In this document: one piece after another, positions 1 through 64,000 of the stretch
Layout of the letters: each line of letters begins with the position of its first letter
How positions within the stretch are numbered: the stretch's first letter is position 1
From: Candidatus Aquilonibacter sp.
Lineage (GTDB): Bacteria; Verrucomicrobiota; Verrucomicrobiia; Limisphaerales; UBA11358
Length of the DNA: 64,000 nucleotides
Direction of reading: 5' to 3'
Assembly (NCBI GenBank): GCA_035504945.1
Contig: DATJRH010000031.1
Span: 3,018-67,017, forward strand
Notes under the pieces: model-generated
What the model was told of the DNA's origin: nothing
The model's database searches: none
The model's input: the letters and a program-made list of their open reading frames with translations, nothing else
Program-made: the position numbers and the translations under genes

Positions 1-1
1 G

Positions 2-1102
2 CCTTACATCAATTACTGGAATTACATTCAAAAATACGATATTGATGCGGCCAACCACGCCAATTCGACCAATCCCATCCTCAACATTCTGCGCGACAAA
101 CCTTACGAACATCGCGTTGCTCAACTGCCGTTCCGCGTGCCTGACCCCTTGTTCAACGGATATAGCGGCCTGTACGCTATTGAATGGATGCAACACCAGT
201 TTCCGTATTACAACATCCAGTCTCTTGACCTCGTTCAACGATCGCGCCTGCCGGCAGAGATGGAGGCGTACGAAAGCGTGCTGGCCTTTCGGGGCACACC
301 GGAAACCATCTATCTTATCGCCCGCCGATGGCAATTGAGCAACACCAGCTATCTCCTCGGACCGGCGGGTTATCTCGATGTGCTGAACAGTCAGCTTGAC
401 CCACTTCAACATAGTTTTCACATCCTCCAACGGTTTCAGATCGTGCCCAAACCGGGCATCGAACACCCGGACCAACTCTCGCAACTGACGGCGGTTTTGA
501 GTGACAATGGCGACTATGCGCTTTTTGATTACGGCGGCGCGTTGCCCCGCGCCAAGCTTTACACCGACTGGCGGGTTTGCACGAACCATGACAACGCGGT
601 GGAACATTGGCTCGCCGACATGAAACCTTATCTGCCGGAAGATGCCTACGGAATTTTGACCAACCTCGACGCCCTTGACCAAGCCACGCTCGAAACCTTG
701 AGCGCCACAAACTTTGACCCGTGGCAAACCGTCCTGCTGGCCAAGCCGCTGCCCACCGCGCCCGGCACCAACCAAAACCCCGGCATGGTCGAATTCAGAA
801 GCTACGCGCCGAAGGACATCGTGCTGAGCGCCGACGCCGATGCGCCTTCCGTCCTGCTGCTCAACGACCGCTACGACCCGGATTGGCACGTGACCGTGGA
901 CGGTGAACCGGCGGAACTGCTCCGCTGCAATTTCATCATGCGCGGCGTTTATCTCACGCCCGGCCAGCACACAGTCGAATTTCAATTCATCCTGCCGCAC
1001 AAACCGCTTTACATCACGCTGGCGGCCTTCGGCGTGGGAATTCTTCTGTGCGGCATCCTATTGATTTCAAGCCGCCGCGCGGCAAAACCCGCGGGCGGTT
1101 GA
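2..1102 (+). CDS. YfhO-like membrane protein, C-terminal part (5'-truncated by window edge)
   Basis: Frame is open from base 2 (PYINYWNY...). C-terminal 'LLLNDRYDPDWHVTVDG...NFIMRGVYLTPGQHTVEF' plus a terminal TM helix is typical of YfhO-family proteins. Confidence 0.65.
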   Translation, partial: PYINYWNYIQKYDIDAANHANSTNPILNILRDKPYEHRVAQLPFRVPDPLFNGYSGLYAIEWMQHQFPYYNIQSLDLVQRSRLPAEMEAYESVLAFRGTPETIYLIARRWQLSNTSYLLGPAGYLDVLNSQLDPLQHSFHILQRFQIVPKPGIEHPDQLSQLTAVLSDNGDYALFDYGGALPRAKLYTDWRVCTNHDNAVEHWLADMKPYLPEDAYGILTNLDALDQATLETLSATNFDPWQTVLLAKPLPTAPGTNQNPGMVEFRSYAPKDIVLSADADAPSVLLLNDRYDPDWHVTVDGEPAELLRCNFIMRGVYLTPGQHTVEFQFILPHKPLYITLAAFGVGILLCGILLISSRRAAKPAGG

Positions 1103-1113
1103 AAAGCTGCAGA

Positions 1114-2406
1114 TTATTTCGCCGTCACGACGACGTAATTCTTTTTGCCTTTGCGGAGCAGAATGTGTTTGCCGAAAAGCAAATCGTTGGTAGTCACGGC
1201 GCGTTGAAAATTGGTTTCGCGGACGTTGTTAATGTTCACGCCACCGCCTTCAATGTCTTTTCGCGCCTGACCTTTGGAAGAGCACAAGCCGGCGTGGACC
1301 AGAAGCTCAACCAGAGAAATTCCTGCGCCGTCCAACTTTGTTTTTTTCATTTCTTTCGTCGGCACTTCGCCAAGAAGAATCTCAAAGGTACTTTCGGACA
1401 TATCTTTTAGTCTATCATGGTCCGAAGTTCCATAAAACAGAAGGCTACTTACATGTTCAGTTGCAAAAGCAGCTTCCCGCCCATGGACTAATTCCGTAAC
1501 TGCAAAAGCAAGCTCTCTTTGCGCTTTACGCCAATTGGGATTTGCCATGTGCAATTTTTCCCATTCCTCAATTTGTTCTTTAGGCGAGAATGAAAAAAAA
1601 TTTAAATAGCGAATCACGTCACGGTCATCTGTGTTGATCCAGAATTGATAAAAGCGATAAACGCTTGTGCGTTTCGGATCGAGCCAGATGGCACCAGCCT
1701 CGGTTTTTCCGAATTTCGTTCCGTCGGCGTTGGTGATGAGCGGTAGCGTCAGGCCGAAAACGGTTTTGCCCAGTTTTTTCCGGCACAAATCAATGCCGGC
1801 GGTGATGTTACCCCACTGGTCGCTGCCGCCGATTTGCAGTTCGCAATTCTGGTCGCGCGCCAGCACCATGAAATCAAACGCCTGTAGCAGCATGTAGCTG
1901 AACTCGGTGTAGCTGATGCCGCTCTCGCGGTCTTCCATCCGCGCGCGCACGGATTCCTTGGCCACCATCTGGTTGACGGAAAAATGTTTTCCAATGTCGC
2001 GCAGGAAATTCAAATAGGAAATGTTTTGCGCCCAGCCTGCGTTGTCCACCAGCCGCGCGGGATTTTGTTTCGTCTCAAAATCCAGCAGCTTCGCCAGTTG
2101 CACTTTCACGCTGGCGATGTTGCGCTCCAAAATTTCTTTCGTCAGCAACTGCCGCTCCTGCGTCTTGCCGCTCGGATCGCCGATGGAACCGGTCGCGCCG
2201 CCAGCCACGGCAATCGGATAATGACCAAGCAATTGAAACCGCCGCAGCGCGAGCAACGGCACGAGGTTTCCAACGTGCAATGAATCCGCCGTCGGGTCGA
2301 AGCCGCAGTAAAGCGTGATGGGCGTGGAGATTTTCTTTTCCAATTCCGCCGCGTCGGTGCAATCGGCGACGAGGCCGCGCCATTTGAGTTCTTCCAGAAT
2401 GCTCAC
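1114..2406 (-). CDS. tyrS: Tyrosine--tRNA ligase
   Basis: YCGFDPTADSLHVGN (HIGH-like), QIGGSDQWGNI, KFGKT (KMSKS-like), C-terminal S4 domain (LLRKGKKNY). Start moved to GTG at 2406. Confidence 0.97.
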   Translation of the reverse strand: MSILEELKWRGLVADCTDAAELEKKISTPITLYCGFDPTADSLHVGNLVPLLALRRFQLLGHYPIAVAGGATGSIGDPSGKTQERQLLTKEILERNIASVKVQLAKLLDFETKQNPARLVDNAGWAQNISYLNFLRDIGKHFSVNQMVAKESVRARMEDRESGISYTEFSYMLLQAFDFMVLARDQNCELQIGGSDQWGNITAGIDLCRKKLGKTVFGLTLPLITNADGTKFGKTEAGAIWLDPKRTSVYRFYQFWINTDDRDVIRYLNFFSFSPKEQIEEWEKLHMANPNWRKAQRELAFAVTELVHGREAAFATEHVSSLLFYGTSDHDRLKDMSESTFEILLGEVPTKEMKKTKLDGAGISLVELLVHAGLCSSKGQARKDIEGGGVNINNVRETNFQRAVTTNDLLFGKHILLRKGKKNYVVVTAK

Positions 2407-2500
2407 GCGGGCAGGATAAATCGCCGATTGCCGATTGCCAATTTCCAATTGCCGCCACTTTGGACTTTGGACTTCGGGCTTTGGACTTTAACCTTCGCGC
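2407..2500. promoter_or_regulatory. Divergent tyrS/murJ promoters, apparently leaderless
   Basis: Minus strand: TTGGCA-N17-TATCCT-N6-GTG (tyrS). Plus strand: TTGGAC-N16-TAACCT-N6-GTG (murJ). No Shine-Dalgarno before either start. Confidence 0.55.
2423..2488. repeat. Two heptamer tandem arrays (GCCGATT-type x4; TGGACTT-type x4)
   Basis: gccgatt gccgatt gccaatt tccaatt (2423-2450) and tggactt tggactt cgggctt tggactt (2461-2488). Confidence 0.85.
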
Positions 2501-4081
2501 GTGTCACAGATGTTGAAATCGTCCGGCGCGATGGCCACCGCTACGTTCATCAGCCGCCTGCTCGGCATGGCGCGCGAAATCATCTATGCGCGGTTCATGG
2601 GCGACGGCATGGTCGCCGGCGCGTTTCAATTCGCCTTCACGATTCCCAATCTTTTCCGGCGGCTGCTCGGGGAAGGCGCGTTGACAGCGGCATTCATTCC
2701 CATCTTCAAGGAAAAGGAAAAAATGCACGGTGAAAAGGAAATGTGGCGCGCGGCCAACGCCGTCATTTCCGGCCTGGTCATCGCGGCGGCGGTCATCATC
2801 GGCGTCGTGGTGCTCGGTCTTTCACTCGCGCTTAATTGTCACCACTTCGCCGTCCAAACCGAACTCATGCTGCGGCTGCTGCGCGTGATGTTTCCCTACA
2901 TGATGCTCGTGTGCCTCGCCGCCGCGTTCATGGGCATGTTGAACGCGCGCGGCCATTTTTTTATCCCAGCGATGGGCGCGACGATGCTCAATGTCGTGAT
3001 GATCGCCTCCGTGCTCTGGCTCGCGCCGAAATTCGGAATGAATCTGCCGAAGGGCGAAAAATTGCCCGTGCAAATTTTCGCGCTCGCCTACGGCGTGCTG
3101 GCCGCGGGTGTGGCGCAGGCGGCGTTTCAACTGCCGACGCTCTGGCATGACGGCTTCCGTTACGAATGGGTCTCGCCGTGGCGCAATGAAACCGTGCGGC
3201 TCGTCGTCACGCGGATGATTCCCGGAACGATCGGCGTCGCTGCGTTTCAATTAAACGTCACGCTCGTGCTGGCCGTTGCGTTCTGGGTCAGCCCGCAAAT
3301 CGTCGCGTCGTTTAATTATGCCGTGCGGCTGATGGAATTGCCGCAGGGAATGTTCGGCATTTCGCTGGCGACATATCTGCTGCCGACACTTTCCGGGCTG
3401 GCGGCAGAAAAAAAATATTCCGATTTTCGCGCGACGTTGCGGCATGGTGTCAGCACGCTGCTGTTTCTGAATTTGCTTGCGGCGATTTTACTCGTCGTGC
3501 TCGCCGAGCCGATTGTGCGGCTGATTTACCAGCATGGCAAATTCACCGCCGATTCGACCGACCGGGCGGCCTTTGCTTTGATGTGCCTCGCGCCCGGCCT
3601 TGTTGCCTTTTCCACGGTTAACATTCTGGCACGCGCCTTTTACGCGCTCGGCGACACGAAAACGCCGATGAAAATCAGCATCGCCTGTCTCGCGCTGAAT
3701 TTGATCCTGGCCGGCGCGCTCGTCGAACCGTTGCGGCAGGGCGGGCTGGGAATTGCAAACACCGTGACTTCGATTTTCAACGTCGGATTGCTGACGTTTT
3801 GGCTGCGGAAGAAAATGGGGCAATTGGAAATGGAATCGCTGCAAAAGACTTTTTTGCCGCTGGCGTTGGCCGTGATTGCCGCTGGAATCGTTGCCTGGTT
3901 CGGCTGGCAAATGTGGGAGAGCAAAATCGGGCACGCGACCATCGCGCTGAAAATCGGCGCCGTGTTTGTTCCGGCAACCGGCGCGGGATTGGTTTATGGA
4001 ATCATTGCGCTGGCGTTCAAAGTTCCGGAGGCAAAAGAGATGCTGGAGTTTGGGCTGGCGAAATTCCGGCGCGTCAAATAG
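2501..4081 (+). CDS. murJ: Lipid II flippase MurJ (MviN)
   Basis: SRLLGMARE, AFTIPNLFRRLLGEGALTAAFIP, RLMELPQG, RAFYALGDTKTP; many TM helices. Confidence 0.95.
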   Translation: MSQMLKSSGAMATATFISRLLGMAREIIYARFMGDGMVAGAFQFAFTIPNLFRRLLGEGALTAAFIPIFKEKEKMHGEKEMWRAANAVISGLVIAAAVIIGVVVLGLSLALNCHHFAVQTELMLRLLRVMFPYMMLVCLAAAFMGMLNARGHFFIPAMGATMLNVVMIASVLWLAPKFGMNLPKGEKLPVQIFALAYGVLAAGVAQAAFQLPTLWHDGFRYEWVSPWRNETVRLVVTRMIPGTIGVAAFQLNVTLVLAVAFWVSPQIVASFNYAVRLMELPQGMFGISLATYLLPTLSGLAAEKKYSDFRATLRHGVSTLLFLNLLAAILLVVLAEPIVRLIYQHGKFTADSTDRAAFALMCLAPGLVAFSTVNILARAFYALGDTKTPMKISIACLALNLILAGALVEPLRQGGLGIANTVTSIFNVGLLTFWLRKKMGQLEMESLQKTFLPLALAVIAAGIVAWFGWQMWESKIGHATIALKIGAVFVPATGAGLVYGIIALAFKVPEAKEMLEFGLAKFRRVK

Positions 4082-4946
4082 AAACAACCTCCGTCCAGCA
4101 ATTTTTCCCGAACTGCGATTTAAATCTTTCGCCAAGCGTTTCGGCGGCGGCGGAATTTTCGGTGACAGCAAATGTCGTCGAGCCGCTGCCGGACATGAGC
4201 GCGGCCAGCGCGCCGTTCGCCAGCAAAAATTCCTGATACATCTTCAAAATGGGAAATTTTTCAAACGCCGGGGCTTCGAGTGAATTGTAAAGCCCAACGC
4301 CGCCAGCGGGCCAATCGCGGGTCTGAAGTTTTGAAATCAATTCCGCCGCGCGACCCTTTTGTCTGTTCAACGCGTCGGGAAATCGCGAGAAATTTTGGTA
4401 GGCCCATGGCGTGGAAATGCCGAAGCCGGGATGAATCAGCAGAAACGCCTTGCCGTCCAGCGCGGGAAATTTTTCGAGCGGCTGGATTTTTTCGCCGCGT
4501 CCGGTCGCGAGCGCCGGCTTGTCTTGCAGGAAAAACGGAACGTCCGAGCCAAGCGCCGCGGCCAATTCGTAAAGTTTTTCCAGCGGAAGCGACCGTTCAA
4601 ATAGTTCATTGAGCGCGAGCAATGTCGTCGCCGCGTTGCCGCTGCCGCCGCCCAATCCGGCGGCGAGCGGAATTTTCTTTTCCAGATGAATCTTGACGCC
4701 TTCGGAAATGTTCGCCGCCGCCAGAAAATTTTCCGCCGCGCGAAAAATCAGATTGCGCGAATCAACCGGCAATTTTTTGTCGCCACACGAAAGTTGAATT
4801 CGATTTCCGCCGCGTTCAAAAGTCAGCTCGTCGCACACATTGACCGGCTGGAGAACGGTTTCGAGCTCGTGAAAGCCATCCGCCCGCCGGCCGAGGATGT
4901 TCAGCAGCAAATTGACCTTGCAGGGAGATTTTTTGTTTAGTGGCAC
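4074..4946 (-). CDS. ispE: 4-diphosphocytidyl-2-C-methyl-D-erythritol kinase
   Basis: PCKVNLLL..RRADGFHELET, KKIPLAAGLGGGSGNAA (GHMP motif), LGSDVPFF, MSGSGST. Confidence 0.95.
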   Translation of the reverse strand: MPLNKKSPCKVNLLLNILGRRADGFHELETVLQPVNVCDELTFERGGNRIQLSCGDKKLPVDSRNLIFRAAENFLAAANISEGVKIHLEKKIPLAAGLGGGSGNAATTLLALNELFERSLPLEKLYELAAALGSDVPFFLQDKPALATGRGEKIQPLEKFPALDGKAFLLIHPGFGISTPWAYQNFSRFPDALNRQKGRAAELISKLQTRDWPAGGVGLYNSLEAPAFEKFPILKMYQEFLLANGALAALMSGSGSTTFAVTENSAAAETLGERFKSQFGKNCWTEVVSI

Positions 4947-5030
4947 GTTGAAGTGTTGAAAAATTAAAGCGTTGAAGCGAAAATTCCGAACGCTTCAACG
5001 CTTTAACGGTTCAACCATTTAACCAATCAA
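4947..5030. repeat. Octamer (CGCTTCAA-type) arrays forming a 16-bp perfect inverted repeat
   Basis: ttaaagcgttgaagcg (4964-4979) / cgcttcaacgctttaa (4991-5006), flanked by degenerate 8-mer units. Confidence 0.8.
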
Positions 5031-5467
5031 TTGTCAAACACCTCGAAGCGGCTGCCCGGAAACCACGGCGCGACGTCGCCACCGCTGTAGCCGGTGTAGG
5101 TGTCCGTGTCCAAAATCCCGCACGACGGCAGGCCGGGTTCGTAGCTGTCGGGATAAACGGGCTCCGGCGCAAATTCTTTCGTGAAGATCGGACCATAAGG
5201 CGGAATCGGCGCGGTGGCCATTTCATAAATGCCCATGCCCGTGCGCGCCAGCGAGCGGTCAAAACCGCGAACCAAACCGGTGGTAAAGCCGGCATCGGGC
5301 GAATCAAAGACGGAGGTTTGCTCGATGCTGCGGCGCATTTCGCCCAAGCGGACGATGTCATAGGCGTTTCTCATGCCCAACCCGAATTTTTCTTCCGGCC
5401 CGGCGCAACCGGTCGTGAACAAAGCGGCAAGGCCAGCGAGTGCGAGGATAAGCATTGCGTTTCGCAT
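5027..5467 (-). CDS. Lipoprotein, exosortase-system-associated (TIGR04073-like)
   Basis: Lipobox (FTTGC); 'KFGLGMRN...GFTTGLVRG...RTGMGIYEMATAPIP' pattern. Confidence 0.6.
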   Translation of the reverse strand: MRNAMLILALAGLAALFTTGCAGPEEKFGLGMRNAYDIVRLGEMRRSIEQTSVFDSPDAGFTTGLVRGFDRSLARTGMGIYEMATAPIPPYGPIFTKEFAPEPVYPDSYEPGLPSCGILDTDTYTGYSGGDVAPWFPGSRFEVFDN

Positions 5468-5550
5468 AAGATTTAAGTTGTTGACTTGAGCCTACGCCGA
5501 AATTGTCGTTTGTAAAGCGCGTTTTGGTGAATTGATGAATTTTTGGATTT

Positions 5551-6639
5551 TCAATGCCAGCGCTGGCGCAACAACGGCCAGCCATATTCCAAACCGGCCC
5601 AGACCAAACCGACAAGCAATAAAATGATCAACAGGGCGAGCAAAAGCCGTCGCCGCGCCTTCGCCCGGTCCGCCTGGTCCCAATACCACGCGATCCAGAC
5701 CGTGAGTTCGTAAAGAAATTGCAGCGGCACGAACATGACGATTTGCGTGATCGGTTCCGGTGTCGTCAACACCGCGCCGAGAATCAAATTGATGACAATC
5801 ATGTAGCGCCGCGCCTTGGACAAAGTGGAATAACTTAACACGCCGATTTTCACGAGCGTCAGAATCACCACCGGCAGTTCGAAGCCCAGCCCCATGCCAA
5901 GCATGAATTTGCAGACGAAGCTGATGTAAGATTCCGCCTGCCATTGCATCGCGCCGAGGCCGAGCCAGTGGGAATACATCTGCGCCGCCGCCAGCGCCAC
6001 CGGCATCAGCGCGAAATAACAAAACGCCACGCCGGTGATAAACAACCCGACACCGATGGTCAGCCCGCGATAGACGTATTTGCGCTCGCGGATTTTCAAC
6101 GCCGGAAAAACGAATGACGCGATGAAATAGAAAATGAACGGCGCCGCCAGCAACGCGCCGCCGTAAAGCCCGACCTGGAATGCCACGACAAATCCGCCGG
6201 CCGGACTCAAATTGATGAGTTCAACGTTCATCCGCTGCGCGCCCGCGATGGCGGCCGGATTGTCGGTGACACGCCAGCCGAGCACTTGGTTTGTGCCGAG
6301 CATGATCGGTTCAACGGTCACGGAGACAAAGCGATTGGTGCCGAGGTTCAGCGATTTTTCCTGTTCGGGCGTGAGTTGAAAATTGCCGATGTGGTTGGTG
6401 CCGAAGCTGACGACGACGATCTGGTTCACGCTGGTGTGGCGGAACTGAGCATGATCCAGCGGCCATTTGATGATGCCGACGACGTGGTTGGCCGCGACCA
6501 GGCAGACGAGCATCGCCAGAAACAGCGCGACGATGCTTTTGATGAGCACCCAGCGGAAGTCCTCGAGATGTTCGAGAAAAGTTTTTACCGGTCCGCCTTC
6601 CGGCGTTTCATCGGGACGATCCGGTTCGTGCGCGGCCAT
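5551..6639 (-). CDS. tatC: Twin-arginine translocase subunit TatC, with loop insertion and extra C-terminal helix
   Basis: FLEHLEDFR, FVFPALKIRER, GLGFELPV, GAVLTTPEPITQ, LYELTVWI. Confidence 0.92.
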   Translation of the reverse strand: MAAHEPDRPDETPEGGPVKTFLEHLEDFRWVLIKSIVALFLAMLVCLVAANHVVGIIKWPLDHAQFRHTSVNQIVVVSFGTNHIGNFQLTPEQEKSLNLGTNRFVSVTVEPIMLGTNQVLGWRVTDNPAAIAGAQRMNVELINLSPAGGFVVAFQVGLYGGALLAAPFIFYFIASFVFPALKIRERKYVYRGLTIGVGLFITGVAFCYFALMPVALAAAQMYSHWLGLGAMQWQAESYISFVCKFMLGMGLGFELPVVILTLVKIGVLSYSTLSKARRYMIVINLILGAVLTTPEPITQIVMFVPLQFLYELTVWIAWYWDQADRAKARRRLLLALLIILLLVGLVWAGLEYGWPLLRQRWH

Positions 6640-6657
6640 GCCGGGGAGTTCCGCGCG

Positions 6658-6924
6658 TCAGGCCTTGGGCGGATTGGACGATTGCGAAACGGTCTGCGCC
6701 GGTTGCGACTGCCCGTTGGCGGCGGGTTTGGCCGGCGGCGTTTCAGTCGTTGCACTCTGGATTTCGTCCGTCACTTCCTTTGTCGCTTTTTTGAATTCCT
6801 TGATGCCGGTGCCGAGACCGCGGGCCAGTTCGGGAATTTTCTTGGCGCCGAACAAAAGCAGAACGGCCAGAATGACAATCAGCCATTCCCATCCGCCAAG
6901 CATTCCTGCCAACATGGTATTCAT
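6658..6924 (-). CDS. tatA: Twin-arginine translocase TatA/E
   Basis: [38 protein letters not shown]. True start is ATG 6924, inside the longer ORF-track call. Confidence 0.93.
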
Positions 6925-7063
6925 AAATTTATCGAGCCTGTGAAAGCTTACGCCCATTACGGCGAATAGTAAAGCGCCAAATCCAACAGGCGAAATGGCA
7001 CGCCGCCACCCAAACTTTTCCGGCAAATCAGGGACGCCCGCCCGCGCCCCTTTCAAATCGAAA

Positions 7064-7666
7064 TCACGTTCCGGTTTGCGGCAGCAGCAGCACAAAATCG
7101 TCGCGGCGGTTTTCCGCCCACGCGGCCTCGTCGTGGCCGGGGTCAACGGGGTTGTCCTTGCCGAAGCTGATGGTGCGAACACGCATCGGGTCAACGCCCA
7201 GTTTGGCCAGCGCCTCGCGCGCGGCCAGCGCGCGGCGTTCGCCGAGCGCGCGGTTGTATTCTTCCGTACCGCGCTCGTCGCAATTGCCTTGGATAAGAAG
7301 CTTGTCGCTTGGATTGGCGGCCAGTGCCTGCGCCACGGCTTGCAAACTGGCCTGCTCGCTGTCGCGGATGACCGCGCTGTCAAAGGCAAAGTGAATCGTG
7401 TCAGGTGCCAGCGTGTTGGTGTCTTCGGCCATACCATCAAAAGTTTTCAAGCCCGCCAACGGCCCGCCGCCCTGCTCTCCAACACCATTTTCAGGAGACA
7501 TCGTGCCACCGCCAGACAGAGTGTTGTTGCCGCCTTCGTTGTCAACAATGGCCGGAGCTGGACCCGGTATTCGCGTCACGTTTGTCGGTTCATGTTTGCA
7601 GCCGGTGGAAGCCAGCGTGACGGCCAGCGCGAAGACCAGCGGATAAATCAGTTTCATCGTTTTCAT
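7064..7666 (-). CDS. pal: Peptidoglycan-associated lipoprotein (OmpA domain)
   Basis: Lipobox (ASTGC); [31 protein letters not shown]; follows tolB. Confidence 0.93.
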
Positions 7667-7709
7667 TTTTTTCCTTCGGTTAATTTTTGGTTAAAAGTTA
7701 AGGTCAAAA

Positions 7710-8903
7710 TCATTTCGCCCATGACGGCTCCGAATCATTTCCAGAAATTCGGCCAATATCCTTGACCTGTTTCGTGAAAACGTCAAGCACGGACAGCGAA
7801 TAACGCCAGTTCACGACCTTGGTGTAAATCAGCGTCCGCGAGTTCGGCGACCACGACGGCTCTTCGCCCGCCACCAGCACCGTCGGCGGCGCGCTGCCGT
7901 CCGCCGGCATCACGCAAATGTCGAACTCGCCCATCTGCGACGTGAAAGCAATCCACTTGCCATCCGGCGACCAGCAGGGGTCGGTTGGATTGGCAACGCC
8001 CGGCGTCGGAATTCGTTGAACCGCGCCGCCGTCCGCCGGAATTTTCGCGAGTTCGCGGCGCTCATTGACTTTTGTCGCGAAACAAATCCATCGTCCATCC
8101 GGCGACCAGCACGGCGACGAATCCTCGATGCCCGTCGTCAACCGCTTCAAATCCGAGCCGTCCAGATTGCAGACCCAGACGTTCGGACTGCCGCTCTTGC
8201 TCAAAATCATCGCCACTTTCGTGCCGTCCGGCGACACCGCCGCGCTCGTGTTCAAACCGGAAAATCCCGCGAAGATGCGGCGCTGGCCGGTGGTGAGGTC
8301 GTGATAAAAAATGTCCGGGTTGCCGGGTTTGTAGGACGTGTAAAGCAGCACCAGCCGACCGGGCACCCACGCTGGCGCGGCGACGATGGCGTGGTCGTGC
8401 GTGACGGCCACCGCGTTGTAGCCGTCAAAATCGGAAACGTAAATTTCGCCGTGGCCGTTGGGCGCCTCGGCCTTGAAGGCGATTTTCGTCCGCCCGATTC
8501 CCTTTTTTCCCGTAATGGCAAAAACAATGTCGTCGGCGAATGCATGGGCTTGTTGCCGCAACGTCGCGCCGGTGTAGCTGCGTGACAGGATGACCTTTCG
8601 CGCAAACTTGTCGGTGACGGTGCCGGCGACGCTGCCGGAATTGCTCCCACTGATTTGATACTGCGCCGCGTCCGATGAGACGAAGCTGAAACCTTGGACG
8701 TAAAGATCAAATTCCAAAACGTCCAGGACTTCGCCGCTGAAACCGGTCAGTGAGACGGGAATGGGCGGAGTCAGGCCAGGAACAGGAACCTGCTCGTTCA
8801 TGTTTAGCAAATTTTGATTCTGGCCTTGTGCAAAATTCAGTGGAACCGCAAAAGCAAAAACCGGTAGGCAAATTTTAATGAGGTTGAAAAAATATTTTTT
8901 CAT
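7710..8903 (-). CDS. tolB: TolB-like beta-propeller protein
   Basis: AHAFADDIV..ITGKKG, repeated WSPDG (PD40) motifs; tol-pal gene order. Confidence 0.88.
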   Translation of the reverse strand: MKKYFFNLIKICLPVFAFAVPLNFAQGQNQNLLNMNEQVPVPGLTPPIPVSLTGFSGEVLDVLEFDLYVQGFSFVSSDAAQYQISGSNSGSVAGTVTDKFARKVILSRSYTGATLRQQAHAFADDIVFAITGKKGIGRTKIAFKAEAPNGHGEIYVSDFDGYNAVAVTHDHAIVAAPAWVPGRLVLLYTSYKPGNPDIFYHDLTTGQRRIFAGFSGLNTSAAVSPDGTKVAMILSKSGSPNVWVCNLDGSDLKRLTTGIEDSSPCWSPDGRWICFATKVNERRELAKIPADGGAVQRIPTPGVANPTDPCWSPDGKWIAFTSQMGEFDICVMPADGSAPPTVLVAGEEPSWSPNSRTLIYTKVVNWRYSLSVLDVFTKQVKDIGRISGNDSEPSWAK

Positions 8904-9718
8904 TCGATCGTTCGTATAGCGTTAAAATTGATGGTGTAAGTCCGTTCATTTTCCGTCGCGCCGTCTGGAAACGGTGCTATGGACACGACGCGGTCTAACA
9001 TGCGTTGCACGGCGGCATCCACGTTTGCGTCCCCGGACGACTCAATGATGTGTGCGTTAATCACTCTACCATCGCGGGCGATGGTCACGGAAAATTTCAC
9101 AACCGCACTGTTGCCAGCCATGTTGTCAGGCGAAATCCAAGCATTGTGATAAACGCTCACAACAACGTCACCGTAGTTCGCGTAAGCCACGCTGCTGTTG
9201 CCGGGCATATCAATTTTCATGTCGGAAGACAAATTGTGTTGCAAACTTCGAAGCACATTGTTTAGCACCCGCGAATTTTTTGAATTATCGGTTTGCGCCG
9301 AAATTCTCGACGGAGTGCGGACAACTTCATTGAGATTCGGCTTAATCTGGTGCGGTGGATTTTCCACCGGCTTTGATGCTTGTTTCTCCGGTTCGGGTTT
9401 GGGTTCGGGTGTGAAATAATTTTCAATCCTTTTCACAAGAGTCGGCGTCGGCTCGACAGGTTTTGGCGTGGGCGGCGCGGGTTGTGGTTGCGGTTGCGGC
9501 TGAACAATTGGCTGCGGCGCGGGCGGCGGCGGTTGCGCGCTTTTGACCCCGCTGTTGAACGCGGCGTCAATCAAGTTGGCTGGAATCATGTCCAGCACTT
9601 GCGTATTGTCCGTTTTCGGTGTCGGATTAAAGAACGCCGGGCCGACGACTAAAATCACCAGCAGCAGCAGGTGAGCTCCCACTGTCGCAAGGACGCATTT
9701 TTTTTGCAGCCGGTTCAT
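8900..9718 (-). CDS. tolA: TolA/TonB-family energy transducer
   Basis: N-terminal TM with His (AHLLL), Pro-rich linker, TonB-C-like domain (FSVTIARDG...SSGDANVD); between tolR and tolB. Confidence 0.75.
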   Translation of the reverse strand: MNRLQKKCVLATVGAHLLLLVILVVGPAFFNPTPKTDNTQVLDMIPANLIDAAFNSGVKSAQPPPPAPQPIVQPQPQPQPAPPTPKPVEPTPTLVKRIENYFTPEPKPEPEKQASKPVENPPHQIKPNLNEVVRTPSRISAQTDNSKNSRVLNNVLRSLQHNLSSDMKIDMPGNSSVAYANYGDVVVSVYHNAWISPDNMAGNSAVVKFSVTIARDGRVINAHIIESSGDANVDAAVQRMLDRVVSIAPFPDGATENERTYTINFNAIRTIE

Positions 9719-10131
9719 TGTGTGGTCGGGTCGGTGCGCAGCGAATAGCGCGTGATGCCAGCTTTTTGGCAGCCGCCAATCAGTTGCGCGACCAAATCGT
9801 AGCGGCTGTCCTTGTCGGCGCGGATATAAACCACGAGATTCGGGTTGGCGCGAAAATCCCGCGCCAGCCGCGAAATCAATTGCGACAGTTCCATCGGCTG
9901 TCGGTCGAGCGCATAAACACCGGTCACGGAAACTTCGACCGTGCGGATGTCGTTTTTATCAATCGTTTTTGCCGTCTGGCCGCCGCGCGGCAGACGCAAA
10001 TCAATGCTTTGCTCCAGCAGCGGCGTAGTGATGACGAAAATAATGAGCAGCACGAACGCCAAATCCAACAGCGGCGTGATGTTGATTTCACTCAACGTCA
10101 CGAGCCGGCCATGTTGTGAGAAGCGTCTCAT
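9715..10131 (-). CDS. tolR: TolR/ExbD family protein
   Basis: EINITPLLDLAFVLLIIFVITTP; IRADKDSRY. Confidence 0.88.
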   Translation of the reverse strand: MRRFSQHGRLVTLSEINITPLLDLAFVLLIIFVITTPLLEQSIDLRLPRGGQTAKTIDKNDIRTVEVSVTGVYALDRQPMELSQLISRLARDFRANPNLVVYIRADKDSRYDLVAQLIGGCQKAGITRYSLRTDPTTQ

Positions 10132-10133
10132 TG

Positions 10134-10859
10134 TTATTCATCGGCCAAAAATTCCGATTCCATTTTGGAAACCAGTTCCTGCGCAAAATTGTCCAGCCCG
10201 ACGGTGAACGCGCGCAGGTTATGCACCAGCCAATTGTAGCCGAACATCGAGGGAATCGCCACCAGCAGTCCGGCGACGGTCGTGATGAGTGCCGCCGCGA
10301 CACCCGGCGCCATCGCCGCGAGCGTGGCCGAGCCGGATTGCGCGATGCCGGCGAACGCGCTCATCACGCCCCAGACCGTGCCAAGCAGGCCGATGAACGG
10401 CGCACCGCTGACGGCAATCGCCAGCAGAATCAGGCCGGATTCCAGTTTGAGCGATTCCTGCGCGACGACGTTTTCGATGGCGCGCTTGACGTGCTCCATA
10501 TTCTTGAGTGAAACGCTTTGCTTGCGCCGCTCGCCGCCCGGCCCGCGCAGCCGCGCGTCCAATTGCACGCAGCCAGTTTGATAAACTTCGTAAAGCGGGC
10601 AGCCTTCCACGTGCAGCTTGCGGTCGAAAATATCGAGCACGTTTTTTTGCGAGCGGAATTCCTGTTCAAAGTAATAATTTAATTTCCGCGCGCGGCGCAT
10701 TTGCGCGGCTTTGTAGACCATCACCGACCAGGCGACGATGGAAAAGAAAATGAGAAAGACGATGATCGCCTTGGCTTCCGGCGTCGCCTCTTCCCAAATG
10801 TAAGGGATGTCCGCCTGATTGGAAGCGGCCCCCACGACAATAAACGATAGTCCGTTCAT
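10134..10859 (-). CDS. tolQ: TolQ/ExbB (MotA family) proton channel
   Basis: APFIGLLGTVWGVMSAF, APGVAAALITTVAGLLVAIPS. Confidence 0.9.
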   Translation of the reverse strand: MNGLSFIVVGAASNQADIPYIWEEATPEAKAIIVFLIFFSIVAWSVMVYKAAQMRRARKLNYYFEQEFRSQKNVLDIFDRKLHVEGCPLYEVYQTGCVQLDARLRGPGGERRKQSVSLKNMEHVKRAIENVVAQESLKLESGLILLAIAVSGAPFIGLLGTVWGVMSAFAGIAQSGSATLAAMAPGVAAALITTVAGLLVAIPSMFGYNWLVHNLRAFTVGLDNFAQELVSKMESEFLADE

Positions 10860-11030
10860 ACCGACAATTCACCTGCTCGTGAGGAACCGATTTTGCGGCC
10901 AAGCGGCAGACCGTCGAGTCAATTTTTTTCTGCCGGGCGGATTATCTTCGGGGCGCGGAGCTTTGCCAAGCCTTTTTGCGCAAAAAAACAAGCTTTGTCC
11001 GCCGCCCGAAAATCGCATACAAAAGGCGGG

Positions 11031-13010
11031 ATGTCTCGTCCGCGTTTTATTGCGCTGCTGCTCGCGCTCCTCACGTTGCTGGCGTATCTGCCGGTGACGA
11101 GAGACCAGTTTTTGGATTATGACGACCAGAATTACGTCACCGAAAACACCAATGTCTTAAATGGGCTGACCTGGTCGGGAGTCGAATGGGCATTCACGAC
11201 CGGCCACGCGAGCAACTGGCATCCGCTCACGTGGCTTTCGCTCATGCTCGACGCCGAATTGTTCGGTCCCAACGCCGGCGCATTTCATTTCGTCAACGCG
11301 CTTTTCCACGCGGCCAATGCCGCATTGCTTTTTGTTTTGCTGTTACGAATGACCGGCGCATTGTGGCCGAGCGCATTTGTCGCGGCGCTGTTCGCATGGC
11401 ATCCGCTCCATGTCGAATCCGTCGCGTGGGTGTCGGAGCGCAAGGACGTGTTGAGCACATTTTTCGCGCTGCTGGCGTTGCTGTGTTACGAGCGATTTGT
11501 CGGAGAGTCAAAAGTCCAAAGTCCAAAGTCCAAAATTTTCTACGCGCTGGCGTTGACGGCCTTTGCGCTTGCGCTGATGGCCAAGCCGATGTTCGTCACG
11601 CTGCCCTTCGTTATGCTGTTGCTCGACTTCTGGCCGCTTCAACGCTTCAACGCTTCAACGCTTCCGCGATTACTTGCCGAAAAAATCCCATTCTTCGCGC
11701 TGACCGCCGCGTCCTGCGTCGTGACCTTCCTTGCGCAGAGCCAAACAGGCGGAGACGCTGTCGCTTCGCTGCAATTTATTCCGCTGGATTATCGGCTTTG
11801 CAACACATTGATTTCTTACGCACGCTATTTGCTCAAATTGTTCTGCCCCACAAAACTGGCGGTCTTTTACCCGCTTCTCCAACACATTACCTGGATGCTG
11901 GTGATGGCTTACGTGTCCGCGATTGCTCTGGCTGCGATTTCATGGCTTGCCTGGCAGGTGCGCCGGCAATTCCCCTACGTGCCCGTGGGATGGCTTTGGT
12001 TTTTGGGAACGCTCGTTCCGGTCATCGGACTCGTGCAAGTCGGCGGCGCCGCGCTGGCTGACCGATACACTTATTTCCCGGCGGTGGGAATTTTCATCAT
12101 CGTCGCGTTCGGAATTCGCGATCTGGCGGAGCGGTTTCAATTTCCGAAAATTATTTTGCCCACCGCAGCCGCTTTGATTCTCGTCGCGTGCCTAGTTTTG
12201 ACCGAAAATCAACTGCGTTACTGGCGCGACAGCGAAACACTTTTCACTCACGCGCTCGCCGTGACCAAAGACAATGATGTCGCCCACGTCAATTTGGGCG
12301 TCGCGCTCGAAGAAAAGGGCGAATTAAATCAAGCGCTGGTTCAATATCGCGACGCCGAAGAACTCGCGCCGGAGCTTTCCGAAGTCCACAACAATCTCGG
12401 CAATTTGCTCGACAAGCTGGAACAACCCAAAGCAGCGCTCATTGAATACCGCGAAGCCGTGATTTTGAATCCACGTTCGCCCGCATTACATAGTGGCGAA
12501 GGTGATATTCTCGCTGAACTTGGTCGTTATAAAGAAGCCATGAGCCAGTTCAAGGAAGCCGCGCGGCTGGACCCGACTTATTCGTGGGCGTATTTTCAAA
12601 TGGGCAAGGTGCTGCTTGAGCAAGGCCGCGACGCCGAAGCAGTTGACCAATTCCGCGAGGCACTGCGGTTCGACCCGGACAATTATCAAATTCTAGCCTA
12701 CGTCGCCCGCGTTCTGGCCGCCTCTGAAAATCCCGCCATTCGCGATGGAAAAGCCGCGCTGACTCTCGCCACCAAGGCCAACGCGCTGACCGGCGGTTCG
12801 CAGCCGGTCGTGTTGGACGCGCTCGGCATAGCGTGCGCCGCGACCGGCGATTTCACCAACGCGGTGGAAGATACGCAGCACGCCCTCGACCTCTGCAACG
12901 CTGCGAAAATGACCGGACTCGAGCCGCTGCAACAAAGGCTGGAGCTTTACAAAAAACACCAGCCGTGGCGCGAATCGTTTCTAGCGACCAACGCGCCGGC
13001 GAAAAATTAA
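11031..13010 (+). CDS. Membrane protein with C-terminal TPRs (TMTC-like putative glycosyltransferase)
   Basis: YDD..Y, NWHPLTWLS, HPLHVESVAWVSERKD, ADRYTY, then TPR repeats. Start at ATG 11031 (MSRPRF). Confidence 0.8.
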   Translation: MSRPRFIALLLALLTLLAYLPVTRDQFLDYDDQNYVTENTNVLNGLTWSGVEWAFTTGHASNWHPLTWLSLMLDAELFGPNAGAFHFVNALFHAANAALLFVLLLRMTGALWPSAFVAALFAWHPLHVESVAWVSERKDVLSTFFALLALLCYERFVGESKVQSPKSKIFYALALTAFALALMAKPMFVTLPFVMLLLDFWPLQRFNASTLPRLLAEKIPFFALTAASCVVTFLAQSQTGGDAVASLQFIPLDYRLCNTLISYARYLLKLFCPTKLAVFYPLLQHITWMLVMAYVSAIALAAISWLAWQVRRQFPYVPVGWLWFLGTLVPVIGLVQVGGAALADRYTYFPAVGIFIIVAFGIRDLAERFQFPKIILPTAAALILVACLVLTENQLRYWRDSETLFTHALAVTKDNDVAHVNLGVALEEKGELNQALVQYRDAEELAPELSEVHNNLGNLLDKLEQPKAALIEYREAVILNPRSPALHSGEGDILAELGRYKEAMSQFKEAARLDPTYSWAYFQMGKVLLEQGRDAEAVDQFREALRFDPDNYQILAYVARVLAASENPAIRDGKAALTLATKANALTGGSQPVVLDALGIACAATGDFTNAVEDTQHALDLCNAAKMTGLEPLQQRLELYKKHQPWRESFLATNAPAKN

Positions 13011-13654
13011 ATCTCCACCAGCGCGCGAAGAACCTTTTTTGCGCTGGAATTTTTCCCGAATCGGGGCAGTGTGAAAATTCTTTCCGCCGGGAAAAATTCC
13101 GAGAGTAATTTGGCATTTGAATTTGTCGCCGCGTCCGATTTTGCCGGAGACATCAGAATAACGCACGTTTTCGCCCGCAACTTTTTCGGCACTGCCTCCA
13201 GCGTCAACAAAATTCGGTTGATTGCGCCTAATTTGTTTTGTGCGACGACAATTGGCGTCGCGCGCAATTTTCGGGTCAAATCGCGCGAATTGAAATTTTC
13301 GCCGAGCGGACTCAACAAGCCGCCCGCACCCTCGACGAGCAAGACGTCAAAGTTTTTTTGCATCGCGCGGACTTGCGCGAGCACTTGCGGCAGTTTCACG
13401 GATTTTTTTTCGCGGCGAGCGGCGAGCGACGGCGCAATCGGCGCGCGGAAACACCACGGATTGATTTCATCGAGCGGCAGCACACCGCTCATCGCCGCAA
13501 ACAGTTTCCGCGCGTCGTCGCGCCCGCCGGAGCAAATCGGCTTCAGCGCCGCCGCGTTGACGCCACGCGCGCGCAGAAATTGGACGAGCCGCGCAGTTAA
13601 AACCGTTTTGCCGACGCCGGTATCCGTGCCGGTGATCAAAAATGTCCGCTTCAT
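13007..13654 (-). CDS. bioD: Dethiobiotin synthase
   Basis: FLITGTDTGVGKT, LKPICSG, LVEGAGGLLSP, LGAIN. Start ATG 13654. Confidence 0.93.
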   Translation of the reverse strand: MKRTFLITGTDTGVGKTVLTARLVQFLRARGVNAAALKPICSGGRDDARKLFAAMSGVLPLDEINPWCFRAPIAPSLAARREKKSVKLPQVLAQVRAMQKNFDVLLVEGAGGLLSPLGENFNSRDLTRKLRATPIVVAQNKLGAINRILLTLEAVPKKLRAKTCVILMSPAKSDAATNSNAKLLSEFFPAERIFTLPRFGKNSSAKKVLRALVEI

Positions 13655-13757
13655 TTTTAGACATGAAAATAGAAATGCCCCCGCCGCGCCACTAAAACCG
13701 TTGACGAAATCCGTTGGGTTCATATATGCTGCGCGGCTCGTTTGATTAAAAATTGCC

Positions 13758-15071
13758 GTGAATATCTCCGTTGAAAATCTGGCGCCGTGCAAAAAATTGC
13801 TGCGGGTGGAACTGGACGCGAAGGCCGTGGACGAAGCCTTCGAGTCCATCACCAAGGACTTCCAAAAACAGGCGGCGCTGCCCGGCTTCCGCCCTGGCAA
13901 GGCGCCGCGCGCCCTTGTGCTCAAAAAATACGAGGTGGAAATCAAGGACGAGGTCAAGCGCAAGCTCATCGGCGAGAATTACCGCAAGGCGCTCGAAGAG
14001 AAAAAAATTTCCGCCATCAGCCAACCCGACATCGAGGAAATCCAGTTTGGCCGCGGGCAAAATCTGCAATTTGCCGCGACGATTGAGACCGCGCCGGAAT
14101 TTCAACTGCCCGAATACAAGGGTTTGCCTGTCAAACGGGAAACCAAATCTGTCACGGATGAGGATGTGGAGCGCGCGCTAAAATTGCTGGCGCAGCAGCA
14201 CATGAAATTCGAGACGGTCGCACGCGAATTACGGATGGGCGACGTCGCGGTCGTGAATTACACCGGCGCTTGCGACGGAAAACCGATCACCGAAACCGCA
14301 CCGACGGCGAAGGGCTTGACGGAGCAGAAAAATTTCTGGGTGGACATTGCGCCGGATACGTTCATTGCCGGGTTTGCGGAGCAACTCATTGGCGCGAAGG
14401 CGGGCGACAAGCGCACGGTCAACGTGGATTTCCCGGCTGATTTCGTGACGAAACAATTGCAAAACAAAAAAGGCGTCTTTGAAGTGGAAATCGTCGAGGT
14501 GAAGGAAAAAGTTCCGCCGGCAGTGGACGACGAGCTTGCCAAGAAATACGGCGCGGAAAATCTGGAGAAATTGCGCGCGGGCGTCCGCGTGGATTTGGAA
14601 AACGAGTTGAAACACACGCAGTCCCGGGCGATGCGCGGGCAAATCATTGACGCGCTGCTGGCCGGTGCGAATTTTGATTTGCCGGAAACGGCGGTCGCCC
14701 ACGAGACGCGCAACGTGGTTTATGACCTCGTGCGGGAAAATTCCCAGCGCGGCGTTCCGCGCGAGTTGATCGAGAAGCAGAAGGAGGAGATTTACGCGGC
14801 GGCGGCACGCGGCGCAAAGGAGCGAGTGAAGCTGGCGTTTCTGGTGCAGCGTATCGCGGAACAGGAAAAAATTCAGGTGACGCAGGAGGAAGTTTTGCAG
14901 CGCGTGCAATCACTGGCGGCGGCGTATCAGATTCCGCCGGACAAGTTCATCAAGGACTTGCAGAAGCGCAACGGGGTGAACGAGCTTTATGACCAGATCG
15001 CGCACGAGAAAGTCCTCAATTTCCTCGAAATCAACGCCAAAATTGAGAACGTTCCGGCGACAGCGAAGTAA
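13758..15071 (+). CDS. tig: Trigger factor
   Basis: PGFRPGKAP ribosome-binding signature, FKBP domain (FIAGFAEQLIG). Confidence 0.96.
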   Translation: MNISVENLAPCKKLLRVELDAKAVDEAFESITKDFQKQAALPGFRPGKAPRALVLKKYEVEIKDEVKRKLIGENYRKALEEKKISAISQPDIEEIQFGRGQNLQFAATIETAPEFQLPEYKGLPVKRETKSVTDEDVERALKLLAQQHMKFETVARELRMGDVAVVNYTGACDGKPITETAPTAKGLTEQKNFWVDIAPDTFIAGFAEQLIGAKAGDKRTVNVDFPADFVTKQLQNKKGVFEVEIVEVKEKVPPAVDDELAKKYGAENLEKLRAGVRVDLENELKHTQSRAMRGQIIDALLAGANFDLPETAVAHETRNVVYDLVRENSQRGVPRELIEKQKEEIYAAAARGAKERVKLAFLVQRIAEQEKIQVTQEEVLQRVQSLAAAYQIPPDKFIKDLQKRNGVNELYDQIAHEKVLNFLEINAKIENVPATAK

Positions 15072-15207
15072 ATCCAGCCGCAACTTTGTGCGTTGCGTGG
15101 AGTTTGTTTGACAAACGGCGTTCTAATTAACTAAATAGTTACCTCGGCGCGCCCGGTGGCGTCTTGAGTTTGACGGATTTGGCCAAAAGCCGCAAAATCG
15201 CAGCACC

Positions 15208-16701
15208 ATGAAATGTTTCGGCATTGTTTCAGTTTGTTTCTCGACGGTTTTTGCCGTCGCCGCGCAAACGAACACAGACGCGGGCGCCACGCGCGCGATG
15301 TCCCTGCAGGACTGCATCCAGCAGGCGCTGTCGCAAAATTTCGACGTTCAGGTCCAGCGGTATAACCCGCAAATCTCGCTTTACAATTTGAACGCGGCCT
15401 ACGAAGGCTACGACCCGACCTTCAGCATTTCCGGCCAGCATAATTTTGACGTGTCGCCGAGCAAATACAGCCCGTATTCAACCAACGAAACTCCGCCGAC
15501 GGTGGCCAATGAAAATTCGTTCGACTCCGGCCTCAGTGGCTCGTTGCCGTGGGGATTGCAGTATGATTTCAGCGGCAATATTCTGGAACAATACGGCACA
15601 GATCCCGATCCGTTTGACAATTCCGACGGCAGCATCGGCGTCACCCTCACGCAGCCGCTGTTGAAAAACTTCTGGATTGACAGCACGCGGCTGAACATCT
15701 GGGTCGCCAAAAACCGGCTGCAATATTCGGAGCAGGGCCTGCGCGAGCAACTCATCACCAGCGTGACCGCGGTCGCCAACGCCTACTATGAACTCATTTA
15801 TGCCCAGCAAAATGTCCAAGTGCAGCAGGAGGCGCTCAAATTGGCCCAGACGCAATTGGATCAGGACAAGCAGCGCGTGCAGATCGGCACGCTCGCAATT
15901 TTGAGCGAGCAACAGGATGAGTCGCAGGTCGCGCAGAACCAGGCCAATTTGATCGCCGCGCAAAGCACGCTCGACACGGACCAAAACACGCTGAAAAACC
16001 TGCTTACCGATGATTATGCCCAATGGCACAGCACGGACATCCAGCCGACGGAAACACTGATGGCGCCGGCGGAAACATTCGACTTGCAGGAGAGCTGGAG
16101 CAAAGGCATGACCGACCGGCCAGATTTGTTGCAGGCCAAGTTGAACATCGAACAGGAAGGCATCCAGTTGAAATATTATCGCAATCAGCTTCTTCCCGAG
16201 TTGGATTTGACCGGCTCTTACGGATTCAACGGCGCGTCACGGGAATTCAACGGCACATTCGGGCAACTCGGTCAGGGGAACGCCCCGTTTTACAGTTACG
16301 GCGCGCAACTTTCCGTTCCGCTCGGCAATCTCGGTCCGCGCAACCAATACAAGGCCACCAAGGCGACGTTGCAGCAGATTGATCTTCAATTTAAACAACT
16401 CGAACAAAACATTCTGGTGGAAATTGACAATGCGGTGAAGCAGGCAGAATCGGCCTATCAAAGCGTGCAGGCCACACGGCAGGCGCGCATTTACGCCGAG
16501 GCCGCGCTGGACGCCGAACAGAAAACCTACGCTGTCGGCAAGGCCACCACCTTCGAAGTGTTGACCTATCAAAACAACCTGACCACCGCGCGCGGCCAGG
16601 AAATCCGCGCGCTCGCCAATTACGAAGAATCCCTGGCCAATCTCGCCGAGCAGCAAGGCAGCACGCTCGAACACTATAACATCAACCTCGAGGCGAAATA
16701 A
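15208..16701 (+). CDS. TolC-family outer membrane efflux protein
   Basis: Signal peptide; SLQDCIQQAL..N, LTQPLLKNF, AYYEL, LLPELDL, two OEP repeats. Confidence 0.85.
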   Translation: MKCFGIVSVCFSTVFAVAAQTNTDAGATRAMSLQDCIQQALSQNFDVQVQRYNPQISLYNLNAAYEGYDPTFSISGQHNFDVSPSKYSPYSTNETPPTVANENSFDSGLSGSLPWGLQYDFSGNILEQYGTDPDPFDNSDGSIGVTLTQPLLKNFWIDSTRLNIWVAKNRLQYSEQGLREQLITSVTAVANAYYELIYAQQNVQVQQEALKLAQTQLDQDKQRVQIGTLAILSEQQDESQVAQNQANLIAAQSTLDTDQNTLKNLLTDDYAQWHSTDIQPTETLMAPAETFDLQESWSKGMTDRPDLLQAKLNIEQEGIQLKYYRNQLLPELDLTGSYGFNGASREFNGTFGQLGQGNAPFYSYGAQLSVPLGNLGPRNQYKATKATLQQIDLQFKQLEQNILVEIDNAVKQAESAYQSVQATRQARIYAEAALDAEQKTYAVGKATTFEVLTYQNNLTTARGQEIRALANYEESLANLAEQQGSTLEHYNINLEAK

Positions 16702-16725
16702 TTTCCGTTTCCGAGAACGAGTTTC

Positions 16726-17394
16726 TTACCAAAAATGCCACGCGTGCCGCCACACGATCCAGACGCCGAGAAGAAAATTCGTGATGGCGTGGGCGGTCAT
16801 CGCGTCGCCGAGGCGGTTTTTGCGCAGGACGAGCCATTGATACGCCGCACCGCATAAAATTCCGGCGAGCCATTCGTTGTGGGAAAAACCGAAAAATAGC
16901 ACCGTCGCCAGAAACGGCCACGGCAAAAACTGGTTGAGCGGCACGGATAGAAAATCCTGCTTCGCAAAGTAGCGATACAAAAACGAGCGGTAAAAAACTT
17001 CCTCCAGCGGCGGCACAATCCACGTCACGCCCAAAATGTGAACGACGATGAAAAATCGCGCGAGCGTGGAATGTCCGCCAAACAGCTCATACGGATTTCC
17101 CGTCGCGCCGCTGTGAAACATTTTCGGATAAAACGGATCGAGTCCGACCCAGATCGCGAAAATCCCGATGCCGACGGCAATCGCCTCCCATGAAATCGCC
17201 CAGCGCATTTCAGAAACGAACGGGCGCATTTCCCAAATCAGCCACGCGCCGGCAATTGTTTTTGCAAAATAAAACCAATCCACCGAAGCCGCGCCGAATT
17301 TTCCCTGGCCGAACGTCAGCGCGAGAAAAATGACATATGGCGCGACGCGCGTGACGGCGGGCGACCTGGCGAAAAATTGTTCCAGAAGGCGCAC
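16726..17394 (-). CDS. CAAX prenyl protease-related (CPBP family) intramembrane metalloprotease
   Basis: VPPLEEVFYRSFLYR, FGFSH, AHAITN motifs. Confidence 0.85.
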   Translation of the reverse strand: MRLLEQFFARSPAVTRVAPYVIFLALTFGQGKFGAASVDWFYFAKTIAGAWLIWEMRPFVSEMRWAISWEAIAVGIGIFAIWVGLDPFYPKMFHSGATGNPYELFGGHSTLARFFIVVHILGVTWIVPPLEEVFYRSFLYRYFAKQDFLSVPLNQFLPWPFLATVLFFGFSHNEWLAGILCGAAYQWLVLRKNRLGDAMTAHAITNFLLGVWIVWRHAWHFW

Positions 17395-17403
17395 GCGAAA
17401 TTT

Positions 17404-17931
17404 TTATTCGCCGAGGCCCAAAATTTCAGTTGTTCCGCCCGGCCCCGTCAACGTGATGGAATTTTTGGAAATTTGCTTCACGCGGAAATCTCGCACTCGG
17501 TCGCCGACATAAATGGTTTTGTCGTCCACAATCGCCCAGGGTCGAACCGGATCATAAACGATGCCCTGCACTTTGATCGGCGCGATGGCGACGGAAACAA
17601 CCGTATCGGTGTTGGCTGGCGCCGGCGGGGCGGCTGCAACAGCGGACTCGACCGGCTCGGTTGCGACCGGCGGTGGCGCCGGAGTTTCGGACACAACCGC
17701 GTCTGGCGCGACGGCGTCAGGAGCGGCCACGGTATTTTCCACCGTGCGCTTGGCCAAGGCCAGGCTGATAAAAAAACACGCAAGGGCAATCAAAAGAACC
17801 ACCAGCGCCGGCAAAATCCAGTTGAAGCCGCGTTCCCGCGGTTCCACCGGCAGGAATGGCGTCGCGCCCGGCGGCGGGGGTTTTTGCTGCGAGTCCCGGG
17901 CGCGTTTGAGGGCGTCGTTGATCAGGCTCAT
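17404..17931 (-). CDS. ExeB/GspB-like protein
   Basis: MSLINDALKRA N-terminus, single TM, Pro/Ala linker, 'KVQGIVY...AIVD' domain; translationally coupled to the ExeA-like gene. Confidence 0.7.
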   Translation of the reverse strand: MSLINDALKRARDSQQKPPPPGATPFLPVEPRERGFNWILPALVVLLIALACFFISLALAKRTVENTVAAPDAVAPDAVVSETPAPPPVATEPVESAVAAAPPAPANTDTVVSVAIAPIKVQGIVYDPVRPWAIVDDKTIYVGDRVRDFRVKQISKNSITLTGPGGTTEILGLGE

Positions 17932-18743
17932 GCGTGGATGTCTCCTTCCAGCTCGCGGATGGCGCGGCCGACCATTTGATAATTGATGCGGTCGGATTTT
18001 TCAACAAATCCGGCGAGCAGCGCCTTGTCGCAAACGGCGTTGACGAGGCGTGGCACGCCTTTGCTGTAACCGAAAACGCGCCAGATGCCGGGCTGCGTGA
18101 AATACGGGGCGCCCTTTGAGCCGGAAATCGCGAGACGATGCTGGATGTATTGCGCCACCTCGACGCGCGTGAGCGGCGCTAGGTGATAGCGCACCGTGAT
18201 GCGCTGGCGCAATTGTTTCAGACGCGGGCTGTTCAGGCGGTCGCGCAATTCCGGCTGGCCCATCAGGACGATTTGCAACAGCTTGCGGTCGTCGGTCTCG
18301 ATGTTTGAGAGCAGGCGGACTTGCTCGAGCAGGTCTTCCGTCAAATTTTGCGCCTCGTCAATGATCAGGACCGTTTCCTTGCCGAGTTCAATTTGCTTGA
18401 GGAGAAATTCGCCGATGGCCGCGATGGTTTCCAGCCGGTCGCGCCCCTTGACCTTCAGCCCGAATTCTGTCGCGATGGCTTTCATCAACTCATCCGAGTT
18501 CAGCACCGGGTTCAAAATGAGCGCGGTGGAATAATGGCCGTCGAGTTTTTCCAGAAGCGCGCGGCACAACGTCGTTTTGCCCGCGCCGACTTCGCCCGTG
18601 AGCTGGACAAAGCCCTTGCGCTCACGGATGCCATAAAGCAAATGGTTGAACGCCTCGCGATGTTTCCGGCTGTGAAAAAGAAAACGCGGGTTCGGCGTGA
18701 TGTCGAACGGTGCGTGCTTCAATCCGTAAAACTCCAAATACAC
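17928..18743 (-). CDS. ExeA/GspA-family AAA ATPase
   Basis: MYLEFYGL..PF..TPNPRF, Walker A GEVGAGKT, Walker B IIDEAQNL, GQPEL, GVPRLVN. Confidence 0.9.
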   Translation of the reverse strand: MYLEFYGLKHAPFDITPNPRFLFHSRKHREAFNHLLYGIRERKGFVQLTGEVGAGKTTLCRALLEKLDGHYSTALILNPVLNSDELMKAIATEFGLKVKGRDRLETIAAIGEFLLKQIELGKETVLIIDEAQNLTEDLLEQVRLLSNIETDDRKLLQIVLMGQPELRDRLNSPRLKQLRQRITVRYHLAPLTRVEVAQYIQHRLAISGSKGAPYFTQPGIWRVFGYSKGVPRLVNAVCDKALLAGFVEKSDRINYQMVGRAIRELEGDIHA

Positions 18744-18812
18744 GCCGGCCTTTTAGCAGAAACCAAACCCGGTTGCCACAAAGAATCTCAACCTCCGGCT
18801 CGATGATTACGA

Positions 18813-19934
18813 TTAAGATTTTAAGATTTGCCGTGCCGCTTGAGCCAGCGTTTCAATCTCCGCCTGCGTGCCAATTGTGATGCGCAGATAATTTTTCACT
18901 TCGGGAAAATCGAACCAGCGGACGAGGATTTTCCGCGCGCGCAATTTTTGCTGCCACTCTCGCGCGGTGAAACGCGGCGGCTGGGTCAAAATGAAATTCG
19001 TCTGGCTCGGAAAAACGCGAAAGCCAAGCCGTGTCAATTCGCGTGACAGCCATTCGCGCGTGGCGATGATTTTTTTGAAATTTGCGCGGTAGTATTTCAA
19101 ATCGCCGAGCGTCGCGACGGCGGCAATCTGGCCGAGGCCGTTGACGTTGTAACTGTCGCGGATTTTGTGCAACGCGGAAATGAGGTTGCGATGTCCTACA
19201 AAATAGCCGACGCGCTGAAAACACAGCGAATACGCCTTTGAAAAAGTCCGCGCGACGAGCACGTTCGGAAGTTTCAGCGCCAGTTCCATCGCGCTTTCCT
19301 CCGCGAAATCAACGTAGGCCTCGTCCAAAACCACAACGCCTTTTTGCGCGCGGCACAGTTTTTCGAGTTCTGAAGTTTTGTAGCCGCAGCCGCTCGGCGC
19401 ATTCGGCGTAGTGACAAAAGTCAAAGCCGCCTTGAAGTCCCACTGCCTGCTGCGCTTCAATTCCTTCATGCCCGGCAGTGAAAAATCGGGGTCTAGCGCC
19501 ACTGTATTCTTTAATGCGCTGTGAATGTCCGCCAGCACCGGATACAGTGAATAGCTCGGCGTGAAATATTGCACCGTGGCCCGGGCTGGCCTGGCGCTTC
19601 TAAAATTGTATTTTGAATTTTGCAGCGGCTCGACGAATCCGCGCGTCGCCAGCGCGAGCAATTCATCCGAGCCGTTGCCGATGATGAGGTCGTCCGCGTG
19701 GCAGCCGTGCAGCTTTGCCAGCGTTTCGCGCAACCCCTGCGCCGTCGGATTCGGATACAGCCGCAGCCGCGCGTCCGCCGCTTTTTTCACCGCCGCCAAA
19801 ACCTTCGGCGACGGCGGATACGGATTCTCGTTCGTGTTGAGCTTGACCAGCCCTTTGATTTTCGGCTGCTCGCCATAGACGTAAGGCTGCAACTCGCACA
19901 CAAGCGGGCGGATGAGCGATTGCGGATTTGGCAT
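18813..19934 (-). CDS. hisC: Histidinol-phosphate aminotransferase
   Basis: KLNTNENPYPPS, GNGSDE, PNAPSG, LDEAYVDF, RTFSKAY, LRITIGT. Confidence 0.93.
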   Translation of the reverse strand: MPNPQSLIRPLVCELQPYVYGEQPKIKGLVKLNTNENPYPPSPKVLAAVKKAADARLRLYPNPTAQGLRETLAKLHGCHADDLIIGNGSDELLALATRGFVEPLQNSKYNFRSARPARATVQYFTPSYSLYPVLADIHSALKNTVALDPDFSLPGMKELKRSRQWDFKAALTFVTTPNAPSGCGYKTSELEKLCRAQKGVVVLDEAYVDFAEESAMELALKLPNVLVARTFSKAYSLCFQRVGYFVGHRNLISALHKIRDSYNVNGLGQIAAVATLGDLKYYRANFKKIIATREWLSRELTRLGFRVFPSQTNFILTQPPRFTAREWQQKLRARKILVRWFDFPEVKNYLRITIGTQAEIETLAQAARQILKS

Positions 19935-19967
19935 CTCGGCAATTGGGAAAATTTTCGCCGGCCGCCG

Positions 19968-21431
19968 CTAAACCGGCAGCAATTTGATTTGTTCCTCGTC
20001 CTGCTCGACGGCTTCGCCGAGCGTTTGCGTGGTGCGGCGGCGTTCAATGATGTGCTTGTTGAACAGCGGATCGTAGGGCACGGGATAATTTCCGTCGTAG
20101 CACGCCATGCAAAATGAATTTTTCGGCAGGCCGGTCGCCTTGACCATTCCGTCCTGCGACAAATAATGCAGCGAGTCGGCGTTGAGATATTTTTGGATTT
20201 CCTCGAGCGAATGGTTCGCGGCCATCAATTTGCTGCGGTCGGGGAAATCAATTCCATAAACGCACGGATTCATGTGCGGCGGGCAGCTCACGAGCACATG
20301 AACTTCGCGCGCGCCGGCTTCCTTGAGCGTTTTCACGCGCGTCTTGCAGGTCGTGCCGCGAACAATGGAATCGTCCACAATGACCACGCGCTTGTCCTTC
20401 ACCAATTCGGCGATGAGGTTTAGCTTCACGCGCACGTCGAAGTCGCGGATGAGCTGCGACGGCTGCAAAAAACTCCGGCCAACATAATGGTTCCGCACGA
20501 ACGCCATCTCGAAGGGGATGCCGGACTCGAGCGAGTAGCCGAGCGCGGCGCAATTACCGCTGTCGGGCACGGGCACGACGACGTCGGCCGGGATCGGAAA
20601 TTCGCGCGCGAGCTGGCGGCCCATTTCGACGCGGACTTTATAGACGTTGCGGTCGGCGATCGTGCTGTCGGGCCGCGCGAAATAAACGTATTCAAAAATG
20701 CAGAACGCACGTTTGGTCTGTTCGGAAAACGCCTGAAAACTGCTCAAGCCCTTTTCGTTGATGATGACAATTTCGCCCGGCTCAACGTCGCGGACGAACT
20801 TCGCGTGGATCAAATCGAACGCGCAGGTTTCGCTGGCGAGCACGTAGGCACCGTCGAGCTGGCCGATGGACAGCGGGCGAAAGCCGAACGGGTCGCGCGC
20901 GCCGATCAATTCCTTCTCCGTCATGATGACAAGTGAATATGCCCCTTCGATACGGCGCAACGTGTGGGCGAGATGATTTTTGGAGCCGTTGAAATTCGGC
21001 TGCGCCATCAGGTGCAAGATGATTTCGCTGTCAACCGTGGTCTGGAAAATCGAGCCGCGCGATTCCAGTTCGTCACGCAATTTTGCCGCATTCGTCAAAT
21101 TCCCGTTGTGCGCGATGGCAATCCGCCCGCGCGCGCAGTCCACGGTTAGCGGCTGCGCGTTTTTCAACTGCGACGAGCCGGTGGTCGAATAGCGCGTATG
21201 GCCGACGGCCGTGTCGCCGACGAGATCGTGCAAAATTTCGCCATTGAAAATCTGCGGTACGAGGCCCATGCCATGGTGTTTGAAAAAGCTTCCATCGTGG
21301 CGGGTGACGATGCCGGCGCTTTCCTGCCCGCGATGCTGGAGCGCGTAAAGTCCGTAGTAGGTGAGTTCGGCGGCATTCGGATGGCCGAAAATGCCGAACA
21401 CACCGCAATAATGTTTGGGATAATTTTGCAT
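19968..21431 (-). CDS. purF: Amidophosphoribosyltransferase
   Basis: CGVFG N-terminal nucleophile after short propeptide, LQHRGQE, GHTRYSTTG, VDDSIVRGTT, Fe-S cysteines (CMAC). Start ATG 21431. Confidence 0.96.
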   Translation of the reverse strand: MQNYPKHYCGVFGIFGHPNAAELTYYGLYALQHRGQESAGIVTRHDGSFFKHHGMGLVPQIFNGEILHDLVGDTAVGHTRYSTTGSSQLKNAQPLTVDCARGRIAIAHNGNLTNAAKLRDELESRGSIFQTTVDSEIILHLMAQPNFNGSKNHLAHTLRRIEGAYSLVIMTEKELIGARDPFGFRPLSIGQLDGAYVLASETCAFDLIHAKFVRDVEPGEIVIINEKGLSSFQAFSEQTKRAFCIFEYVYFARPDSTIADRNVYKVRVEMGRQLAREFPIPADVVVPVPDSGNCAALGYSLESGIPFEMAFVRNHYVGRSFLQPSQLIRDFDVRVKLNLIAELVKDKRVVIVDDSIVRGTTCKTRVKTLKEAGAREVHVLVSCPPHMNPCVYGIDFPDRSKLMAANHSLEEIQKYLNADSLHYLSQDGMVKATGLPKNSFCMACYDGNYPVPYDPLFNKHIIERRRTTQTLGEAVEQDEEQIKLLPV

Positions 21432-21506
21432 CGTTTTGCATCGCCCGCGCCGCTTAATTGTCGCAGAAAATTTTCGGGGGCGCAACCTGGAACAATGGTG
21501 TGAAAT

Positions 21507-21914
21507 TCAAACCATCGTTTTCAAAAACGGCTTCAATTTTTTCGCCAATTCTTCCGGCACCCGCTTCGGCTTTTCGTCCAAGCTGGTGCAGACGTGGAAG
21601 GTTTCCGCCTCCAAAATCACTTTCCCGTTTTGGTTCAAAATCCGGTGGCTGAAATTGACGCGGACTTTTTCCACCAGTGCCGGCCAGACTTCAATCGTCA
21701 GCACATCGTCGTAGCGCGCCGGGAATCTGTAGCGCAGCCGCGCTTCCACGACGGGGAAAATCACGCCGTTTTCCTGCCAGCGCAAAACCGGCGAGGCGAG
21801 CGAGCGGAGAAATTCGCCGCGTGCCGCTTCAAGCAGATCCAGATAGCGCGAGTGATAAACGTGATTGCCGACGGTGCATTCGGCGTAAATGACGCGGTGC
21901 GTGTGGCAAAACAT
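21507..21914 (-). CDS. Acyl-CoA thioesterase (4HBT/YbgC family)
   Basis: RVIYAECTVGNHVYHSRYL..LE.AR, PARYDD hotdog-fold pattern. Start ATG 21914. Confidence 0.8.
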   Translation of the reverse strand: MFCHTHRVIYAECTVGNHVYHSRYLDLLEAARGEFLRSLASPVLRWQENGVIFPVVEARLRYRFPARYDDVLTIEVWPALVEKVRVNFSHRILNQNGKVILEAETFHVCTSLDEKPKRVPEELAKKLKPFLKTMV

Positions 21915-21940
21915 GGGGGGCATTTTGCAGCGCGCCTTAG

Positions 21941-21961
21941 AAAGTTGAAAGTTGAAAGTTG
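21941..21961. repeat. Heptamer tandem repeat (AAAGTTG x3)
   Basis: aaagttg aaagttg aaagttg, intergenic. Confidence 0.8.
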
Positions 21962-22114
21962 CCGCTTTGCATTTTCTGTTGCCGCAATGACAATTTTTGG
22001 CAAATCCTGCTGCGCAAAAATCATTTGCACGAATGGATTTTACGGTTATGTTGCCAGCGTGAACCAACGCCAGTTGTTCGCTTGCGGGTTCCGATTTTTG
22101 CGATATTGTTCATC

Positions 22115-22537
22115 ATGGCCGTAACCAAAGTCAGTTCCACGGTGCATTTCGTTTCGCGCGGCTCGGCAGTGAGCGGCCGCCACGGCGCGGCCAATGGCCG
22201 CTGGGTGCCCAACACGGATGTTTATTCCACCGACACCGGTCTCGTCATCAAGGTGGAACTGCCCGGCATGAAAAGCGAGAACCTCGAAATCACCGTCGAG
22301 GGCAGCCGCCTGCGAATTGCCGGAACGCGTCCCGATTGCTGCCGCGCGCCAAACTGCACCTTTCTCGTCATGGAAATCAACTACGGACCGTTCGAGAGCG
22401 TGCTGGAGTTGCCGCAGGGTTACGATTTGAGCCGGGCCAAGGCGGCCTATGTGAACGGCTTTTTGCGAGTTGACGTGCCCCAGACGCAACATTCACACTC
22501 GCGGACGACCAAAGTTCCGATTAGCGAAGGAAGTTAG
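22115..22537 (+). CDS. Small heat-shock protein Hsp20
   Basis: WVPNTDVY, VELPGM, MEINYGPFE, AAYVNGFLRV. Start ATG 22115; upstream of lon. Confidence 0.88.
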   Translation: MAVTKVSSTVHFVSRGSAVSGRHGAANGRWVPNTDVYSTDTGLVIKVELPGMKSENLEITVEGSRLRIAGTRPDCCRAPNCTFLVMEINYGPFESVLELPQGYDLSRAKAAYVNGFLRVDVPQTQHSHSRTTKVPISEGS

Positions 22538-22581
22538 CCGGCTGCGCATGAATCTTTTCCCGCGCGGCGGCATCCAATAAT

Positions 22582-24987
22582 GTGGAAATGACGATGGCAC
22601 CGCCGGAAACAGAATTTGTCAGTATCCTGGGCGCTCCTGAAAAAACGGAGTCGTCGCGCATTTCATCACGTTCGCTGCCCGACACTGTGCCTATCCTCGG
22701 ACTTTCCGACATCGTGATTTTTCCCGGCGCCATCGTGCCGTTGCTCGTCGAAACCGGGCCAAGCCTTAAACTGATCGACGACATCGTCGCCGGTGACCGC
22801 TTGTTCGGCGCGGTGCTGCAGCGCAAACCGGAAATCGTCGAGCCGCTGCCCGAGGACTTGTATGAAGTTGGCTGCGTGTCGCGCCTGTCGAAAATGGTGA
22901 AATTTCCCGATGGTACCGTGCGCGTGCTCGTCGAGGGCCTCTGGCGCATCCGTGTGAAAAATTATTTGCCGCCCGCGCCGTATCTGCGTGCCGGCTACGA
23001 ACTGCTCCGCGACGAAACGGAAAATTCCGTCGAGCTCCAAGCCATGCTCCGCAACGCACACCGGCAGTTCGAGGAAATCGCCAAAATGTCAACGGCGCTG
23101 ACCGACCAGGTGAAAATCGCCGCGCTCAACACCGAACATCCCGGCCATTTCGCCGATTTGATTGCCGCGAATTTGAACCTTCCGCTTGAAGACCGCCAGA
23201 AACTGCTCGAAACCGTCTCTGTCCGCGAGCGTTTGCAAAAACTTCTGCCGCTGCTCAACCGCGAGCAGGAAGTTTTGACGTTGAGTTCCAAAATCCAGAA
23301 CGACGTCGCCTCCTCCATCGCCAAGACGCAGCGCGATTTTTTCCTGCGCGAACAAATGCGCGCCATTCAACGCGAACTCGGCGACACCGATCCGAACGCA
23401 GGCGAAACCAAATCGCTGCGCGAAAAAATTGATCAGGCGATTTTGCCCGCCGAAGTCCGCAAGGCTGCCGAGCAGGAATTGGAGCGCCTGCAACAGACGC
23501 CGCCCGCCGCCGCCGAATACGGCGTCGCGCGGAACTATCTCGACTGGATTCTGGCGCTGCCATGGGAAAAATCCACCGACGACAAGCTGGATTTGAAAGC
23601 GGCGGAAAGAATCTTGAACGAGCAGCATTTCGGCCTCGCCAAGGTCAAGGACCGCCTGCTCGAATTCATCGCCGTCATCAAGCGCCGCAAAGAAATCAAA
23701 GGCCCGATTCTTTGCCTCGTCGGTCCGCCCGGCGTCGGCAAAACCTCGCTCGGCAAAAGCGTCGCCGATGCGCTCGGCCGAAAATTCGCGCGAATCTCGC
23801 TGGGCGGAATGCGCGACGAGGCGGAAATCCGCGGTCACCGCCGCACTTATGTCGGCGCCATGCCCGGACGGATTATTCAAACCCTCCGCCGCGTTGAGAG
23901 CCGCAACCCGGTGATTTTGCTCGACGAACTGGACAAGGTCGGCGCGGATTTTCGCGGCGACCCGGCGGCGGCGCTGCTCGAAGTTCTCGACCCCGCGCAA
24001 AACCACACGTTCACCGATCACTATCTCGATTTGCCGTTCGATTTGTCGCGCACGCTGTTTATCGCCACCGCCAACTGGCTCGACCCGATTCATCCCGCGC
24101 TCCGCGACCGGCTCGAAGTTATCGAACTGCCGAGCTACACCGAGACCGAAAAACTCGAAATTGCCAAGCGCTACCTCGTCCCGCGCCAGCTTGAGGAACA
24201 CGGCCTGACGAAACAGGATTTGAAACTGACCGACGCCACGCTGCGCAAACTCATCCGCGAATACACGCGTGAAGCCGGTGTCCGGCAATTGGAACGCGAA
24301 ATCGCCGCACTCGCGCGCAAGGCTGCGCGCAAAATCGTTTCCCGCAACGGCGCGGCCACGGCCATCAAACTCGACGCAAAGGAACTCGAAACTTATCTCG
24401 GCCACGCGCCGTTCGTTTCCGAAAGCGCGGAGAAAATCACCGAATACGGCATCGCCACCGGCCTCGCGTGGACGCCGGTGGGCGGCGAAATTCTGTTCAT
24501 CGAGGCGACGCGGATGCGCGGACGCGGCGCGCTGCTTTTGACCGGCTCGCTCGGCGAGGTGATGAAGGAAAGCGCGCAGACCGCCGTGAGTTATTTGCGG
24601 GCGCAGGCCAAAAAGCTGGACATTGATTTGAGCGATTACGGAAAATTTGATTTGCACATCCACGTTCCGGCAGGCGCGACGCCGAAGGACGGACCAAGCG
24701 CGGGTGTGGCGATTGTCGCCGCGCTGGCGTCGCTGCTCACGAAGCGCCGCGTGAAATCCGACGTGGCGATGACCGGCGAAATCAGCCTGCGCGGGCGCGT
24801 GTTGCGCGTGGGCGGCATCAAGGAAAAAGTTTTGGCGGCGGCGCGCTTCGGCCTGAAGCAGGTCGTTTTGCCGGAAGGAAACAAATCCGACTGGATGGAC
24901 GTGCCGGCGGAAGTGCGCGCGAAATTGAAGGCGCATTTCGTCCGGCAGATTGCAGAAATTTTCCCGCTGGCGTTGGAAGCGAAATGA
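22582..24987 (+). CDS. lon: ATP-dependent protease La
   Basis: Lon N domain, GPPGVGKT, RRTYVGAMPG, PKDGPSAG catalytic Ser, GGIKEK. Confidence 0.97.
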   Translation: MEMTMAPPETEFVSILGAPEKTESSRISSRSLPDTVPILGLSDIVIFPGAIVPLLVETGPSLKLIDDIVAGDRLFGAVLQRKPEIVEPLPEDLYEVGCVSRLSKMVKFPDGTVRVLVEGLWRIRVKNYLPPAPYLRAGYELLRDETENSVELQAMLRNAHRQFEEIAKMSTALTDQVKIAALNTEHPGHFADLIAANLNLPLEDRQKLLETVSVRERLQKLLPLLNREQEVLTLSSKIQNDVASSIAKTQRDFFLREQMRAIQRELGDTDPNAGETKSLREKIDQAILPAEVRKAAEQELERLQQTPPAAAEYGVARNYLDWILALPWEKSTDDKLDLKAAERILNEQHFGLAKVKDRLLEFIAVIKRRKEIKGPILCLVGPPGVGKTSLGKSVADALGRKFARISLGGMRDEAEIRGHRRTYVGAMPGRIIQTLRRVESRNPVILLDELDKVGADFRGDPAAALLEVLDPAQNHTFTDHYLDLPFDLSRTLFIATANWLDPIHPALRDRLEVIELPSYTETEKLEIAKRYLVPRQLEEHGLTKQDLKLTDATLRKLIREYTREAGVRQLEREIAALARKAARKIVSRNGAATAIKLDAKELETYLGHAPFVSESAEKITEYGIATGLAWTPVGGEILFIEATRMRGRGALLLTGSLGEVMKESAQTAVSYLRAQAKKLDIDLSDYGKFDLHIHVPAGATPKDGPSAGVAIVAALASLLTKRRVKSDVAMTGEISLRGRVLRVGGIKEKVLAAARFGLKQVVLPEGNKSDWMDVPAEVRAKLKAHFVRQIAEIFPLALEAK

Positions 24988-25988
24988 AAATTTTCCAATC
25001 GTTTCCAGCCACGGAGTGGCGACCGAGAATAGCCCACGGTGAAACCATGGGATTCGATCCAAAGATAAATAAAGCCCCGGCAGGGGCGGCAGAAAATCAA
25101 CCCGCGAACCGATTCTTTCGCCCCTGCCGAGGCTTGTTCCGATTTGTCATTTTACCCACGGTTTCACCGTGGGCTATTTTCTTCCGCGCCTCTGGCGCTG
25201 TCGCGACTCAATTTGCGGTTGCCGCAATGATTTTATTTGTGGGATTTAGCGCGATGGCGGAAACGACAAATGGTTTGTCCGACGCGGAAATTCAAGGGCG
25301 GCAATTGGCGCAGCAGCTTTGTGAAATGCGGCCAGCTGAAAATTCTACAAACATGGGCGTTTTGGAAATTCGTGATAGCAATAACAAGACGGTCGAAATT
25401 CCAATAGGCTTTCGCACTGTTATCACAAAAACAAATTGGCAATGCGTCTATAACATTCACAAGCTATTTGGCTCGAAAAAAAATCATCCCGGCTGGACTT
25501 CGCTTGTCGTCACACACTATGGCGGTAACCCCAACCGTTATCAATTCTATGAACTGCCTGCTGAAATTGCTGAATTAGAAAAACCTGATTATGGTGTAAA
25601 AATTCTTGCCGGCGATCAAACAGCAATTTCCTTCGCCGGCTCCGATTTCTGGATTTGCGACCTCGGCCTGGAATTTCTCCACTGGCCGGAGCAGAAAATT
25701 TTGCCGAACCCGACGAGCTTGTGCCGCGGCCGCGCCTACAAGCTGCTGGAGAGCACCAACCCGAACCCGCCGACCAACGGCTATTCGCGCGTGGATTCGT
25801 GGATTGACTTGGAAACCGGCGGCATCCTGCAGGCCGAGGCTTACGATGCCGGCGGGAAGCTGCTGAAAATCTTCGAGCCGAAATCGTTCAAAAAAGTGAA
25901 CGGCCAGTGGGAATTGCAGGGCATGGAAATCCGCAACGTCCAGACCGGCTCGCGCACGCGGATTGATTTCGATTTGCAAACGAAGTGA
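24984..25988 (+). CDS. Outer-membrane lipoprotein-sorting (LolA-like) protein, with in-frame palindromic insertion in the signal peptide
   Basis: FAGSDF...DL, YSRV..WID.E, AEAYD..GKLLK, FKKVNGQW; ATGA overlap with the lon stop. Confidence 0.7.
   Translation: MKIFQSFPATEWRPRIAHGETMGFDPKINKAPAGAAENQPANRFFRPCRGLFRFVILPTVSPWAIFFRASGAVATQFAVAAMILFVGFSAMAETTNGLSDAEIQGRQLAQQLCEMRPAENSTNMGVLEIRDSNNKTVEIPIGFRTVITKTNWQCVYNIHKLFGSKKNHPGWTSLVVTHYGGNPNRYQFYELPAEIAELEKPDYGVKILAGDQTAISFAGSDFWICDLGLEFLHWPEQKILPNPTSLCRGRAYKLLESTNPNPPTNGYSRVDSWIDLETGGILQAEAYDAGGKLLKIFEPKSFKKVNGQWELQGMEIRNVQTGSRTRIDFDLQTK
25006..25200. repeat. REP/REPIN-like nested palindromic element (195 bp)
   Basis: aatagcccacggtgaaaccatggg (25028-25051) vs cccacggtttcaccgtgggctatt (25155-25178), 1 mismatch; inner arms 25072-25094 / 25113-25135. 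Confidence 0.85.
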
Positions 25989-26049
25989 CCGGAAGTCAAG
26001 ATGGAGTTGACATCGTTTTGCCGTCGGCTCACGCTTTACCGGCTTATTT

Positions 26050-27015
26050 ATGAAACAAGGTATTCTTAAATTTTTTGGCGCGATGGTGTTCGCATCGCTT
26101 TTGACGGCGCAAAGCTTCGCGGCGGACACCAATTCCCTTTCTTCATCCACGAATTCCGACGCGCTGATGAACGCCTACGTGCAATTGCAGGCGCAGTTGC
26201 ACACGATGCAGATGCAACTGGATCAGAACCGCGCGGATGCCGCCGCCGCCGCCCAGCGCAACGCCGACGCTCTGACCGCGTTGGATCAAAAAATCGTCGC
26301 GCAGCACAACAGCGAAGTCGAGGCGGTGCAAAACATGCAGCAAATCACACTGGAGCTGGCGGGCGCGTTCGGCGCCGCTGGCCTGGCGGCCATGTTGCTG
26401 CTGATTTATTTCCAATGGCGCACGGTCACGCGGTTTGCGGAATTGTCCGCGTTCGCGTCGGAAAAAAACCGCGCGCTGCCGATGGTGGAAAAGGTCGGGG
26501 AACTGGCCGCACCCGGCCGCGCCGCCGTGGAATCGGCGAACACGCATTTGCTCGGCGTGGTCGAACGGCTGGAGAAACGCATTCTGGAATTGGAACACGG
26601 CAGCCACCCGGCGCTGGCCCCGTCCGCCGCGCCCCAACACAAAAACGGCGCGGCAACGGAAACGACCGACCGCGATGAATGCATTGCCAATTTGATTGCC
26701 GAAGGCCAGTCGCTGCTCGACGACAACGAGCCGGAAAAGGCTTTGGAATGTTTTGACGTGGCGCTGGGGCTTGATCCGAAGCACGCCGAGGCGCTGGTCA
26801 AAAAAGGCGGCGCGCTGGAAAAATTGGGGCGGACGGACGAAGCCATCGCCTGTTACGACCGCGCCATCGAGGCGGACGGCGCGCTGACCATCGCCTATCT
26901 GCAAAAGGGCGGATTGTTCAACCGGCTGGCGCGTTACGACGAGGCGCTGCAATGCTACGAACAGGCATTGCACACGCAGGAAAAAAAATCGCCGCCCGCG
27001 CAAGCCGCAGCGTAA
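26050..27015 (+). CDS. Membrane-anchored TPR protein
   Basis: Signal peptide, coiled coil, TM helix, three C-terminal TPRs (EAIACYDRAI). Confidence 0.8.
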   Translation: MKQGILKFFGAMVFASLLTAQSFAADTNSLSSSTNSDALMNAYVQLQAQLHTMQMQLDQNRADAAAAAQRNADALTALDQKIVAQHNSEVEAVQNMQQITLELAGAFGAAGLAAMLLLIYFQWRTVTRFAELSAFASEKNRALPMVEKVGELAAPGRAAVESANTHLLGVVERLEKRILELEHGSHPALAPSAAPQHKNGAATETTDRDECIANLIAEGQSLLDDNEPEKALECFDVALGLDPKHAEALVKKGGALEKLGRTDEAIACYDRAIEADGALTIAYLQKGGLFNRLARYDEALQCYEQALHTQEKKSPPAQAAA

Positions 27016-27018
27016 TCC

Positions 27019-28554
27019 TCAATTGAATTCCATCCGGCTGCTGGCGCGCTCGGATTCAAGCTGGCGGCGGATCATCTCGATTTTGAGTTTCAGGAGTTCG
27101 CGGTTTTCCTCGCTGCGCGCGGCCAGTTCCTTTTCGAGTTGTTCAATCCGCACCTCATAAGTCCGCAGCCGCTCTTGCATCGGCGCTTGAAGCTGGTCGA
27201 GCCGGTGGACCAATTCGCCGATTTCCAGCGCGGCGCTCTGCTGCGCCTTGAGCAATTCGCCCCGCTGCATGGCCAGTTCCTGAACGACGGCTTCCTTGAG
27301 CGCCTGCGCCAGTTGCGGCGCCAAATCGGGCTGAAGCACGACCGGATTTTGCGCCGGCATTCTTTCCACACGCGCGGGCAGCAGCAAAACAGCGCGCCGG
27401 CGGCTTCGCACCAGAACCCAGAACGCAGCCAGCGCGGCGGCGGAAACACCCGCCAACGCGACGAGCAGCCATTCGTTGCGCTCGCGGATTTGCAGCGCCT
27501 GGATTTGCGCGAGCACCGCCTGCTGGTGCATTTTGAGCGCCTGCTCGCGTTCACTTTGGGCGAGATTGCCGGCCTGCACTGCCTGCGCGTGCTCCTGTTG
27601 CGCTTGTTCCTGTTCCTGCCGGGCGCGGTCGCGTTCGGCGGCAATTTGCTCGTTGAGCTGGCCGGGCAGCATTATTTCGTTCAATTGATCGAGCGCGGCC
27701 TTGGCTTTTGCATCAATCACCTGGCCTTGCCGGACGATTAGTTCCCCGGCGTCGTAATGGGCGGTCACGGCAAGTTGCGCAACCTGCCGGGCACGGGATT
27801 CTTGCGTGAGGTTCTCATCGGGAAAACAATCGGGCTTGAGAAACGCCTCCAACGCGCGCGCCAAGGTTTGCTCGTTTTTGGAAAATTCCTGGCGCAACAG
27901 CGTGCGCGCCCGCGCGAGCGTGGCCACGCTCGTTTCCGTCACAATTTTTCCGTGACGTTCCGCGTCAACAAGCGTCAGCGCTTCCTGCGGGCTGCCGGCC
28001 GGCACAAGGCGCAACGTGTCGCCGAGCACAAAGCCGTCGGGCAAATCGTCGGGGCGGATGGGACGGCGCATGGCCTGGCGCAACCGCCCGACGATCGTGT
28101 CTTCGTCGGCTTGGCCGCCGTCGCCGCGCGCCCACGATTCCGCAAGATTGTCCGTGAGCGGAAGCGTTTCATTTTTGCGGTTGAAGGCGGCGACGAGCTT
28201 GGCCACGTCGGGCGACGCGTTGGTCTGGCCCTCAAGCACAAGTTGTTTCGCGGCGTTATTGTAGTCCGCGAGAAAATCGGCGCGCGCGCGGGCGAACACG
28301 GCGCGGAAATCTTTTTCGACCTCGTTGGTAATGTCCGGGTAATTGCGGAAAATCGCCGGCGTTTTCAAGGCCTCTTCCGTTTTGCGCGCGGTGGTGGCGT
28401 CCGGGTCAATTACGTCGAGCGGAACGGGCGTGGTGATGTCCGTCTCGGCAATGTCGCCGACGCGATACGTGGAGAGGTCTTTGGCGTGAACGGAAAAAAT
28501 ACTGAACAGCGCAAGAACGCAGACGGGCCAAAAGCGGTTCGCGGCGTTCACCAT
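27019..28554 (-). CDS. Single-pass membrane protein with 7TMR-HDED-like extracellular domain and coiled-coil tail
   Basis: YRVGDIAETDITTP..V.D..AT and GELIVRQGQVID resemble 7TM-HD extracellular domains. Start ATG 28554 overlaps the upstream stop. Confidence 0.6.
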   Translation of the reverse strand: MVNAANRFWPVCVLALFSIFSVHAKDLSTYRVGDIAETDITTPVPLDVIDPDATTARKTEEALKTPAIFRNYPDITNEVEKDFRAVFARARADFLADYNNAAKQLVLEGQTNASPDVAKLVAAFNRKNETLPLTDNLAESWARGDGGQADEDTIVGRLRQAMRRPIRPDDLPDGFVLGDTLRLVPAGSPQEALTLVDAERHGKIVTETSVATLARARTLLRQEFSKNEQTLARALEAFLKPDCFPDENLTQESRARQVAQLAVTAHYDAGELIVRQGQVIDAKAKAALDQLNEIMLPGQLNEQIAAERDRARQEQEQAQQEHAQAVQAGNLAQSEREQALKMHQQAVLAQIQALQIRERNEWLLVALAGVSAAALAAFWVLVRSRRRAVLLLPARVERMPAQNPVVLQPDLAPQLAQALKEAVVQELAMQRGELLKAQQSAALEIGELVHRLDQLQAPMQERLRTYEVRIEQLEKELAARSEENRELLKLKIEMIRRQLESERASSRMEFN

Positions 28555-29006
28555 AAAAATGATTTTTGTTCGCCGAGCATTTCGTCGCCGTCCCAGAGTG
28601 TGGCGCGCCAGGCGATGAGCGCGCCGAATTTTTTGTAGTCCGCGCCCGCAAGCGGAAGGGAAGTCCAGCGGCTGAAAATGCCGGGCGACACGGTTTGTTC
28701 CAGGACCGTTTGCGTCGGCAATCCGTGTTCGCCGATGCCGCGAAGCTCGACCCGCAATTTCAATTTTGCGCCGGCAGCATCCGAAGCCTTCCACAAAATG
28801 TCGAAGCGGACGGCGGAGATTTCGTTTGTGTGTTTGCGGAGATACGCCTGATAGGCGTCGCGGTCGAAGAGGCTCGGTGAAATTGCGTCGTGGCCTTTCA
28901 AATCGAGGAGCAGCGGCAGGACCTTGACGACGCGGCCAGTGACGGCCTCTGACGCGAACGCCGAAAGCGAGCCGAGCAAGAGCACCGTCATCAAAAGCCG
29001 ACGCAT
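28548..29006 (-). CDS. Hypothetical exported protein
   Basis: Signal peptide, typical codon usage, TATTGT-N6-ATG start context. Confidence 0.7.
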   Translation of the reverse strand: MRRLLMTVLLLGSLSAFASEAVTGRVVKVLPLLLDLKGHDAISPSLFDRDAYQAYLRKHTNEISAVRFDILWKASDAAGAKLKLRVELRGIGEHGLPTQTVLEQTVSPGIFSRWTSLPLAGADYKKFGALIAWRATLWDGDEMLGEQKSFLW

Positions 29007-29097
29007 GGGGAAACAATAATCAGCGGCGGCGCAAATTCAACATTGATTTTCATTTGAGAATAAAACAACAAAGCCGGCCTTGCCCGATTGAACGGAT

Positions 29098-30177
29098 TCA
29101 TTTCCAGTAGAAACTCAAAATCTGGATGTCCGTGCCGGAATTGCGGAAGAGGATGGCGTCGTATTCGCGCGTGTAATCGCCAAGCCGGGCGGTGACTTGG
29201 ACCTCAAACGTGGAACTGCGCACGGTGCAATAGCGGGCAGCCTGCTGGATGACTTGCGGACTGACGCCGGCGGTGGTGAGCTGGTTGATATTTTGAAAGG
29301 GCGTGTCGTCTTCCGTGCCGTCCACGCCGTCGGGTCCGGCGCGCTGCTGGACAATGGCGGCGGCGGCGGCGCCGTCCACGCCGGGAATCAGTTGCAGCAC
29401 GTTGGTGTCGGCGGTGTTGATGTTGATGCGACCGGAGGAAATGGCCGTGAAAAGGTCTTTCAAGCCGAACGGATAATCCGGCTGCTCGTCCGGCGTGCCG
29501 CCAAAGCCGAGTTGATGATGAAACGGGGACGACGCGTTGCCAAAAGTTTCCGGGTCATACATCGCCGGCGTCACGCCCTTGACGAGCATCAGTTCGGACA
29601 AGTCGTCCATCGGCGCTTCCTTGCAATAATAGGGCGGATTCAAGCCTTGGTAATAATCGTTCTTCGCCCCGGCGATGCGCGGCGAGTCACCCGGCTGGAC
29701 CCAGTCGAGAATGGAATCGGACACGACGGAAATGCTGTCGGCGTCCGCACCCATGAGCGTGAGCGCCTGCTGCAATTCCGGCGCGGTGGCGGTGTTGATG
29801 TTGGCGAAACGTTCGAGGTCAATGATCTTGAGCGAGACTGTGCCGTTGCCGACGGGATAATTGTTCAGCGAAATATTGGCGAGCACGCTGTTGGTCTCGC
29901 CCGGCCCGCCCGGTCCGCCCGCCCAGATTTGATTGAGCGAGTCGTAGGGTTCGCTCGCAATGGACGCTTCCTGCGCCAGAATCCAGCGCGCGTATTCCAC
30001 GCCCGAACGTCCCAGCCAAAGCAATTGCTCGTCGGCATTTCCGTTCGCCGCGAGCTTGGTCTCGACTTTCATCGAATACGAGAAAATCGCCGCCATCGAA
30101 GCCAGCACAAAAATCGCGACCATCACGACGACGAGCGCGATGCCGGCACGGAAATTTGGGCGGGAGGATAATTTCAT
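29098..30177 (-). CDS. gspK: Type II secretion minor pseudopilin GspK
   Basis: G|IALVVV prepilin-like site, ININTA repeats, SILDW, ELMLVKGVT. Start ATG 30177. Confidence 0.88.
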   Translation of the reverse strand: MKLSSRPNFRAGIALVVVMVAIFVLASMAAIFSYSMKVETKLAANGNADEQLLWLGRSGVEYARWILAQEASIASEPYDSLNQIWAGGPGGPGETNSVLANISLNNYPVGNGTVSLKIIDLERFANINTATAPELQQALTLMGADADSISVVSDSILDWVQPGDSPRIAGAKNDYYQGLNPPYYCKEAPMDDLSELMLVKGVTPAMYDPETFGNASSPFHHQLGFGGTPDEQPDYPFGLKDLFTAISSGRININTADTNVLQLIPGVDGAAAAAIVQQRAGPDGVDGTEDDTPFQNINQLTTAGVSPQVIQQAARYCTVRSSTFEVQVTARLGDYTREYDAILFRNSGTDIQILSFYWK

Positions 30178-30197
30178 TGGCGTGGCATGGATGAAAA

Positions 30198-30986
30198 TCA
30201 ACGTGGTGGCGCTGGTGGGGGGATCGTCGGACGGCCTCCGCCGCCGAACATTGGTGCTTGGGCTTGGACCGGAACGGTCGTGGACGGCACCGAGATGAGG
30301 CGCGCGATGGTCCGCGTGGGCGCCGCATCGCCCCCAAGCGTGAGCGTGACACGGATCACCGAGGGGATGGCGTTGGTATCGTCCCATTCAGTCGCCCAGT
30401 CTTGCGTGTTGGTGTCCCAGCATTCGACGGTGAAATCCTTCACGTCGCGCGCCAGCACGAGCGGGTTGTTTTGTTCGATCGGGTCCATGTCCATGAGAAT
30501 GGGGTTTTGACGCAGCACCAGTTCCTTTTCCGAATCCGGCCCGCTTTCGACGGTGAACGTCAGCCGCCGCACGGGGAAATTCTGTCCCGTGACCGGATTG
30601 ATGAACCGGTCATTGCGCGGAAAAATGGCCGGGAGCCGCGCGGTGAAACTCAATTCCGGCTGGTCGCCGTTCTGGACCACGAAGCTGTAATACTGCATGG
30701 ACGCCTGAAACGACTGGATGCAGGTGAGCGAATCTTCGATTGTCCGCACGGCGATGCGCTCGCGCTGCACCTGCGCCGCCGCTTCCTCCCCGACGGCCGA
30801 TGATTTTAAAATGAGAATCCACGTGGAATAGACCGCCGCGACGACAAGCATGAAAATCGTGAGAGCGACCATGATTTCGATCAAGGTGAACGCGCGGCGG
30901 CGAAGCGGCCGAGCGCAAAAAGATTTTTGCGGCGCGCGCAATTGCGCCGCGCCTTCGACTTTTGATTTTTGACTAAAAATTTTCAT
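30198..30986 (-). CDS. Type II secretion pseudopilin (GspJ-like)
   Basis: A|FTLIEIMVA N-methylation motif; W..EWD...IP..IRVTL C-terminus; precedes gspK. Confidence 0.8.
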   Translation of the reverse strand: MKIFSQKSKVEGAAQLRAPQKSFCARPLRRRAFTLIEIMVALTIFMLVVAAVYSTWILILKSSAVGEEAAAQVQRERIAVRTIEDSLTCIQSFQASMQYYSFVVQNGDQPELSFTARLPAIFPRNDRFINPVTGQNFPVRRLTFTVESGPDSEKELVLRQNPILMDMDPIEQNNPLVLARDVKDFTVECWDTNTQDWATEWDDTNAIPSVIRVTLTLGGDAAPTRTIARLISVPSTTVPVQAQAPMFGGGGRPTIPPPAPPR

Positions 30987-31411
30987 CGGGCCGTGGTGGC
31001 TCCGTCAAGGCTGCCCGCCGGAGACTGCGGGCGGTAAAGCAGGATGCTCATTTTGGAAATGACCGGGTTTCCGGGCGCGGGACTCTGCACAATCAAATCC
31101 ACTTGAAACAACTTGTTCGATTCCACCTCGTCAACGGCGCTCGTCCAAGTGTAGCCCTGATAGGCATCGCCGAGAAAGTCGGAGAGGTCGCCCGAATCAT
31201 TGCCCTCGACGAGCTGGTTCGTCTGCGAATAAGCGCTCGCCACCATGCCCGCGTCCACGATGGGCATCTGCAACCGCCGCGCATTTTCGAGTGAACTGGA
31301 CACTAGGCACAGAATTGCGAACGTCGCCACGGCAAAAATCCCGATGGCGATCATCACTTCCAAAAGCGAAAACGCCCGCCGCCCGGCGCCGGATGGGATG
31401 GCCGTTCTCAT
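30983..31411 (-). CDS. Type II secretion pseudopilin (GspI-like)
   Basis: A|FSLLEVMIAI motif; short; between the H-like and J-like genes. Confidence 0.75.
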   Translation of the reverse strand: MRTAIPSGAGRRAFSLLEVMIAIGIFAVATFAILCLVSSSLENARRLQMPIVDAGMVASAYSQTNQLVEGNDSGDLSDFLGDAYQGYTWTSAVDEVESNKLFQVDLIVQSPAPGNPVISKMSILLYRPQSPAGSLDGATTAR

Positions 31412-32004
31412 TGGTTCACACTCGATACGGCGGTCAGGCCGGTTGAAAATTCCGTGGTGATTTTCCGCCAATCGCCGCCGGAATGCAGCACCACCGTCAT
31501 TTCGTCGCAGGTGCCGTTCGGGAAAAAGCGCACGCGCGCCTCCGGTGACTCAAGGTAATCATCCAAATTGATGTCCAACATCACGAAATCCACGCCGTCG
31601 GGCAACGTCCCGGACGACGCCTTGCTCCAGGGAGTATGCAATGCCTGCGCGGGCGCTGAATTGCTGCCGCCGGAGCTGTCGGCAACGTCGTCCACAGGCG
31701 CTTGCGCCGCGTCTACAGGCGCAGCGGTCACCTCCCACCGGCGTTGTTGCGGATAAAAAACGACTTCCGTTGTCTTGCCCTGAAAAATCGCGCGCGCCCG
31801 CGCTTCGCTGCAGGCGTCCATGACATCGCTGACACCTTTGCGCATCCCCTCTTTGCGCACGGTCATCATTAGTGAAGGAATGCCCATTGCCATGATAAGG
31901 CCGATAATGGCCAGAACAACCATGAGTTCAATCAGTGTGAAGGCGCGGTGCCGGCAGTCGAAACCTGAAATTTGGGGACGTCGAAAAAACTTCATACGGC
32001 TCAA
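31408..32004 (-). CDS. Type II secretion pseudopilin (GspH-like)
   Basis: A|FTLIELMVV, ARARAI, VRFFPNGT. Confidence 0.8.
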   Translation of the reverse strand: MSRMKFFRRPQISGFDCRHRAFTLIELMVVLAIIGLIMAMGIPSLMMTVRKEGMRKGVSDVMDACSEARARAIFQGKTTEVVFYPQQRRWEVTAAPVDAAQAPVDDVADSSGGSNSAPAQALHTPWSKASSGTLPDGVDFVMLDINLDDYLESPEARVRFFPNGTCDEMTVVLHSGGDWRKITTEFSTGLTAVSSVNQ

Positions 32005-33272
32005 CTGTGAATTGACGAAACCAGTTTGAACAGCGGCAGGAAAATGCTCAACAGCAGGAAGGCCACGACAATACCCATGACGACAATCAGCGCCGGCTCG
32101 ATAAGTTGCGTCATCAGGCGCAGCGCGATTTGCAATTCGCTCTCGTATGTGTCGGCGAGATTGTTCATCGCGCCCGGCACGTCGCCTGTTTCCTCGCCGA
32201 TGCGCACGAGGTCAATCATCAGTTGCGGGAAAATCTTGCTGTGCGCCATCGGCTGCGCGAGCGTTTTGCCATCCGTGACCGCGTCGTGCGTTTTGGCGAC
32301 GGCCTCTTTGATGAGACGGTTGGACAGGACGCGCTCGGTAATTTTCAAGGCCGTCAGCACCGGCACGCCGTTTTGCAGCAGCGTGCCGAGTGTTCGCGCA
32401 AATTGCCCGAATAGATTCAACCTCACCACCTTGCCGAAAACCGGGGCTTTCATCTTCCATTCGTCCAGCATCCTTCCCCCGGCTTCGCTGGCCTTGAAGC
32501 GATAAAATAAAATAACTGTGACGATGATGAGCAGCACAAGCAGCCACCAATAGCCGAGCAGAAAATTGCTGATGTCGATCAGCATCCGCGTTGGCAACGG
32601 CAATTCGATGTTGAAGCCCTGGAAGATGAGTGTGAACTGCGGCATCATGAAAAACATGAAGAACGCGATCAGCAGCAGGCCCATGCAAATCACCAGCACC
32701 GGATAAATCATCGCCGAGGACAACTTCGCCTGCACCTCCGCAAACTGCTGGAAATGGGTCGCCATGCGCCGCAACACTTCCACCAGCGAGCCGCTCTGCT
32801 CGCCCGCGCGCACCATGTTGATATACAAATCCGAAAAAATGCGCGGCTGCTTCGCCATCGCGTCCGACAAGCCTTTTCCCTCGCTCACCTCCTGCTTCAA
32901 ATCGCGGCTCACCTCGGCGGGAATGCCCTTTGATTCAAGGTGCGTCATGCTGTTGAGCGCGACCGTCAACGGCATCCCCGATTGGAGCAAATTGGCCAGT
33001 TGATGCGTGAATGTCGCCAGCTCCTGCAACTTCGGTTTGCGCTTCTGCTGCAGTTGCGCGCGCAACGTCGGCGGCAGTAACGCGAGCAAGTCCACCTGCT
33101 GACCATTGCGTTTGCCGCTGGCTGCCGCGCCCGCCTTGGCTGTTTCCACGGCGATGGGAAAAAGTCCGAGCCGCTGGATTTGCATCAGCGCCGCCGGACG
33201 GTCAGCCACGTCCAAAACCCCCTCGACCAGTTCACCACTGCGGCGCCGCGCCTTGTAAGAAAATTCCGGCAT
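32001..33272 (-). CDS. gspF: Type II secretion inner-membrane protein GspF/PilC
   Basis: FTHQLANLLQSG, AGEQSGSL, AMIYP, GEETGD, IEPALIV. Confidence 0.92.
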   Translation of the reverse strand: MPEFSYKARRRSGELVEGVLDVADRPAALMQIQRLGLFPIAVETAKAGAAASGKRNGQQVDLLALLPPTLRAQLQQKRKPKLQELATFTHQLANLLQSGMPLTVALNSMTHLESKGIPAEVSRDLKQEVSEGKGLSDAMAKQPRIFSDLYINMVRAGEQSGSLVEVLRRMATHFQQFAEVQAKLSSAMIYPVLVICMGLLLIAFFMFFMMPQFTLIFQGFNIELPLPTRMLIDISNFLLGYWWLLVLLIIVTVILFYRFKASEAGGRMLDEWKMKAPVFGKVVRLNLFGQFARTLGTLLQNGVPVLTALKITERVLSNRLIKEAVAKTHDAVTDGKTLAQPMAHSKIFPQLMIDLVRIGEETGDVPGAMNNLADTYESELQIALRLMTQLIEPALIVVMGIVVAFLLLSIFLPLFKLVSSIHS

Positions 33273-33366
33273 AATTCTTTATATCAAAACCCGTTCCCGG
33301 CCGAAAGTTTCAAATCCATGAATCTTGCTTGACGCGGACGGGGTTTTTGATTGGACTGTGCCCAAT

Positions 33367-33774
33367 ATGAAAATGAAAATTTTTGCGGCTTTTGTCGGAG
33401 TGGCCATTGTCGTCACCGGTTGCATCGGCACCGTCAGCGGCACGAAAACGCCGGCGCTGACGTGGTCGAAGGACCGCCTCGAGGCGCGCTATCAACGCAC
33501 CGTGGACCAGGTTTATCAAGCCTCGGTCGCGGTCATCCAAAACAACGGCGTGCTGGTCACGGAGTTCATCCCGCACGACACCACCAACGTGGTGCGCGCT
33601 TTGCAAGGCAAGGTGAACCAGCGCAATGTGTGGATTCGCGTCCAGGCAGTTGATCCCAACATCACCCAGGTCACGGTGCAAGCCCGCTCGTCCGCAGGCA
33701 TCAGCGACATTGACCTTGCCTCCCAACTGCAAACGCAAATTGCACTGCAGTTGCAGGCGGAGTCATCGCAGTAA
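33367..33774 (+). CDS. DUF3568-like lipoprotein
   Basis: Lipobox (VVTGC); 'Y.R.VDQVY.AS..V' pattern. Confidence 0.6.
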   Translation: MKMKIFAAFVGVAIVVTGCIGTVSGTKTPALTWSKDRLEARYQRTVDQVYQASVAVIQNNGVLVTEFIPHDTTNVVRALQGKVNQRNVWIRVQAVDPNITQVTVQARSSAGISDIDLASQLQTQIALQLQAESSQ

Positions 33775-34983
33775 TCCCGGTTTCAATCCAATGTCCTGTT
33801 CGTAGGTGCCGAGTTTCTTGTTTTCCGAGGCGGCAGCTTGGCCTTTGATTTCCAATTTCAAATGATTTAACCGTGAACGCGCCAGCTCCGCCGCCGGCAA
33901 GTCGGGAAATGATTCAATGATTTTTTCCAACGTCGGGCGCACGGTGTCGTAATCCGCGCCGGCGCGAATTTGCAAGTCCGCCAGCAAATTCAGCCAGTGC
34001 GCCACGTGTCGGGCCGGCTGGTCCGGCTGCCCGGCCAATTGCTTCAACTCCTGCGCCGCCAAATCCAGCCGGTGATAATGCGTTGCGTAAAGGATGGCGA
34101 GTTTTTCCCGCGCCTCCGTGTCAAGCGGATGCTGCTCCAGTTGCTTAACGAAATCCGCCGCGAGCTTTTCGGGTGCGATTTCCGCCGGGGCCAAATCGCG
34201 CAGCGTCCCGCGCAGGCCCGCGCTGGGCAAACCTTCGGGAACAACCACCGGCCGGCGGTCGTGCGCGGACAAAAGAATTTTTTCCACGCCGCCCAGATGC
34301 GCGATGCGTTGCGCCGCCGCCGCCGCCAGCGCCGTGCCTGGAAATTTGGCGATGATTTTTTCCAGCGCGGTGCGCGCAGAATCGGTGTCTTGCGCAAACT
34401 TCAAATGCCAGTCGGCCAGCAGCGTCAGCGCGGCGGCAACCTGTTTGGGCGGCGCTTTTTCCCAATCACAAAAATGGTTCAGTGTAATTTCCGCCGACGG
34501 CAGGTCCTTCGTGTCCTCGGCCTGGATGGTCGCCAGCAAAAGCACGCCTTCGTAATCGTGCGGAAATTTCGCGAGCTGCTCGCGCACGGCGACGATGGCT
34601 TCCAGCGGATGGTTCAATTTCCGTTTTGCAAGCGCGATGGAGTAATACGGCTTCGATTCAATCTCCACTTTGCCACCGTCGTAAAGCGACGCAATCGGGT
34701 TGGCGATTAAATCAATTATGCCGTGCCGCCAAGTTACGACCATCACGATGCTCGAAAGAAGCGCGACAGCTAGACCATAAAGCGCGGCAAATCCACCCGC
34801 TCCGAAATTAGGAAGCGCCACAAAGAATTCAAACCATAGGGCTACGCCGGTTACAATCCACTTAAAAATTAATTTGGGAGGATCATCACTGCGCTTGAGC
34901 AACCATACGGCAAGCCAAATGCAGAAACCAACGGCAATTAGCGATAAAACTACGTTCCAAATGATTTGCAGGATCTGACTCAT
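33763..34983 (-). CDS. Membrane protein with TPR-like cytoplasmic domain
   Basis: Three N-terminal TM helices, then helical repeats (LEKIIAKFP, LEKIIESFP). Start ATG 34983. Confidence 0.7.
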   Translation of the reverse strand: MSQILQIIWNVVLSLIAVGFCIWLAVWLLKRSDDPPKLIFKWIVTGVALWFEFFVALPNFGAGGFAALYGLAVALLSSIVMVVTWRHGIIDLIANPIASLYDGGKVEIESKPYYSIALAKRKLNHPLEAIVAVREQLAKFPHDYEGVLLLATIQAEDTKDLPSAEITLNHFCDWEKAPPKQVAAALTLLADWHLKFAQDTDSARTALEKIIAKFPGTALAAAAAQRIAHLGGVEKILLSAHDRRPVVVPEGLPSAGLRGTLRDLAPAEIAPEKLAADFVKQLEQHPLDTEAREKLAILYATHYHRLDLAAQELKQLAGQPDQPARHVAHWLNLLADLQIRAGADYDTVRPTLEKIIESFPDLPAAELARSRLNHLKLEIKGQAAASENKKLGTYEQDIGLKPGLLR

Positions 34984-35031
34984 GGCTGCTGCCGCAAATT
35001 CATCCCGTTTGCCAATAAATACAAGCAAAAT

Positions 35032-35460
35032 TCAGCCGTAACGAAACGGCCTGGCCATCGCAAATGCGTTTGGCAAATGCCGGATTTCCCGGACTTCACC
35101 GGCGGTCAGCAAAACTTCCACGATGTCGAACCGGATTTTCACCGGCGGATTTTTCAGCCGCCGCAAATAATCCAACGCGCATTGCGAGAGCCGCCGTCGT
35201 CGCGCTGCGTTTACCGCCGCCGCCGGACGCGACCAATCCTCCGACGACCGCGTCTTGACCTCGATGAACGCGAGGCAGTCGCCGTCGCGGAAAATTAAAT
35301 CCGTTTCGCCACGTTCCGAGCGGAAATTGGCCGCGAGAAACTTCAAGCCGGCCTTCTGCAAAAACTTTTTCGCCGCACGCTCGCCCAATTCGCCACGGCG
35401 CAAGTGCTCCGGTTTGGCCTTGCCGACAAACCGCGCTTTGAGATTTTCCAAAAGAGTCAT
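35032..35460 (-). CDS. yraN: YraN family protein (UPF0102)
   Basis: GELGERAA..FL, GE.DLI, FIEVKTR, RFDIVEV; follows rnhB. Start ATG 35460. Confidence 0.88.
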   Translation of the reverse strand: MTLLENLKARFVGKAKPEHLRRGELGERAAKKFLQKAGLKFLAANFRSERGETDLIFRDGDCLAFIEVKTRSSEDWSRPAAAVNAARRRRLSQCALDYLRRLKNPPVKIRFDIVEVLLTAGEVREIRHLPNAFAMARPFRYG

Positions 35461-35466
35461 TGTTGG

Positions 35467-35516
35467 AACCACGGATTTCACGGATTGAAAAATATCAATC
35501 CGCCTAATCCGTGGTT
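35467..35516. repeat. Nonamer-based inverted repeat overlapping the rnhB stop
   Basis: aaccacggatttcacggattg ... aatccgcctaatccgtggtt. Confidence 0.7.
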
Positions 35517-36208
35517 TCAAATAATTGCCATTCTTTCGGCTTGAGCGGGGAGAAGGTTTTTCGATGAATCGGACACGCGCCGAATTTTTCAATCGCCGCC
35601 AGATGCGCTGCCGTGCCGTAGCCTTTGTGCCCGGCAAATCCGTAATTTGGAAACTGCCGGTCGAATTCGCGCATCAGCCGGTCGCGCGTGACCTTGGCCA
35701 GGACGCTCGCGGCGGCGATGGAATAGCTGCGCGCGTCGCCCTTCACGATGGCCGTCTGCGGCACGCGCAGCGATTTCACCGGCCAGCCGTCCACCAGCGC
35801 GTGCTCCGGCGGCAGATTCAATTGTGCCAGCGCCGCATTCATCGCGCGATGCGTCGCCTGCAAAATGTTGATTTCGTCAATCTGCGGCGCGTCCACCTGC
35901 GCGACGGCAAAAATGATTTCGCCGCAACTCGTGATGAAGTCGAAAAATTTTTCGCGCTGGCTTTCCGTGAGTTGCTTGGAATCGTTCAAACCTTCGAGTT
36001 CTTGTGGCAAACCGCTTTCGCCCCAGCGTGCGGGCAAAACCGCCGCCGCCGCGACGACCGGCCCGGCGAGCGGCCCGCGTCCGGCTTCGTCCACGCCCGC
36101 AACGCGCGTCAGTTTCTTTTGCCAGAACGCGCGCTCAAATTCAAAGCGGTCAATGGATTTCGCGCCGGATTTTTTTTGCAGCGGCGAATTGGAATCGAGC
36201 CGGCTCAT
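35504..36208 (-). CDS. rnhB: Ribonuclease HII
   Basis: GVDEAGRGPLAGPV, DSKQL, KGD..S.SIAAAS..AKV.RD, HKGYGT. Confidence 0.96.
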   Translation of the reverse strand: MSRLDSNSPLQKKSGAKSIDRFEFERAFWQKKLTRVAGVDEAGRGPLAGPVVAAAAVLPARWGESGLPQELEGLNDSKQLTESQREKFFDFITSCGEIIFAVAQVDAPQIDEINILQATHRAMNAALAQLNLPPEHALVDGWPVKSLRVPQTAIVKGDARSYSIAAASVLAKVTRDRLMREFDRQFPNYGFAGHKGYGTAAHLAAIEKFGACPIHRKTFSPLKPKEWQLFETTD

Positions 36209-36213
36209 GATTT

Positions 36214-36642
36214 TTAAGAAGGCAAATCCTTACCGGTCGTTGTTACTGTCAATTTGCCGTGTTTCACGCCTTTGGCCGAAATCAAGGCGTCCGCGATTTT
36301 GCGGATCAACGCCGCCTTGCCGCGCACGAGCAGCACTTCCAGACAATTGTGATGGTCAAGATGAACATGCACTGTCGAGAGAATCACGTCATGGTGATCA
36401 TGCTGGATGTCCGTAAGCGCGGCTTGAAGGTGGGGTTTGTGATGGTCATAAACCAGCGTGATGGTGCCGACGATGTCTTCATTGCCAAATTTTTGCCGGT
36501 GTTCGACGAGGCGGTCGCGAATCATATCGGCGATGGCCAACGAACGATTATCGTAGCCCTTCTCGCCCGACATTTCATCCAGTTGCCGCAACAGCGACGG
36601 CGGCAGGGACACGCTGAAACGGCTGACGGTTTCTTTATTCAT
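36214..36642 (-). CDS. nikR: Nickel-responsive transcriptional regulator NikR
   Basis: RFSVSL ribbon-helix-helix, NRS.AI.D.IR, YDHH, QH, HVHLDHHNCLEV Ni ligands. Start ATG 36642. Confidence 0.95.
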   Translation of the reverse strand: MNKETVSRFSVSLPPSLLRQLDEMSGEKGYDNRSLAIADMIRDRLVEHRQKFGNEDIVGTITLVYDHHKPHLQAALTDIQHDHHDVILSTVHVHLDHHNCLEVLLVRGKAALIRKIADALISAKGVKHGKLTVTTTGKDLPS

Positions 36643-36660
36643 GGCAAATTCAATTGCCAC

Positions 36661-36688
36661 ATCGTAATTCAGTCGGCCATCGTGTCAA
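36661..36688 (-). promoter_or_regulatory. Sigma70-type promoter of nikR
   Basis: Minus strand TTGACA-N16-TACGAT, ending 18 nt before the ATG. Confidence 0.55.
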
Positions 36689-36746
36689 ACTCGGAGCAGC
36701 CAAATTGAATCGAAGTCAGTTTCAGGCTTTGCCAATTTGCCTGCGG

Positions 36747-38987
36747 TCAAAATGTTGCGGTCAAGCCAACCCGCGCCTGAAGCGGTTCGACCGGATGGAA
36801 AACATCCTGGAATGTTGGCGTGGCCGTTGGCGTAACGCGCGAGACATAGGCATAATCAATGTCGTGGTCGTGACGGTCAAGCAGGTTCAAAACCTCGACA
36901 GAAATGCGCCATGTTTTGTTGATTTGGTAGCCAGCTTCGGCATTTACCAAAATCGTTTGGTCGGAGCGATAAATTCCGTCCGAGGTCAAATCGCGCGGGC
37001 CGAAATAGCGCAGCCGGAGACTTGACGAAAAGCCATGCCAATCATGCAGCGTAATGCCGGAGGCAATCACCAACCCGACCGCTTCGGGCACATGCGTGCC
37101 GCCGGGACTGCCCGGTGCGGCATCATCGGCGTCCACCGATGTAAATCGGGCGATGGAATCCGCCATGTCAAAATCAAACGCCAGATGCTTTGTCAGCATA
37201 TAGTAATTTGCCCATTCGATGCCATAACGGTTGCTCGGCGATTTTGAAGGAACAGTGCCGCCAGTGTCGCCGTCCTGTTGCAATTCGGATTCGCTGTAAA
37301 GATACCAGAGCGAAACGGTGCTTTGCAGATGTGGCAGGACCAACGTGCGAACACCAACTTCCGCGCCTTTGGTCTGGATCAACGCGGGGATTTTCGCAGA
37401 CGGCGTTCCTGGATAAGGATTGTCCGCCGAAACTGGTTCCTCGGTTTGTGTCGCGCCGCGACCGTCGTTGCTGTGAAAGCCAAAACCGCCTTGCACATAA
37501 AACTCCGTTTTAGCCCACGGGCCGAAAATCAAGCTCAACTTGGGGCTGGGCAGCAGACTGTAAGCGGTGCCGGAGTTGGCCGGATTGTTAAGACAGGTGA
37601 CATCAAAATAGTCCAGGTCGCCGCGTAAGGCCGCGACGGAGCGGAATTTATCCCCCCACTGAACCTGATTCTGCACATAAAGACCAACTTGCGTATCCGT
37701 AAAATCATCGGCTTCTGTTGTGGCGGGCAAGATGGTGCCGGTTGCCGAATCCAGTTTCTCCACGCGCACGCGGTCTTCCGTTTGGTAAAGGCCGTTGTCA
37801 ATCCAGTCATTACGAACTTGTAGGCCAATCGTGTTTTGAACATCGCGGTGAAACCATTCGTTGAACAGGGTGTGACTTGCGTCAAGACCGGCCACCCAGC
37901 GATTGTCCTGCTGCTCAAATTGGTCGCCTTGGTTCGTGTCCGTGAGGAAATAAGTGAAATCGGAAAACAAGTCGAGGTAGTAATAAAATCCATAGGCCAT
38001 GACGTGCGTTTCAGAATTTTCATCCTGATGATGCCATTCAGCTTGCAGGCTGTAGCGTTGTGAATTGCCGCCGTCCGTTGGATTGATGGCACCGAAAAAA
38101 TTCGTTGCGCCGAAGCTGGCAGGGATTTGGTCGCTCGAATTCCATTTCCCATGATAACCAAGCGCCGTGACGCTGAATCCATTCACCTCATCGCCCTGGC
38201 TGTAGGTTAAAATGCCGTTGAATTTGGAATAGTCATCGGGATGCACCCAGGGACCGTCATCATGATACACTTCGCCGCCGTAAAGAATGTTGCCCGCGCC
38301 AAGTTTTTGCGACGCGCCAAACACGCCACGTTCAAAACCATACATGCCGCCTTGCACGGTAACGAAGTCCTGCGGTAGGGTCTGGTAAAACACGATATGG
38401 GCTGCACCCGCCGAACCAAAATCGCCCACATCCGCGTAGTAAGGACCTTTCTCGTAATCAATCCGCTCAACGAATTCAGGAATAACGATGTTCATGTCCG
38501 CGTAACCTTCGCCATGTGCGTGTGACGGCAGGTTCAATGGCATTCCATCAAGAAATATGGCGAAATCCGTGCCGTGATCCAGATTGAAGCCGCGCAGAAA
38601 ATACTGGTTGGCCTTTCCGCCGCCGGCGTGTTGTGTGATAATGACGCCCGGAACGGTTTCGAGAATCTCGCCGCTGCGCAAAATGGGGCGGTCGGCCAGT
38701 TGCGCCGCACCGGTCGTGCCCTGACTCGCGGAGGTGGCGATGCCGAGCAGGCTGTCCTGCCGGCCCACCACAGTGATGTCGGGCAAACGGACGACATGGT
38801 TGGTGTCAGCCGCTGGTTGGTTGGAAACCGTGTTGGCGGCGGTTTCGAGGTTGGTAAGGGTTTGGGCGCTGGCAATTCTGGCAGCGACAATTCCGCAGAA
38901 ACCAAAGGCCGCAACGCGAAGAATGGCTGTCCAAGCCCGGTGAAAAATCCGCGCTTGACCCGAATCTGAAATAAATGTTACGTTCAT
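36747..38987 (-). CDS. TonB-dependent receptor, probable nickel/metal uptake
   Basis: Plug ITQHAGGGKANQYFLRGFNLDHGTDF, HAHGEGY, KGPY; C-terminal Phe; between nikR and NiCoT. Start uncertain (ATG 38987 preferred to TTG 39044). Confidence 0.85.
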   Translation of the reverse strand: MNVTFISDSGQARIFHRAWTAILRVAAFGFCGIVAARIASAQTLTNLETAANTVSNQPAADTNHVVRLPDITVVGRQDSLLGIATSASQGTTGAAQLADRPILRSGEILETVPGVIITQHAGGGKANQYFLRGFNLDHGTDFAIFLDGMPLNLPSHAHGEGYADMNIVIPEFVERIDYEKGPYYADVGDFGSAGAAHIVFYQTLPQDFVTVQGGMYGFERGVFGASQKLGAGNILYGGEVYHDDGPWVHPDDYSKFNGILTYSQGDEVNGFSVTALGYHGKWNSSDQIPASFGATNFFGAINPTDGGNSQRYSLQAEWHHQDENSETHVMAYGFYYYLDLFSDFTYFLTDTNQGDQFEQQDNRWVAGLDASHTLFNEWFHRDVQNTIGLQVRNDWIDNGLYQTEDRVRVEKLDSATGTILPATTEADDFTDTQVGLYVQNQVQWGDKFRSVAALRGDLDYFDVTCLNNPANSGTAYSLLPSPKLSLIFGPWAKTEFYVQGGFGFHSNDGRGATQTEEPVSADNPYPGTPSAKIPALIQTKGAEVGVRTLVLPHLQSTVSLWYLYSESELQQDGDTGGTVPSKSPSNRYGIEWANYYMLTKHLAFDFDMADSIARFTSVDADDAAPGSPGGTHVPEAVGLVIASGITLHDWHGFSSSLRLRYFGPRDLTSDGIYRSDQTILVNAEAGYQINKTWRISVEVLNLLDRHDHDIDYAYVSRVTPTATPTFQDVFHPVEPLQARVGLTATF

Positions 38988-39044
38988 GTAAAATAGTATT
39001 ACCAATGCCTCAAGTGTTACGCAACATAAAAATAGTATTACCAA
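38975..39044. promoter_or_regulatory. Two tandem putative NikR operators
   Basis: 30-bp imperfect direct repeat with 39-bp period: ATGTTAC-N14-GTATTAC (38975-39002) and GTGTTAC-N14-GTATTAC (39014-39041). Confidence 0.7.
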
Positions 39045-39180
39045 CAGCGTGAGTTTGTATTTAAGAATGCTGTAGATTGGTTTATAAATAGCGAAACAGC
39101 GGCAAAATTGGTGTTATGAAAGACAATAATCGTGTGAAGATTTCTGTTGCGCGAGGGCGGCAAAAAGGGAAAATTCAATC

Positions 39181-40248
39181 ATGCAAATTGAAGGCGCGAC
39201 GGCAGCAATGAAATCTCCCGGCAACTTGAAGGGCCGGATTGTTGCCATGTATGCGCTGCTCATCGCGGCCAATGCCGGCGCATGGATTTGGGCGCTGGTT
39301 GCCTTTCATGATTATCCGATTCTGCTGGGCACGGCGCTGCTGGCCTACACATTCGGCCTGCGCCACGCGGTGGACGCCGACCACATCGCGGCGATTGACA
39401 ACGTGACGCGCAAGCTGATGCAGCAAGGCAAACGGCCGGTTGGCGTCGGCTTCTTTTTTTCCCTCGGCCATTCGACCATCGTGGTCGGTTTGTCGGTCGC
39501 CATCGCCCTGACTTCCGTGGCCATCAAGAATCGTTTCAATTTCTTCGAAGCCATCGGCGGAATCATTGGCACCGCCGTCTCCGCATTTTTTCTTCTCGCC
39601 ATCGCCGCCGCGAACCTCATCGTGCTCAAATCGGTCTTTCAAACTTTTCAACGCGTCAAAAGCGGCGGCCGGTTTGTGGACGAGGACCTCAACCTGATTC
39701 TCGCCCAGCGCGGATTTTTCGGACGCATTTTTCGGAATTTGTTCCGGCTGATTGAGCATGGCTGGCAGATGTATCCCATCGGCCTTCTGTTCGGCCTTGG
39801 CTTCGACACCGCAACCGAGGTCGGCCTGCTCGGCATCTCGGCAGCGGAAGCGACCAAAGGTCTTCCGATCTGGTCCATCCTCGTTTTTCCGGCGCTGTTC
39901 ACGGCGGGCATGGCGCTGGTGGATTCGACCGACAACATCCTGATGCTCGGCGCCTACGGCTGGGCTTTCGTGAAACCAATCCGCAAACTTTATTACAACA
40001 TGACCATCACCTTTGTTTCAGTCGTGGTGGCGCTGCTGATTGGCGGAATCGAAGTGCTGGGACTGATTGGCGATCATCTCCAAACCCACGGCGCGCTTTG
40101 GGACATCATCGGCTACTTAAACAACAATTTCGGTGTCATCGGGTTCGTCATCATCGGCGTCTTCGCGGGAAGCTGGATTGTTTCGCTTCTCATTTACCGG
40201 ATGAACCGCTACGACGAAATCAAAGTGAACACCGATTCCGCCGCCTGA
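39181..40248 (+). CDS. High-affinity nickel/cobalt permease (NiCoT; HoxN/HupN/NixA family)
   Basis: GLRHAVDADHI signature, FFSLGHST, LGFDTATE; about 8 TM helices. Start may be 39208. Confidence 0.94.
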   Translation: MQIEGATAAMKSPGNLKGRIVAMYALLIAANAGAWIWALVAFHDYPILLGTALLAYTFGLRHAVDADHIAAIDNVTRKLMQQGKRPVGVGFFFSLGHSTIVVGLSVAIALTSVAIKNRFNFFEAIGGIIGTAVSAFFLLAIAAANLIVLKSVFQTFQRVKSGGRFVDEDLNLILAQRGFFGRIFRNLFRLIEHGWQMYPIGLLFGLGFDTATEVGLLGISAAEATKGLPIWSILVFPALFTAGMALVDSTDNILMLGAYGWAFVKPIRKLYYNMTITFVSVVVALLIGGIEVLGLIGDHLQTHGALWDIIGYLNNNFGVIGFVIIGVFAGSWIVSLLIYRMNRYDEIKVNTDSAA

Positions 40249-40254
40249 AATTTT

Positions 40255-41064
40255 TCAACCCGGACGCCGGTAACCTTGCAAATCCACCGTCACGTGCGCG
40301 TAGCCGATTTCCTTGAGCGCCGCCGCGACTTGTTCAGCCGTGCCATTGCCAAGAAATTTCGGCAATTCCGCCGGGCCAACTTCGATGCGGGCCAGCCACG
40401 TCGGATTTTTTCCCAATTCATGGTGTCGCACGCGCACGTCGTGGAAGCCAAGATCGCGCAAAACATTTTCTGCTGCCTCAACCATCCGCAACTTTTGCGG
40501 GCTGACGATTTCGCCCTGCGGAATGCGCGAGCTCAAGCAGGCCATCTGCGGCTTGTCCGCCGTCGGCAGGCCGAGTTGCGCCGACAATTCGCGGATTTCC
40601 GCCTTCGTCAAGCCAACCTCCTTCAACGGCGCGCGCACCTGAAATTCGCCCGCCGCTTTTGCGCCCGGACGAAAATCGCCGAGGTCGCTCGCGTTTTCAC
40701 CATAGGCAATCACCGAAAAATTTTCGGCCCTGGCGATGGCCGTGAGTTCCTCGAACAACTCGTGTTTGCAAAAATAACAGCGGTTGGCCGGGTTCGCGGT
40801 GTAGTCGGGATTTTCAAACTCCGCAGTCTTCACCACGCGGACGGGAAATTTGAATTGCTCCGCGAGCGCCAGTGCTTCCTTCAATTCGCGCCGCGGCAGA
40901 CTGGGTGAATCGGCGATGACGGCCAAAGTCCGTTTACCCAAAACATCATGCGCCACGCGGGCGAGAAACACCGAATCCACGCCGCCGGAATAGGCGACGA
41001 GACACGAACCGTAGCCGCGAATTTGTTCGCGCAGGCGGTCGAGTTTGTTGGCGACGTGCGTCAT
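40255..41064 (-). CDS. larE: NPN cofactor sulfur transferase LarE
   Basis: PP-loop AYSGGVDS, RCYFCK, D.RPG, ACLSSRIP, VRVRHH. Confidence 0.93.
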   Translation of the reverse strand: MTHVANKLDRLREQIRGYGSCLVAYSGGVDSVFLARVAHDVLGKRTLAVIADSPSLPRRELKEALALAEQFKFPVRVVKTAEFENPDYTANPANRCYFCKHELFEELTAIARAENFSVIAYGENASDLGDFRPGAKAAGEFQVRAPLKEVGLTKAEIRELSAQLGLPTADKPQMACLSSRIPQGEIVSPQKLRMVEAAENVLRDLGFHDVRVRHHELGKNPTWLARIEVGPAELPKFLGNGTAEQVAAALKEIGYAHVTVDLQGYRRPG

Positions 41065-42317
41065 GATTTCAATTGTTTTGCGTTTTTGATGGCCGCGTCG
41101 TAAATCTGTTTCAATGGAATTTTGTTCCGCTCCGCCAATTCCCGGCAGGATTCAAATTCCGGCGCGGCCTGAATCACTTTACCACCAAGCCGGCCAATTT
41201 TCACCGTGACTTTTCCGAACGGTGTTTTGACCTCGGCAAATTCCCGGCGCAATTTCCGCCGCTCGGCGATGGTCCGGCGCACGCCGAACGCCGTGGTCTC
41301 GTGCAAAATCATTTCGGAAAATTTGTCCGCAGCCGTTTCCGCGCACAAAACCGTCAGCAAAACTCCGGGACGATTTTTTTTCATCTGGATCGGCGTGTGA
41401 AAAACGTCCAACGCGCCGGCGGCGAGCGCGGTTTCGACAAAATGGCCGAGAATTTCGCCGACGCAATCGTCGAGGTTCGTTTCCAAAACTGCAATTCGAT
41501 CCGTTTCCCAATCCAAGCTTGCCGAGATTTTGGATTGCGCGCCCAGCACGGCGCGCAAAACATTCGGACGCGACTTGTTCTCGCGCGTGCCGAGGCCGAA
41601 GCCGATTTTTTCTGCCGTCAAATTCTCCATCGGGCCGAAGCTTTCGGCAAATTCCGCGAGCAGCGCCGCGCCGGTTGGCGTGATAAGTTCGTGCGGCTCG
41701 TCGCATTGCGTGACGCCGATGCCGCGCGCGCCGAGAATTGCCAGCGTCGCGGGCGCGGGAACGGGAAACCGCCCGTGTGCGCAGTCAATCCAGCCGGTGC
41801 CCTCGACGACGGGCGCGGCGAGCACGCGCGGTTTGCCGAGCAATTCCAGCGCGATGCAAGCGCCGACGATGTCCACTATGGAATCCACCGCGCCGACTTC
41901 GTGAAAATGGACTTCTTCCGGCGGCAGCCCGTGGATTTTTCCCTCGGCCTCGGCGATGCGATGGAAAACAGCAATGGATTTTTGTTTCACCCACGCCGAC
42001 AATTTGCTGCGCGAAATCAAATTTTTGATTTCGGAAAAATTCCGGTTGTCGTCGTGATGATGGTGATGTTCGTGGTGATGACCGTGATCGTGGTCGTGAT
42101 AGTGTCCGTGTTCATGCGCGTCCGCCAGATGAACGTCGAACTTGACGCCTTCGATGCCGGATTTTTGCCGGCGCGCAATGTGCAAATGAAAATCGTCCAG
42201 CTTCAATTTCGCCAGCTCGCGTTCGAGCTTTTCCTCGTCCACGCCCAAATCAATCAGCGCGCCGATGAACATGTCGCCGGCGATGCCGCTGAAAATGTCG
42301 AGGTAAAGCGTTTTCAT
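41061..42317 (-). CDS. larC: NPN cofactor nickel insertase LarC
   Basis: YLD.FSGIAGDM, His-rich tract, HFHEVGAVDSIVDI, PVPAPAT, TPTGAA, ETNLDD, MKKNRPG, PEFE. Confidence 0.95.
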   Translation of the reverse strand: MKTLYLDIFSGIAGDMFIGALIDLGVDEEKLERELAKLKLDDFHLHIARRQKSGIEGVKFDVHLADAHEHGHYHDHDHGHHHEHHHHHDDNRNFSEIKNLISRSKLSAWVKQKSIAVFHRIAEAEGKIHGLPPEEVHFHEVGAVDSIVDIVGACIALELLGKPRVLAAPVVEGTGWIDCAHGRFPVPAPATLAILGARGIGVTQCDEPHELITPTGAALLAEFAESFGPMENLTAEKIGFGLGTRENKSRPNVLRAVLGAQSKISASLDWETDRIAVLETNLDDCVGEILGHFVETALAAGALDVFHTPIQMKKNRPGVLLTVLCAETAADKFSEMILHETTAFGVRRTIAERRKLRREFAEVKTPFGKVTVKIGRLGGKVIQAAPEFESCRELAERNKIPLKQIYDAAIKNAKQLKS

Positions 42318-43069
42318 TTTTCGATGAGCGCATTTATCTGCGCCGCCGCGAATCCCGCGCCGAAGCCGTTGTCAATGTTGACGACCGTCACGCCGCTGCC
42401 GCAACTGTTCAACATGCCGAGCAGCGCGGCCACGCCGCCGAAGCTCGCGCCGTAACCGATGCTGGTCGGCACGGCAATGACCGGCTTGGAAACCAGGCCG
42501 GCGACGACGCTTGGCAGCGCGCCTTCCATGCCGGCGACGACGACGAGCACGTTCGCCTTTTGAATCGTTTCCAATTTGCCGAGCACCCGGTGCAAGCCGG
42601 ACACGCCGACATCGGCCACGCGCTCGACGCGATTGCCCATGATTTCCGCCGTCACCGCCGCTTCCTCGGCCACGGGCAAATCGCTCGTGCCGGCGCAAAT
42701 CACCACGATGACGCCGGGCCGTTTCGGCAGCGGCTTTTCCTCGATGGTGACGCAGTGCGCAAGTTCGTGATGGACGGCGCGCTTGAATTTTTTCCGCAAC
42801 TGCCGCGCCTGTTCCGGTGTGACACGGGTGACGAGAACGCGACCGTCGTGCTGGAGCAGATTGGCGGCGATTTTCAAAATCTGCGCGGAAGTTTTGCCTG
42901 CGCCGAAAATGACTTCGGGAAAACCCTTGCGCAGGGCGCGATGCGTGTCCACGCGCGCGAAGCCGAGGTCGGCGAACGGCGCGGCCTGGAAAGCGCGCAA
43001 CACTGCGTCGCGGCTGGTCTTTCCGGCGCGAAACTGGTCGAGCAATTTGGCGGCTTCGGTGGTTGTCAC
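42314..43069 (-). CDS. larB: NPN cofactor carboxylase/hydrolase LarB
   Basis: D.HR..RKGFPEV, AGTSDLPVAEEA, DVGVSGLHR, AGMEGAL, PTSIGYG, NIDNGFGA. Confidence 0.95.
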   Translation of the reverse strand: MTTTEAAKLLDQFRAGKTSRDAVLRAFQAAPFADLGFARVDTHRALRKGFPEVIFGAGKTSAQILKIAANLLQHDGRVLVTRVTPEQARQLRKKFKRAVHHELAHCVTIEEKPLPKRPGVIVVICAGTSDLPVAEEAAVTAEIMGNRVERVADVGVSGLHRVLGKLETIQKANVLVVVAGMEGALPSVVAGLVSKPVIAVPTSIGYGASFGGVAALLGMLNSCGSGVTVVNIDNGFGAGFAAAQINALIEK

Positions 43070-43133
43070 AACTTAACCATGTCAGAGAACCGCCGTGCCG
43101 TCACGCCGGAAATCAAATGCGCGGCGTTTCGAT

Positions 43134-46100
43134 TTACTGCAACTGAAGCCGGAAGAACAACTGGGAATTGGTGGCCGGCAGATTGGTGCAACTGAAATTG
43201 CCGCCGGCATCGAAGCAGTTGCTTGAAACAATCGTCCAATTGCTCAACGGCAAAGTGAGGTCGGTCGAGCACAAAACATAGTAATTCCAATTGGCGACGC
43301 CGTTGCTGCCGCAGAAATTAAGACTGTTTCCGTTCATCGTCAACCCGGCGAAGACCGGCGGCGGTGTTGGCGAGGCGACGACGCTCAACGAGCCGCTGCT
43401 CAAGGTGCTTGTGTCCCATGCGAGGTTGAGTCCCGGAATCGCCGGAATGATGTTTGTGAACGCGCCCGAATAGCCGGCGGCATTGAACAGCTTGAAGCTG
43501 TCGCCAGCGGCATACGAGCCGCCGAGATTGGTGATGACCAGCGTGCCGCCGTAAGTCACTGTGCCGGTGACCTGCGCGAAGTCGCTCTTCAATTGCGATT
43601 TGCTGATTCCCATCCGCGTGACGCTGCCGCCGTTCAACGTGAGATTGTTATTGAAAGTCATCGTCGTCAACGCGCCGCCCGGCGCGAGTGTCGCGCCGTT
43701 GCCGACAACAACATTTCCGCTGACCGTGCCGTTGCCGGTCAGGCTCTGGCCGTTGGCCAAAGTCAGCGTGCTGTCGATACGCGCGCTCGTGTCCAAGGTT
43801 GTGCCGGAGGCAACGGTGATTAACGGACTGTTCGCGAAGGCACCGTTGCCGCTCAAGGCCAGTCGTCCGGCGTTGATGGTCGTGTTGCCAGTGTAAGTGT
43901 TCACGGCGGTGAGGGTGGCTGTGCCGGAACCGTTCTGCATCAAAACGCCGTTGCCGGAAATGATTCCCGACAAAGTCTGCGCCGCAGAACTGCCGAAGTT
44001 GAAAATGCCGTTGTTGGTGATGTTGCCCGCATAAGAGCCATTGCCCAATTTCCCAGCGCCGCCAATTGTCAACGTGCCGCCGGTGATGATGGTGTTGCCG
44101 GTATAAGTGCTGGTTGCGGTAAGAACGTTGCTTCCGCGGCTTACCAGCAGAATGCCAGAGCCGCTGATGGCGTTGGCGACAGTGGCGCCCTGGCCGCCGG
44201 CGAAACTCAAAGCGGCGTTGTTGGTCACGTTCCCCGTGCCCAGCGGCGAGGTCCATGCGCTGGTGTCGTTGGCCGCACCCACTTGAAGCACGCCATTGCT
44301 GACGAGCGTGCCGCCAGTGTAGGTGTTGTTATTGTCCAAGGCCATGACGCCGTTGCCGGTTTTGATAATTCCCGTGTCGCCTTCGGAGGTGCCGTGAATC
44401 AAAGAGCCATAGACGATCAAATCAACACCGCCGGCCGTGCCGCCGTTGGTCACATTGAAAATGGTCCCGCCGGTTTCGCTCGGATCCGGCCAGCAATTGG
44501 TGATAACGGAGGTGATGGGCGCCGGCGGATTTCCGACGGCGAGGCCGCCGTCCAAATCCCAGGTGCCGTATTTGGTGTCATTCTGGTAATTGCCGTTCAT
44601 CGTCAGTGTGCCGCCGTTGAGCGTCAGCAGGCCGCGAAGATGGCTGTTGGAGCCGTTGCCAGTGTCGGCTGAAGCCGGGCCGGTCAATGTGCCGCCGGCG
44701 TTGATGGTCACTGGCAAGGTGTTGGCGGCACCGGAACCGCTCAAGGCGTTGTCAATGTTGATTTGAACAACAGCATTGGAATTGATGGTCAGCCGGCTGC
44801 TCTGATAAATGCCACTATTTGCGCTGTTGGCTCCGCCCAAGGCAAGCGTGCCGGAGTTAACGATGGTCGGGCCGGTAAATGTTTCGGCATTGCTCAAGGT
44901 CAACGTGCCGGGACCGTTTTGAACCAAAGTGCCGGAACCGGAAATAACCGCGTAATTTGTCTGCGACGTCGAAGTGCTGTAATTCAGCGTGCCGTTGTTG
45001 AGGATGGTCGCGACGGCGGTGCTCTGATCGTAACTTGCGCCGTCCAATTGTCCCGCACCGCCAATCGTCAGCGCGCCGCTGTTGTTGAGGTTGCCGGTAA
45101 ATGTGTTCGCGCCATTCAAATTGACCGCGCCGTTAAATGTCAGCGTCGCGCTGCCGGGGCCGGAAATGGCTCCCGACAGCGTGAGCGGGTTGGCAGAATT
45201 GTTGGCGACGGTAAGATTGGTCGTTACGGAAACCGGCGCGCTTATCGTATCGCCGGTGCTCGAAGAAAGTTGCGTCAGCGTGGCTGAATTGGTGCCGTTG
45301 AAGGTGAGCGAACCGCCGTTGGCGGCGAGGGTGTAAGCAGCCAGCCCGTTGGCGTCGCCGATTTGCAACGCGCCAATGGTGATGGGCTGGTTCAAATTGA
45401 TGGTCTGCGGCGCTGCGAGTCCGGCGTGGATGATTGCCAGTTCGCTGCTGGTGTTCGGAAACACGGTGGCGTTGGTCCAGTTGGCGTTGACGTTCCAGCT
45501 TTGCGGGCCAGAAGTAATGGTGTTATTCCAGTAAGCGGTCACAGGCGCACCCGAAACGACGAGTGATACCGTCGCGGTGTTGGTCTGGTTTCCGTCAACA
45601 CCGCTGATGAGCAGCGGATAGGTGCCCGGCGGCGTGTTGATAGAGGTGGTGATGTTCAAGGTCGAATTGCCGGAATTGCTCAACGATGGCGGAACAAAAA
45701 CGCCGTTCGCGCCGGAAGGCAGGCCGCTAACGGTAAGAGTCACGCTGCCGGTGAAGGCGCTGTTGGTCGTAACTGTGGCCGTGAAGTTTGTGGCGTTGCC
45801 TTGAATCACGATTTGCGATGATGGGCTGGCGGTGACGAGAAAGCCGCCATTCATGACGCTGATGTTCACGGCAGTGGAGGTGGCCGTGTAATTGTTCGTG
45901 TCGGTGGCCACGGCGGTCAGTGCCCAATTGCCGGCGGGCACGTTGCTCCAAGTCACGCGGTAAGGGCTGTTGCTGCTGGTGCCGAGGCAAGTGCTCGCGT
46001 TGGCATAGAAGTCCACCCGGCTGATTTGACTGTTCGTTGAGCCGGCGGCGGCTTGCAAAGTGATATTTGTGCCGGCAGGGAAAACGGAGCCGTCCGCCGG

Positions 46101-47732
46101 ATTGGTGAGGGCGACGGAAATGTCCACCGGCGCAATGGTGTATAATTCGATGCCGGTGCCGGTGCCAAGATTTCGCGAGTATTGTTTGTTGGTTGAATTG
46201 TTCCAATGTTCCCAAACGCCGAGGCTGGAGATCGGTGTTCCATCAGGTTCATAAACCGTGCCGGAATAACTTGCCCAGGAAGGCCAAGTGTTGGTGTTGG
46301 CCAAGGCCGCTTCTTCCAGGTAATTGTCGCAATTATAGCTGTCGCCACCGCCGAGGCTGGTGCCAAATTCGCTGGTCAAGAAATCTACGCCGACTGAATC
46401 AATGGCCACCGGGTCGAACGACATGAAATAACTCGACGACCACTGGCCGTTGAAGAGATTATTCCAAGCCGCGTTCGATGCCGTGACGGTGTCGTTCGCG
46501 TTTTTTGTGCCGAACAACCCGTCAATCATGAACAAAATAGTTTTGCCGCCGAGTTGTTTCGTGCCGATGAGGTCCACGAGCGGGGAATAGCGGCCCATGG
46601 TGTATTTGTAGTCGCTCAGGTAGGTGTTGTGGTCGCGGCCATTGACGCTGCCGTAATGATTTTTGGCCGTCAGTGTGACACCGCCGTTCGGATGGCCTTT
46701 CATCAAGGACATATTAACGATGTAGGTGGAATTAATCACCTGTTGGGGGATGTTGGTGCCGCCGCTGCCCGCTTCGGTGTTGACAGCGGAATATTGGAAC
46801 CCGCTGGGCACCCAAACCACTTTTTGGCAAATACCGTTCGTGCCAGCGTTGTCCATCCAAATCACGCTTGGAAATTGCGACTGGCAATAGGTGATGATGT
46901 GATTGGGAAGGTAACGAACGGCTTCATAGACCATGATTTTGTTTTGCGGCACGCCCGCTTGATTGACCAGTTCGTTGAGCATCGCCAGAACGGATTGGGG
47001 ATCGGCGTCAATTTGATTCAAATTGGTTTCGCCGGTGTTCCCGCCGTAGGCGTTGTTGCAATTGATTTTCAGGGCAATGGATTCGCCAGTCTGGTAGCCG
47101 ACGTTGCCGCGACCGTGAGTGTTGTTGTAATAATGGAAAATCAAATCCCACGCCTGGCTGTCATTGGTCCCGCCGGTCAGCGCCTGCAACGAACGCGACA
47201 TCATGCTTTCCACCACCGACTGATTGATGTTGGTCGCGTCCCAATAATGGTGGCCGTTGGCGGAAGAAGTGCCATCCCACGGCGTCGCATTGGTGTCGCG
47301 TATCCATGTGACGCGACCGGGGAAAATTCCTCTGGCCACGCCCAGCGGCGAATTGGCCGGCGGCGGGGAATAAGGCGGATTGGCTGCCATCGCACGCCAA
47401 ACCCAGGTTAGCAAAACCAACGCCATCAAAATTCCCGATCCCGTAAAGACGAGACGCCGACGTTTTTTCCACCACGCGCCCAGCCATGCCGCCAGACTGG
47501 CTTTCAAACCCAAGAGCCAGATGATGCACGTGGACGCCATCGGAAACGCCGCCTGTTGACAGGGATAGGTGGCGCGAATGGGTTTGGGAATGACGCGCAC
47601 GAAGAACCACGCCACGGACATCGCGCCCATCACCTGAACTACGAACCGGAACCAGCGCAACCGAAGGCGGGATTGTTCACACGACTGGCCGTTGGCAGTC
47701 CAATCGTGCCAGAACTTGAAGAAGGTTTTCAT
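43134..47732 (-). CDS. 1532-aa exported protein: DUF362 domain, Ig-like domains, autotransporter-associated beta-strand repeats, C-terminal domain
   Basis: RVIPKP.RA.YPCQ N-terminal motif with TM helices; GIFPGRV.W, IALKIN.NN, MKGH..GGVTLTAKNHYG, DPVAIDSV; Ig-like (VALTNPADGSVF...LTAVATD); repeated G.GTLTL...NT(Y/F)TG; C-terminal STDL..P..NW...FFRL. Confidence 0.85.
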   Translation of the reverse strand: MKTFFKFWHDWTANGQSCEQSRLRLRWFRFVVQVMGAMSVAWFFVRVIPKPIRATYPCQQAAFPMASTCIIWLLGLKASLAAWLGAWWKKRRRLVFTGSGILMALVLLTWVWRAMAANPPYSPPPANSPLGVARGIFPGRVTWIRDTNATPWDGTSSANGHHYWDATNINQSVVESMMSRSLQALTGGTNDSQAWDLIFHYYNNTHGRGNVGYQTGESIALKINCNNAYGGNTGETNLNQIDADPQSVLAMLNELVNQAGVPQNKIMVYEAVRYLPNHIITYCQSQFPSVIWMDNAGTNGICQKVVWVPSGFQYSAVNTEAGSGGTNIPQQVINSTYIVNMSLMKGHPNGGVTLTAKNHYGSVNGRDHNTYLSDYKYTMGRYSPLVDLIGTKQLGGKTILFMIDGLFGTKNANDTVTASNAAWNNLFNGQWSSSYFMSFDPVAIDSVGVDFLTSEFGTSLGGGDSYNCDNYLEEAALANTNTWPSWASYSGTVYEPDGTPISSLGVWEHWNNSTNKQYSRNLGTGTGIELYTIAPVDISVALTNPADGSVFPAGTNITLQAAAGSTNSQISRVDFYANASTCLGTSSNSPYRVTWSNVPAGNWALTAVATDTNNYTATSTAVNISVMNGGFLVTASPSSQIVIQGNATNFTATVTTNSAFTGSVTLTVSGLPSGANGVFVPPSLSNSGNSTLNITTSINTPPGTYPLLISGVDGNQTNTATVSLVVSGAPVTAYWNNTITSGPQSWNVNANWTNATVFPNTSSELAIIHAGLAAPQTINLNQPITIGALQIGDANGLAAYTLAANGGSLTFNGTNSATLTQLSSSTGDTISAPVSVTTNLTVANNSANPLTLSGAISGPGSATLTFNGAVNLNGANTFTGNLNNSGALTIGGAGQLDGASYDQSTAVATILNNGTLNYSTSTSQTNYAVISGSGTLVQNGPGTLTLSNAETFTGPTIVNSGTLALGGANSANSGIYQSSRLTINSNAVVQINIDNALSGSGAANTLPVTINAGGTLTGPASADTGNGSNSHLRGLLTLNGGTLTMNGNYQNDTKYGTWDLDGGLAVGNPPAPITSVITNCWPDPSETGGTIFNVTNGGTAGGVDLIVYGSLIHGTSEGDTGIIKTGNGVMALDNNNTYTGGTLVSNGVLQVGAANDTSAWTSPLGTGNVTNNAALSFAGGQGATVANAISGSGILLVSRGSNVLTATSTYTGNTIITGGTLTIGGAGKLGNGSYAGNITNNGIFNFGSSAAQTLSGIISGNGVLMQNGSGTATLTAVNTYTGNTTINAGRLALSGNGAFANSPLITVASGTTLDTSARIDSTLTLANGQSLTGNGTVSGNVVVGNGATLAPGGALTTMTFNNNLTLNGGSVTRMGISKSQLKSDFAQVTGTVTYGGTLVITNLGGSYAAGDSFKLFNAAGYSGAFTNIIPAIPGLNLAWDTSTLSSGSLSVVASPTPPPVFAGLTMNGNSLNFCGSNGVANWNYYVLCSTDLTLPLSNWTIVSSNCFDAGGNFSCTNLPATNSQLFFRLQLQ

Positions 47733-48273
47733 AAGTTACCTGTCCGCGGCATTGCAACCGGCGCAAATTTCAGACACTTCCAGACACAAATACAAAACCA
47801 CACGGTCTCGTAGGAATTTAACGTCTCCACAACAATGACGCTTCCACTTGATTGCCAAAAACTAACCGTAAATTGTCATTTCTGGAGAAGCCCAACCGGC
47901 AAGATTTGGAAAAACGAGTTCAGGACTTTTTGAAATTTTAATGATGTCACAGTTTTAACAGCATCAGGCCACGCTTCTTTTCATGCACCGCGAATAATTC
48001 AATGCCCTTGCCCCTGCGGTTCATATTGCGGCTATATTGTTTGTCGATCGCGTGGGTTCCAATGTTCGTGGACGCCGCCGCCGCTGTTGGTCAGAAATGT
48101 GCCGAACTCGGAATGCAGAAAATCGCAACCAACCGAATCAATCGTCAACTGATCCCGCGGCTTGAAAGAACCGACAACCATTGGCCGCCAAAATGATTTT
48201 TCCAGCCCGCGAACCCTGCGATCGCCGGGTCGTTTGCGTCGCGTACGACATATAGTTTTGCGGTTTGCCCAAA

Positions 48274-48732
48274 TTATTTCGCATCCGGCGTGATGCCTTC
48301 CAATTCCAATTTCAGCGCGTGCAGGGAAAGGTTGATATCGCAGATGAAGGCGACAAGCGACGCAAACAGTGAAGCCATGCAGCCGATAAAGAGCAGCCCG
48401 ATCAAAATTCCCTCTTGCGATTGCAGCAACGCGGTTACAAACAAAGTTATGATCAGCACCGCCGCCAGCGACGCGCTCGTGGCCGCCAAAATGATGCTGA
48501 AGCGGATGATTTTTGCACGGCGATACAGCATCGCCACCTGCGCGAGCGTTTGCGCGCGTTCATGACCGGCGCGGTCGGAGAGATCGCGCTTCAATAGCCG
48601 CGCACGGTCAATGGCCCGCCCCAGCCGGTTGGTCATGGTGAGCAACAGCAGCCCAACGCCGGAAATCAAAATTACCGGGCCGATGGCCTCCTGAAGTTCC
48701 GGGATGATTCGTTCAAGCGAGATCGTTGGCAC
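48274..48732 (-). CDS. DUF2721-like membrane protein
   Basis: AIGPVILISGVGLLLLTMTNRLGRAIDRAR pattern; 3 TM helices. Confidence 0.8.
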   Translation of the reverse strand: MPTISLERIIPELQEAIGPVILISGVGLLLLTMTNRLGRAIDRARLLKRDLSDRAGHERAQTLAQVAMLYRRAKIIRFSIILAATSASLAAVLIITLFVTALLQSQEGILIGLLFIGCMASLFASLVAFICDINLSLHALKLELEGITPDAK

Positions 48733-49041
48733 TTTTTGTATTGTTGCCGTTCATGCACCGCATGGCAAGCGTTGGAAAGACAGGCTGTTGAATGTCTTTG
48801 CGGCCTTCGGTCCGGGATTATTCTTAATTTTCATTGAGGGAAATTTACAAAAACAATTCCGGCGCAGCTTAACCTCATTTGCCTTTTGCTTCGCAACTTT
48901 TGTGGCATTCCCCAAAAAAATTCGCTTCGGAGCGCTTTTTACATCAGCAATAAACGATGCGTGTCGGCCAATAATAGAGAAGCGCCTTGCCGTTCGCGGA
49001 ATCATAGTTAGCACGATAGATAAACACTCGGAGCGCATTTT

Positions 49042-49344
49042 ATGACAAAATTACCGAAAATATGTTTGGTGGTTTCAGCAGTGACGTTTGTGATTGGATC
49101 CGCCATGTGGTTTGGCTGCATCAGCGTTGCGCCGGCATGGACGGTGGTGATGCCGATCAGCGCCATCATGTTTGGCCTTTTTCTGATCACGTTCGTGCTG
49201 GAAAAGGAAATGACCGGCTTCGACGCCGACGAAGCGAAGAAAACAAAATGGATTGAACGCAATACCACCATGCTCGCACCAGCATGGAAACCGGCGCTGG
49301 CACCGGTCCAACTCAAAGAAAAAATATTTCCGCATGATTGCTGA
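49042..49344 (+). CDS. Small two-TM hypothetical protein
   Basis: Two hydrophobic helices; GGAG upstream; overlaps the start of the radical SAM gene. Confidence 0.55.
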   Translation: MTKLPKICLVVSAVTFVIGSAMWFGCISVAPAWTVVMPISAIMFGLFLITFVLEKEMTGFDADEAKKTKWIERNTTMLAPAWKPALAPVQLKEKIFPHDC

Positions 49345-50230
49345 ACTGGCTCCAGTTTCTTGCTCCGCAGACAAGACCGTCCCGGATTTTCCCGGCTCGG
49401 CGTTTGGTCATCCGCGTCAGTTTTTAGGCAACCGCTTCGTCTACACGGTCGTGTCGCCGCGCGCGCGCGGCTTGTCCATCGGCGTGAACATGAACCCGGA
49501 CCGGCGCTGCAATTTCAACTGCGAGTATTGCGAAGTGGATCGCGCCACGCCCGCGCCGGAAACGTCGCTGGACGTGGAAGTGATGGCGGACGAATTGCAG
49601 CGCACGTTGTGGCTGGCCTGCTCCGGCGAGCTGCGAAATTTTCTTGGCTACCGCAACATACCTCCTGACTTGCTCGAACTGCGGCAGGTGGCGTTGAGCG
49701 GCGATGGCGAGCCGACGCTTTGCCCGAATTTTCTCGATGCGGTCCGCGCGGTCATCCACGCCCGCGCGTTGGGACGGTTTCCCTTTTTCAAAATCGTGCT
49801 GTTGACCAACGCGACGGGGCTGGATTCGCAGCCGGTGCAGGACGGATTGAAATTGTTCACGCAGGAGGATGAAATCTGGGCCAAGCTCGAAGCCGGAACG
49901 CAGTATCACATGAACCGCGTGAACCGCGCAAATTGTTCGCTGGAAAAAATTCTGGCGAATATTCTTTTGATCGCCCGGCAACGGCCGGTGGTTATTCAAA
50001 GCCTTTTTCCGCTGGTGAGTCCCGGGGAGCAGTCCGTCGAGGAAATTGAAGAATACGCGCGACGGCTGAATGAACTGAAACAGGCGGGGGCGCAAATTCC
50101 GCTGGTTCAAATTTATTCCGCCGCCCGCCCGACGGCGCATCCCCAATGCGGGCATTTGCCGTTGAAGGCGCTCGCGCACATCGCCCAGCGCATGCGCGAA
50201 ATCAGCGGACTGAAGGCGGAAGTTTTTTAA
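49334..50230 (+). CDS. Radical SAM protein (COG0731-like)
   Basis: CNFNCEYC (CxxxCxxC), VY.VVS.RARGLSIGVN, SGDGEPT. Start ATG 49334. Confidence 0.85.
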   Translation: MIAELAPVSCSADKTVPDFPGSAFGHPRQFLGNRFVYTVVSPRARGLSIGVNMNPDRRCNFNCEYCEVDRATPAPETSLDVEVMADELQRTLWLACSGELRNFLGYRNIPPDLLELRQVALSGDGEPTLCPNFLDAVRAVIHARALGRFPFFKIVLLTNATGLDSQPVQDGLKLFTQEDEIWAKLEAGTQYHMNRVNRANCSLEKILANILLIARQRPVVIQSLFPLVSPGEQSVEEIEEYARRLNELKQAGAQIPLVQIYSAARPTAHPQCGHLPLKALAHIAQRMREISGLKAEVF

Positions 50231-50290
50231 TCCGGCGATGGCCGGCGAACACAGAACCAGTTGAAACAACATCGACGAAAGGAAATTGTC

Positions 50291-50758
50291 ATGGAAATCA
50301 ACGCGACCAGATTGGCGGCACAACCTTTTTTCAAAGGGTTGTCCGGGCAACATCTTGAACTTCTGTTGGGCAATTCCATGCCGGTTGATTTTCCAGCCGG
50401 CAAATCAATCTTCCGCGAAGGCCAGCTGGCCAACCGCTTTTACCTCATTCTCGAAGGCGAAGTCGCGCTGGAATCAGCGGCCGGGGAAATGGACGGAGAT
50501 CCTGAACTGATACAAACCATTGGCGCGGGCGAGGTGCTCGGCTGGTCCTGGCTGTTTCCGCCGTATTACTGGCATTTCGACGCGCGCGCCGTGACGCCGG
50601 TAAAGGCCGTCTTCTTTTACGGCACACGCCTGCGCGAGCAATGTGAACACGACCACGAATTCGGTTACGAATTGATGAAGCGGACGGCCGAAGTAGTCAT
50701 TGGCCGGTTGCAAGCCACGCGCCGCCGGCTGCTGGACAAAAAGACAAGTCTGGTTTAA
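50291..50758 (+). CDS. Stand-alone cyclic-nucleotide-binding (Crp-type) domain protein
   Basis: IFREG..A..FYLI.EG.V, GEVLGWSWL, FDARA; no HTH. Confidence 0.85.
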   Translation: MEINATRLAAQPFFKGLSGQHLELLLGNSMPVDFPAGKSIFREGQLANRFYLILEGEVALESAAGEMDGDPELIQTIGAGEVLGWSWLFPPYYWHFDARAVTPVKAVFFYGTRLREQCEHDHEFGYELMKRTAEVVIGRLQATRRRLLDKKTSLV

Positions 50759-50936
50759 TCGGCGCCAAAGGACAGCAGCGGTTAGGTAGTTTTAGCTTAT
50801 TGCTGGATAAGAGTTTTACCTAGCCTACCTAGTTATTTCTCCCTAAAAACAATCAGGCGCAACCCCAATTGTTTGTTTTGCTGACTTACCTTATTTTGCT
50901 CAAGCCAAAGCAAGATTTGGCACAATTAGAAAGAAG

Positions 50937-51818
50937 ATGATTATGGCAAAACATTTAATTGAAGCGTTGGCCGGAGCAAAAATCTATCAAGACTACGAAC
51001 GGGCGTTCAGTGAGGCGACCGAGCTGCCCGTCGCGTTGCGGTCGGTGGAATCGTGGCAACTGCCGCACCACGGCAAGCGTTTTGAGAATCCATTCTGCGC
51101 GATGCTCGCGCAAAAGAGCCGCTCCTGCGCCGCCTGCCTGCAAACGCAGCAACGGCTTTCCGAAACCGCCGCGCGCGAGCCCCAGACAGTCACCTGTCCG
51201 GCGGGTTTGTGCGACGTTGCCGTGCCGGTGCGCATGGGCGACCAGTTGATCGGTTTTCTGACCACGGGCCAGGTGTTTTGCAAAAAACCAACCGAGGCGC
51301 AATTCAACCGCACGGCCAAATTGCTTGCCGAGTGGGGCGTGCAAACGAACGTCAACCAACTGCGCGACGCCTATTTTGACACGCGTGTCCTGTCGGCGCG
51401 GCAGCACGAGTCGGTCGTCAAACTCCTGACCATTTTCGCCGAGCATCTCTCGATGGTGAGCAACCAGATCATCGTGCGGGAGCAAAATGCCGAGCCGCCG
51501 CTCATCGCACGCGCCAAACAATTCATCGCCGAGCATCAGACCGAGGAGCTCTCGCTGGAGCAGGTTGCCAAGGCGGTTCATACGAGCAAATTTTATTTCT
51601 GCAAAATGTTCCGGCGCGCGACCGGCATCAATTTCACCGATTATCTTTCGCGCGTGCGCACCGAGCGGGCGAAAAATCTTTTGCTTAACCCAAACCTGCG
51701 CGTGAGCGAAATCGCCTATGAAGTCGGCTTCCAGTCGCTGACCCATTTCAACCGCGTGTTTAAGCGGATTCTCGGCCAGTCGCCAACCGATTACCGCGGC
51801 CAGCTGGTGCGGGCTTGA
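50937..51818 (+). CDS. AraC-family regulator with PocR ligand-binding domain
   Basis: NPFC..CAAC, CPAGL, GQV PocR motifs; C-terminal HTH (SEIAYEVGFQSLTHFNRVFK). Confidence 0.88.
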   Translation: MIMAKHLIEALAGAKIYQDYERAFSEATELPVALRSVESWQLPHHGKRFENPFCAMLAQKSRSCAACLQTQQRLSETAAREPQTVTCPAGLCDVAVPVRMGDQLIGFLTTGQVFCKKPTEAQFNRTAKLLAEWGVQTNVNQLRDAYFDTRVLSARQHESVVKLLTIFAEHLSMVSNQIIVREQNAEPPLIARAKQFIAEHQTEELSLEQVAKAVHTSKFYFCKMFRRATGINFTDYLSRVRTERAKNLLLNPNLRVSEIAYEVGFQSLTHFNRVFKRILGQSPTDYRGQLVRA

Positions 51819-51869
51819 GCCGGCCTCTTTTCGCGTGTTTCGGCGCCGGATTTTATTATTATCCGGCGA

Positions 51870-52985
51870 ATGGAAAATTACGGCCAGTGGACGCGCGCCG
51901 AATTGATCGAACTCGTCAAGGAATTGCAAAAAAAAGCAATGGCCAACGTGGCGCAGCAAGCCAGGCAGACCGACGCTTTGCGCGACAGCGAAGAGCGGCT
52001 GCGGGCGATTTTGGAAACGGCAGTCGAGGGCATCATCACGATTGACGAGCGCGGGGCCATCGAATCCTTCAACCCGTCGGCGGAAAAAATTTTTGGCTAC
52101 AGCGCGGACGAAGCCATCGGGCAAAATGTCAAATTGCTCATGCCCGAGCCGTATCGGCAGGAACACGACGGCTACCTTGAAAATTATCGTCGCATCGGCC
52201 GCGCAAAAATCATCGGCATCGGACGCGAAGTGTTTGGCCGGCGCAAGAGCGGCGTGATTTTCCCGATGGATTTGTCCGTGAGCGAAATGCGGCTGGCGGA
52301 CCGAAAAATGTTCACCGGCTTTGTGCGCGACATCACGGAGCGAAAACAATTGGAAAGGGAAATCATCGAAATCAGCAACCGCGAGCAACAGCGCATCGGC
52401 CAGGATTTGCATGACGGTTTGGGACAGGAATTGACCGGCATCGAATTGATGTGCCAGGCGCTCGAACAAAAACTGGAGGCAAAATCGAAGACCGAGGCGA
52501 AACAAGCCGGCGAAATCGGACAACACATCCGCGATGCCGTGTCCCACACACGCAAGCTGGCGCGCGGGCTTTCGCCGGTTGAATTCGAAGCCAACGGCCT
52601 GATGTCGGCACTGCACGAGCTGGCGGCGCACGTGCAAAAATTGTTCCGCATCGAATGCCGCTTTGAATGTGCCGAGCCCGTCTTGATTCGGAACAATGTT
52701 TTTGCGACACATTTGTATCGCATCGTCCAGGAAGCCATCAACAACGCCATCAAACACGGCAAGGCCGGACACATTCTCATTTCGCTGAAACCGGCGGGCG
52801 ACCGGTTCGCGCTGGCCGTGACCGATGACGGCATGGGATTTTCCGAGGAAACAAAAAAAAGCGGCGGCATCGGCCTGCACATCATGAAATATCGCGCGAG
52901 CGTCGTGGATGCGGCGCTCGAAGTGCGTTCGGGTGTTGACGGCGTGGGCACGGAGGTCGCGTGTATTTTCCGGAAAAATTTATGA
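51870..52985 (+). CDS. PAS sensor histidine kinase (FixL-type PAS, HisKA_3/NarX-type kinase)
   Basis: LMPEPYRQEHDGYLENY..IIGIGREV; RIGQDLHDGLGQ; YRIVQEAINNAIKH; DDGMG. Confidence 0.9.
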   Translation: MENYGQWTRAELIELVKELQKKAMANVAQQARQTDALRDSEERLRAILETAVEGIITIDERGAIESFNPSAEKIFGYSADEAIGQNVKLLMPEPYRQEHDGYLENYRRIGRAKIIGIGREVFGRRKSGVIFPMDLSVSEMRLADRKMFTGFVRDITERKQLEREIIEISNREQQRIGQDLHDGLGQELTGIELMCQALEQKLEAKSKTEAKQAGEIGQHIRDAVSHTRKLARGLSPVEFEANGLMSALHELAAHVQKLFRIECRFECAEPVLIRNNVFATHLYRIVQEAINNAIKHGKAGHILISLKPAGDRFALAVTDDGMGFSEETKKSGGIGLHIMKYRASVVDAALEVRSGVDGVGTEVACIFRKNL

Positions 52986-53689
52986 GCAGAAAAACCGCGG
53001 CGAAAAACAAGAAACGTATTTTGATCGTGGATGATCATCCGATGATGCGGCAGGGACTGGTCCAGCTTATCGGCGCGGAGTCCGATCTGGCCATTTGTGG
53101 CGAGGCGGAAAACGCCGAAAGAGCGCTCGACGTCATCGGCACCTTGAAACCCGACCTCGTGCTGGCGGACATTTCGTTGCCGGGCAAAAGCGGACTCGAA
53201 TTGATCAAGGATTTTCAGGCCGTTCAGCCAGGCCTGCCCGTGCTCGTCATTTCCATGCACGACGAATCACTTTATGCCGAACGCGTGCTGCGCGCCGGCG
53301 GACGCGGCTACATCATGAAACAGGAAGGCGGCAAAAAATTGATGCAGGCGATCCGGCAGGTGCTGGACGGCAAAATTTACGTCAGCGAAAAAATATCGGC
53401 TGAAATTCTGGAAATGTTTTCCGGCCACCGCCCGACCGGGGAAAGTTCGCCCGTCGAAAAATTAAGCGACCGCGAATTTGAAATTTTTCAACTCATCGGC
53501 CAGGGCAAGCGCGCGAAAGAGATCGCCGACAAGCTTTACTTGAGCGTCAAGACCGTTGAAGTTCATCGCGCGAACATCAAGAAAAAACTGACGCTGGGGT
53601 CCGCGTCTGAGCTGATGCGCTTCGCGGTGCGTTGGTCGGAATCGCAAGTCGCGGGAGCGCAGCCAAATCACGAGGCAAAAAATGGTTGA
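52982..53689 (+). CDS. NarL/LuxR-family response regulator
   Basis: ILIVDDHP, phosphoacceptor in ADISL, LSDREFEI, SVKTVEVHRANI. Confidence 0.92.
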   Translation: MSRKTAAKNKKRILIVDDHPMMRQGLVQLIGAESDLAICGEAENAERALDVIGTLKPDLVLADISLPGKSGLELIKDFQAVQPGLPVLVISMHDESLYAERVLRAGGRGYIMKQEGGKKLMQAIRQVLDGKIYVSEKISAEILEMFSGHRPTGESSPVEKLSDREFEIFQLIGQGKRAKEIADKLYLSVKTVEVHRANIKKKLTLGSASELMRFAVRWSESQVAGAQPNHEAKNG

Positions 53690-53952
53690 TGTTTGGCAAA
53701 AAAAGTGGAGTCAAAAAGAACCCGGCGCTTAAGTTGAGGCGTATGAACGCGGCGTGCGTCAGGCCGGAACCGAAATTGCTGGCCGATGTTGCTGCCCGCT
53801 TCAATGCGAGTGGCAACATTTTGCCTGAACATTCAGGGCCGGATTCGCTCTATTCCATTGAGGAAATTCATGTTCGCGCGGAAACCATGACGCCGCTGCT
53901 CAAGGAAATTCTGGATTTCCATCCTCCGGAACATTGGGAGATTAACGAGTAA
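53689..53952 (+). CDS. Hypothetical protein
   Basis: TGATG coupling with the regulator stop; no recognisable motif. Confidence 0.35.
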   Translation: MFGKKSGVKKNPALKLRRMNAACVRPEPKLLADVAARFNASGNILPEHSGPDSLYSIEEIHVRAETMTPLLKEILDFHPPEHWEINE

Positions 53953-54035
53953 ATCAAACGAACTTTTTGAAAAATGCGTGACAGCATCGCAGATTGTCCA
54001 CAAACTGACACGAGCATGAAAACCGTAATCGGCGT

Positions 54036-55415
54036 ATGGATGTCTTAACTTTATCCCGCATCCAATTCGGGCTGACTATAGGCTTCCACTATCTTTACCC
54101 GCCGTTGAGCATTGGGTTGGGCGTGATGCTCGTCATCATGGAGGGCCTGTGGCTCAAAACGAAAAATCCGCTCTATCACCAGATGGCACGGTTCTGGACA
54201 AAAGCGTTTGCGCTCACGTTCGCCATCGGCGTGGCGACGGGCATCGTGATGGAATTTGAATTCGGCACGAATTGGGCAACCTATTCACGTTTCGTCGGCG
54301 ACGTGTTCGGCAGTGCGCTGGCGGCGGAGGGCATTTTCGCGTTTTTCCTCGAATCCGGTTTTCTCGCCGTGCTGCTTTTTGGCTGGGACAAGGTCAGCCG
54401 CAAAGTGCATTTTTTTTCCACCTGCATGGTTTGCCTTGGCGCGCATTTCAGCGCGGTATGGATTGTCGTCGCCAATTCCTGGATGCAAACACCGGCCGGC
54501 TACCACATCGTGACTCATGACGGTGTGGCGCGCGCGGAAATCACAAATTTCTGGGCGATGGTTTTCAACCCGTCCTCGATGGATCGGCTGTTTCACGTGT
54601 TGTGCGGCGCTTGGCAAACCGGAGCATTTCTGGTCGTGAGCGTCAGTGCGTGGTATGTGCTGAAGAAACGTCACCTGGATTTTGCGCGGGCGTCGCTGCG
54701 GGTCGGCTTGACGGTCGGTTTGATCGCCTCGCTGTTGCAACTCGTCAGCGGCGACAGCAGCGCGCGCGAAGTGGCGAAATATCAGCCGGCCAAGCTCGCC
54801 GCGTTTGAAGGACTTTACCACACCACCAACGACGCGCCGCTCACGCTGGTCGGCTACGTGGACGAAAAAGATCAAAAGGTCGTCGGTCTGCAATGGCCGG
54901 GATTGTTGAGTTTTTTGGTGGCCCACAACACGCAGGCAACGGTGACGGGACTGGACGCCTTCGCGCCGGATGACCGTCCGCCGGTCGAGGCGTCATTTGT
55001 GTTTTTTCACGGCATGGTGGGAGTCGGGTTCACGATGATTGCCATCGCCATGCTGGGCTGCTTCTATTCGTGGCGCAAGGTGTTGTTCGAAAAACGCTGG
55101 CTGCTGTGGATTCTGGTCTTTTCCGTGCTCGGCCCGCAAATCGCCAACCAGCTCGGCTGGTTCGCCGCCGAAGTGGGCCGCCAGCCATGGATCGTTTATG
55201 GCCTGATGCGGACGCCTGAAGGACTTTCCAAAATTCTAACGGCGAACGTCGTGCTCACGTCGCTGATTTTGTTCACGTTCATTTATTTCCTGCTGTTCTC
55301 GGTTTTCATTTATCTGCTCAACGACAAAATCCAGCACGGCCCCGACGAACAGGATTTGATTCCGTCCGGCAAACTGACCCTGCCGGATGAATTGACGCGC
55401 CACGAAAAATCATGA
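54036..55415 (+). CDS. cydA: Cytochrome bd ubiquinol oxidase subunit I (short Q-loop)
   Basis: SRIQF...[39 protein letters not shown]. Confidence 0.96.
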
Positions 55416-56434
55416 ATCTCGATTTGAACACCATCTGGTTCGCCCTCGTCGGCGTGTTGTTCACCGGCTACGCCATTCTCGACGGCTTCGACCTCGGCAT
55501 CGGCGCGCTGCATTTGTTCACGAAAGACGACACCGAACGCCGCATCCTCATCAATTCCATCGGGCCGGTTTGGGACGGCAACGAAGTCTGGCTCGTCACC
55601 GGCGGCGGCGCGCTCTTCGCCGCGTTTCCAAATGTTTATGCAACCGCCTTTTCCGGTTTTTATCTCGCGCTGATACTGCTGCTGGTGGCGCTGATTTTCC
55701 GCGCGGTGGCGATTGAATTCCGCAGCAAGCGGCCTGAACACTGGTGGCGGCAGATGTGGGACGTGAGTTTTTCCGTCGGCAGCGTTTTGTCCGCGCTGCT
55801 CATTGGTGTCGCGCTCGGCAACATTGCCTGCGGCGTGCCGGTTGACGCCAACGGCGAATTCGCCGGAACATTTTTGGGACTGCTCAAGCCCTATCCGCTG
55901 CTGGTCGGCATCACCACGGTGTCGCTGTTCATGATGCATGGCGCGATTTACGGCGTGATGAAAACCGAGGGCGGACTGCACGACAAGCTGCGCGTCTGGG
56001 CGATGCGCTGCATTATCTTCTTCGTAATTTGCGCCGTGACACTCACAATGGCTACGCTGCTTTACGTGCCGCAAATGGCCGCGCGCGTGAAAGAATATCC
56101 GTGGCTCTTCAGCATTGCGCTGGCCAACATGCTCTCGATTGCGAACATCCCGCGTGAATTTCATCACAAGCGCGACGGATTTGCCTTTCTCTCATCGTGC
56201 GGGGCGATGCTCACGCTCATGGCGCTGTTCGCCGTGGATGCTTATCCGTATCTCATTTACAGCCAGCCAAACCCCGAAAACAGCCTGACGATCTATAACG
56301 CCGCGTCGTCGCAAAAAACGCTCGGCATCATGCTTGTCATCGCGTGCATCGGCATTCCCGTGGTGCTCACCTACACGGTCTGCATCTACTGGATTTTCCG
56401 TGGCAAGGTGAAAATGGACCGGATGAGCTATTGA
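55412..56434 (+). CDS. cydB: Cytochrome bd ubiquinol oxidase subunit II
   Basis: LDGFDLG, GPVWDGNEVWL, FRAVAIEFR, YWIFRGKV. Confidence 0.96.
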   Translation: MNLDLNTIWFALVGVLFTGYAILDGFDLGIGALHLFTKDDTERRILINSIGPVWDGNEVWLVTGGGALFAAFPNVYATAFSGFYLALILLLVALIFRAVAIEFRSKRPEHWWRQMWDVSFSVGSVLSALLIGVALGNIACGVPVDANGEFAGTFLGLLKPYPLLVGITTVSLFMMHGAIYGVMKTEGGLHDKLRVWAMRCIIFFVICAVTLTMATLLYVPQMAARVKEYPWLFSIALANMLSIANIPREFHHKRDGFAFLSSCGAMLTLMALFAVDAYPYLIYSQPNPENSLTIYNAASSQKTLGIMLVIACIGIPVVLTYTVCIYWIFRGKVKMDRMSY

Positions 56435-56497
56435 ATTCGGTCAGAAGGACAACCAACAAAACACCGCCGGCGGTTCGCGACCTTCGCGATCTTGGCG

Positions 56498-56719
56498 CTA
56501 ATCAATCGTTTCGCCATTGGAATCCATCCGCCCGCGCTTCGTGGAAAATTTGAAGATCGCCCAGCAAATCCAAAACAACATAAATAAAAGCAGGAACAGG
56601 ATAAATCCCAGCTGCGGCGATTTGTCATTGAGCGGGGCAAGCGCGTATAGCCCGCCCAATGCCAAAAGGACAACAATGGCACCGACTGCAGCCCACAAAG
56701 CTGGATGGCTTGACCGCAT
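56498..56719 (-). CDS. Small two-TM hypothetical protein
   Basis: Two strongly hydrophobic segments; AT-rich; no family recognised. Confidence 0.35.
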   Translation of the reverse strand: MRSSHPALWAAVGAIVVLLALGGLYALAPLNDKSPQLGFILFLLLFMLFWICWAIFKFSTKRGRMDSNGETID

Positions 56720-56939
56720 AAATGTTTGTTTACCAAAGCGCCTTGGCATTTGGTCGTTGTCATTTTATACGACCGGAAATTTTCCAAGGCTCCACCTAAA
56801 TTGTCGGTGATTGCTCATTTCTTGCCGTCGTCAACCGGGCTCGGCAGTTCGGCGCCATGCTGGATAAATGGCAAATAAGGGTCGGAGTTGACCAATTCAT
56901 GGTTGGCCAAAAAACGGCCGGTGCGGATAATTTGCAGGA

Positions 56940-57557
56940 GTGAAAAAGAATAAAAAAATGAGCGACGCGGCCATCAAGCTGGAATACGCGCTCGAAAAAT
57001 TTCCCGTTTCACTGAAACTCCGCGATGGCACCGGCGTGGTCATGCGCTCCTTTTACCCGCGCGACGAAGCCCGCCTGCACAAATTTCTCACCGCCGTGCC
57101 CGAGGAGGAGCGGTTGTTCATCAAGCGTCCAATTTTTGAGCGCGCGATGTTCCGCGAGTGGCTGCGGCATCCCGATTTCAAGGAAAACGTGATGCTGTTG
57201 ATGTTGCACGGGCAAAAAATTATCGGCGAAGCGACGTTATGCCAGCGCCCCGGCGGTTGGAAACGCCACATCGGCGTGGTCACCGTCTTGACCCATCCCG
57301 ATTATCGCGGACGCGACGTGGCCAAAATCCTTGTTACCGAACAAATCGAAATCGCCCGCGCCCTCGGGCTGGGCAAATTGGAATCCGAATTAAACGGCGA
57401 ACGCAAGGTCGCCATTCGCGCGCTGGAGGACATCGGCTTTCATTTTCTCATGCGCCGTGAAGATTACGTGCTCGACATGAAAGCAATCTCCCACGACTAC
57501 ATTCTCATGGGCATGGATCTGAAAGTGGATGAAGAATACGCCGGCGTTGGCGGGTGA
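56940..57557 (+). CDS. GNAT-family N-acetyltransferase
   Basis: LRDG..V, HPDYRGRDVA acetyl-CoA motif A, LE..GF. Confidence 0.8.
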   Translation: MKKNKKMSDAAIKLEYALEKFPVSLKLRDGTGVVMRSFYPRDEARLHKFLTAVPEEERLFIKRPIFERAMFREWLRHPDFKENVMLLMLHGQKIIGEATLCQRPGGWKRHIGVVTVLTHPDYRGRDVAKILVTEQIEIARALGLGKLESELNGERKVAIRALEDIGFHFLMRREDYVLDMKAISHDYILMGMDLKVDEEYAGVGG

Positions 57558-58324
57558 ACGAACCGCCGGAAGGGAACGTTATGAACGCCACCTTGAAGTT
57601 GATTGAGAAGCAAATCGCGATGTCGGACATCCGGAATCGCCTGGAAGAAACCGCTCCGCAACCGGGCCGTTATGTCACCGAAGACGGCGTGGCTTTCGGA
57701 CCCTGTCTGCTAATTTCACGCGAATGCGGCAGTGGCGGCAGCCTGCTGGGGCAGCGAGTCGGCGAACGCCTGGGTTGGAACGTCTTTGATGCCCGGATTG
57801 TTGACGAAATCGCCCAACTTGCCAACGTCCATCAACGGCTGGTACAAAGTGTGGACGAGCGCGTTCGCTCCCATTGGGAACGGACGTGGCGCGACATTTT
57901 GCTGGACGACCAGGCTGACGAGAAATACCTGCGCCACCTCAAACAAGTGGTCATGGCGCTGGCGCATCACGGCAATGTCGTGTTCGTCGGACGCGGCGCG
58001 CAATTTTTGCTTCCTTCACAATGCGCGTTGCGCGTACGTCTGGTTGCGCCGCTGGAAACGCGGATTCATCGGTTGACGGAACGTCTGAATTTGTCGCCCG
58101 AACAAGCGCGATTGAAGATTAAGCGGGTTGATACGGAACGCGCGGCCTTTGTTTGGAAAATTTTCAAGAAAGACGTCGGCGCCACCCTGAATCACGACCT
58201 GCTCGTCAACACCGATGAAATCAACGCTGAAAGCGTCACCGAACTGGTGTTGGTTGCGATGGAAAGGAAACTGGGTGTGCATTTGCAGCCGGCCTTTGCC
58301 GAAAAAGCCGCCCCAATCCGTTGA
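57554..58324 (+). CDS. Cytidylate kinase-like family protein
   Basis: ISRECGSGG, GNVVFVGRGA, VRLVAP...R, D.ER, DL.VNT. Start may be 57581. Confidence 0.82.
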   Translation: MNEPPEGNVMNATLKLIEKQIAMSDIRNRLEETAPQPGRYVTEDGVAFGPCLLISRECGSGGSLLGQRVGERLGWNVFDARIVDEIAQLANVHQRLVQSVDERVRSHWERTWRDILLDDQADEKYLRHLKQVVMALAHHGNVVFVGRGAQFLLPSQCALRVRLVAPLETRIHRLTERLNLSPEQARLKIKRVDTERAAFVWKIFKKDVGATLNHDLLVNTDEINAESVTELVLVAMERKLGVHLQPAFAEKAAPIR

Positions 58325-58409
58325 CGGCCTTTTGCAACCACCAGCCGTCGCTCTGCCGCCCGTTCGTTTTGCCATTTGTCTTTCGCCGGAGCCGCGCTAA
58401 ACTAGTCCC

Positions 58410-59273
58410 ATCAAAGCAGGCACTCGCATCAAGTTCTGGGGTGTGCGCGGCTCAATTCCGACGCCCGGGCCGGCCACCGTGCGTTATGGTGGCAACACCT
58501 CCTGCATCGAAGTCCGCAACGGCGATGAAATCATCATCCTCGACGCGGGCACCGGCTTGCGTCCGCTCGGCCTTGCGCTGCTGGAGGAATTCAAAGGCCG
58601 GCCGCTGAACCTGACCCTGCTCATCACGCACACACATTGGGACCACATCCAGGGACTGCCGTTCTTCGCGCCGATTTACAACCCGCGCTGCCGGCTGCGC
58701 ATTCTGGGCTGCCAGGGTTCGCGCGAAGGCCTGCTCAACGCGTTGACCGGCCAGATGGAAAGCACCTACTTTCCCGTGCCGTTCTCCAAACTGCCCGGCA
58801 ACATCGAAATCGAGGAACTCGAAAACTTCAACTTCGACATCGGCCCCGTGCTCGTGCGGGCGCAGCGCGCCAACCATCCGGGCGTTTGCGTCGGTTACCG
58901 GCTCTTTTCGCCCGATGGCATTGTCACCTATTTTCCCGACACCGAGCCGCGTCCCGGCGGCGATGACCGCGAGATGATCGAATTCATCCGCGACGCCGAC
59001 GTACTCATCCTTGACTCGCAATACGACCGTGCGGAATACCGCGCGCACACCGGCTGGGGGCACGGCTGCGTGGACGATTCCGTGGCGCTCGCGCTGAAGG
59101 CCGGGGTGAAAAAACTCTGCCTCTTCCACCACGACCCCGCGCACGACGACAAGCAAATTGATTCCTTTCTGAAACACGCGCGCCGGCTGGCAGCGGAACA
59201 AAAGGCGAAGCTCAAGGTGGACGCCGCGCGCGAAGGCATGACCATTCGGTTGGGCGGAAAAAGTCCGGGCTGA
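58410..59273 (+). CDS. MBL-fold metallo-hydrolase (possible non-canonical ATC start)
   Basis: KFWGVRGSIP, YGGNTSC, LDAGTG, THTHWDHIQG, GWGH, FHHDP. The conserved N-terminus extends upstream of GTG 58443. Confidence 0.88.
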   Translation: MKAGTRIKFWGVRGSIPTPGPATVRYGGNTSCIEVRNGDEIIILDAGTGLRPLGLALLEEFKGRPLNLTLLITHTHWDHIQGLPFFAPIYNPRCRLRILGCQGSREGLLNALTGQMESTYFPVPFSKLPGNIEIEELENFNFDIGPVLVRAQRANHPGVCVGYRLFSPDGIVTYFPDTEPRPGGDDREMIEFIRDADVLILDSQYDRAEYRAHTGWGHGCVDDSVALALKAGVKKLCLFHHDPAHDDKQIDSFLKHARRLAAEQKAKLKVDAAREGMTIRLGGKSPG

Positions 59274-59330
59274 TTCTTTGTCGCAGGCCAGCTGGGAACA
59301 TTTCCGGTCTGGACCGGTTTCCTTTTCAGA

Positions 59331-59428
59331 TAGCGCGGACATTCTTGTCTGCGAGTTTGCGGGACATTCTTGTCCCGTGCCCCGCCCGTGCGAAAGTGGC
59401 GACTGGAAAGTCGCCAAGACCCGCAGGC
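59331..59428. repeat. REP-like hairpin cluster
   Basis: cgcggaca-ttct-tgtctgcg, cgggaca-ttct-tgtcccg, ggcgact-ggaa-agtcgcc; between convergent genes. Confidence 0.7.
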
Positions 59429-59647
59429 TCTATCAATGGAACAACCAAAACTCAAAGCTGCTATAAAAAGTAATGAGGCTGCTATCTCATATCTTCCGAG
59501 GTCGTCTAACGATCCCAATCCTGCATTTGCAGGATTACGCCGGTAATTTGGACTCTGAATTTTCAGAACTGAATCGAAAACCCGCGGGTCGCTGTCCTTC
59601 CGCAGGAGTGAAAATCCATGCGCGAAGGCGGTGGAGATAAGCTCCCT

Positions 59648-60583
59648 TTATTTCTTCTCCGCTTCAATGCCGGCGAACAGGCTTTCAAGGTTGTTCAGCG
59701 GCGGGGCCGTTTTGGATTGCAAAATCAACCGCAAATAATCCACGGCGTCGGGCACATTGCGGACGGATTTGGGCAGCAGCGCGCCGGCGGCGTTGGCGTG
59801 GCCGCCGCCTTGGAATTTTTCCGCGACTTTCAGCGCCTCGCCGTTGCGGCTGCGGAAGCTGGCAAAAACGGCGTTGCCGCGCCGAAACAGCGTGACGAGC
59901 ACGGAGTATTTCACCGCCTCCTGTTCGAGCATTTGATGGACGATGAGGTTGTTGTTGCCCACGACGGTGTCCACGAAGCCGACGGTGGGGCTGATTTCCA
60001 CGACGTTCGCCTTGCTCCACTCGAAGCCGAGCGGATTTTCGACGCGGCGCTTGACGGCCATGACTTCAAGCAGCGGATGGTCCAGCAATTTTTCCACGTC
60101 GCCTCCGATGAGGGTGTGGAGGTTCCAGAATTGATAGGTCTTGACGAGGTTCGCGTAATCGCCGGCGAGCGCGAAGTCGGGGTCGTCTTCGAGAAACAAA
60201 TCGGCGACGTTGTTCAAATGGACGAGACGATCCAGCGCGGGCGATTGAATGCCATTTTCCCGGCACAGTTCGTAGCAGAGCGACGCGGCGGATTTGTTGA
60301 CGTCGTGGATGAGCCGGGCGTATTTGGGCGAAAATTCGGTGACGTGATGGTCGAGGATGAGCCAGTCGGGCTTGTCCATGCGCGGTTCAAAGGTGAAGTC
60401 GGCGGCCCAGGCGGAGGATTCGCGGAGTTCGCGCTGTTTCCAGTAATTGTAATGATGCGCTTCGAGCGGGATGTCCTTGTCGAAAAGTTTTCGGGCGAGC
60501 TTTTGCAGTAGCGCACCCGCAAGCAATCCGTCGAGGTCACTTTCGTGGGTGAAAATGACATCCGGTTTTGGCAATGGCTCCAT
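59648..60583 (-). CDS. DHH-family phosphoesterase
   Basis: THESDLDG, ILDHH, GGGHANAAG (DHHA1). Start ATG 60583. Confidence 0.88.
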   Translation of the reverse strand: MEPLPKPDVIFTHESDLDGLLAGALLQKLARKLFDKDIPLEAHHYNYWKQRELRESSAWAADFTFEPRMDKPDWLILDHHVTEFSPKYARLIHDVNKSAASLCYELCRENGIQSPALDRLVHLNNVADLFLEDDPDFALAGDYANLVKTYQFWNLHTLIGGDVEKLLDHPLLEVMAVKRRVENPLGFEWSKANVVEISPTVGFVDTVVGNNNLIVHQMLEQEAVKYSVLVTLFRRGNAVFASFRSRNGEALKVAEKFQGGGHANAAGALLPKSVRNVPDAVDYLRLILQSKTAPPLNNLESLFAGIEAEKK

Positions 60584-60660
60584 CGCGGCAGGATAAATCA
60601 ATTTCGCGCGCATGGCGAGGCGCGAATTAGGATTACGATTAAGATTAAGAAAAATCCGAA

Positions 60661-62307
60661 TCAGGGCAGTTCGTGGCCGGGGATGCTGCAAGTCGGATTT
60701 TCGCCGATGGCGTTGATGCTGTAAGTGCCGCCGGACGGGCAAACCGGCCAACTGGGAAGATAGGGCAACAGGTCGTCCTTGGTTGGAACGTCGCCGACTT
60801 TCTTGCCGTTTTCCAAGGCCCACTGTTCTTTGGCGGCATCAATCTGGCGGAGGTTGTTGATGCAGGCGTTGCGCTGGGCGGTTTCGCGCGCCTTCTCAAA
60901 ATTGGGAATGGCGATGGCCGCCATCATTCCGACCACGGCGACGGCAGGCAGGATGGTGGCGGTGTAAGCGTAGCTCTGGCTGCTGTTGCCGACGGTCAGG
61001 CAACCGTTGTCGGTGTTGATGCCGACCGAATAGGTAAACATGGGCTTCTGGCTGAAGAGCGATTGCATCCACTGGGCTTGCGCCGGAGACGAATCGCGCG
61101 CGGCGGCGGCATTCATGGCCTGCTGTTGAATTTGAAACATAGTCTGGCTGAACCGCTGGCTGACGAAGGTGAACTGGTTTCCTTGGTCGGGAATATTTTG
61201 CGAGAGGCGTTTGAATTCAGCGGTGCTTTGCAGGCCGGGGGTTTTCCCGCTTTTCACCGCGAGCACTTCATTTACAAGATCGTCGGACGAGGCGATGAAC
61301 AAATAGCCGCCGCCGGTGGCGGCGGTGGGACGGAGTTCGCCGATGAACGGAATGGGCACGGGTATCGTCCGCATTTTGAGTCCGGCGTTGTCAACGCTGA
61401 TGACCTGCGGATTTTGTTTCAACACCTGGTCGAGGCGGTTGAAAATGGTGTCGTCGTTAACCTTGATGACGATGAGCAGGCCGGGTTCGGGAATTTCCGC
61501 GGCGCCGGAAGGCGGCAACGGAATGGGAATTTTGTTGTCATCGTCCAGCGTGAGCACAAAGCCGAATTCGCCGCCGAGCGAGTTCAGGAAATCGTCCCAT
61601 TTGATTTGCGTCTGCTGTTCAAATTTGGCCGGCAGTTTTTGCATCAATTCCTGCGCCTGCGGAAAATCGGACTCGGCCACCTCCTGTTGCGCGACCGACC
61701 ACAGCAGCGGCGCGTCCATGTCCGAAAACACCGCCAGCGCCGTGTTGGACGGCAGCATATCCAGTCCCGCGAGCGGATGCGGCTGCTTGCCCAAAAAATT
61801 CCACAGGAAGCCCGTGCCTTTACCCGGATAATGATGCAGCAGCGCCTTGTTGCGGTAGAGTCCGGGTTCAATCTCAATCGAACTCATGCCGACGCCGGTG
61901 ACGTCCTCGATGCCGCTGTCCTTGATGAGACGGGCGGCGACGCCGAACGCCTTGTCCACGTTGGCGCGGTCTTCGCCGTTCATGTCCGGCATGGACTCGA
62001 AAGCCTGCTGCCAATGCGAGACTTTTGCGGAAAGGTTTTCCAGCCATTGCGCGGTGCTAAGATAAAGATAGAAATCGCCGCCCGGGTCGAGCTGCGATGT
62101 GACTTCGTTGAAACTGGTTTTCTCCACCGACACAAAGGCCGGGCTGGAGGGCGTTCCGGCGGCGGGCATTGCTCCGCCAGCCATTGGAGATTGCGGCGGG
62201 TTTTGTCCGGCAGATGGCGACTCCTTTTTTTTGCAGCCGAAGCTGGCGGCGGCGAGGAGGCCGATTAAAGCGGCGGTGGCACAGATGAGGAAGCGTGGAT
62301 TTTTCAT
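60661..62307 (-). CDS. Lipoprotein (DUF3352-like) fused to a C-terminal pilin-like domain
   Basis: Lipobox (ASFGC); C-terminal AAIAIPNF.KAR..AQ.NACINNLRQID.AK.QWALE...CP.GG.Y. Confidence 0.7.
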   Translation of the reverse strand: MKNPRFLICATAALIGLLAAASFGCKKKESPSAGQNPPQSPMAGGAMPAAGTPSSPAFVSVEKTSFNEVTSQLDPGGDFYLYLSTAQWLENLSAKVSHWQQAFESMPDMNGEDRANVDKAFGVAARLIKDSGIEDVTGVGMSSIEIEPGLYRNKALLHHYPGKGTGFLWNFLGKQPHPLAGLDMLPSNTALAVFSDMDAPLLWSVAQQEVAESDFPQAQELMQKLPAKFEQQTQIKWDDFLNSLGGEFGFVLTLDDDNKIPIPLPPSGAAEIPEPGLLIVIKVNDDTIFNRLDQVLKQNPQVISVDNAGLKMRTIPVPIPFIGELRPTAATGGGYLFIASSDDLVNEVLAVKSGKTPGLQSTAEFKRLSQNIPDQGNQFTFVSQRFSQTMFQIQQQAMNAAAARDSSPAQAQWMQSLFSQKPMFTYSVGINTDNGCLTVGNSSQSYAYTATILPAVAVVGMMAAIAIPNFEKARETAQRNACINNLRQIDAAKEQWALENGKKVGDVPTKDDLLPYLPSWPVCPSGGTYSINAIGENPTCSIPGHELP

Positions 62308-62431
62308 AAAAGTTTTTGGTTTGCAACTGCGTTGATTTATCAGAAGCCAAACACTTTTTGAAAAAAGGTAAAGCGAAAAACATTATTTTTTACTTGCTTA
62401 AAAACGGCAGGTGAATCTTCATGGTTCAATC

Positions 62432-63088
62432 ATGAACTCCGAACCGCAACCCCGCAAAAAAGACGGCTTCACCCTGGTCGGCCTGCTGGTCATCATCGCG
62501 GTGCTGGCCATTCTCGCGGCCATGCTGCTGCCGGCGCTGGCGAGCGCGAAGAGAAAAGCGCAGCGCATCAATTGCGTCAACAACCTGAAACAATGCGGCC
62601 TCGCCTTTCGCATTTGGGCGGGCGACAACAACGACAAGTATCCGATGTCTGTTCCCGGCAGCCAGGGCGGCACGATGGAATTCAACAGCAGCGCGGACAC
62701 GTTCCGCCATTTTCAAGCCATGTCCAATGAATTGGTCGTGGCGAAAATTTTAATTTGTCCCGCGGACACGCGCGTTGCCGCCAGAAATTTTGACCATTTA
62801 AAAAATCAAAACGTCAGTTATTTCGTCGGCCTGGACGCGAGCGATGAATTTCCGCAGCGGTTCCTCGACGGCGACCGCAACATCACCAGCGACAACAAAC
62901 CGGAAAATGGCATTCTCCGACTTGTCCCCGGCCAGAACGCCAGTTGGACGGAAACCATGCACGTCAATCAGGGCAACCTCGGCCTGTCGGACGGCAGTGT
63001 GCAGGAAACTTCAGATTCCGATCTGCGCGACACGCTGCAAAATTCCGGCGACCCGACCAACGTCTGGCGGATTTCTCTGCCGGAATAA
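62432..63088 (+). CDS. Prepilin-type N-terminal / H-X9-DG domain protein
   Basis: [37 protein letters not shown]-terminal [12 protein letters not shown]. Confidence 0.85.
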
Positions 63089-63182
63089 TTCGATTAGCGC
63101 GGCAACTTACTTTTGCTTTGAAATCCGCTGCTTTCTTCGCCAGAATCTACGCTCGCTTTGGATTCTGAATTCCACGCTTGAA

Positions 63183-64000
63183 ATGAAACGCACGCAACAT
63201 TGCAACGAACTGCGCCCGGCGCATATCGGCCAGACCGTCACGCTCACCGGCTGGGTCCACTCGCGCCGCGACCTCGGCGGCCTCATCTTCATTGACATCC
63301 GCGACCGCGAAGGCCGCACGCAGACGGTTTTTGACCCGTCGGATTTGCCGAAGGAATTGTTTGAACGTGCCGCCGCGTTGCGCAGCGAATGTGTGGTCAG
63401 CGTCAGCGGCAAGGTCCGGCAACGGCCCGCCGGCACGAACAACCCGAAAATTCCCACCGGCGAAATCGAAGTGCTCTCGCAATCGCTCGACGTGCTGAAC
63501 ATGGCGGAAGTCCTGCCATTTCCCGTGGACGATCCGGAAGTCGCCAGCAAGGTTAACGAGGAATTGCGCCTGCAATATCGCTACCTCGATCTGCGCCGGC
63601 CGGAAATGGCGCGCAACTTGAAACTGCGCAGCAAGGTCGCCATCGCCACGCGCCAGTTCATGGACGAGCAGGGCTTTCTCGAAGTCGAGACGCCCACGCT
63701 GTTCAAGTCCACGCCCGAAGGCGCGCGGGAATTTCTCGTGCCCAATCGCCGCGAGCCGGGGACGTTCTACGCGCTGCCGCAGTCGCCGCAGCAGTTCAAA
63801 CAGATTTTGATGGTCGCCGGCGTGGAAAAGTATTTCCAGCTCGCGCGTTGTTACCGTGACGAGGATTTGCGCGCCGACCGTCAGCCGGAGTTCACGCAGG
63901 TGGACATCGAAATGTCGTTCATCGAACGCGAGGACATTTATAATTTAATTGAAGGTTTGCTGAAACGGATTTGGAAAATCGCGCTGAACATTGACGTGCC
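63183..64000 (+). CDS. aspS: Aspartate--tRNA ligase (3'-truncated by window edge)
   Basis: Read directly from the [81 protein letters not shown]. Confidence 0.96.

Follow-up and report, generated by a model that had tools for sequence, protein, structure and literature searches.

A long, probably exported DUF362 protein beside larBCE as a candidate nickel-pincer sugar enzyme

Only 12 nickel enzymes are known (PMC13524815), and about 15% of the genomes analysed in one survey carry larBCE without larA (PMC11796402), so that the identity of further larBCE clients is an open question. One such client is NphT, an NPMN-dependent hydride transferase of the AKR fold that converts aldoses to a lactone and an alditol and was discovered through the adjacency of its gene to larBCE (PMC13524815). 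Another protein family, DUF362 (PF04015), has been noted in fusions with CBM9 and dockerin (PMC5742341). Its link to the LarA N-terminal domain (DUF2088), which a first-pass annotation of the locus described here had noted, is borne out by their common Pfam clan, CL0471 (PMC11770544). In the literature open without subscription, we found no study that assays DUF362 for NPN dependence and no characterization of the family's function; in the papers found it is used solely as an outgroup to LarA. Neither DUF362 nor PF04015 occurs in those NphT supplementary files that were searched; other supplements of that study may list the family. Here, we describe a long DUF362 protein, P0001, whose gene directly adjoins larBCE and which we put forward, as a proposal open to testing, as a possible nickel-pincer enzyme acting on sugars outside the cytoplasm.

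The window, by which we mean the whole 64,000-nt stretch of DNA analysed, covers positions 3,018-67,017 of contig DATJRH010000031.1 (GCA_035504945.1, Candidatus Aquilonibacter sp.). All of the genes named in the first-pass annotation are present, those for NikR, NiCoT, LarE, LarC and LarB with matches over NCBIfam cut-offs. On the minus strand, nikR, encoding a nickel-responsive regulator (36214..36660; NF003381, E 1e-56), is followed by a gene for a TonB-dependent receptor (36747..39044; Plug and beta-barrel Pfam matches) whose context makes a role in nickel uptake likely. The NiCoT (HoxN/NixA) nickel permease gene (39181..40248; TIGR00802, E 5e-124) lies on the plus strand. Returning to the minus strand, larE encodes the sulfur transferase (40255..41064; TIGR00268, 308 bits against a cut-off of 150), larC the nickel insertase with C1 and C2 in one frame (41061..42317; TIGR00299 and NF052512), and larB the NaAD carboxylase/hydrolase (42314..43069; NF033503, 304 bits against a cut-off of 175). 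The stop and start codons of larB, larC and larE overlap, and the gene for the 1532-residue P0001 (43134..47732, minus strand; DUF362, Big_7 and PATR matches) stops 64 bp before larB. Co-orientation, claimed for the entire block, thus holds for P0001 and the lar genes, which may be co-transcribed, but not for the permease gene; being divergent from the receptor gene and convergent on larE, the latter divides the block into three or more transcription units. Two tandem putative NikR-like operators (38975-39002 and 39014-39041), with 3 and 2 mismatches to the NikR consensus GTGTTAC-N13/14-GTAACAC (PMC545781), lie between the divergently oriented genes for the receptor and the permease and may confer nickel-responsive regulation. 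Boxes of this type precede the uptake genes only, and none was found upstream of P0001 or larB; a promoter and terminator scan gave counts at or below shuffled expectation. Beyond the start of the P0001 gene, at 47924..48301 on the minus strand, is a frameshifted fragment corresponding to the C-terminal portion of another long-DUF362 gene, detected by tblastn in two frames (best E 5e-11, for a search space consisting of a 668-bp stretch).

Several features of P0001, all encoded on the minus strand, indicate that it is likely exported. Hydropathy and motif counts suggest that residues 1-116 (47385..47732) form a membrane anchor or export region with three hydrophobic segments, a conserved PKPxRAxYPCQ loop that recurs in 173 of 261 family proteins, and a possible A-M-A cleavage site. 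The sequence KKRRRLVF before the third segment would be a non-canonical Tat motif and is not conserved in anchor-type homologues. A Tat-type RRxF[LIM] signal occurs at the N-terminus of 20 of the 261 proteins. The N-terminus of most family members is Sec-like or of the membrane-anchor type, so that export of a cofactor is left without explanation. The DUF362 match (residues 245-450, E 2.5e-9, 37.9 bits against a gathering threshold of 24) places P0001 within the family and falls inside a catalytic-type domain (residues 115-537; 46122..47390). This is followed by a Big_7 Ig-like domain (residues 539-607; 45912..46118; E 7e-12), a PATR beta-strand-repeat, passenger-like stalk with approximate limits 43383..45545 (PF12951 in three stretches; TIGR02601), and a C-terminal tail ending in FFRLQLQ (approximately 43137..43370). 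Judged by eye, about 20 of 25 ORFs of the genome with a terminal FFRLQLQ-type motif have a similar tail, which is likely a surface-sorting domain; the tail also shows weak similarity to ShdA. Profile searches matched no barrel family in P0001 that would correspond to the C-terminal translocator of classical autotransporters. A single-sequence fold of the C-terminal 998 residues was set aside (pLDDT 39).

The catalytic-type domain is predicted to share the LarA N-terminal alpha/beta fold. When the AF2 model of residues 115-537 (pLDDT 93) was compared with 48,161 chains using VIA-align, the top five matches were all of the LarA family, with Z scores of 12.1-14.1 and rmsd values of 3.1-3.7 A over 211-222 residues, and the next family scored Z 5.5. 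Foldseek likewise placed the LarA family at ranks 1-7, but with no match at E 0.001. Four of the five structural matches stop at chain residue 270-290, and the LarA C-terminal substrate-binding domain containing K298 was not found in P0001. Neither Lar_N (PF09861) nor LarA_C (PF21113) matched P0001 at E 0.01, PDB sequence searches returned nothing meaningful with the single domain and nothing at E 10 with a 92-sequence profile, and a search of the ESM Atlas recovered DUF362 clusters only.

Three residues of this domain are nearly invariant across the family: K357 (266/266), H347 (263/266) and H368 (256/266), with codons at 46664, 46694 and 46631, respectively. The H347-x9-K357 spacing is that of H174 and K184 in LarA (numbering of PMC7583248), and in the model the motif sits where a strand ends and a short helix comes next. 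K222, N224, D404, D440, D450 and E508 are further invariant polar residues. Alignment of the full profile to LarA with hhalign failed (probability 0.1%); a local alignment of a pre-trimmed region, itself non-significant (probability 2%, P 0.023), is the one setting in which K357 and H368 fall in register with K184 and H200. There H347 matches H174, and no His, Asp or Arg occupies the positions of H108, D72 and R75. The putative equivalence of H347/K357/H368 to H174/K184/H200 draws on the spacing and on this non-significant alignment. Racemase-type two-base catalysis by P0001 looks unlikely, because neither a His108 equivalent nor a LarA C-terminal domain was found.

The proposal that larBCE lacked a LarA client is not supported by the rest of the genome. 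There is indeed no larA in the 64-kb window, but another contig (G000:C17) encodes a LarA-superfamily protein, P0122, with a Lar_N match over cut-off and similarity to T. maritima GntE2 (E 1.4e-34). P0122 keeps the cofactor-binding residues R51, H81, H158, K168 and H184, and its gene is located upstream of an SDR gene and uxaC, beside a pfkB kinase gene, which is a uronate-pathway setting. P0122 is likely a cytoplasmic, GntE-type enzyme and an ordinary client of larBCE, which would then already have a customer. Across the genus the GntE-type homologue tracks larC in 25 of 26 cases, more tightly than DUF362 does. The search for a canonical lactate racemase gave no LarA_C match in the genome, a profile that the T. 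maritima control also failed to match. Matches to urease (alpha subunit) and NiFe-hydrogenase (large subunit) provide other likely customers for the nickel importers. Five AKR matches are also present.

The locus had been proposed to be a full module, and conservation of such a module is not supported. Related long DUF362 genes had no lar or nickel gene beside them in 80 genome loci (58 of them 10 kb or longer) or in 80 metagenome loci (36 of them 10 kb or longer), so that adjacency to larBCE was absent from all 160. DUF362 and lar genes lie within 20 kb of each other in none of 11 genomes of the genus and in 1 of 28 Bacteroidota genomes carrying both. None of the 14 larC loci of the genus has the P0001-type arrangement; the lar genes occupy at least four contexts there, the usual larB-larC site being proS/infC, from which they have been relocated in the source genome.

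Co-occurrence at the level of whole genomes is a different matter, and an enrichment of the kind sought between DUF362 and the lar genes was observed. In one Bacteroidota order, larB/larC was found with DUF362 in 28 of 47 genomes against 20 of 254 (OR 17, a figure in which kin are not independent); in the genus, larC co-occurred with DUF362 in 11/12 against 26/48 (p 0.02); and across phyla 66 of 77 DUF362 hosts have larC or larB. Nineteen of the 47 Bacteroidota hosts have neither larB nor larC. Two genomes, G714 and G249, the latter a single contig and 100% complete, also lack larE. In a FastTree phylogeny, an 8-row clade with 95% support consists only of larB- and larC-negative hosts and keeps the same His/Lys/His motif; as lar-negative hosts retain it, the motif was rejected as a separator of lar-positive and lar-negative hosts of the kind available for NphT. 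Such orphans do not single out DUF362, since in an 80-genome subsample LarA-family genes occur in lar-negative genomes at a comparable rate (5/18 against 5/14 for DUF362). All 9 subsample genomes with both DUF362 and lar genes also carry Lar_N, making the two signals inseparable there; one 97% complete genome (G003) has larBCE and DUF362 with no Lar_N match. Among Planctomycetota, 36 larB-carrying hosts gave no match to larC; tblastn revealed no hidden LarC near larB/larE in 10 loci, and LarC2 did not exceed its cut-off in 5 genomes.

The long DUF362 family is large, with 1,195 representatives at 50% clustering (E up to 1e-30), and is built like secreted glycan enzymes. Within DUF362 it forms an exported subfamily of about 420 residues without an Fe-S module match, and stand-alone members of 430-550 residues bear signal peptides. 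Fusions among 52 chosen representatives include CBM6/9/35/96, F5/8, PA14, dockerin, a T9SS tail, GH1, GH39, GH64 and one lactonase, and GH28 is fused in 3 of 47 long matches. Neighbours among 88 scanned ORFs include GH2/3/28/29/43/59/88/97, 3-keto-disaccharide hydrolase (two), an SGL lactonase and UxuA.

The explanation that we favor, and to which we assign about an even chance, is that P0001 is an extracytoplasmic nickel-pincer enzyme transferring hydride on sugars, rather than part of a conserved module. Its DUF362 domain, displayed at the cell surface by the Ig/PATR stalk and C-terminal tail, would bind the pincer and move hydride on sugars or sugar acids there, and the neighbouring larBCE would also supply the cytoplasmic GntE-type epimerase encoded elsewhere. 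K357 may tether the pincer as a thioamide, as K184 does in LarA, with H368 ligating nickel like H200 and H347 serving as acid/base like H174. As neither a second His nor a LarA C-terminal domain was found, an aldose or a uronate/aldonate would more probably undergo oxidation or NphT-like hydride shuttling between molecules than two-base racemization. The locus itself would be a lineage-specific gathering, in which larB-larC left the proS/infC site and moved between a DUF362 tandem pair, whose upstream copy has since decayed, and a pair of uptake genes under NikR control. Of the surface NPN enzyme originally proposed, the predicted fold, the His/Lys/His spacing, likely export and the larB/larC enrichment survive; its racemase-type chemistry probably does not.

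A quite plausible competitor, which we hold somewhat below an even chance, is that long DUF362 proteins are exported carbohydrate-active enzymes in which the LarA-type fold holds a different cofactor (a pyridine nucleotide, a metal-free pincer precursor or a simple metal), with larBCE serving GntE alone and the adjacency an accident of rearrangement. Hosts lacking larB and larC (and larE where tested), complete genomes and one entire clade among them, keep the same residues; P0122 is a client of known type with its cofactor residues in place; and the 160 loci without synteny, the varied lar contexts of the genus, the broken upstream paralogue, a sign of local rearrangement, and the Planctomycetota with larB but no larC match all agree with this account. 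It does not readily accommodate the 17-fold odds ratio, LarA-family genes are orphaned about as often, and a pincer is the simplest account of why the Lys at the tether spacing is invariant. The idea that nikR, the receptor, NiCoT, larECB and DUF362 constitute one dedicated module, with P0001 a surface racemase or epimerase of hydroxy acids and the main larBCE client, draws on the 64-bp gap, the shared orientation, the overlapping lar codons, the relocation of the lar genes, and the fold and motif. We consider it improbable, as it conflicts with the GntE-type gene, the urease and hydrogenase matches, the opposite strand of NiCoT, the confinement of NikR-like boxes to the uptake genes, the unique arrangement among genus larC loci and the failure to find a His108 equivalent or a C-terminal domain for two-base racemization. 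Least probable is a non-catalytic role for the domain, in which it would serve on an adhesin-like stalk for binding or adhesion at the surface or as a carrier that scavenges cofactor or nickel; the PATR/Ig stalk, the weak ShdA similarity of the tail and the absent part of the LarA catalytic set would fit such a role, whereas the invariant residues (K222, N224, H347, K357, D404, D440, D450 and E508) and the stand-alone secreted members look enzyme-like, and CBM fusions are usual for catalytic modules.

The locus itself is weaker evidence for a nickel-pincer role than it had been taken for. For the family at large, we lean slightly against, while taking seriously, the view that long DUF362 proteins are widespread secreted nickel-pincer enzymes linked to CBMs, dockerins and T9SS, which would take NPN chemistry beyond the cytoplasm for the first time and give the carbohydrate-active enzymes a new redox class. 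If DUF362 does bind the pincer, organometallic hydride chemistry joins extracellular glycan breakdown, and how the cofactor crosses the membrane becomes a question, a secreted family implying an unknown route for its export or scavenging; those Planctomycetota in which larB, larE and larA occur in the absence of larC would then imply either a nickel insertase of a new kind or a pincer that carries no metal. If it does not, the family is still an uncharacterised carbohydrate-active one in which a LarA fold is used with another cofactor.

Among known systems, P0001 resembles LarA in its predicted N-terminal-domain fold (Z 12-14), its His-x9-Lys motif with a further His, and its clan. It differs in having 6-12% identity, no Lar_N or LarA_C match, no counterparts of D72, R75 and H108 in the weak alignment and no C-terminal domain, and in possessing family-specific extensions, an export signal and surface modules. 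GntE2, the D-gluconate 2-epimerase of Thermotoga maritima (PDB 4NAR; PMC7583248), resembles P0122, which may share its activity, and not P0001. LarABw and LarASp (PDB 9Q3J and 9Q3K; PMC12611868) are NPN-binding proteins of the LarA fold, short of one catalytic His and set in a carbohydrate-related context, a combination that P0001 would share; they lack the His174 equivalent and keep the C-terminal domain, whereas P0001 appears to keep the His174 equivalent and to lack His108. The closest model for its chemistry is NphT (PMC13524815), a non-racemase NPMN client with a His/Lys motif and larBCE adjacency. NphT is nevertheless a TIM-barrel unrelated to DUF362, and its adjacency to larBCE recurs in 427 instances, whereas that of DUF362 is not conserved.

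The locus comprises nikR, a TonB-dependent receptor gene, a NiCoT permease gene, larE, larC, larB and the gene for P0001, a long DUF362 (PF04015) protein (43134..47732, minus strand), as established by ORF listing and family scans of the window. This content agrees with the first-pass annotation, but the single orientation described there does not hold, as the NiCoT gene lies on the plus strand and larE, larC, larB and P0001 on the other. As first described, P0001 is 1532 aa long and its gene ends 64 bp from larB on the same strand; larB/larC and larC/larE each overlap by 4 bp. The NiCoT gene is divergent from the receptor gene and convergent with larE, and the receptor-NiCoT gap holds two tandem sites resembling a NikR consensus, the comparison sequence being the delta-proteobacterial one of PMC545781. 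Allowing up to three mismatches, the genome has 74 such matches, four of them in the window (three in the receptor-NiCoT gap and one within nikR), and this genome scan with the delta-proteobacterial consensus placed none upstream of P0001 or larB. At 49253-56434 in the window, a radical SAM gene, a PocR-AraC regulator, a PAS histidine kinase/LuxR pair and cydAB suggest a microaerobic regulatory region.

The proposal that larBCE lacks a known client here is not borne out. The source genome (93% complete) has a single Lar_N match, P0122, a 431-aa LarA homologue of the GntE type, encoded on contig C17 (L001:7821-9116) within a cluster of uxaC, SDR, pfkB and MFS genes; it is likely a client of known type. 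P0122 matches PDB 4NAR (E 1.4e-34). PMC7583248 names this protein GntE2 and describes it as a mannonate/gluconate 2-epimerase dependent on NPN, whose cofactor residues are R41, K164 and H180. These correspond to R51, K168 and H184 of P0122, which also has H81 and H158. Its gene lies upstream of SDR and uxaC genes with a pfkB kinase adjoining, and P0122 likely channels mannonate into gluconate during hexuronate breakdown. Among 60 genus genomes, larC occurs in 25 of the 26 with a P0122 match (two being distant LarA-family matches) versus 12 of the 34 without. Urease and NiFe-hydrogenase were also matched in the source genome, and LarA_C was not. The larBCE/nickel-uptake part of the locus is known biology. 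The genome has five AKR-family matches; one AKR-family protein on C17 (L153:1306-2241), encoded some 26 kb away from the P0122 gene, carries a twin-arginine-type signal (SRRQFL).

The family domain of P0001 (aa 115-537) gave an AlphaFold2 model with pLDDT 93. In a structure search of 48,161 chains, the top five matches were LarA-family proteins (Z 14.1, 13.7, 12.6, 12.6 and 12.1; rmsd 3.1-3.7 over 211-222 residues), the sixth-best chain scoring Z 5.5; Foldseek likewise ranked the LarA family first, below significance. In four of these five chains the match ends at residue 270-290, so it covers mainly the LarA N-terminal domain. Across 266 homologues K357 is conserved in 266, H347 in 263 and H368 in 256, and the H347-x9-K357 spacing equals that of H174 and K184 in LarA. 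Local hhalign matched H347 and K357 to their LarA counterparts and H368 to the H200 equivalent (probabilities 0.4% and 2%, not significant), with no His at the H108 equivalent and no D72/R75 equivalents. Because this score is not significant and the full hhalign comparison with LarA failed, equivalence of the three residues is only plausible. Single-His LarA-like NPN binders exist, according to PMC12611868. By sequence and domain content the P0001 domain is not a LarA member; it may nevertheless work like LarA.

We give roughly even chances to a mechanism in which K357 would tether a pincer-type cofactor, H368 would ligate nickel and H347 would act as base, hydride being transferred at the cell surface with an aldose or a sugar acid as substrate. 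The main rival, which is somewhat less likely, is that P0001 combines this fold with another cofactor and adjoins larBCE by chance. Synteny of DUF362 with larBCE is not conserved in relatives. Genes for larB, larC, larE, nikR, NiCoT, the receptor and GntE were absent from all 80 genome loci (58 of them 10 kb or longer) and all 80 metagenome DUF362 loci (36 of them 10 kb or longer), each set being the best 80 of about 600 stretches. DUF362 and lar genes were close together in none of 11 genus genomes having both, and in one of 28 such Bacteroidota genomes (G527, about 15 kb). At 14 genus larC loci, infC directly follows larC in 11 and a proS-like gene lies upstream in nine, larB-larC-larE occur together in other contexts in three, and nickel genes or DUF362 in none; on contig C3 of the source genome, proS and infC adjoin each other and no lar genes accompany them. 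The lar-DUF362-nickel cluster is thus recent; it could reflect recruitment or accident.

Co-occurrence, in turn, is enriched. Within the genus, larC is present in 11 of 12 DUF362 hosts versus 26 of 48 others (p 0.02), the exceptional host being 62% complete. In a sample of 301 genomes from one Bacteroidota order, larB and larC mark the identical 48 genomes, including 28 of 47 DUF362 hosts (counting the centre genome and two weak partial matches) versus 20 of 254 non-hosts (OR 17, kin not independent). A phylum sample was uninformative, with the long domain in 6 of 300 genomes and larC in five of those six against a background of 177/300. Both larB and larC are missing from 19 of the 47 Bacteroidota hosts, and larE from all five lar-negative hosts tested; their His/Lys motif is the same as in lar-positive hosts, and eight of their DUF362 sequences form one clade (95% support). 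As a control, a subsample of 80 genomes was compared: 5 of its 18 genomes with Lar_N versus 5 of its 14 with DUF362 were lar-negative (p 0.71), so DUF362 orphans do not refute an NPN link. All nine DUF362- and lar-positive genomes of that subsample also carry Lar_N, and the DUF362-lar signal is therefore not independent. G003 carries larBCE together with DUF362 and gave no match to Lar_N. Among 77 cross-phylum hosts, some overlapping the genus set, 30 have larC, 36 (all titled Planctomycetota) larB without larC, and 11 neither.

Other lar-gene patterns were observed alongside. The 36 Planctomycetota genomes (G425, G402, G403 and 33 more; loci L124-L148 and L156-L161) have larB over cut-off, mostly in a tsaD-larB-nnrD context, and no larC by PF01969, or by NF052512 in five genomes. 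larE was found in 3/3 genomes tested, and LarA homologues in G425 (three; a single 7.5-Mb contig) and G402 (two). These genomes may use a nickel insertase of an unknown kind, or a pincer that carries no metal. Six Bacteroidota genomes (G383, G452, G481, G492, G496, G511) have LarA-family genes but no match for larB or larC, a hint that the cofactor is scavenged or that the assemblies have gaps. Six others (G462, G545, G592, G599, G696, G701) pair a divergent larB (E about 1e-55) with a larC match limited to roughly the first 230 positions of the profile; they represent a second lar-like subtype within Bacteroidota. Of the control genomes, Synechococcus elongatus and Haloferax volcanii match LarC and DUF362 and not Lar_N, making DUF362 a candidate orphan client in cyanobacteria. 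In Bacteroides thetaiotaomicron, DUF362 is matched and LarC is not.

P0001 begins with three hydrophobic segments and a conserved PKPxRAxYPCQ loop (aa 1-116), followed by the family domain, Big_7, PATR repeats and a tail ending FFRLQLQ; family scans found no autotransporter barrel. Among 261 family proteins, 173 have the loop, 20 a twin-arginine-type signal and 68 neither. A similar tail, judged by eye, occurs in about 20 of 25 genome ORFs sharing the terminal motif. Type II secretion genes (GspF, three pseudopilins, GspK) lie just downstream of the locus at 29098-33272, and proteins with an FFRL tail might be exported by this route. The closest full-domain homologues are records titled Verrucomicrobiota; upstream of P0001 (47924-48301) are the frameshifted remains of another long-DUF362 gene, and the genus relatives G011, G018, G043 and G049 carry tandem copies.

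The family is large: 3,499 representatives match at E 0.001 or better, and 1,195 at 1e-30. A scan of 52 of the best 150, picked among the longer ones, found fusions that include CBM6, 9, 35 and 96, F5/8, PA14, LamG, dockerin and T9SS tails, and the catalytic domains GH1, GH39, GH64 and one lactonase; GH28 is fused in 3 of 47 long homologues. DUF362-CBM9-dockerin proteins are noted in PMC5742341. Of 92 same-strand neighbours, 88 were scanned, the other four being DUF362 genes themselves; they include GH2, 3, 28, 29, 43, 59, 88 (two) and 97 (two), 3-keto-disaccharide hydrolase (two), SGL lactonase, UxuA and an AGE-type epimerase, many of the 88 giving no match or unrelated ones. We infer that these are exported enzymes with sugars or sugar acids as substrates. 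The proposed pincer-type mechanism is weakest where the cofactor has to be delivered, since most family members look membrane-anchored or exported by Sec and no cofactor exporter was identified.

The literature found holds no DUF362 protein tested as an NPN enzyme; the family appears there only as an outgroup to LarA (PMC11770544). The model for the reaction proposed for P0001 is the chemistry of NphT, an NPMN-dependent hydride transferase that, according to PMC13524815, is a non-racemase client making a lactone plus an alditol.

Follow-up and report, generated by a model that had tools for sequence, protein, structure and literature searches.

The gene and its surroundings

The window, by which we mean the whole stretch of 64,000 nucleotides that was analysed, contains on its minus strand an open reading frame (positions 43134-47732) coding for a protein of 1,532 residues. 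According to the ORF and its Pfam matches, this protein consists of a membrane leader, a DUF362 domain with a predicted LarA-like fold, an Ig domain and a repeat stalk. The leader begins with a helical hairpin (residues 18-87; 47472-47681), which was delimited by alignment and modelling and matches no Pfam family. It is followed by a basic stretch and a hydrophobic helix (residues 92-115; 47388-47459), which appear signal-peptide-like as judged from hydropathy and the modelled helix. The DUF362 subfamily domain comprises residues 117-533 (46134-47384), as deduced from Pfam, homologues and the structural model. The match to Pfam family DUF362 (PF04015) itself spans residues 245-450 with an E-value of 2.5e-9 and 37.9 bits, compared to a gathering cut-off of 24, and 98-99% of the Atlas neighbours of the domain belong to PF04015. 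Residues 145-457 (46362-47300) can be superposed by means of VIA-align on the N-terminal, cofactor-binding domain of LarA. The remaining residues 458-533 (46134-46361) form a C-terminal extension with the invariant residues E508-H509-W510; it was delimited by conservation, lies beyond the superposition and stands in place of the C-domain of LarA. The Big_7 Ig domain (residues 539-607; 45912-46118; Pfam E 7e-12) leads into an Asn/Thr/Gly-rich stalk (43137-45911), in which Pfam detects three passenger-associated (PATR) repeats. All these features are encoded on the minus strand.

The gene larB (42314-43069, minus strand; NF033503 above cut-off) starts 64 bp downstream of the DUF362 gene and is followed on the same strand by larC for the nickel insertase (41061-42317; profile match above the NCBIfam cut-off) and larE for the sulfur transferase (40255-41064; TIGR00268 above cut-off). 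Beyond these genes, profile matches identified a NiCoT nickel/cobalt permease (39181-40248, plus strand) and the nickel-responsive regulator NikR (36214-36660, minus strand). Between them, Pfam places a TonB-dependent receptor (36747-39044, minus strand) that, given its context, is likely to serve nickel uptake. No terminator-like site was found between the DUF362 gene and larB in a promoter and terminator scan that performed at chance level overall.

The adjacency of the DUF362 gene to larBCE is a one-off. None of 80 related subfamily loci contained a homologue of larB, larC, larE or LarA nearby (0/80; flanks of at most 10 kb, shorter on many contigs). In five of five close relatives (G618 apparently being the same genome as G006), larB and larC lie together, as in the present genome, but away from the subfamily gene. 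A conserved operon with larBCE is therefore ruled out. A second candidate explanation, according to which an orphan larBCE set depends on the DUF362 protein, is likewise ruled out by a LarA-type putative hexonate epimerase (NF052594) encoded in the same genome (G000, C17; L002, positions 763-2058). Its gene lies between a KDG-kinase-like gene and a gene for a D-mannonate oxidoreductase.

Just upstream of the DUF362 gene, a decayed remnant of the C-terminal part of a second subfamily member was detected (47971-48255, minus strand; best tblastn E 3e-16), which is disrupted by a frameshift and deletions. In the relatives G611 and G618, three and two intact subfamily members, respectively, lie close together. 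Further upstream are genes for a DUF2721 membrane protein (48274-48732, minus strand) and a radical SAM protein (49253-50230, plus strand), and beyond those cNMP-binding-like, AraC-like, two-component and cydAB-like ORFs, which were named from the appearance of their sequences alone.

A near-invariant His-Lys-His motif

The initial annotation had drawn attention to a His and a Lys spaced as in LarA, with a further His 11 residues after the Lys and no ferredoxin-type Cys motif in the domain. These observations were borne out. The segment MKGHPNGGVTLTAKNHYGSVNGRDH (minus strand, 46703-46629, within ORF 43134-47732) contains K345, H347, K357 and H368 in full-length numbering; the distance is 10 residues from H347 to K357 and 11 residues from K357 to H368. 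There is no CxxC anywhere in the 1,532 residues, and none of the stored subfamily homologues contains a CxxCxxCxxxC motif.

The spacing alone proves little, because H-x9-K was reproduced in 19% of 20,000 shuffles of the domain; when a third His 10-20 residues further on was included, the value was 3.8% of 20,000 shuffles. The motif is judged to be real because it is near-invariant among homologues. In 121 close homologues, H347 and K357 are each kept in 121 and H368 in 120 sequences. A diverse set was assembled from 143 sequences, each standing for a cluster at 50% identity (142 new matches plus the present domain), 140 of which have the full domain. In these 140, H347 is found 138 times, K357 140 times and H368 139 times. 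The same 140 domains contain K222 in 140, N224 in 139, an acidic residue at position 270 in 139 and H509 in 138 cases. The distance between Lys and the following His is 11 in the present protein, 16 in LarA and mostly 11-25 over the subfamily; the length of the loop thus varies, yet the His stays. The subfamily is large, with 1,140 clusters at 50% identity (E up to 1e-30).

The present copy departs from its relatives at three columns where most of them keep a His (Q284, E473 and W507). These departures and the adhesin-like stalk would suit a non-catalytic module that binds a sugar or a cofactor on a surface adhesin. We consider such a role very improbable, since stand-alone forms of about 440 residues are common in the subfamily and since, in model and alignment, the invariant polar residues are located at the ends of core strands, a placement typical of enzymes.

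The predicted fold and its relation to LarA

Residues 117-533 were modelled with AlphaFold2 (pLDDT 93.8, pTM 0.94). A Foldseek search with this model returned members of the LarA family in all of the top 11 rows, none of which reached an E-value of 0.001. In a comparison with 48,161 chains by VIA-align, only five chains had a Z-score of at least 8. All five belong to the LarA family (Z 12.7-14.2, rmsd 2.9-3.7, 207-222 aligned residues); the next-best chain had a Z-score of 5.3. On 5huq, the superposition (Z 12.7, rmsd 3.2, 214 aligned residues) is confined to residues 34-271, i.e. to the N-domain. The LarA-like fold anticipated by the initial annotation is thus recovered in the model for the N-domain only; the fold predicted for the DUF362 domain resembles this cofactor-binding part of LarA.

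Profile comparison gave a mixed result. H347 and K357 are in register with His174 and Lys184 of LarA, as had been proposed, but the direct matches were not significant (E 0.12 and 0.047), and the direct hhalign comparison was used for the register only. The LarA sequence used for this purpose is numbered identically to L. plantarum LarA. Canonical DUF362 proteins bridge the two sides in the same register, with a probability of 93.6 to the subfamily and an E-value of 4e-4 to LarA. Based on profile alignment and conservation, His347 (46692-46694) is a candidate base and Lys357 (46662-46664) a candidate thioamide tether. The equivalence of His368 (46629-46631), selected by column conservation, with the nickel ligand His200 is less direct: the hhalign match stops just short of this residue, the spacing is 11 instead of 16 residues, and we infer from the sequence that it may occupy the place of His200 in space.

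In LarA, R75, K184 and H200 bind the cofactor, while D72, H108, H174 and K298 are catalytic (PMC7583248). No clear match to D72 and R75 was seen in the profile alignments; the strand equivalent to this region ends with the invariant residues K222 and N224. There is no His after the strand equivalent to that of H108. Hhalign pairs H108 with a column occupied by His in 90% or more of the close relatives and by Gln284 here, in a register that is uncertain for the subfamily. Lys298 and the C-terminal substrate domain have no counterpart either, as the superposition stops at residue 271 of 5HUQ; past the LarA-like part, the protein runs into its own extension and the Ig domain. Furthermore, Lar_N (PF09861) did not match the protein at E 0.01, and searches of PDB sequences with the domain and with its profile found no relative and no LarA. 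With no clear match to D72 and R75 and no counterpart to H108, K298 and the C-domain, the reading as a lactate racemase is ruled out.

The homology to LarA holds nevertheless. With the LarA superfamily (PF09861, clan CL0471; 5HUQ, 6C1W, 9EIA, 7S91, 4NAR and 9Q3J) the domain shares the N-domain fold at Z-scores of 12-14, the residues equivalent to His174 and Lys184, a conserved His after the Lys and the co-occurrence with lar genes. It differs in that the sequence identity is only 9-13%, in lacking the C-domain, in possessing an export leader, an Ig domain and a stalk, and in the glycan-locus context seen on the side of the DUF362 subfamily. By this comparison, the protein would act in the manner of the half of LarA that binds the cofactor, yet it is no member of the LarA family. 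The relation between DUF362 and LarA as such is already known, since Pfam places DUF362 together with DUF2088 in clan CL0471 (PMC11770544); in the text available from that source, DUF362 serves as an outgroup and no claim about a cofactor is attached to it. With the canonical, ferredoxin-fused DUF362 proteins (PF04015), the subfamily has the motif K-x-H-x9-K-N-x2-G in common. In contrast to them, it has no Fe-S motif but a leader, the C-terminal EHW extension and extracytoplasmic modules, and the present protein scores only 38 bits in Pfam. All 26 canonical members that were aligned carry two [4Fe-4S] ferredoxin motifs, which are common but not obligatory in the family.

An enzyme that is exported, binds the nickel-pincer cofactor NPN and epimerises or racemises sugar acids, with the E508-H509-W510 extension providing a second acid/base, would agree with the predicted fold and cofactor residues shared with LarA. 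H509 is kept in 138 of 140 domains, the lactonase that is fused to some relatives could supply an aldonate, and the genome already uses a hexonate epimerase. Moreover, some LarA homologues have only one catalytic His (bioRxiv 2025.08.19.671153); the single-His enzymes described there in the available text lack H174, not H108. Against this stands that H108, D72 and K298, which are conserved in the characterised enzymes LarA, Mar2 and GntE2 according to the portion of PMC7583248 at hand, have no clear match here, and that the two [4Fe-4S] motifs of canonical DUF362 proteins point to net redox chemistry. We therefore regard an epimerase as improbable.

Probable export and glycan context

The leaders of 262 homologues were classified as hairpin (141), plain hydrophobic (57) or twin-arginine (23), with 41 unclassified or truncated; hairpin, Tat and plain leaders are interchangeable on the same domain. 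The loop of the hairpin contains the conserved residues W42-R46-P51-R53-Y56-P57-C58 (PxRxxYPC), and its helices were modelled with pLDDT values of 88-95. All 150 stored proteins that carry the motif have the Cys. An Atlas search with the leader retrieved only unnamed clusters, below 0.9. In the single-chain model of residues 1-533 the pTM is 0.82, compared to 0.94 for the domain alone. The present protein has KKRRRLVF before helix 3, which differs from the Tat consensus RR-x-F-L; tatC is present in the genome. Tails of subfamily members include dockerin, T9SS and Ig domains. Together with the leaders, these tails make it likely that the domain acts outside the cytoplasm, and from its sequence the present protein is likely to be exported and displayed on the surface. 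The predominance of non-Tat leaders suggests export in the unfolded state. Since most leaders are not of the Tat type, the protein would have to receive a cofactor either ahead of its export or once it is outside, and the loading of the exported protein is the hardest point for any reading that involves NPN.

Subfamily members frequently occur in the company of sugar-related modules. A fusion with an SMP-30/gluconolactonase domain was found in 16 of 72 subfamily locus ORFs; these 16 come from Planctomycetota and are related to each other. Domains of the types CBM6/9/32/35/96, PA14, malectin or glycosidase occur in 16 of 52 representatives that were chosen for their length, and a ferredoxin in none of these 52. 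Fusions of DUF362 with CBM9 and dockerin have been noted before (PMC5742341). At five loci from four carriers of the same genus, the neighbours code for GH2/43/28/9, GH39/88, GH5/27/78 or an acetylesterase; one member from this genus carries a GH28-like domain as a fusion, and one has the same layout of Ig domain and PATR repeats as the present protein. No sugar genes were found beside the present copy among the window ORFs scanned. At two further loci (L016 and L081) the fusion partners of the subfamily domain are beta-helix, metallo-beta-lactamase-fold and laminin-G domains, and one protein (P0123) contains three DUF362 domains in tandem.

Co-occurrence with the genes for cofactor synthesis

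For DUF362 as a whole, 301 genomes of the phylum were sampled, after removal of four DUF362 matches above E 1e-4 and 23 Lar_N matches above E 1e-5. larC was found in 147 of 192 genomes with DUF362 (77%), compared to 97 of 128 genomes with LarA (76%). Among LarA-negative genomes, 62 of 85 with DUF362 contain larC versus 19 of 88 without it. In a comparison limited to seven selected families, the presence patterns of DUF362 and larC are identical in f6 (14/23, no Lar_N match) and f26 (10/15), and are broken in f31 (6/6 DUF362, no larC), f4 (14 larC, no DUF362) and also f5. In family f4, 14 of 21 genomes contain larC but neither DUF362 nor LarA, and another client of NPN probably exists there. 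Of the larC-negative genomes with DUF362, 41/47 also lack larB. Since related genomes are not independent of each other, p-values for such comparisons are overstated.

The 80 loci come from 79 genomes, of which 50, of unstated completeness, were analysed as subfamily carriers, with long loci being favoured. These 50 genomes contain larC in 28, larB in 41 and larE in 42 cases; at least two of the three genes are found in 43, and none in seven, which are MAGs. In the phylum sample, six of seven carriers have larC. Five of nine carriers labelled Bacteroidia contain larB, compared to one of 250 genomes sampled from the class of G020, which we take to be Bacteroidia and in which the subfamily itself was absent (0/250).

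A LarA-fold enzyme acting on glycans without any pincer, whose His-Lys-His motif and numerous conserved acidic residues bind a plain metal or the substrate, would also account for much of this pattern; the link to lar genes would then reflect ancestry and a shared lifestyle. Such an enzyme could explain the intact subfamily member in G239, a genome on one contig (100% complete) that has no larB, larC or larE, and the control B. thetaiotaomicron, which has a DUF362 protein and lacks larB/C/E. It is also consistent with the mostly non-Tat leaders, with the missing adjacency to lar genes at the 80 loci and with the lack of a clear match to D72, R75 and H108. What speaks against it is the invariant Lys at the position of the cofactor tether of LarA, together with the enrichment of larB in the Bacteroidia-labelled carriers. 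In addition, the absence of larC is a weak test, because larC is missing at a similar rate from genomes with a true LarA gene (31 of 128). We consider this explanation unlikely, though it deserves more weight than an epimerase. Among the genomes with LarA but no larC, several are at least 90% complete and encode LarA with E below 1e-66 (G069, G093, G111, G162, G183, G184, G206, G240 and G243; L114 and others); import of the cofactor or a lost biosynthesis is possible in these cases.

Fifteen of the 50 carriers, all from Planctomycetota, contain larB and larE but no larC (G012, G014, G019, G026, G027, G029, G034-G036, G039, G041, G043, G045, G046 and G049), one of them being a single contig of 7.5 Mb. 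The eight lactonase-fused members within the 50 genomes are kin and all belong to this larC-less group of Planctomycetota. A LarC2 model found nothing in five of five larC-less planctomycete genomes tested. No substitute for larC was recognised among the seven shared neighbours scanned beside larB and larE in 10 stretches from six genomes; these neighbours are TsaD, an NAD(P)HX dehydratase, an endonuclease, a symporter, MlaE and two proteins without a family. In six planctomycete stretches larB lies between tsaD and the NAD(P)HX dehydratase gene. The larC-less planctomycetes hint at a nickel insertase of a new kind or a nickel-free cofactor. Extended to the subfamily, this leads to the idea of a precursor or variant of the pincer that is independent of LarC, either a nickel-free dithio-pyridinium nucleotide or a cofactor that is loaded by another insertase. 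Because larC adjoins larB both here and in the close relatives, and because the operon of the present genome is flanked by genes for nickel uptake, we rate this idea as quite improbable, below the epimerase.

A candidate nickel-pincer enzyme acting on sugars

Taken together, the DUF362 protein is a candidate nickel-pincer enzyme for sugars outside the cell. For any use of NPN by the domain, we see the odds as somewhat better than even. For our preferred, more specific reading, an exported nickel-pincer enzyme that catalyses hydride transfer and acts on sugars, we estimate a probability of roughly 0.4. In its favour are the predicted fold, the register of H347 and K357, the conservation of the triad, the co-occurrence with lar genes and the sugar-related fusions and neighbours of relatives. 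Counting against it are the direct profile matches to LarA, which are not significant, the adjacency to larBCE, which is not conserved, the other client of the cofactor in the genome, the carriers and DUF362 genomes that lack lar genes, the scarcity of Tat leaders and the departure of the present copy at three His columns.

In the preferred mechanism, Lys357 would tether NPN as a thioamide, His368 would complete the nickel site, and the invariant Lys222 may take over the role of Arg75 at the phosphate. His347 would be the base that deprotonates a hydroxyl group of the sugar. The hydride would then leave the sugar one way, and no racemisation would occur: its return to the other face is unlikely because there is only one catalytic His and no C-domain as in LarA. 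The product would likely be an oxidised sugar, i.e. an aldonolactone or a keto-sugar, and a second substrate may take up the hydride, as it does in NphT. The fused lactonase of some relatives fits a lactone product.

A precedent for this type of chemistry is NphT, an NPN-dependent homologue of aldo-keto reductases, which according to the available text of PMC13524815 uses NPN to convert aldoses into lactones and alditols. There, NPN is covalently bound via a Lys, a His serves as a ligand, and the conversion of aldoses to lactones proceeds by intermolecular hydride transfer. The likeness is restricted to the proposed chemistry: NphT has a TIM-barrel fold unrelated to the DUF362 domain, and the activity is demonstrated for NphT, whereas it is proposed here.

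Implications for the family

The use of NPN by DUF362 proteins was not found as a proposal in the literature searched, which comprised journals readable without subscription. DUF362 or PF04015 does not appear in the main text and those supplements of PMC13524815 that were searched; the main SI and several tables of that study may list the family. That the subfamily as a whole represents a large family of cell-surface nickel-pincer enzymes, which oxidise sugars or the ends of glycans outside the cytoplasm, seems less likely than not; this generalisation is somewhat more doubtful than the reading of the present protein.

If true, this would be the first extracellular use of the NPN cofactor. A route for export or loading of the cofactor would then be needed, and the hairpin leader with its invariant Cys is a candidate part of it. 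The finding would also help to explain genomes that contain larBCE without larA. As described in PMC13524815, only 12 nickel enzymes are known, and many prokaryotes make NPN without having a LarA to use it; in our phylum sample, 62 of the 81 larC genomes without LarA encode a DUF362 protein. If the domain binds NPN, a common domain of unknown function would become the main missing client of this cofactor, and its secreted, ferredoxin-free branch would add a nickel-based redox activity to the breakdown of plant glycans.
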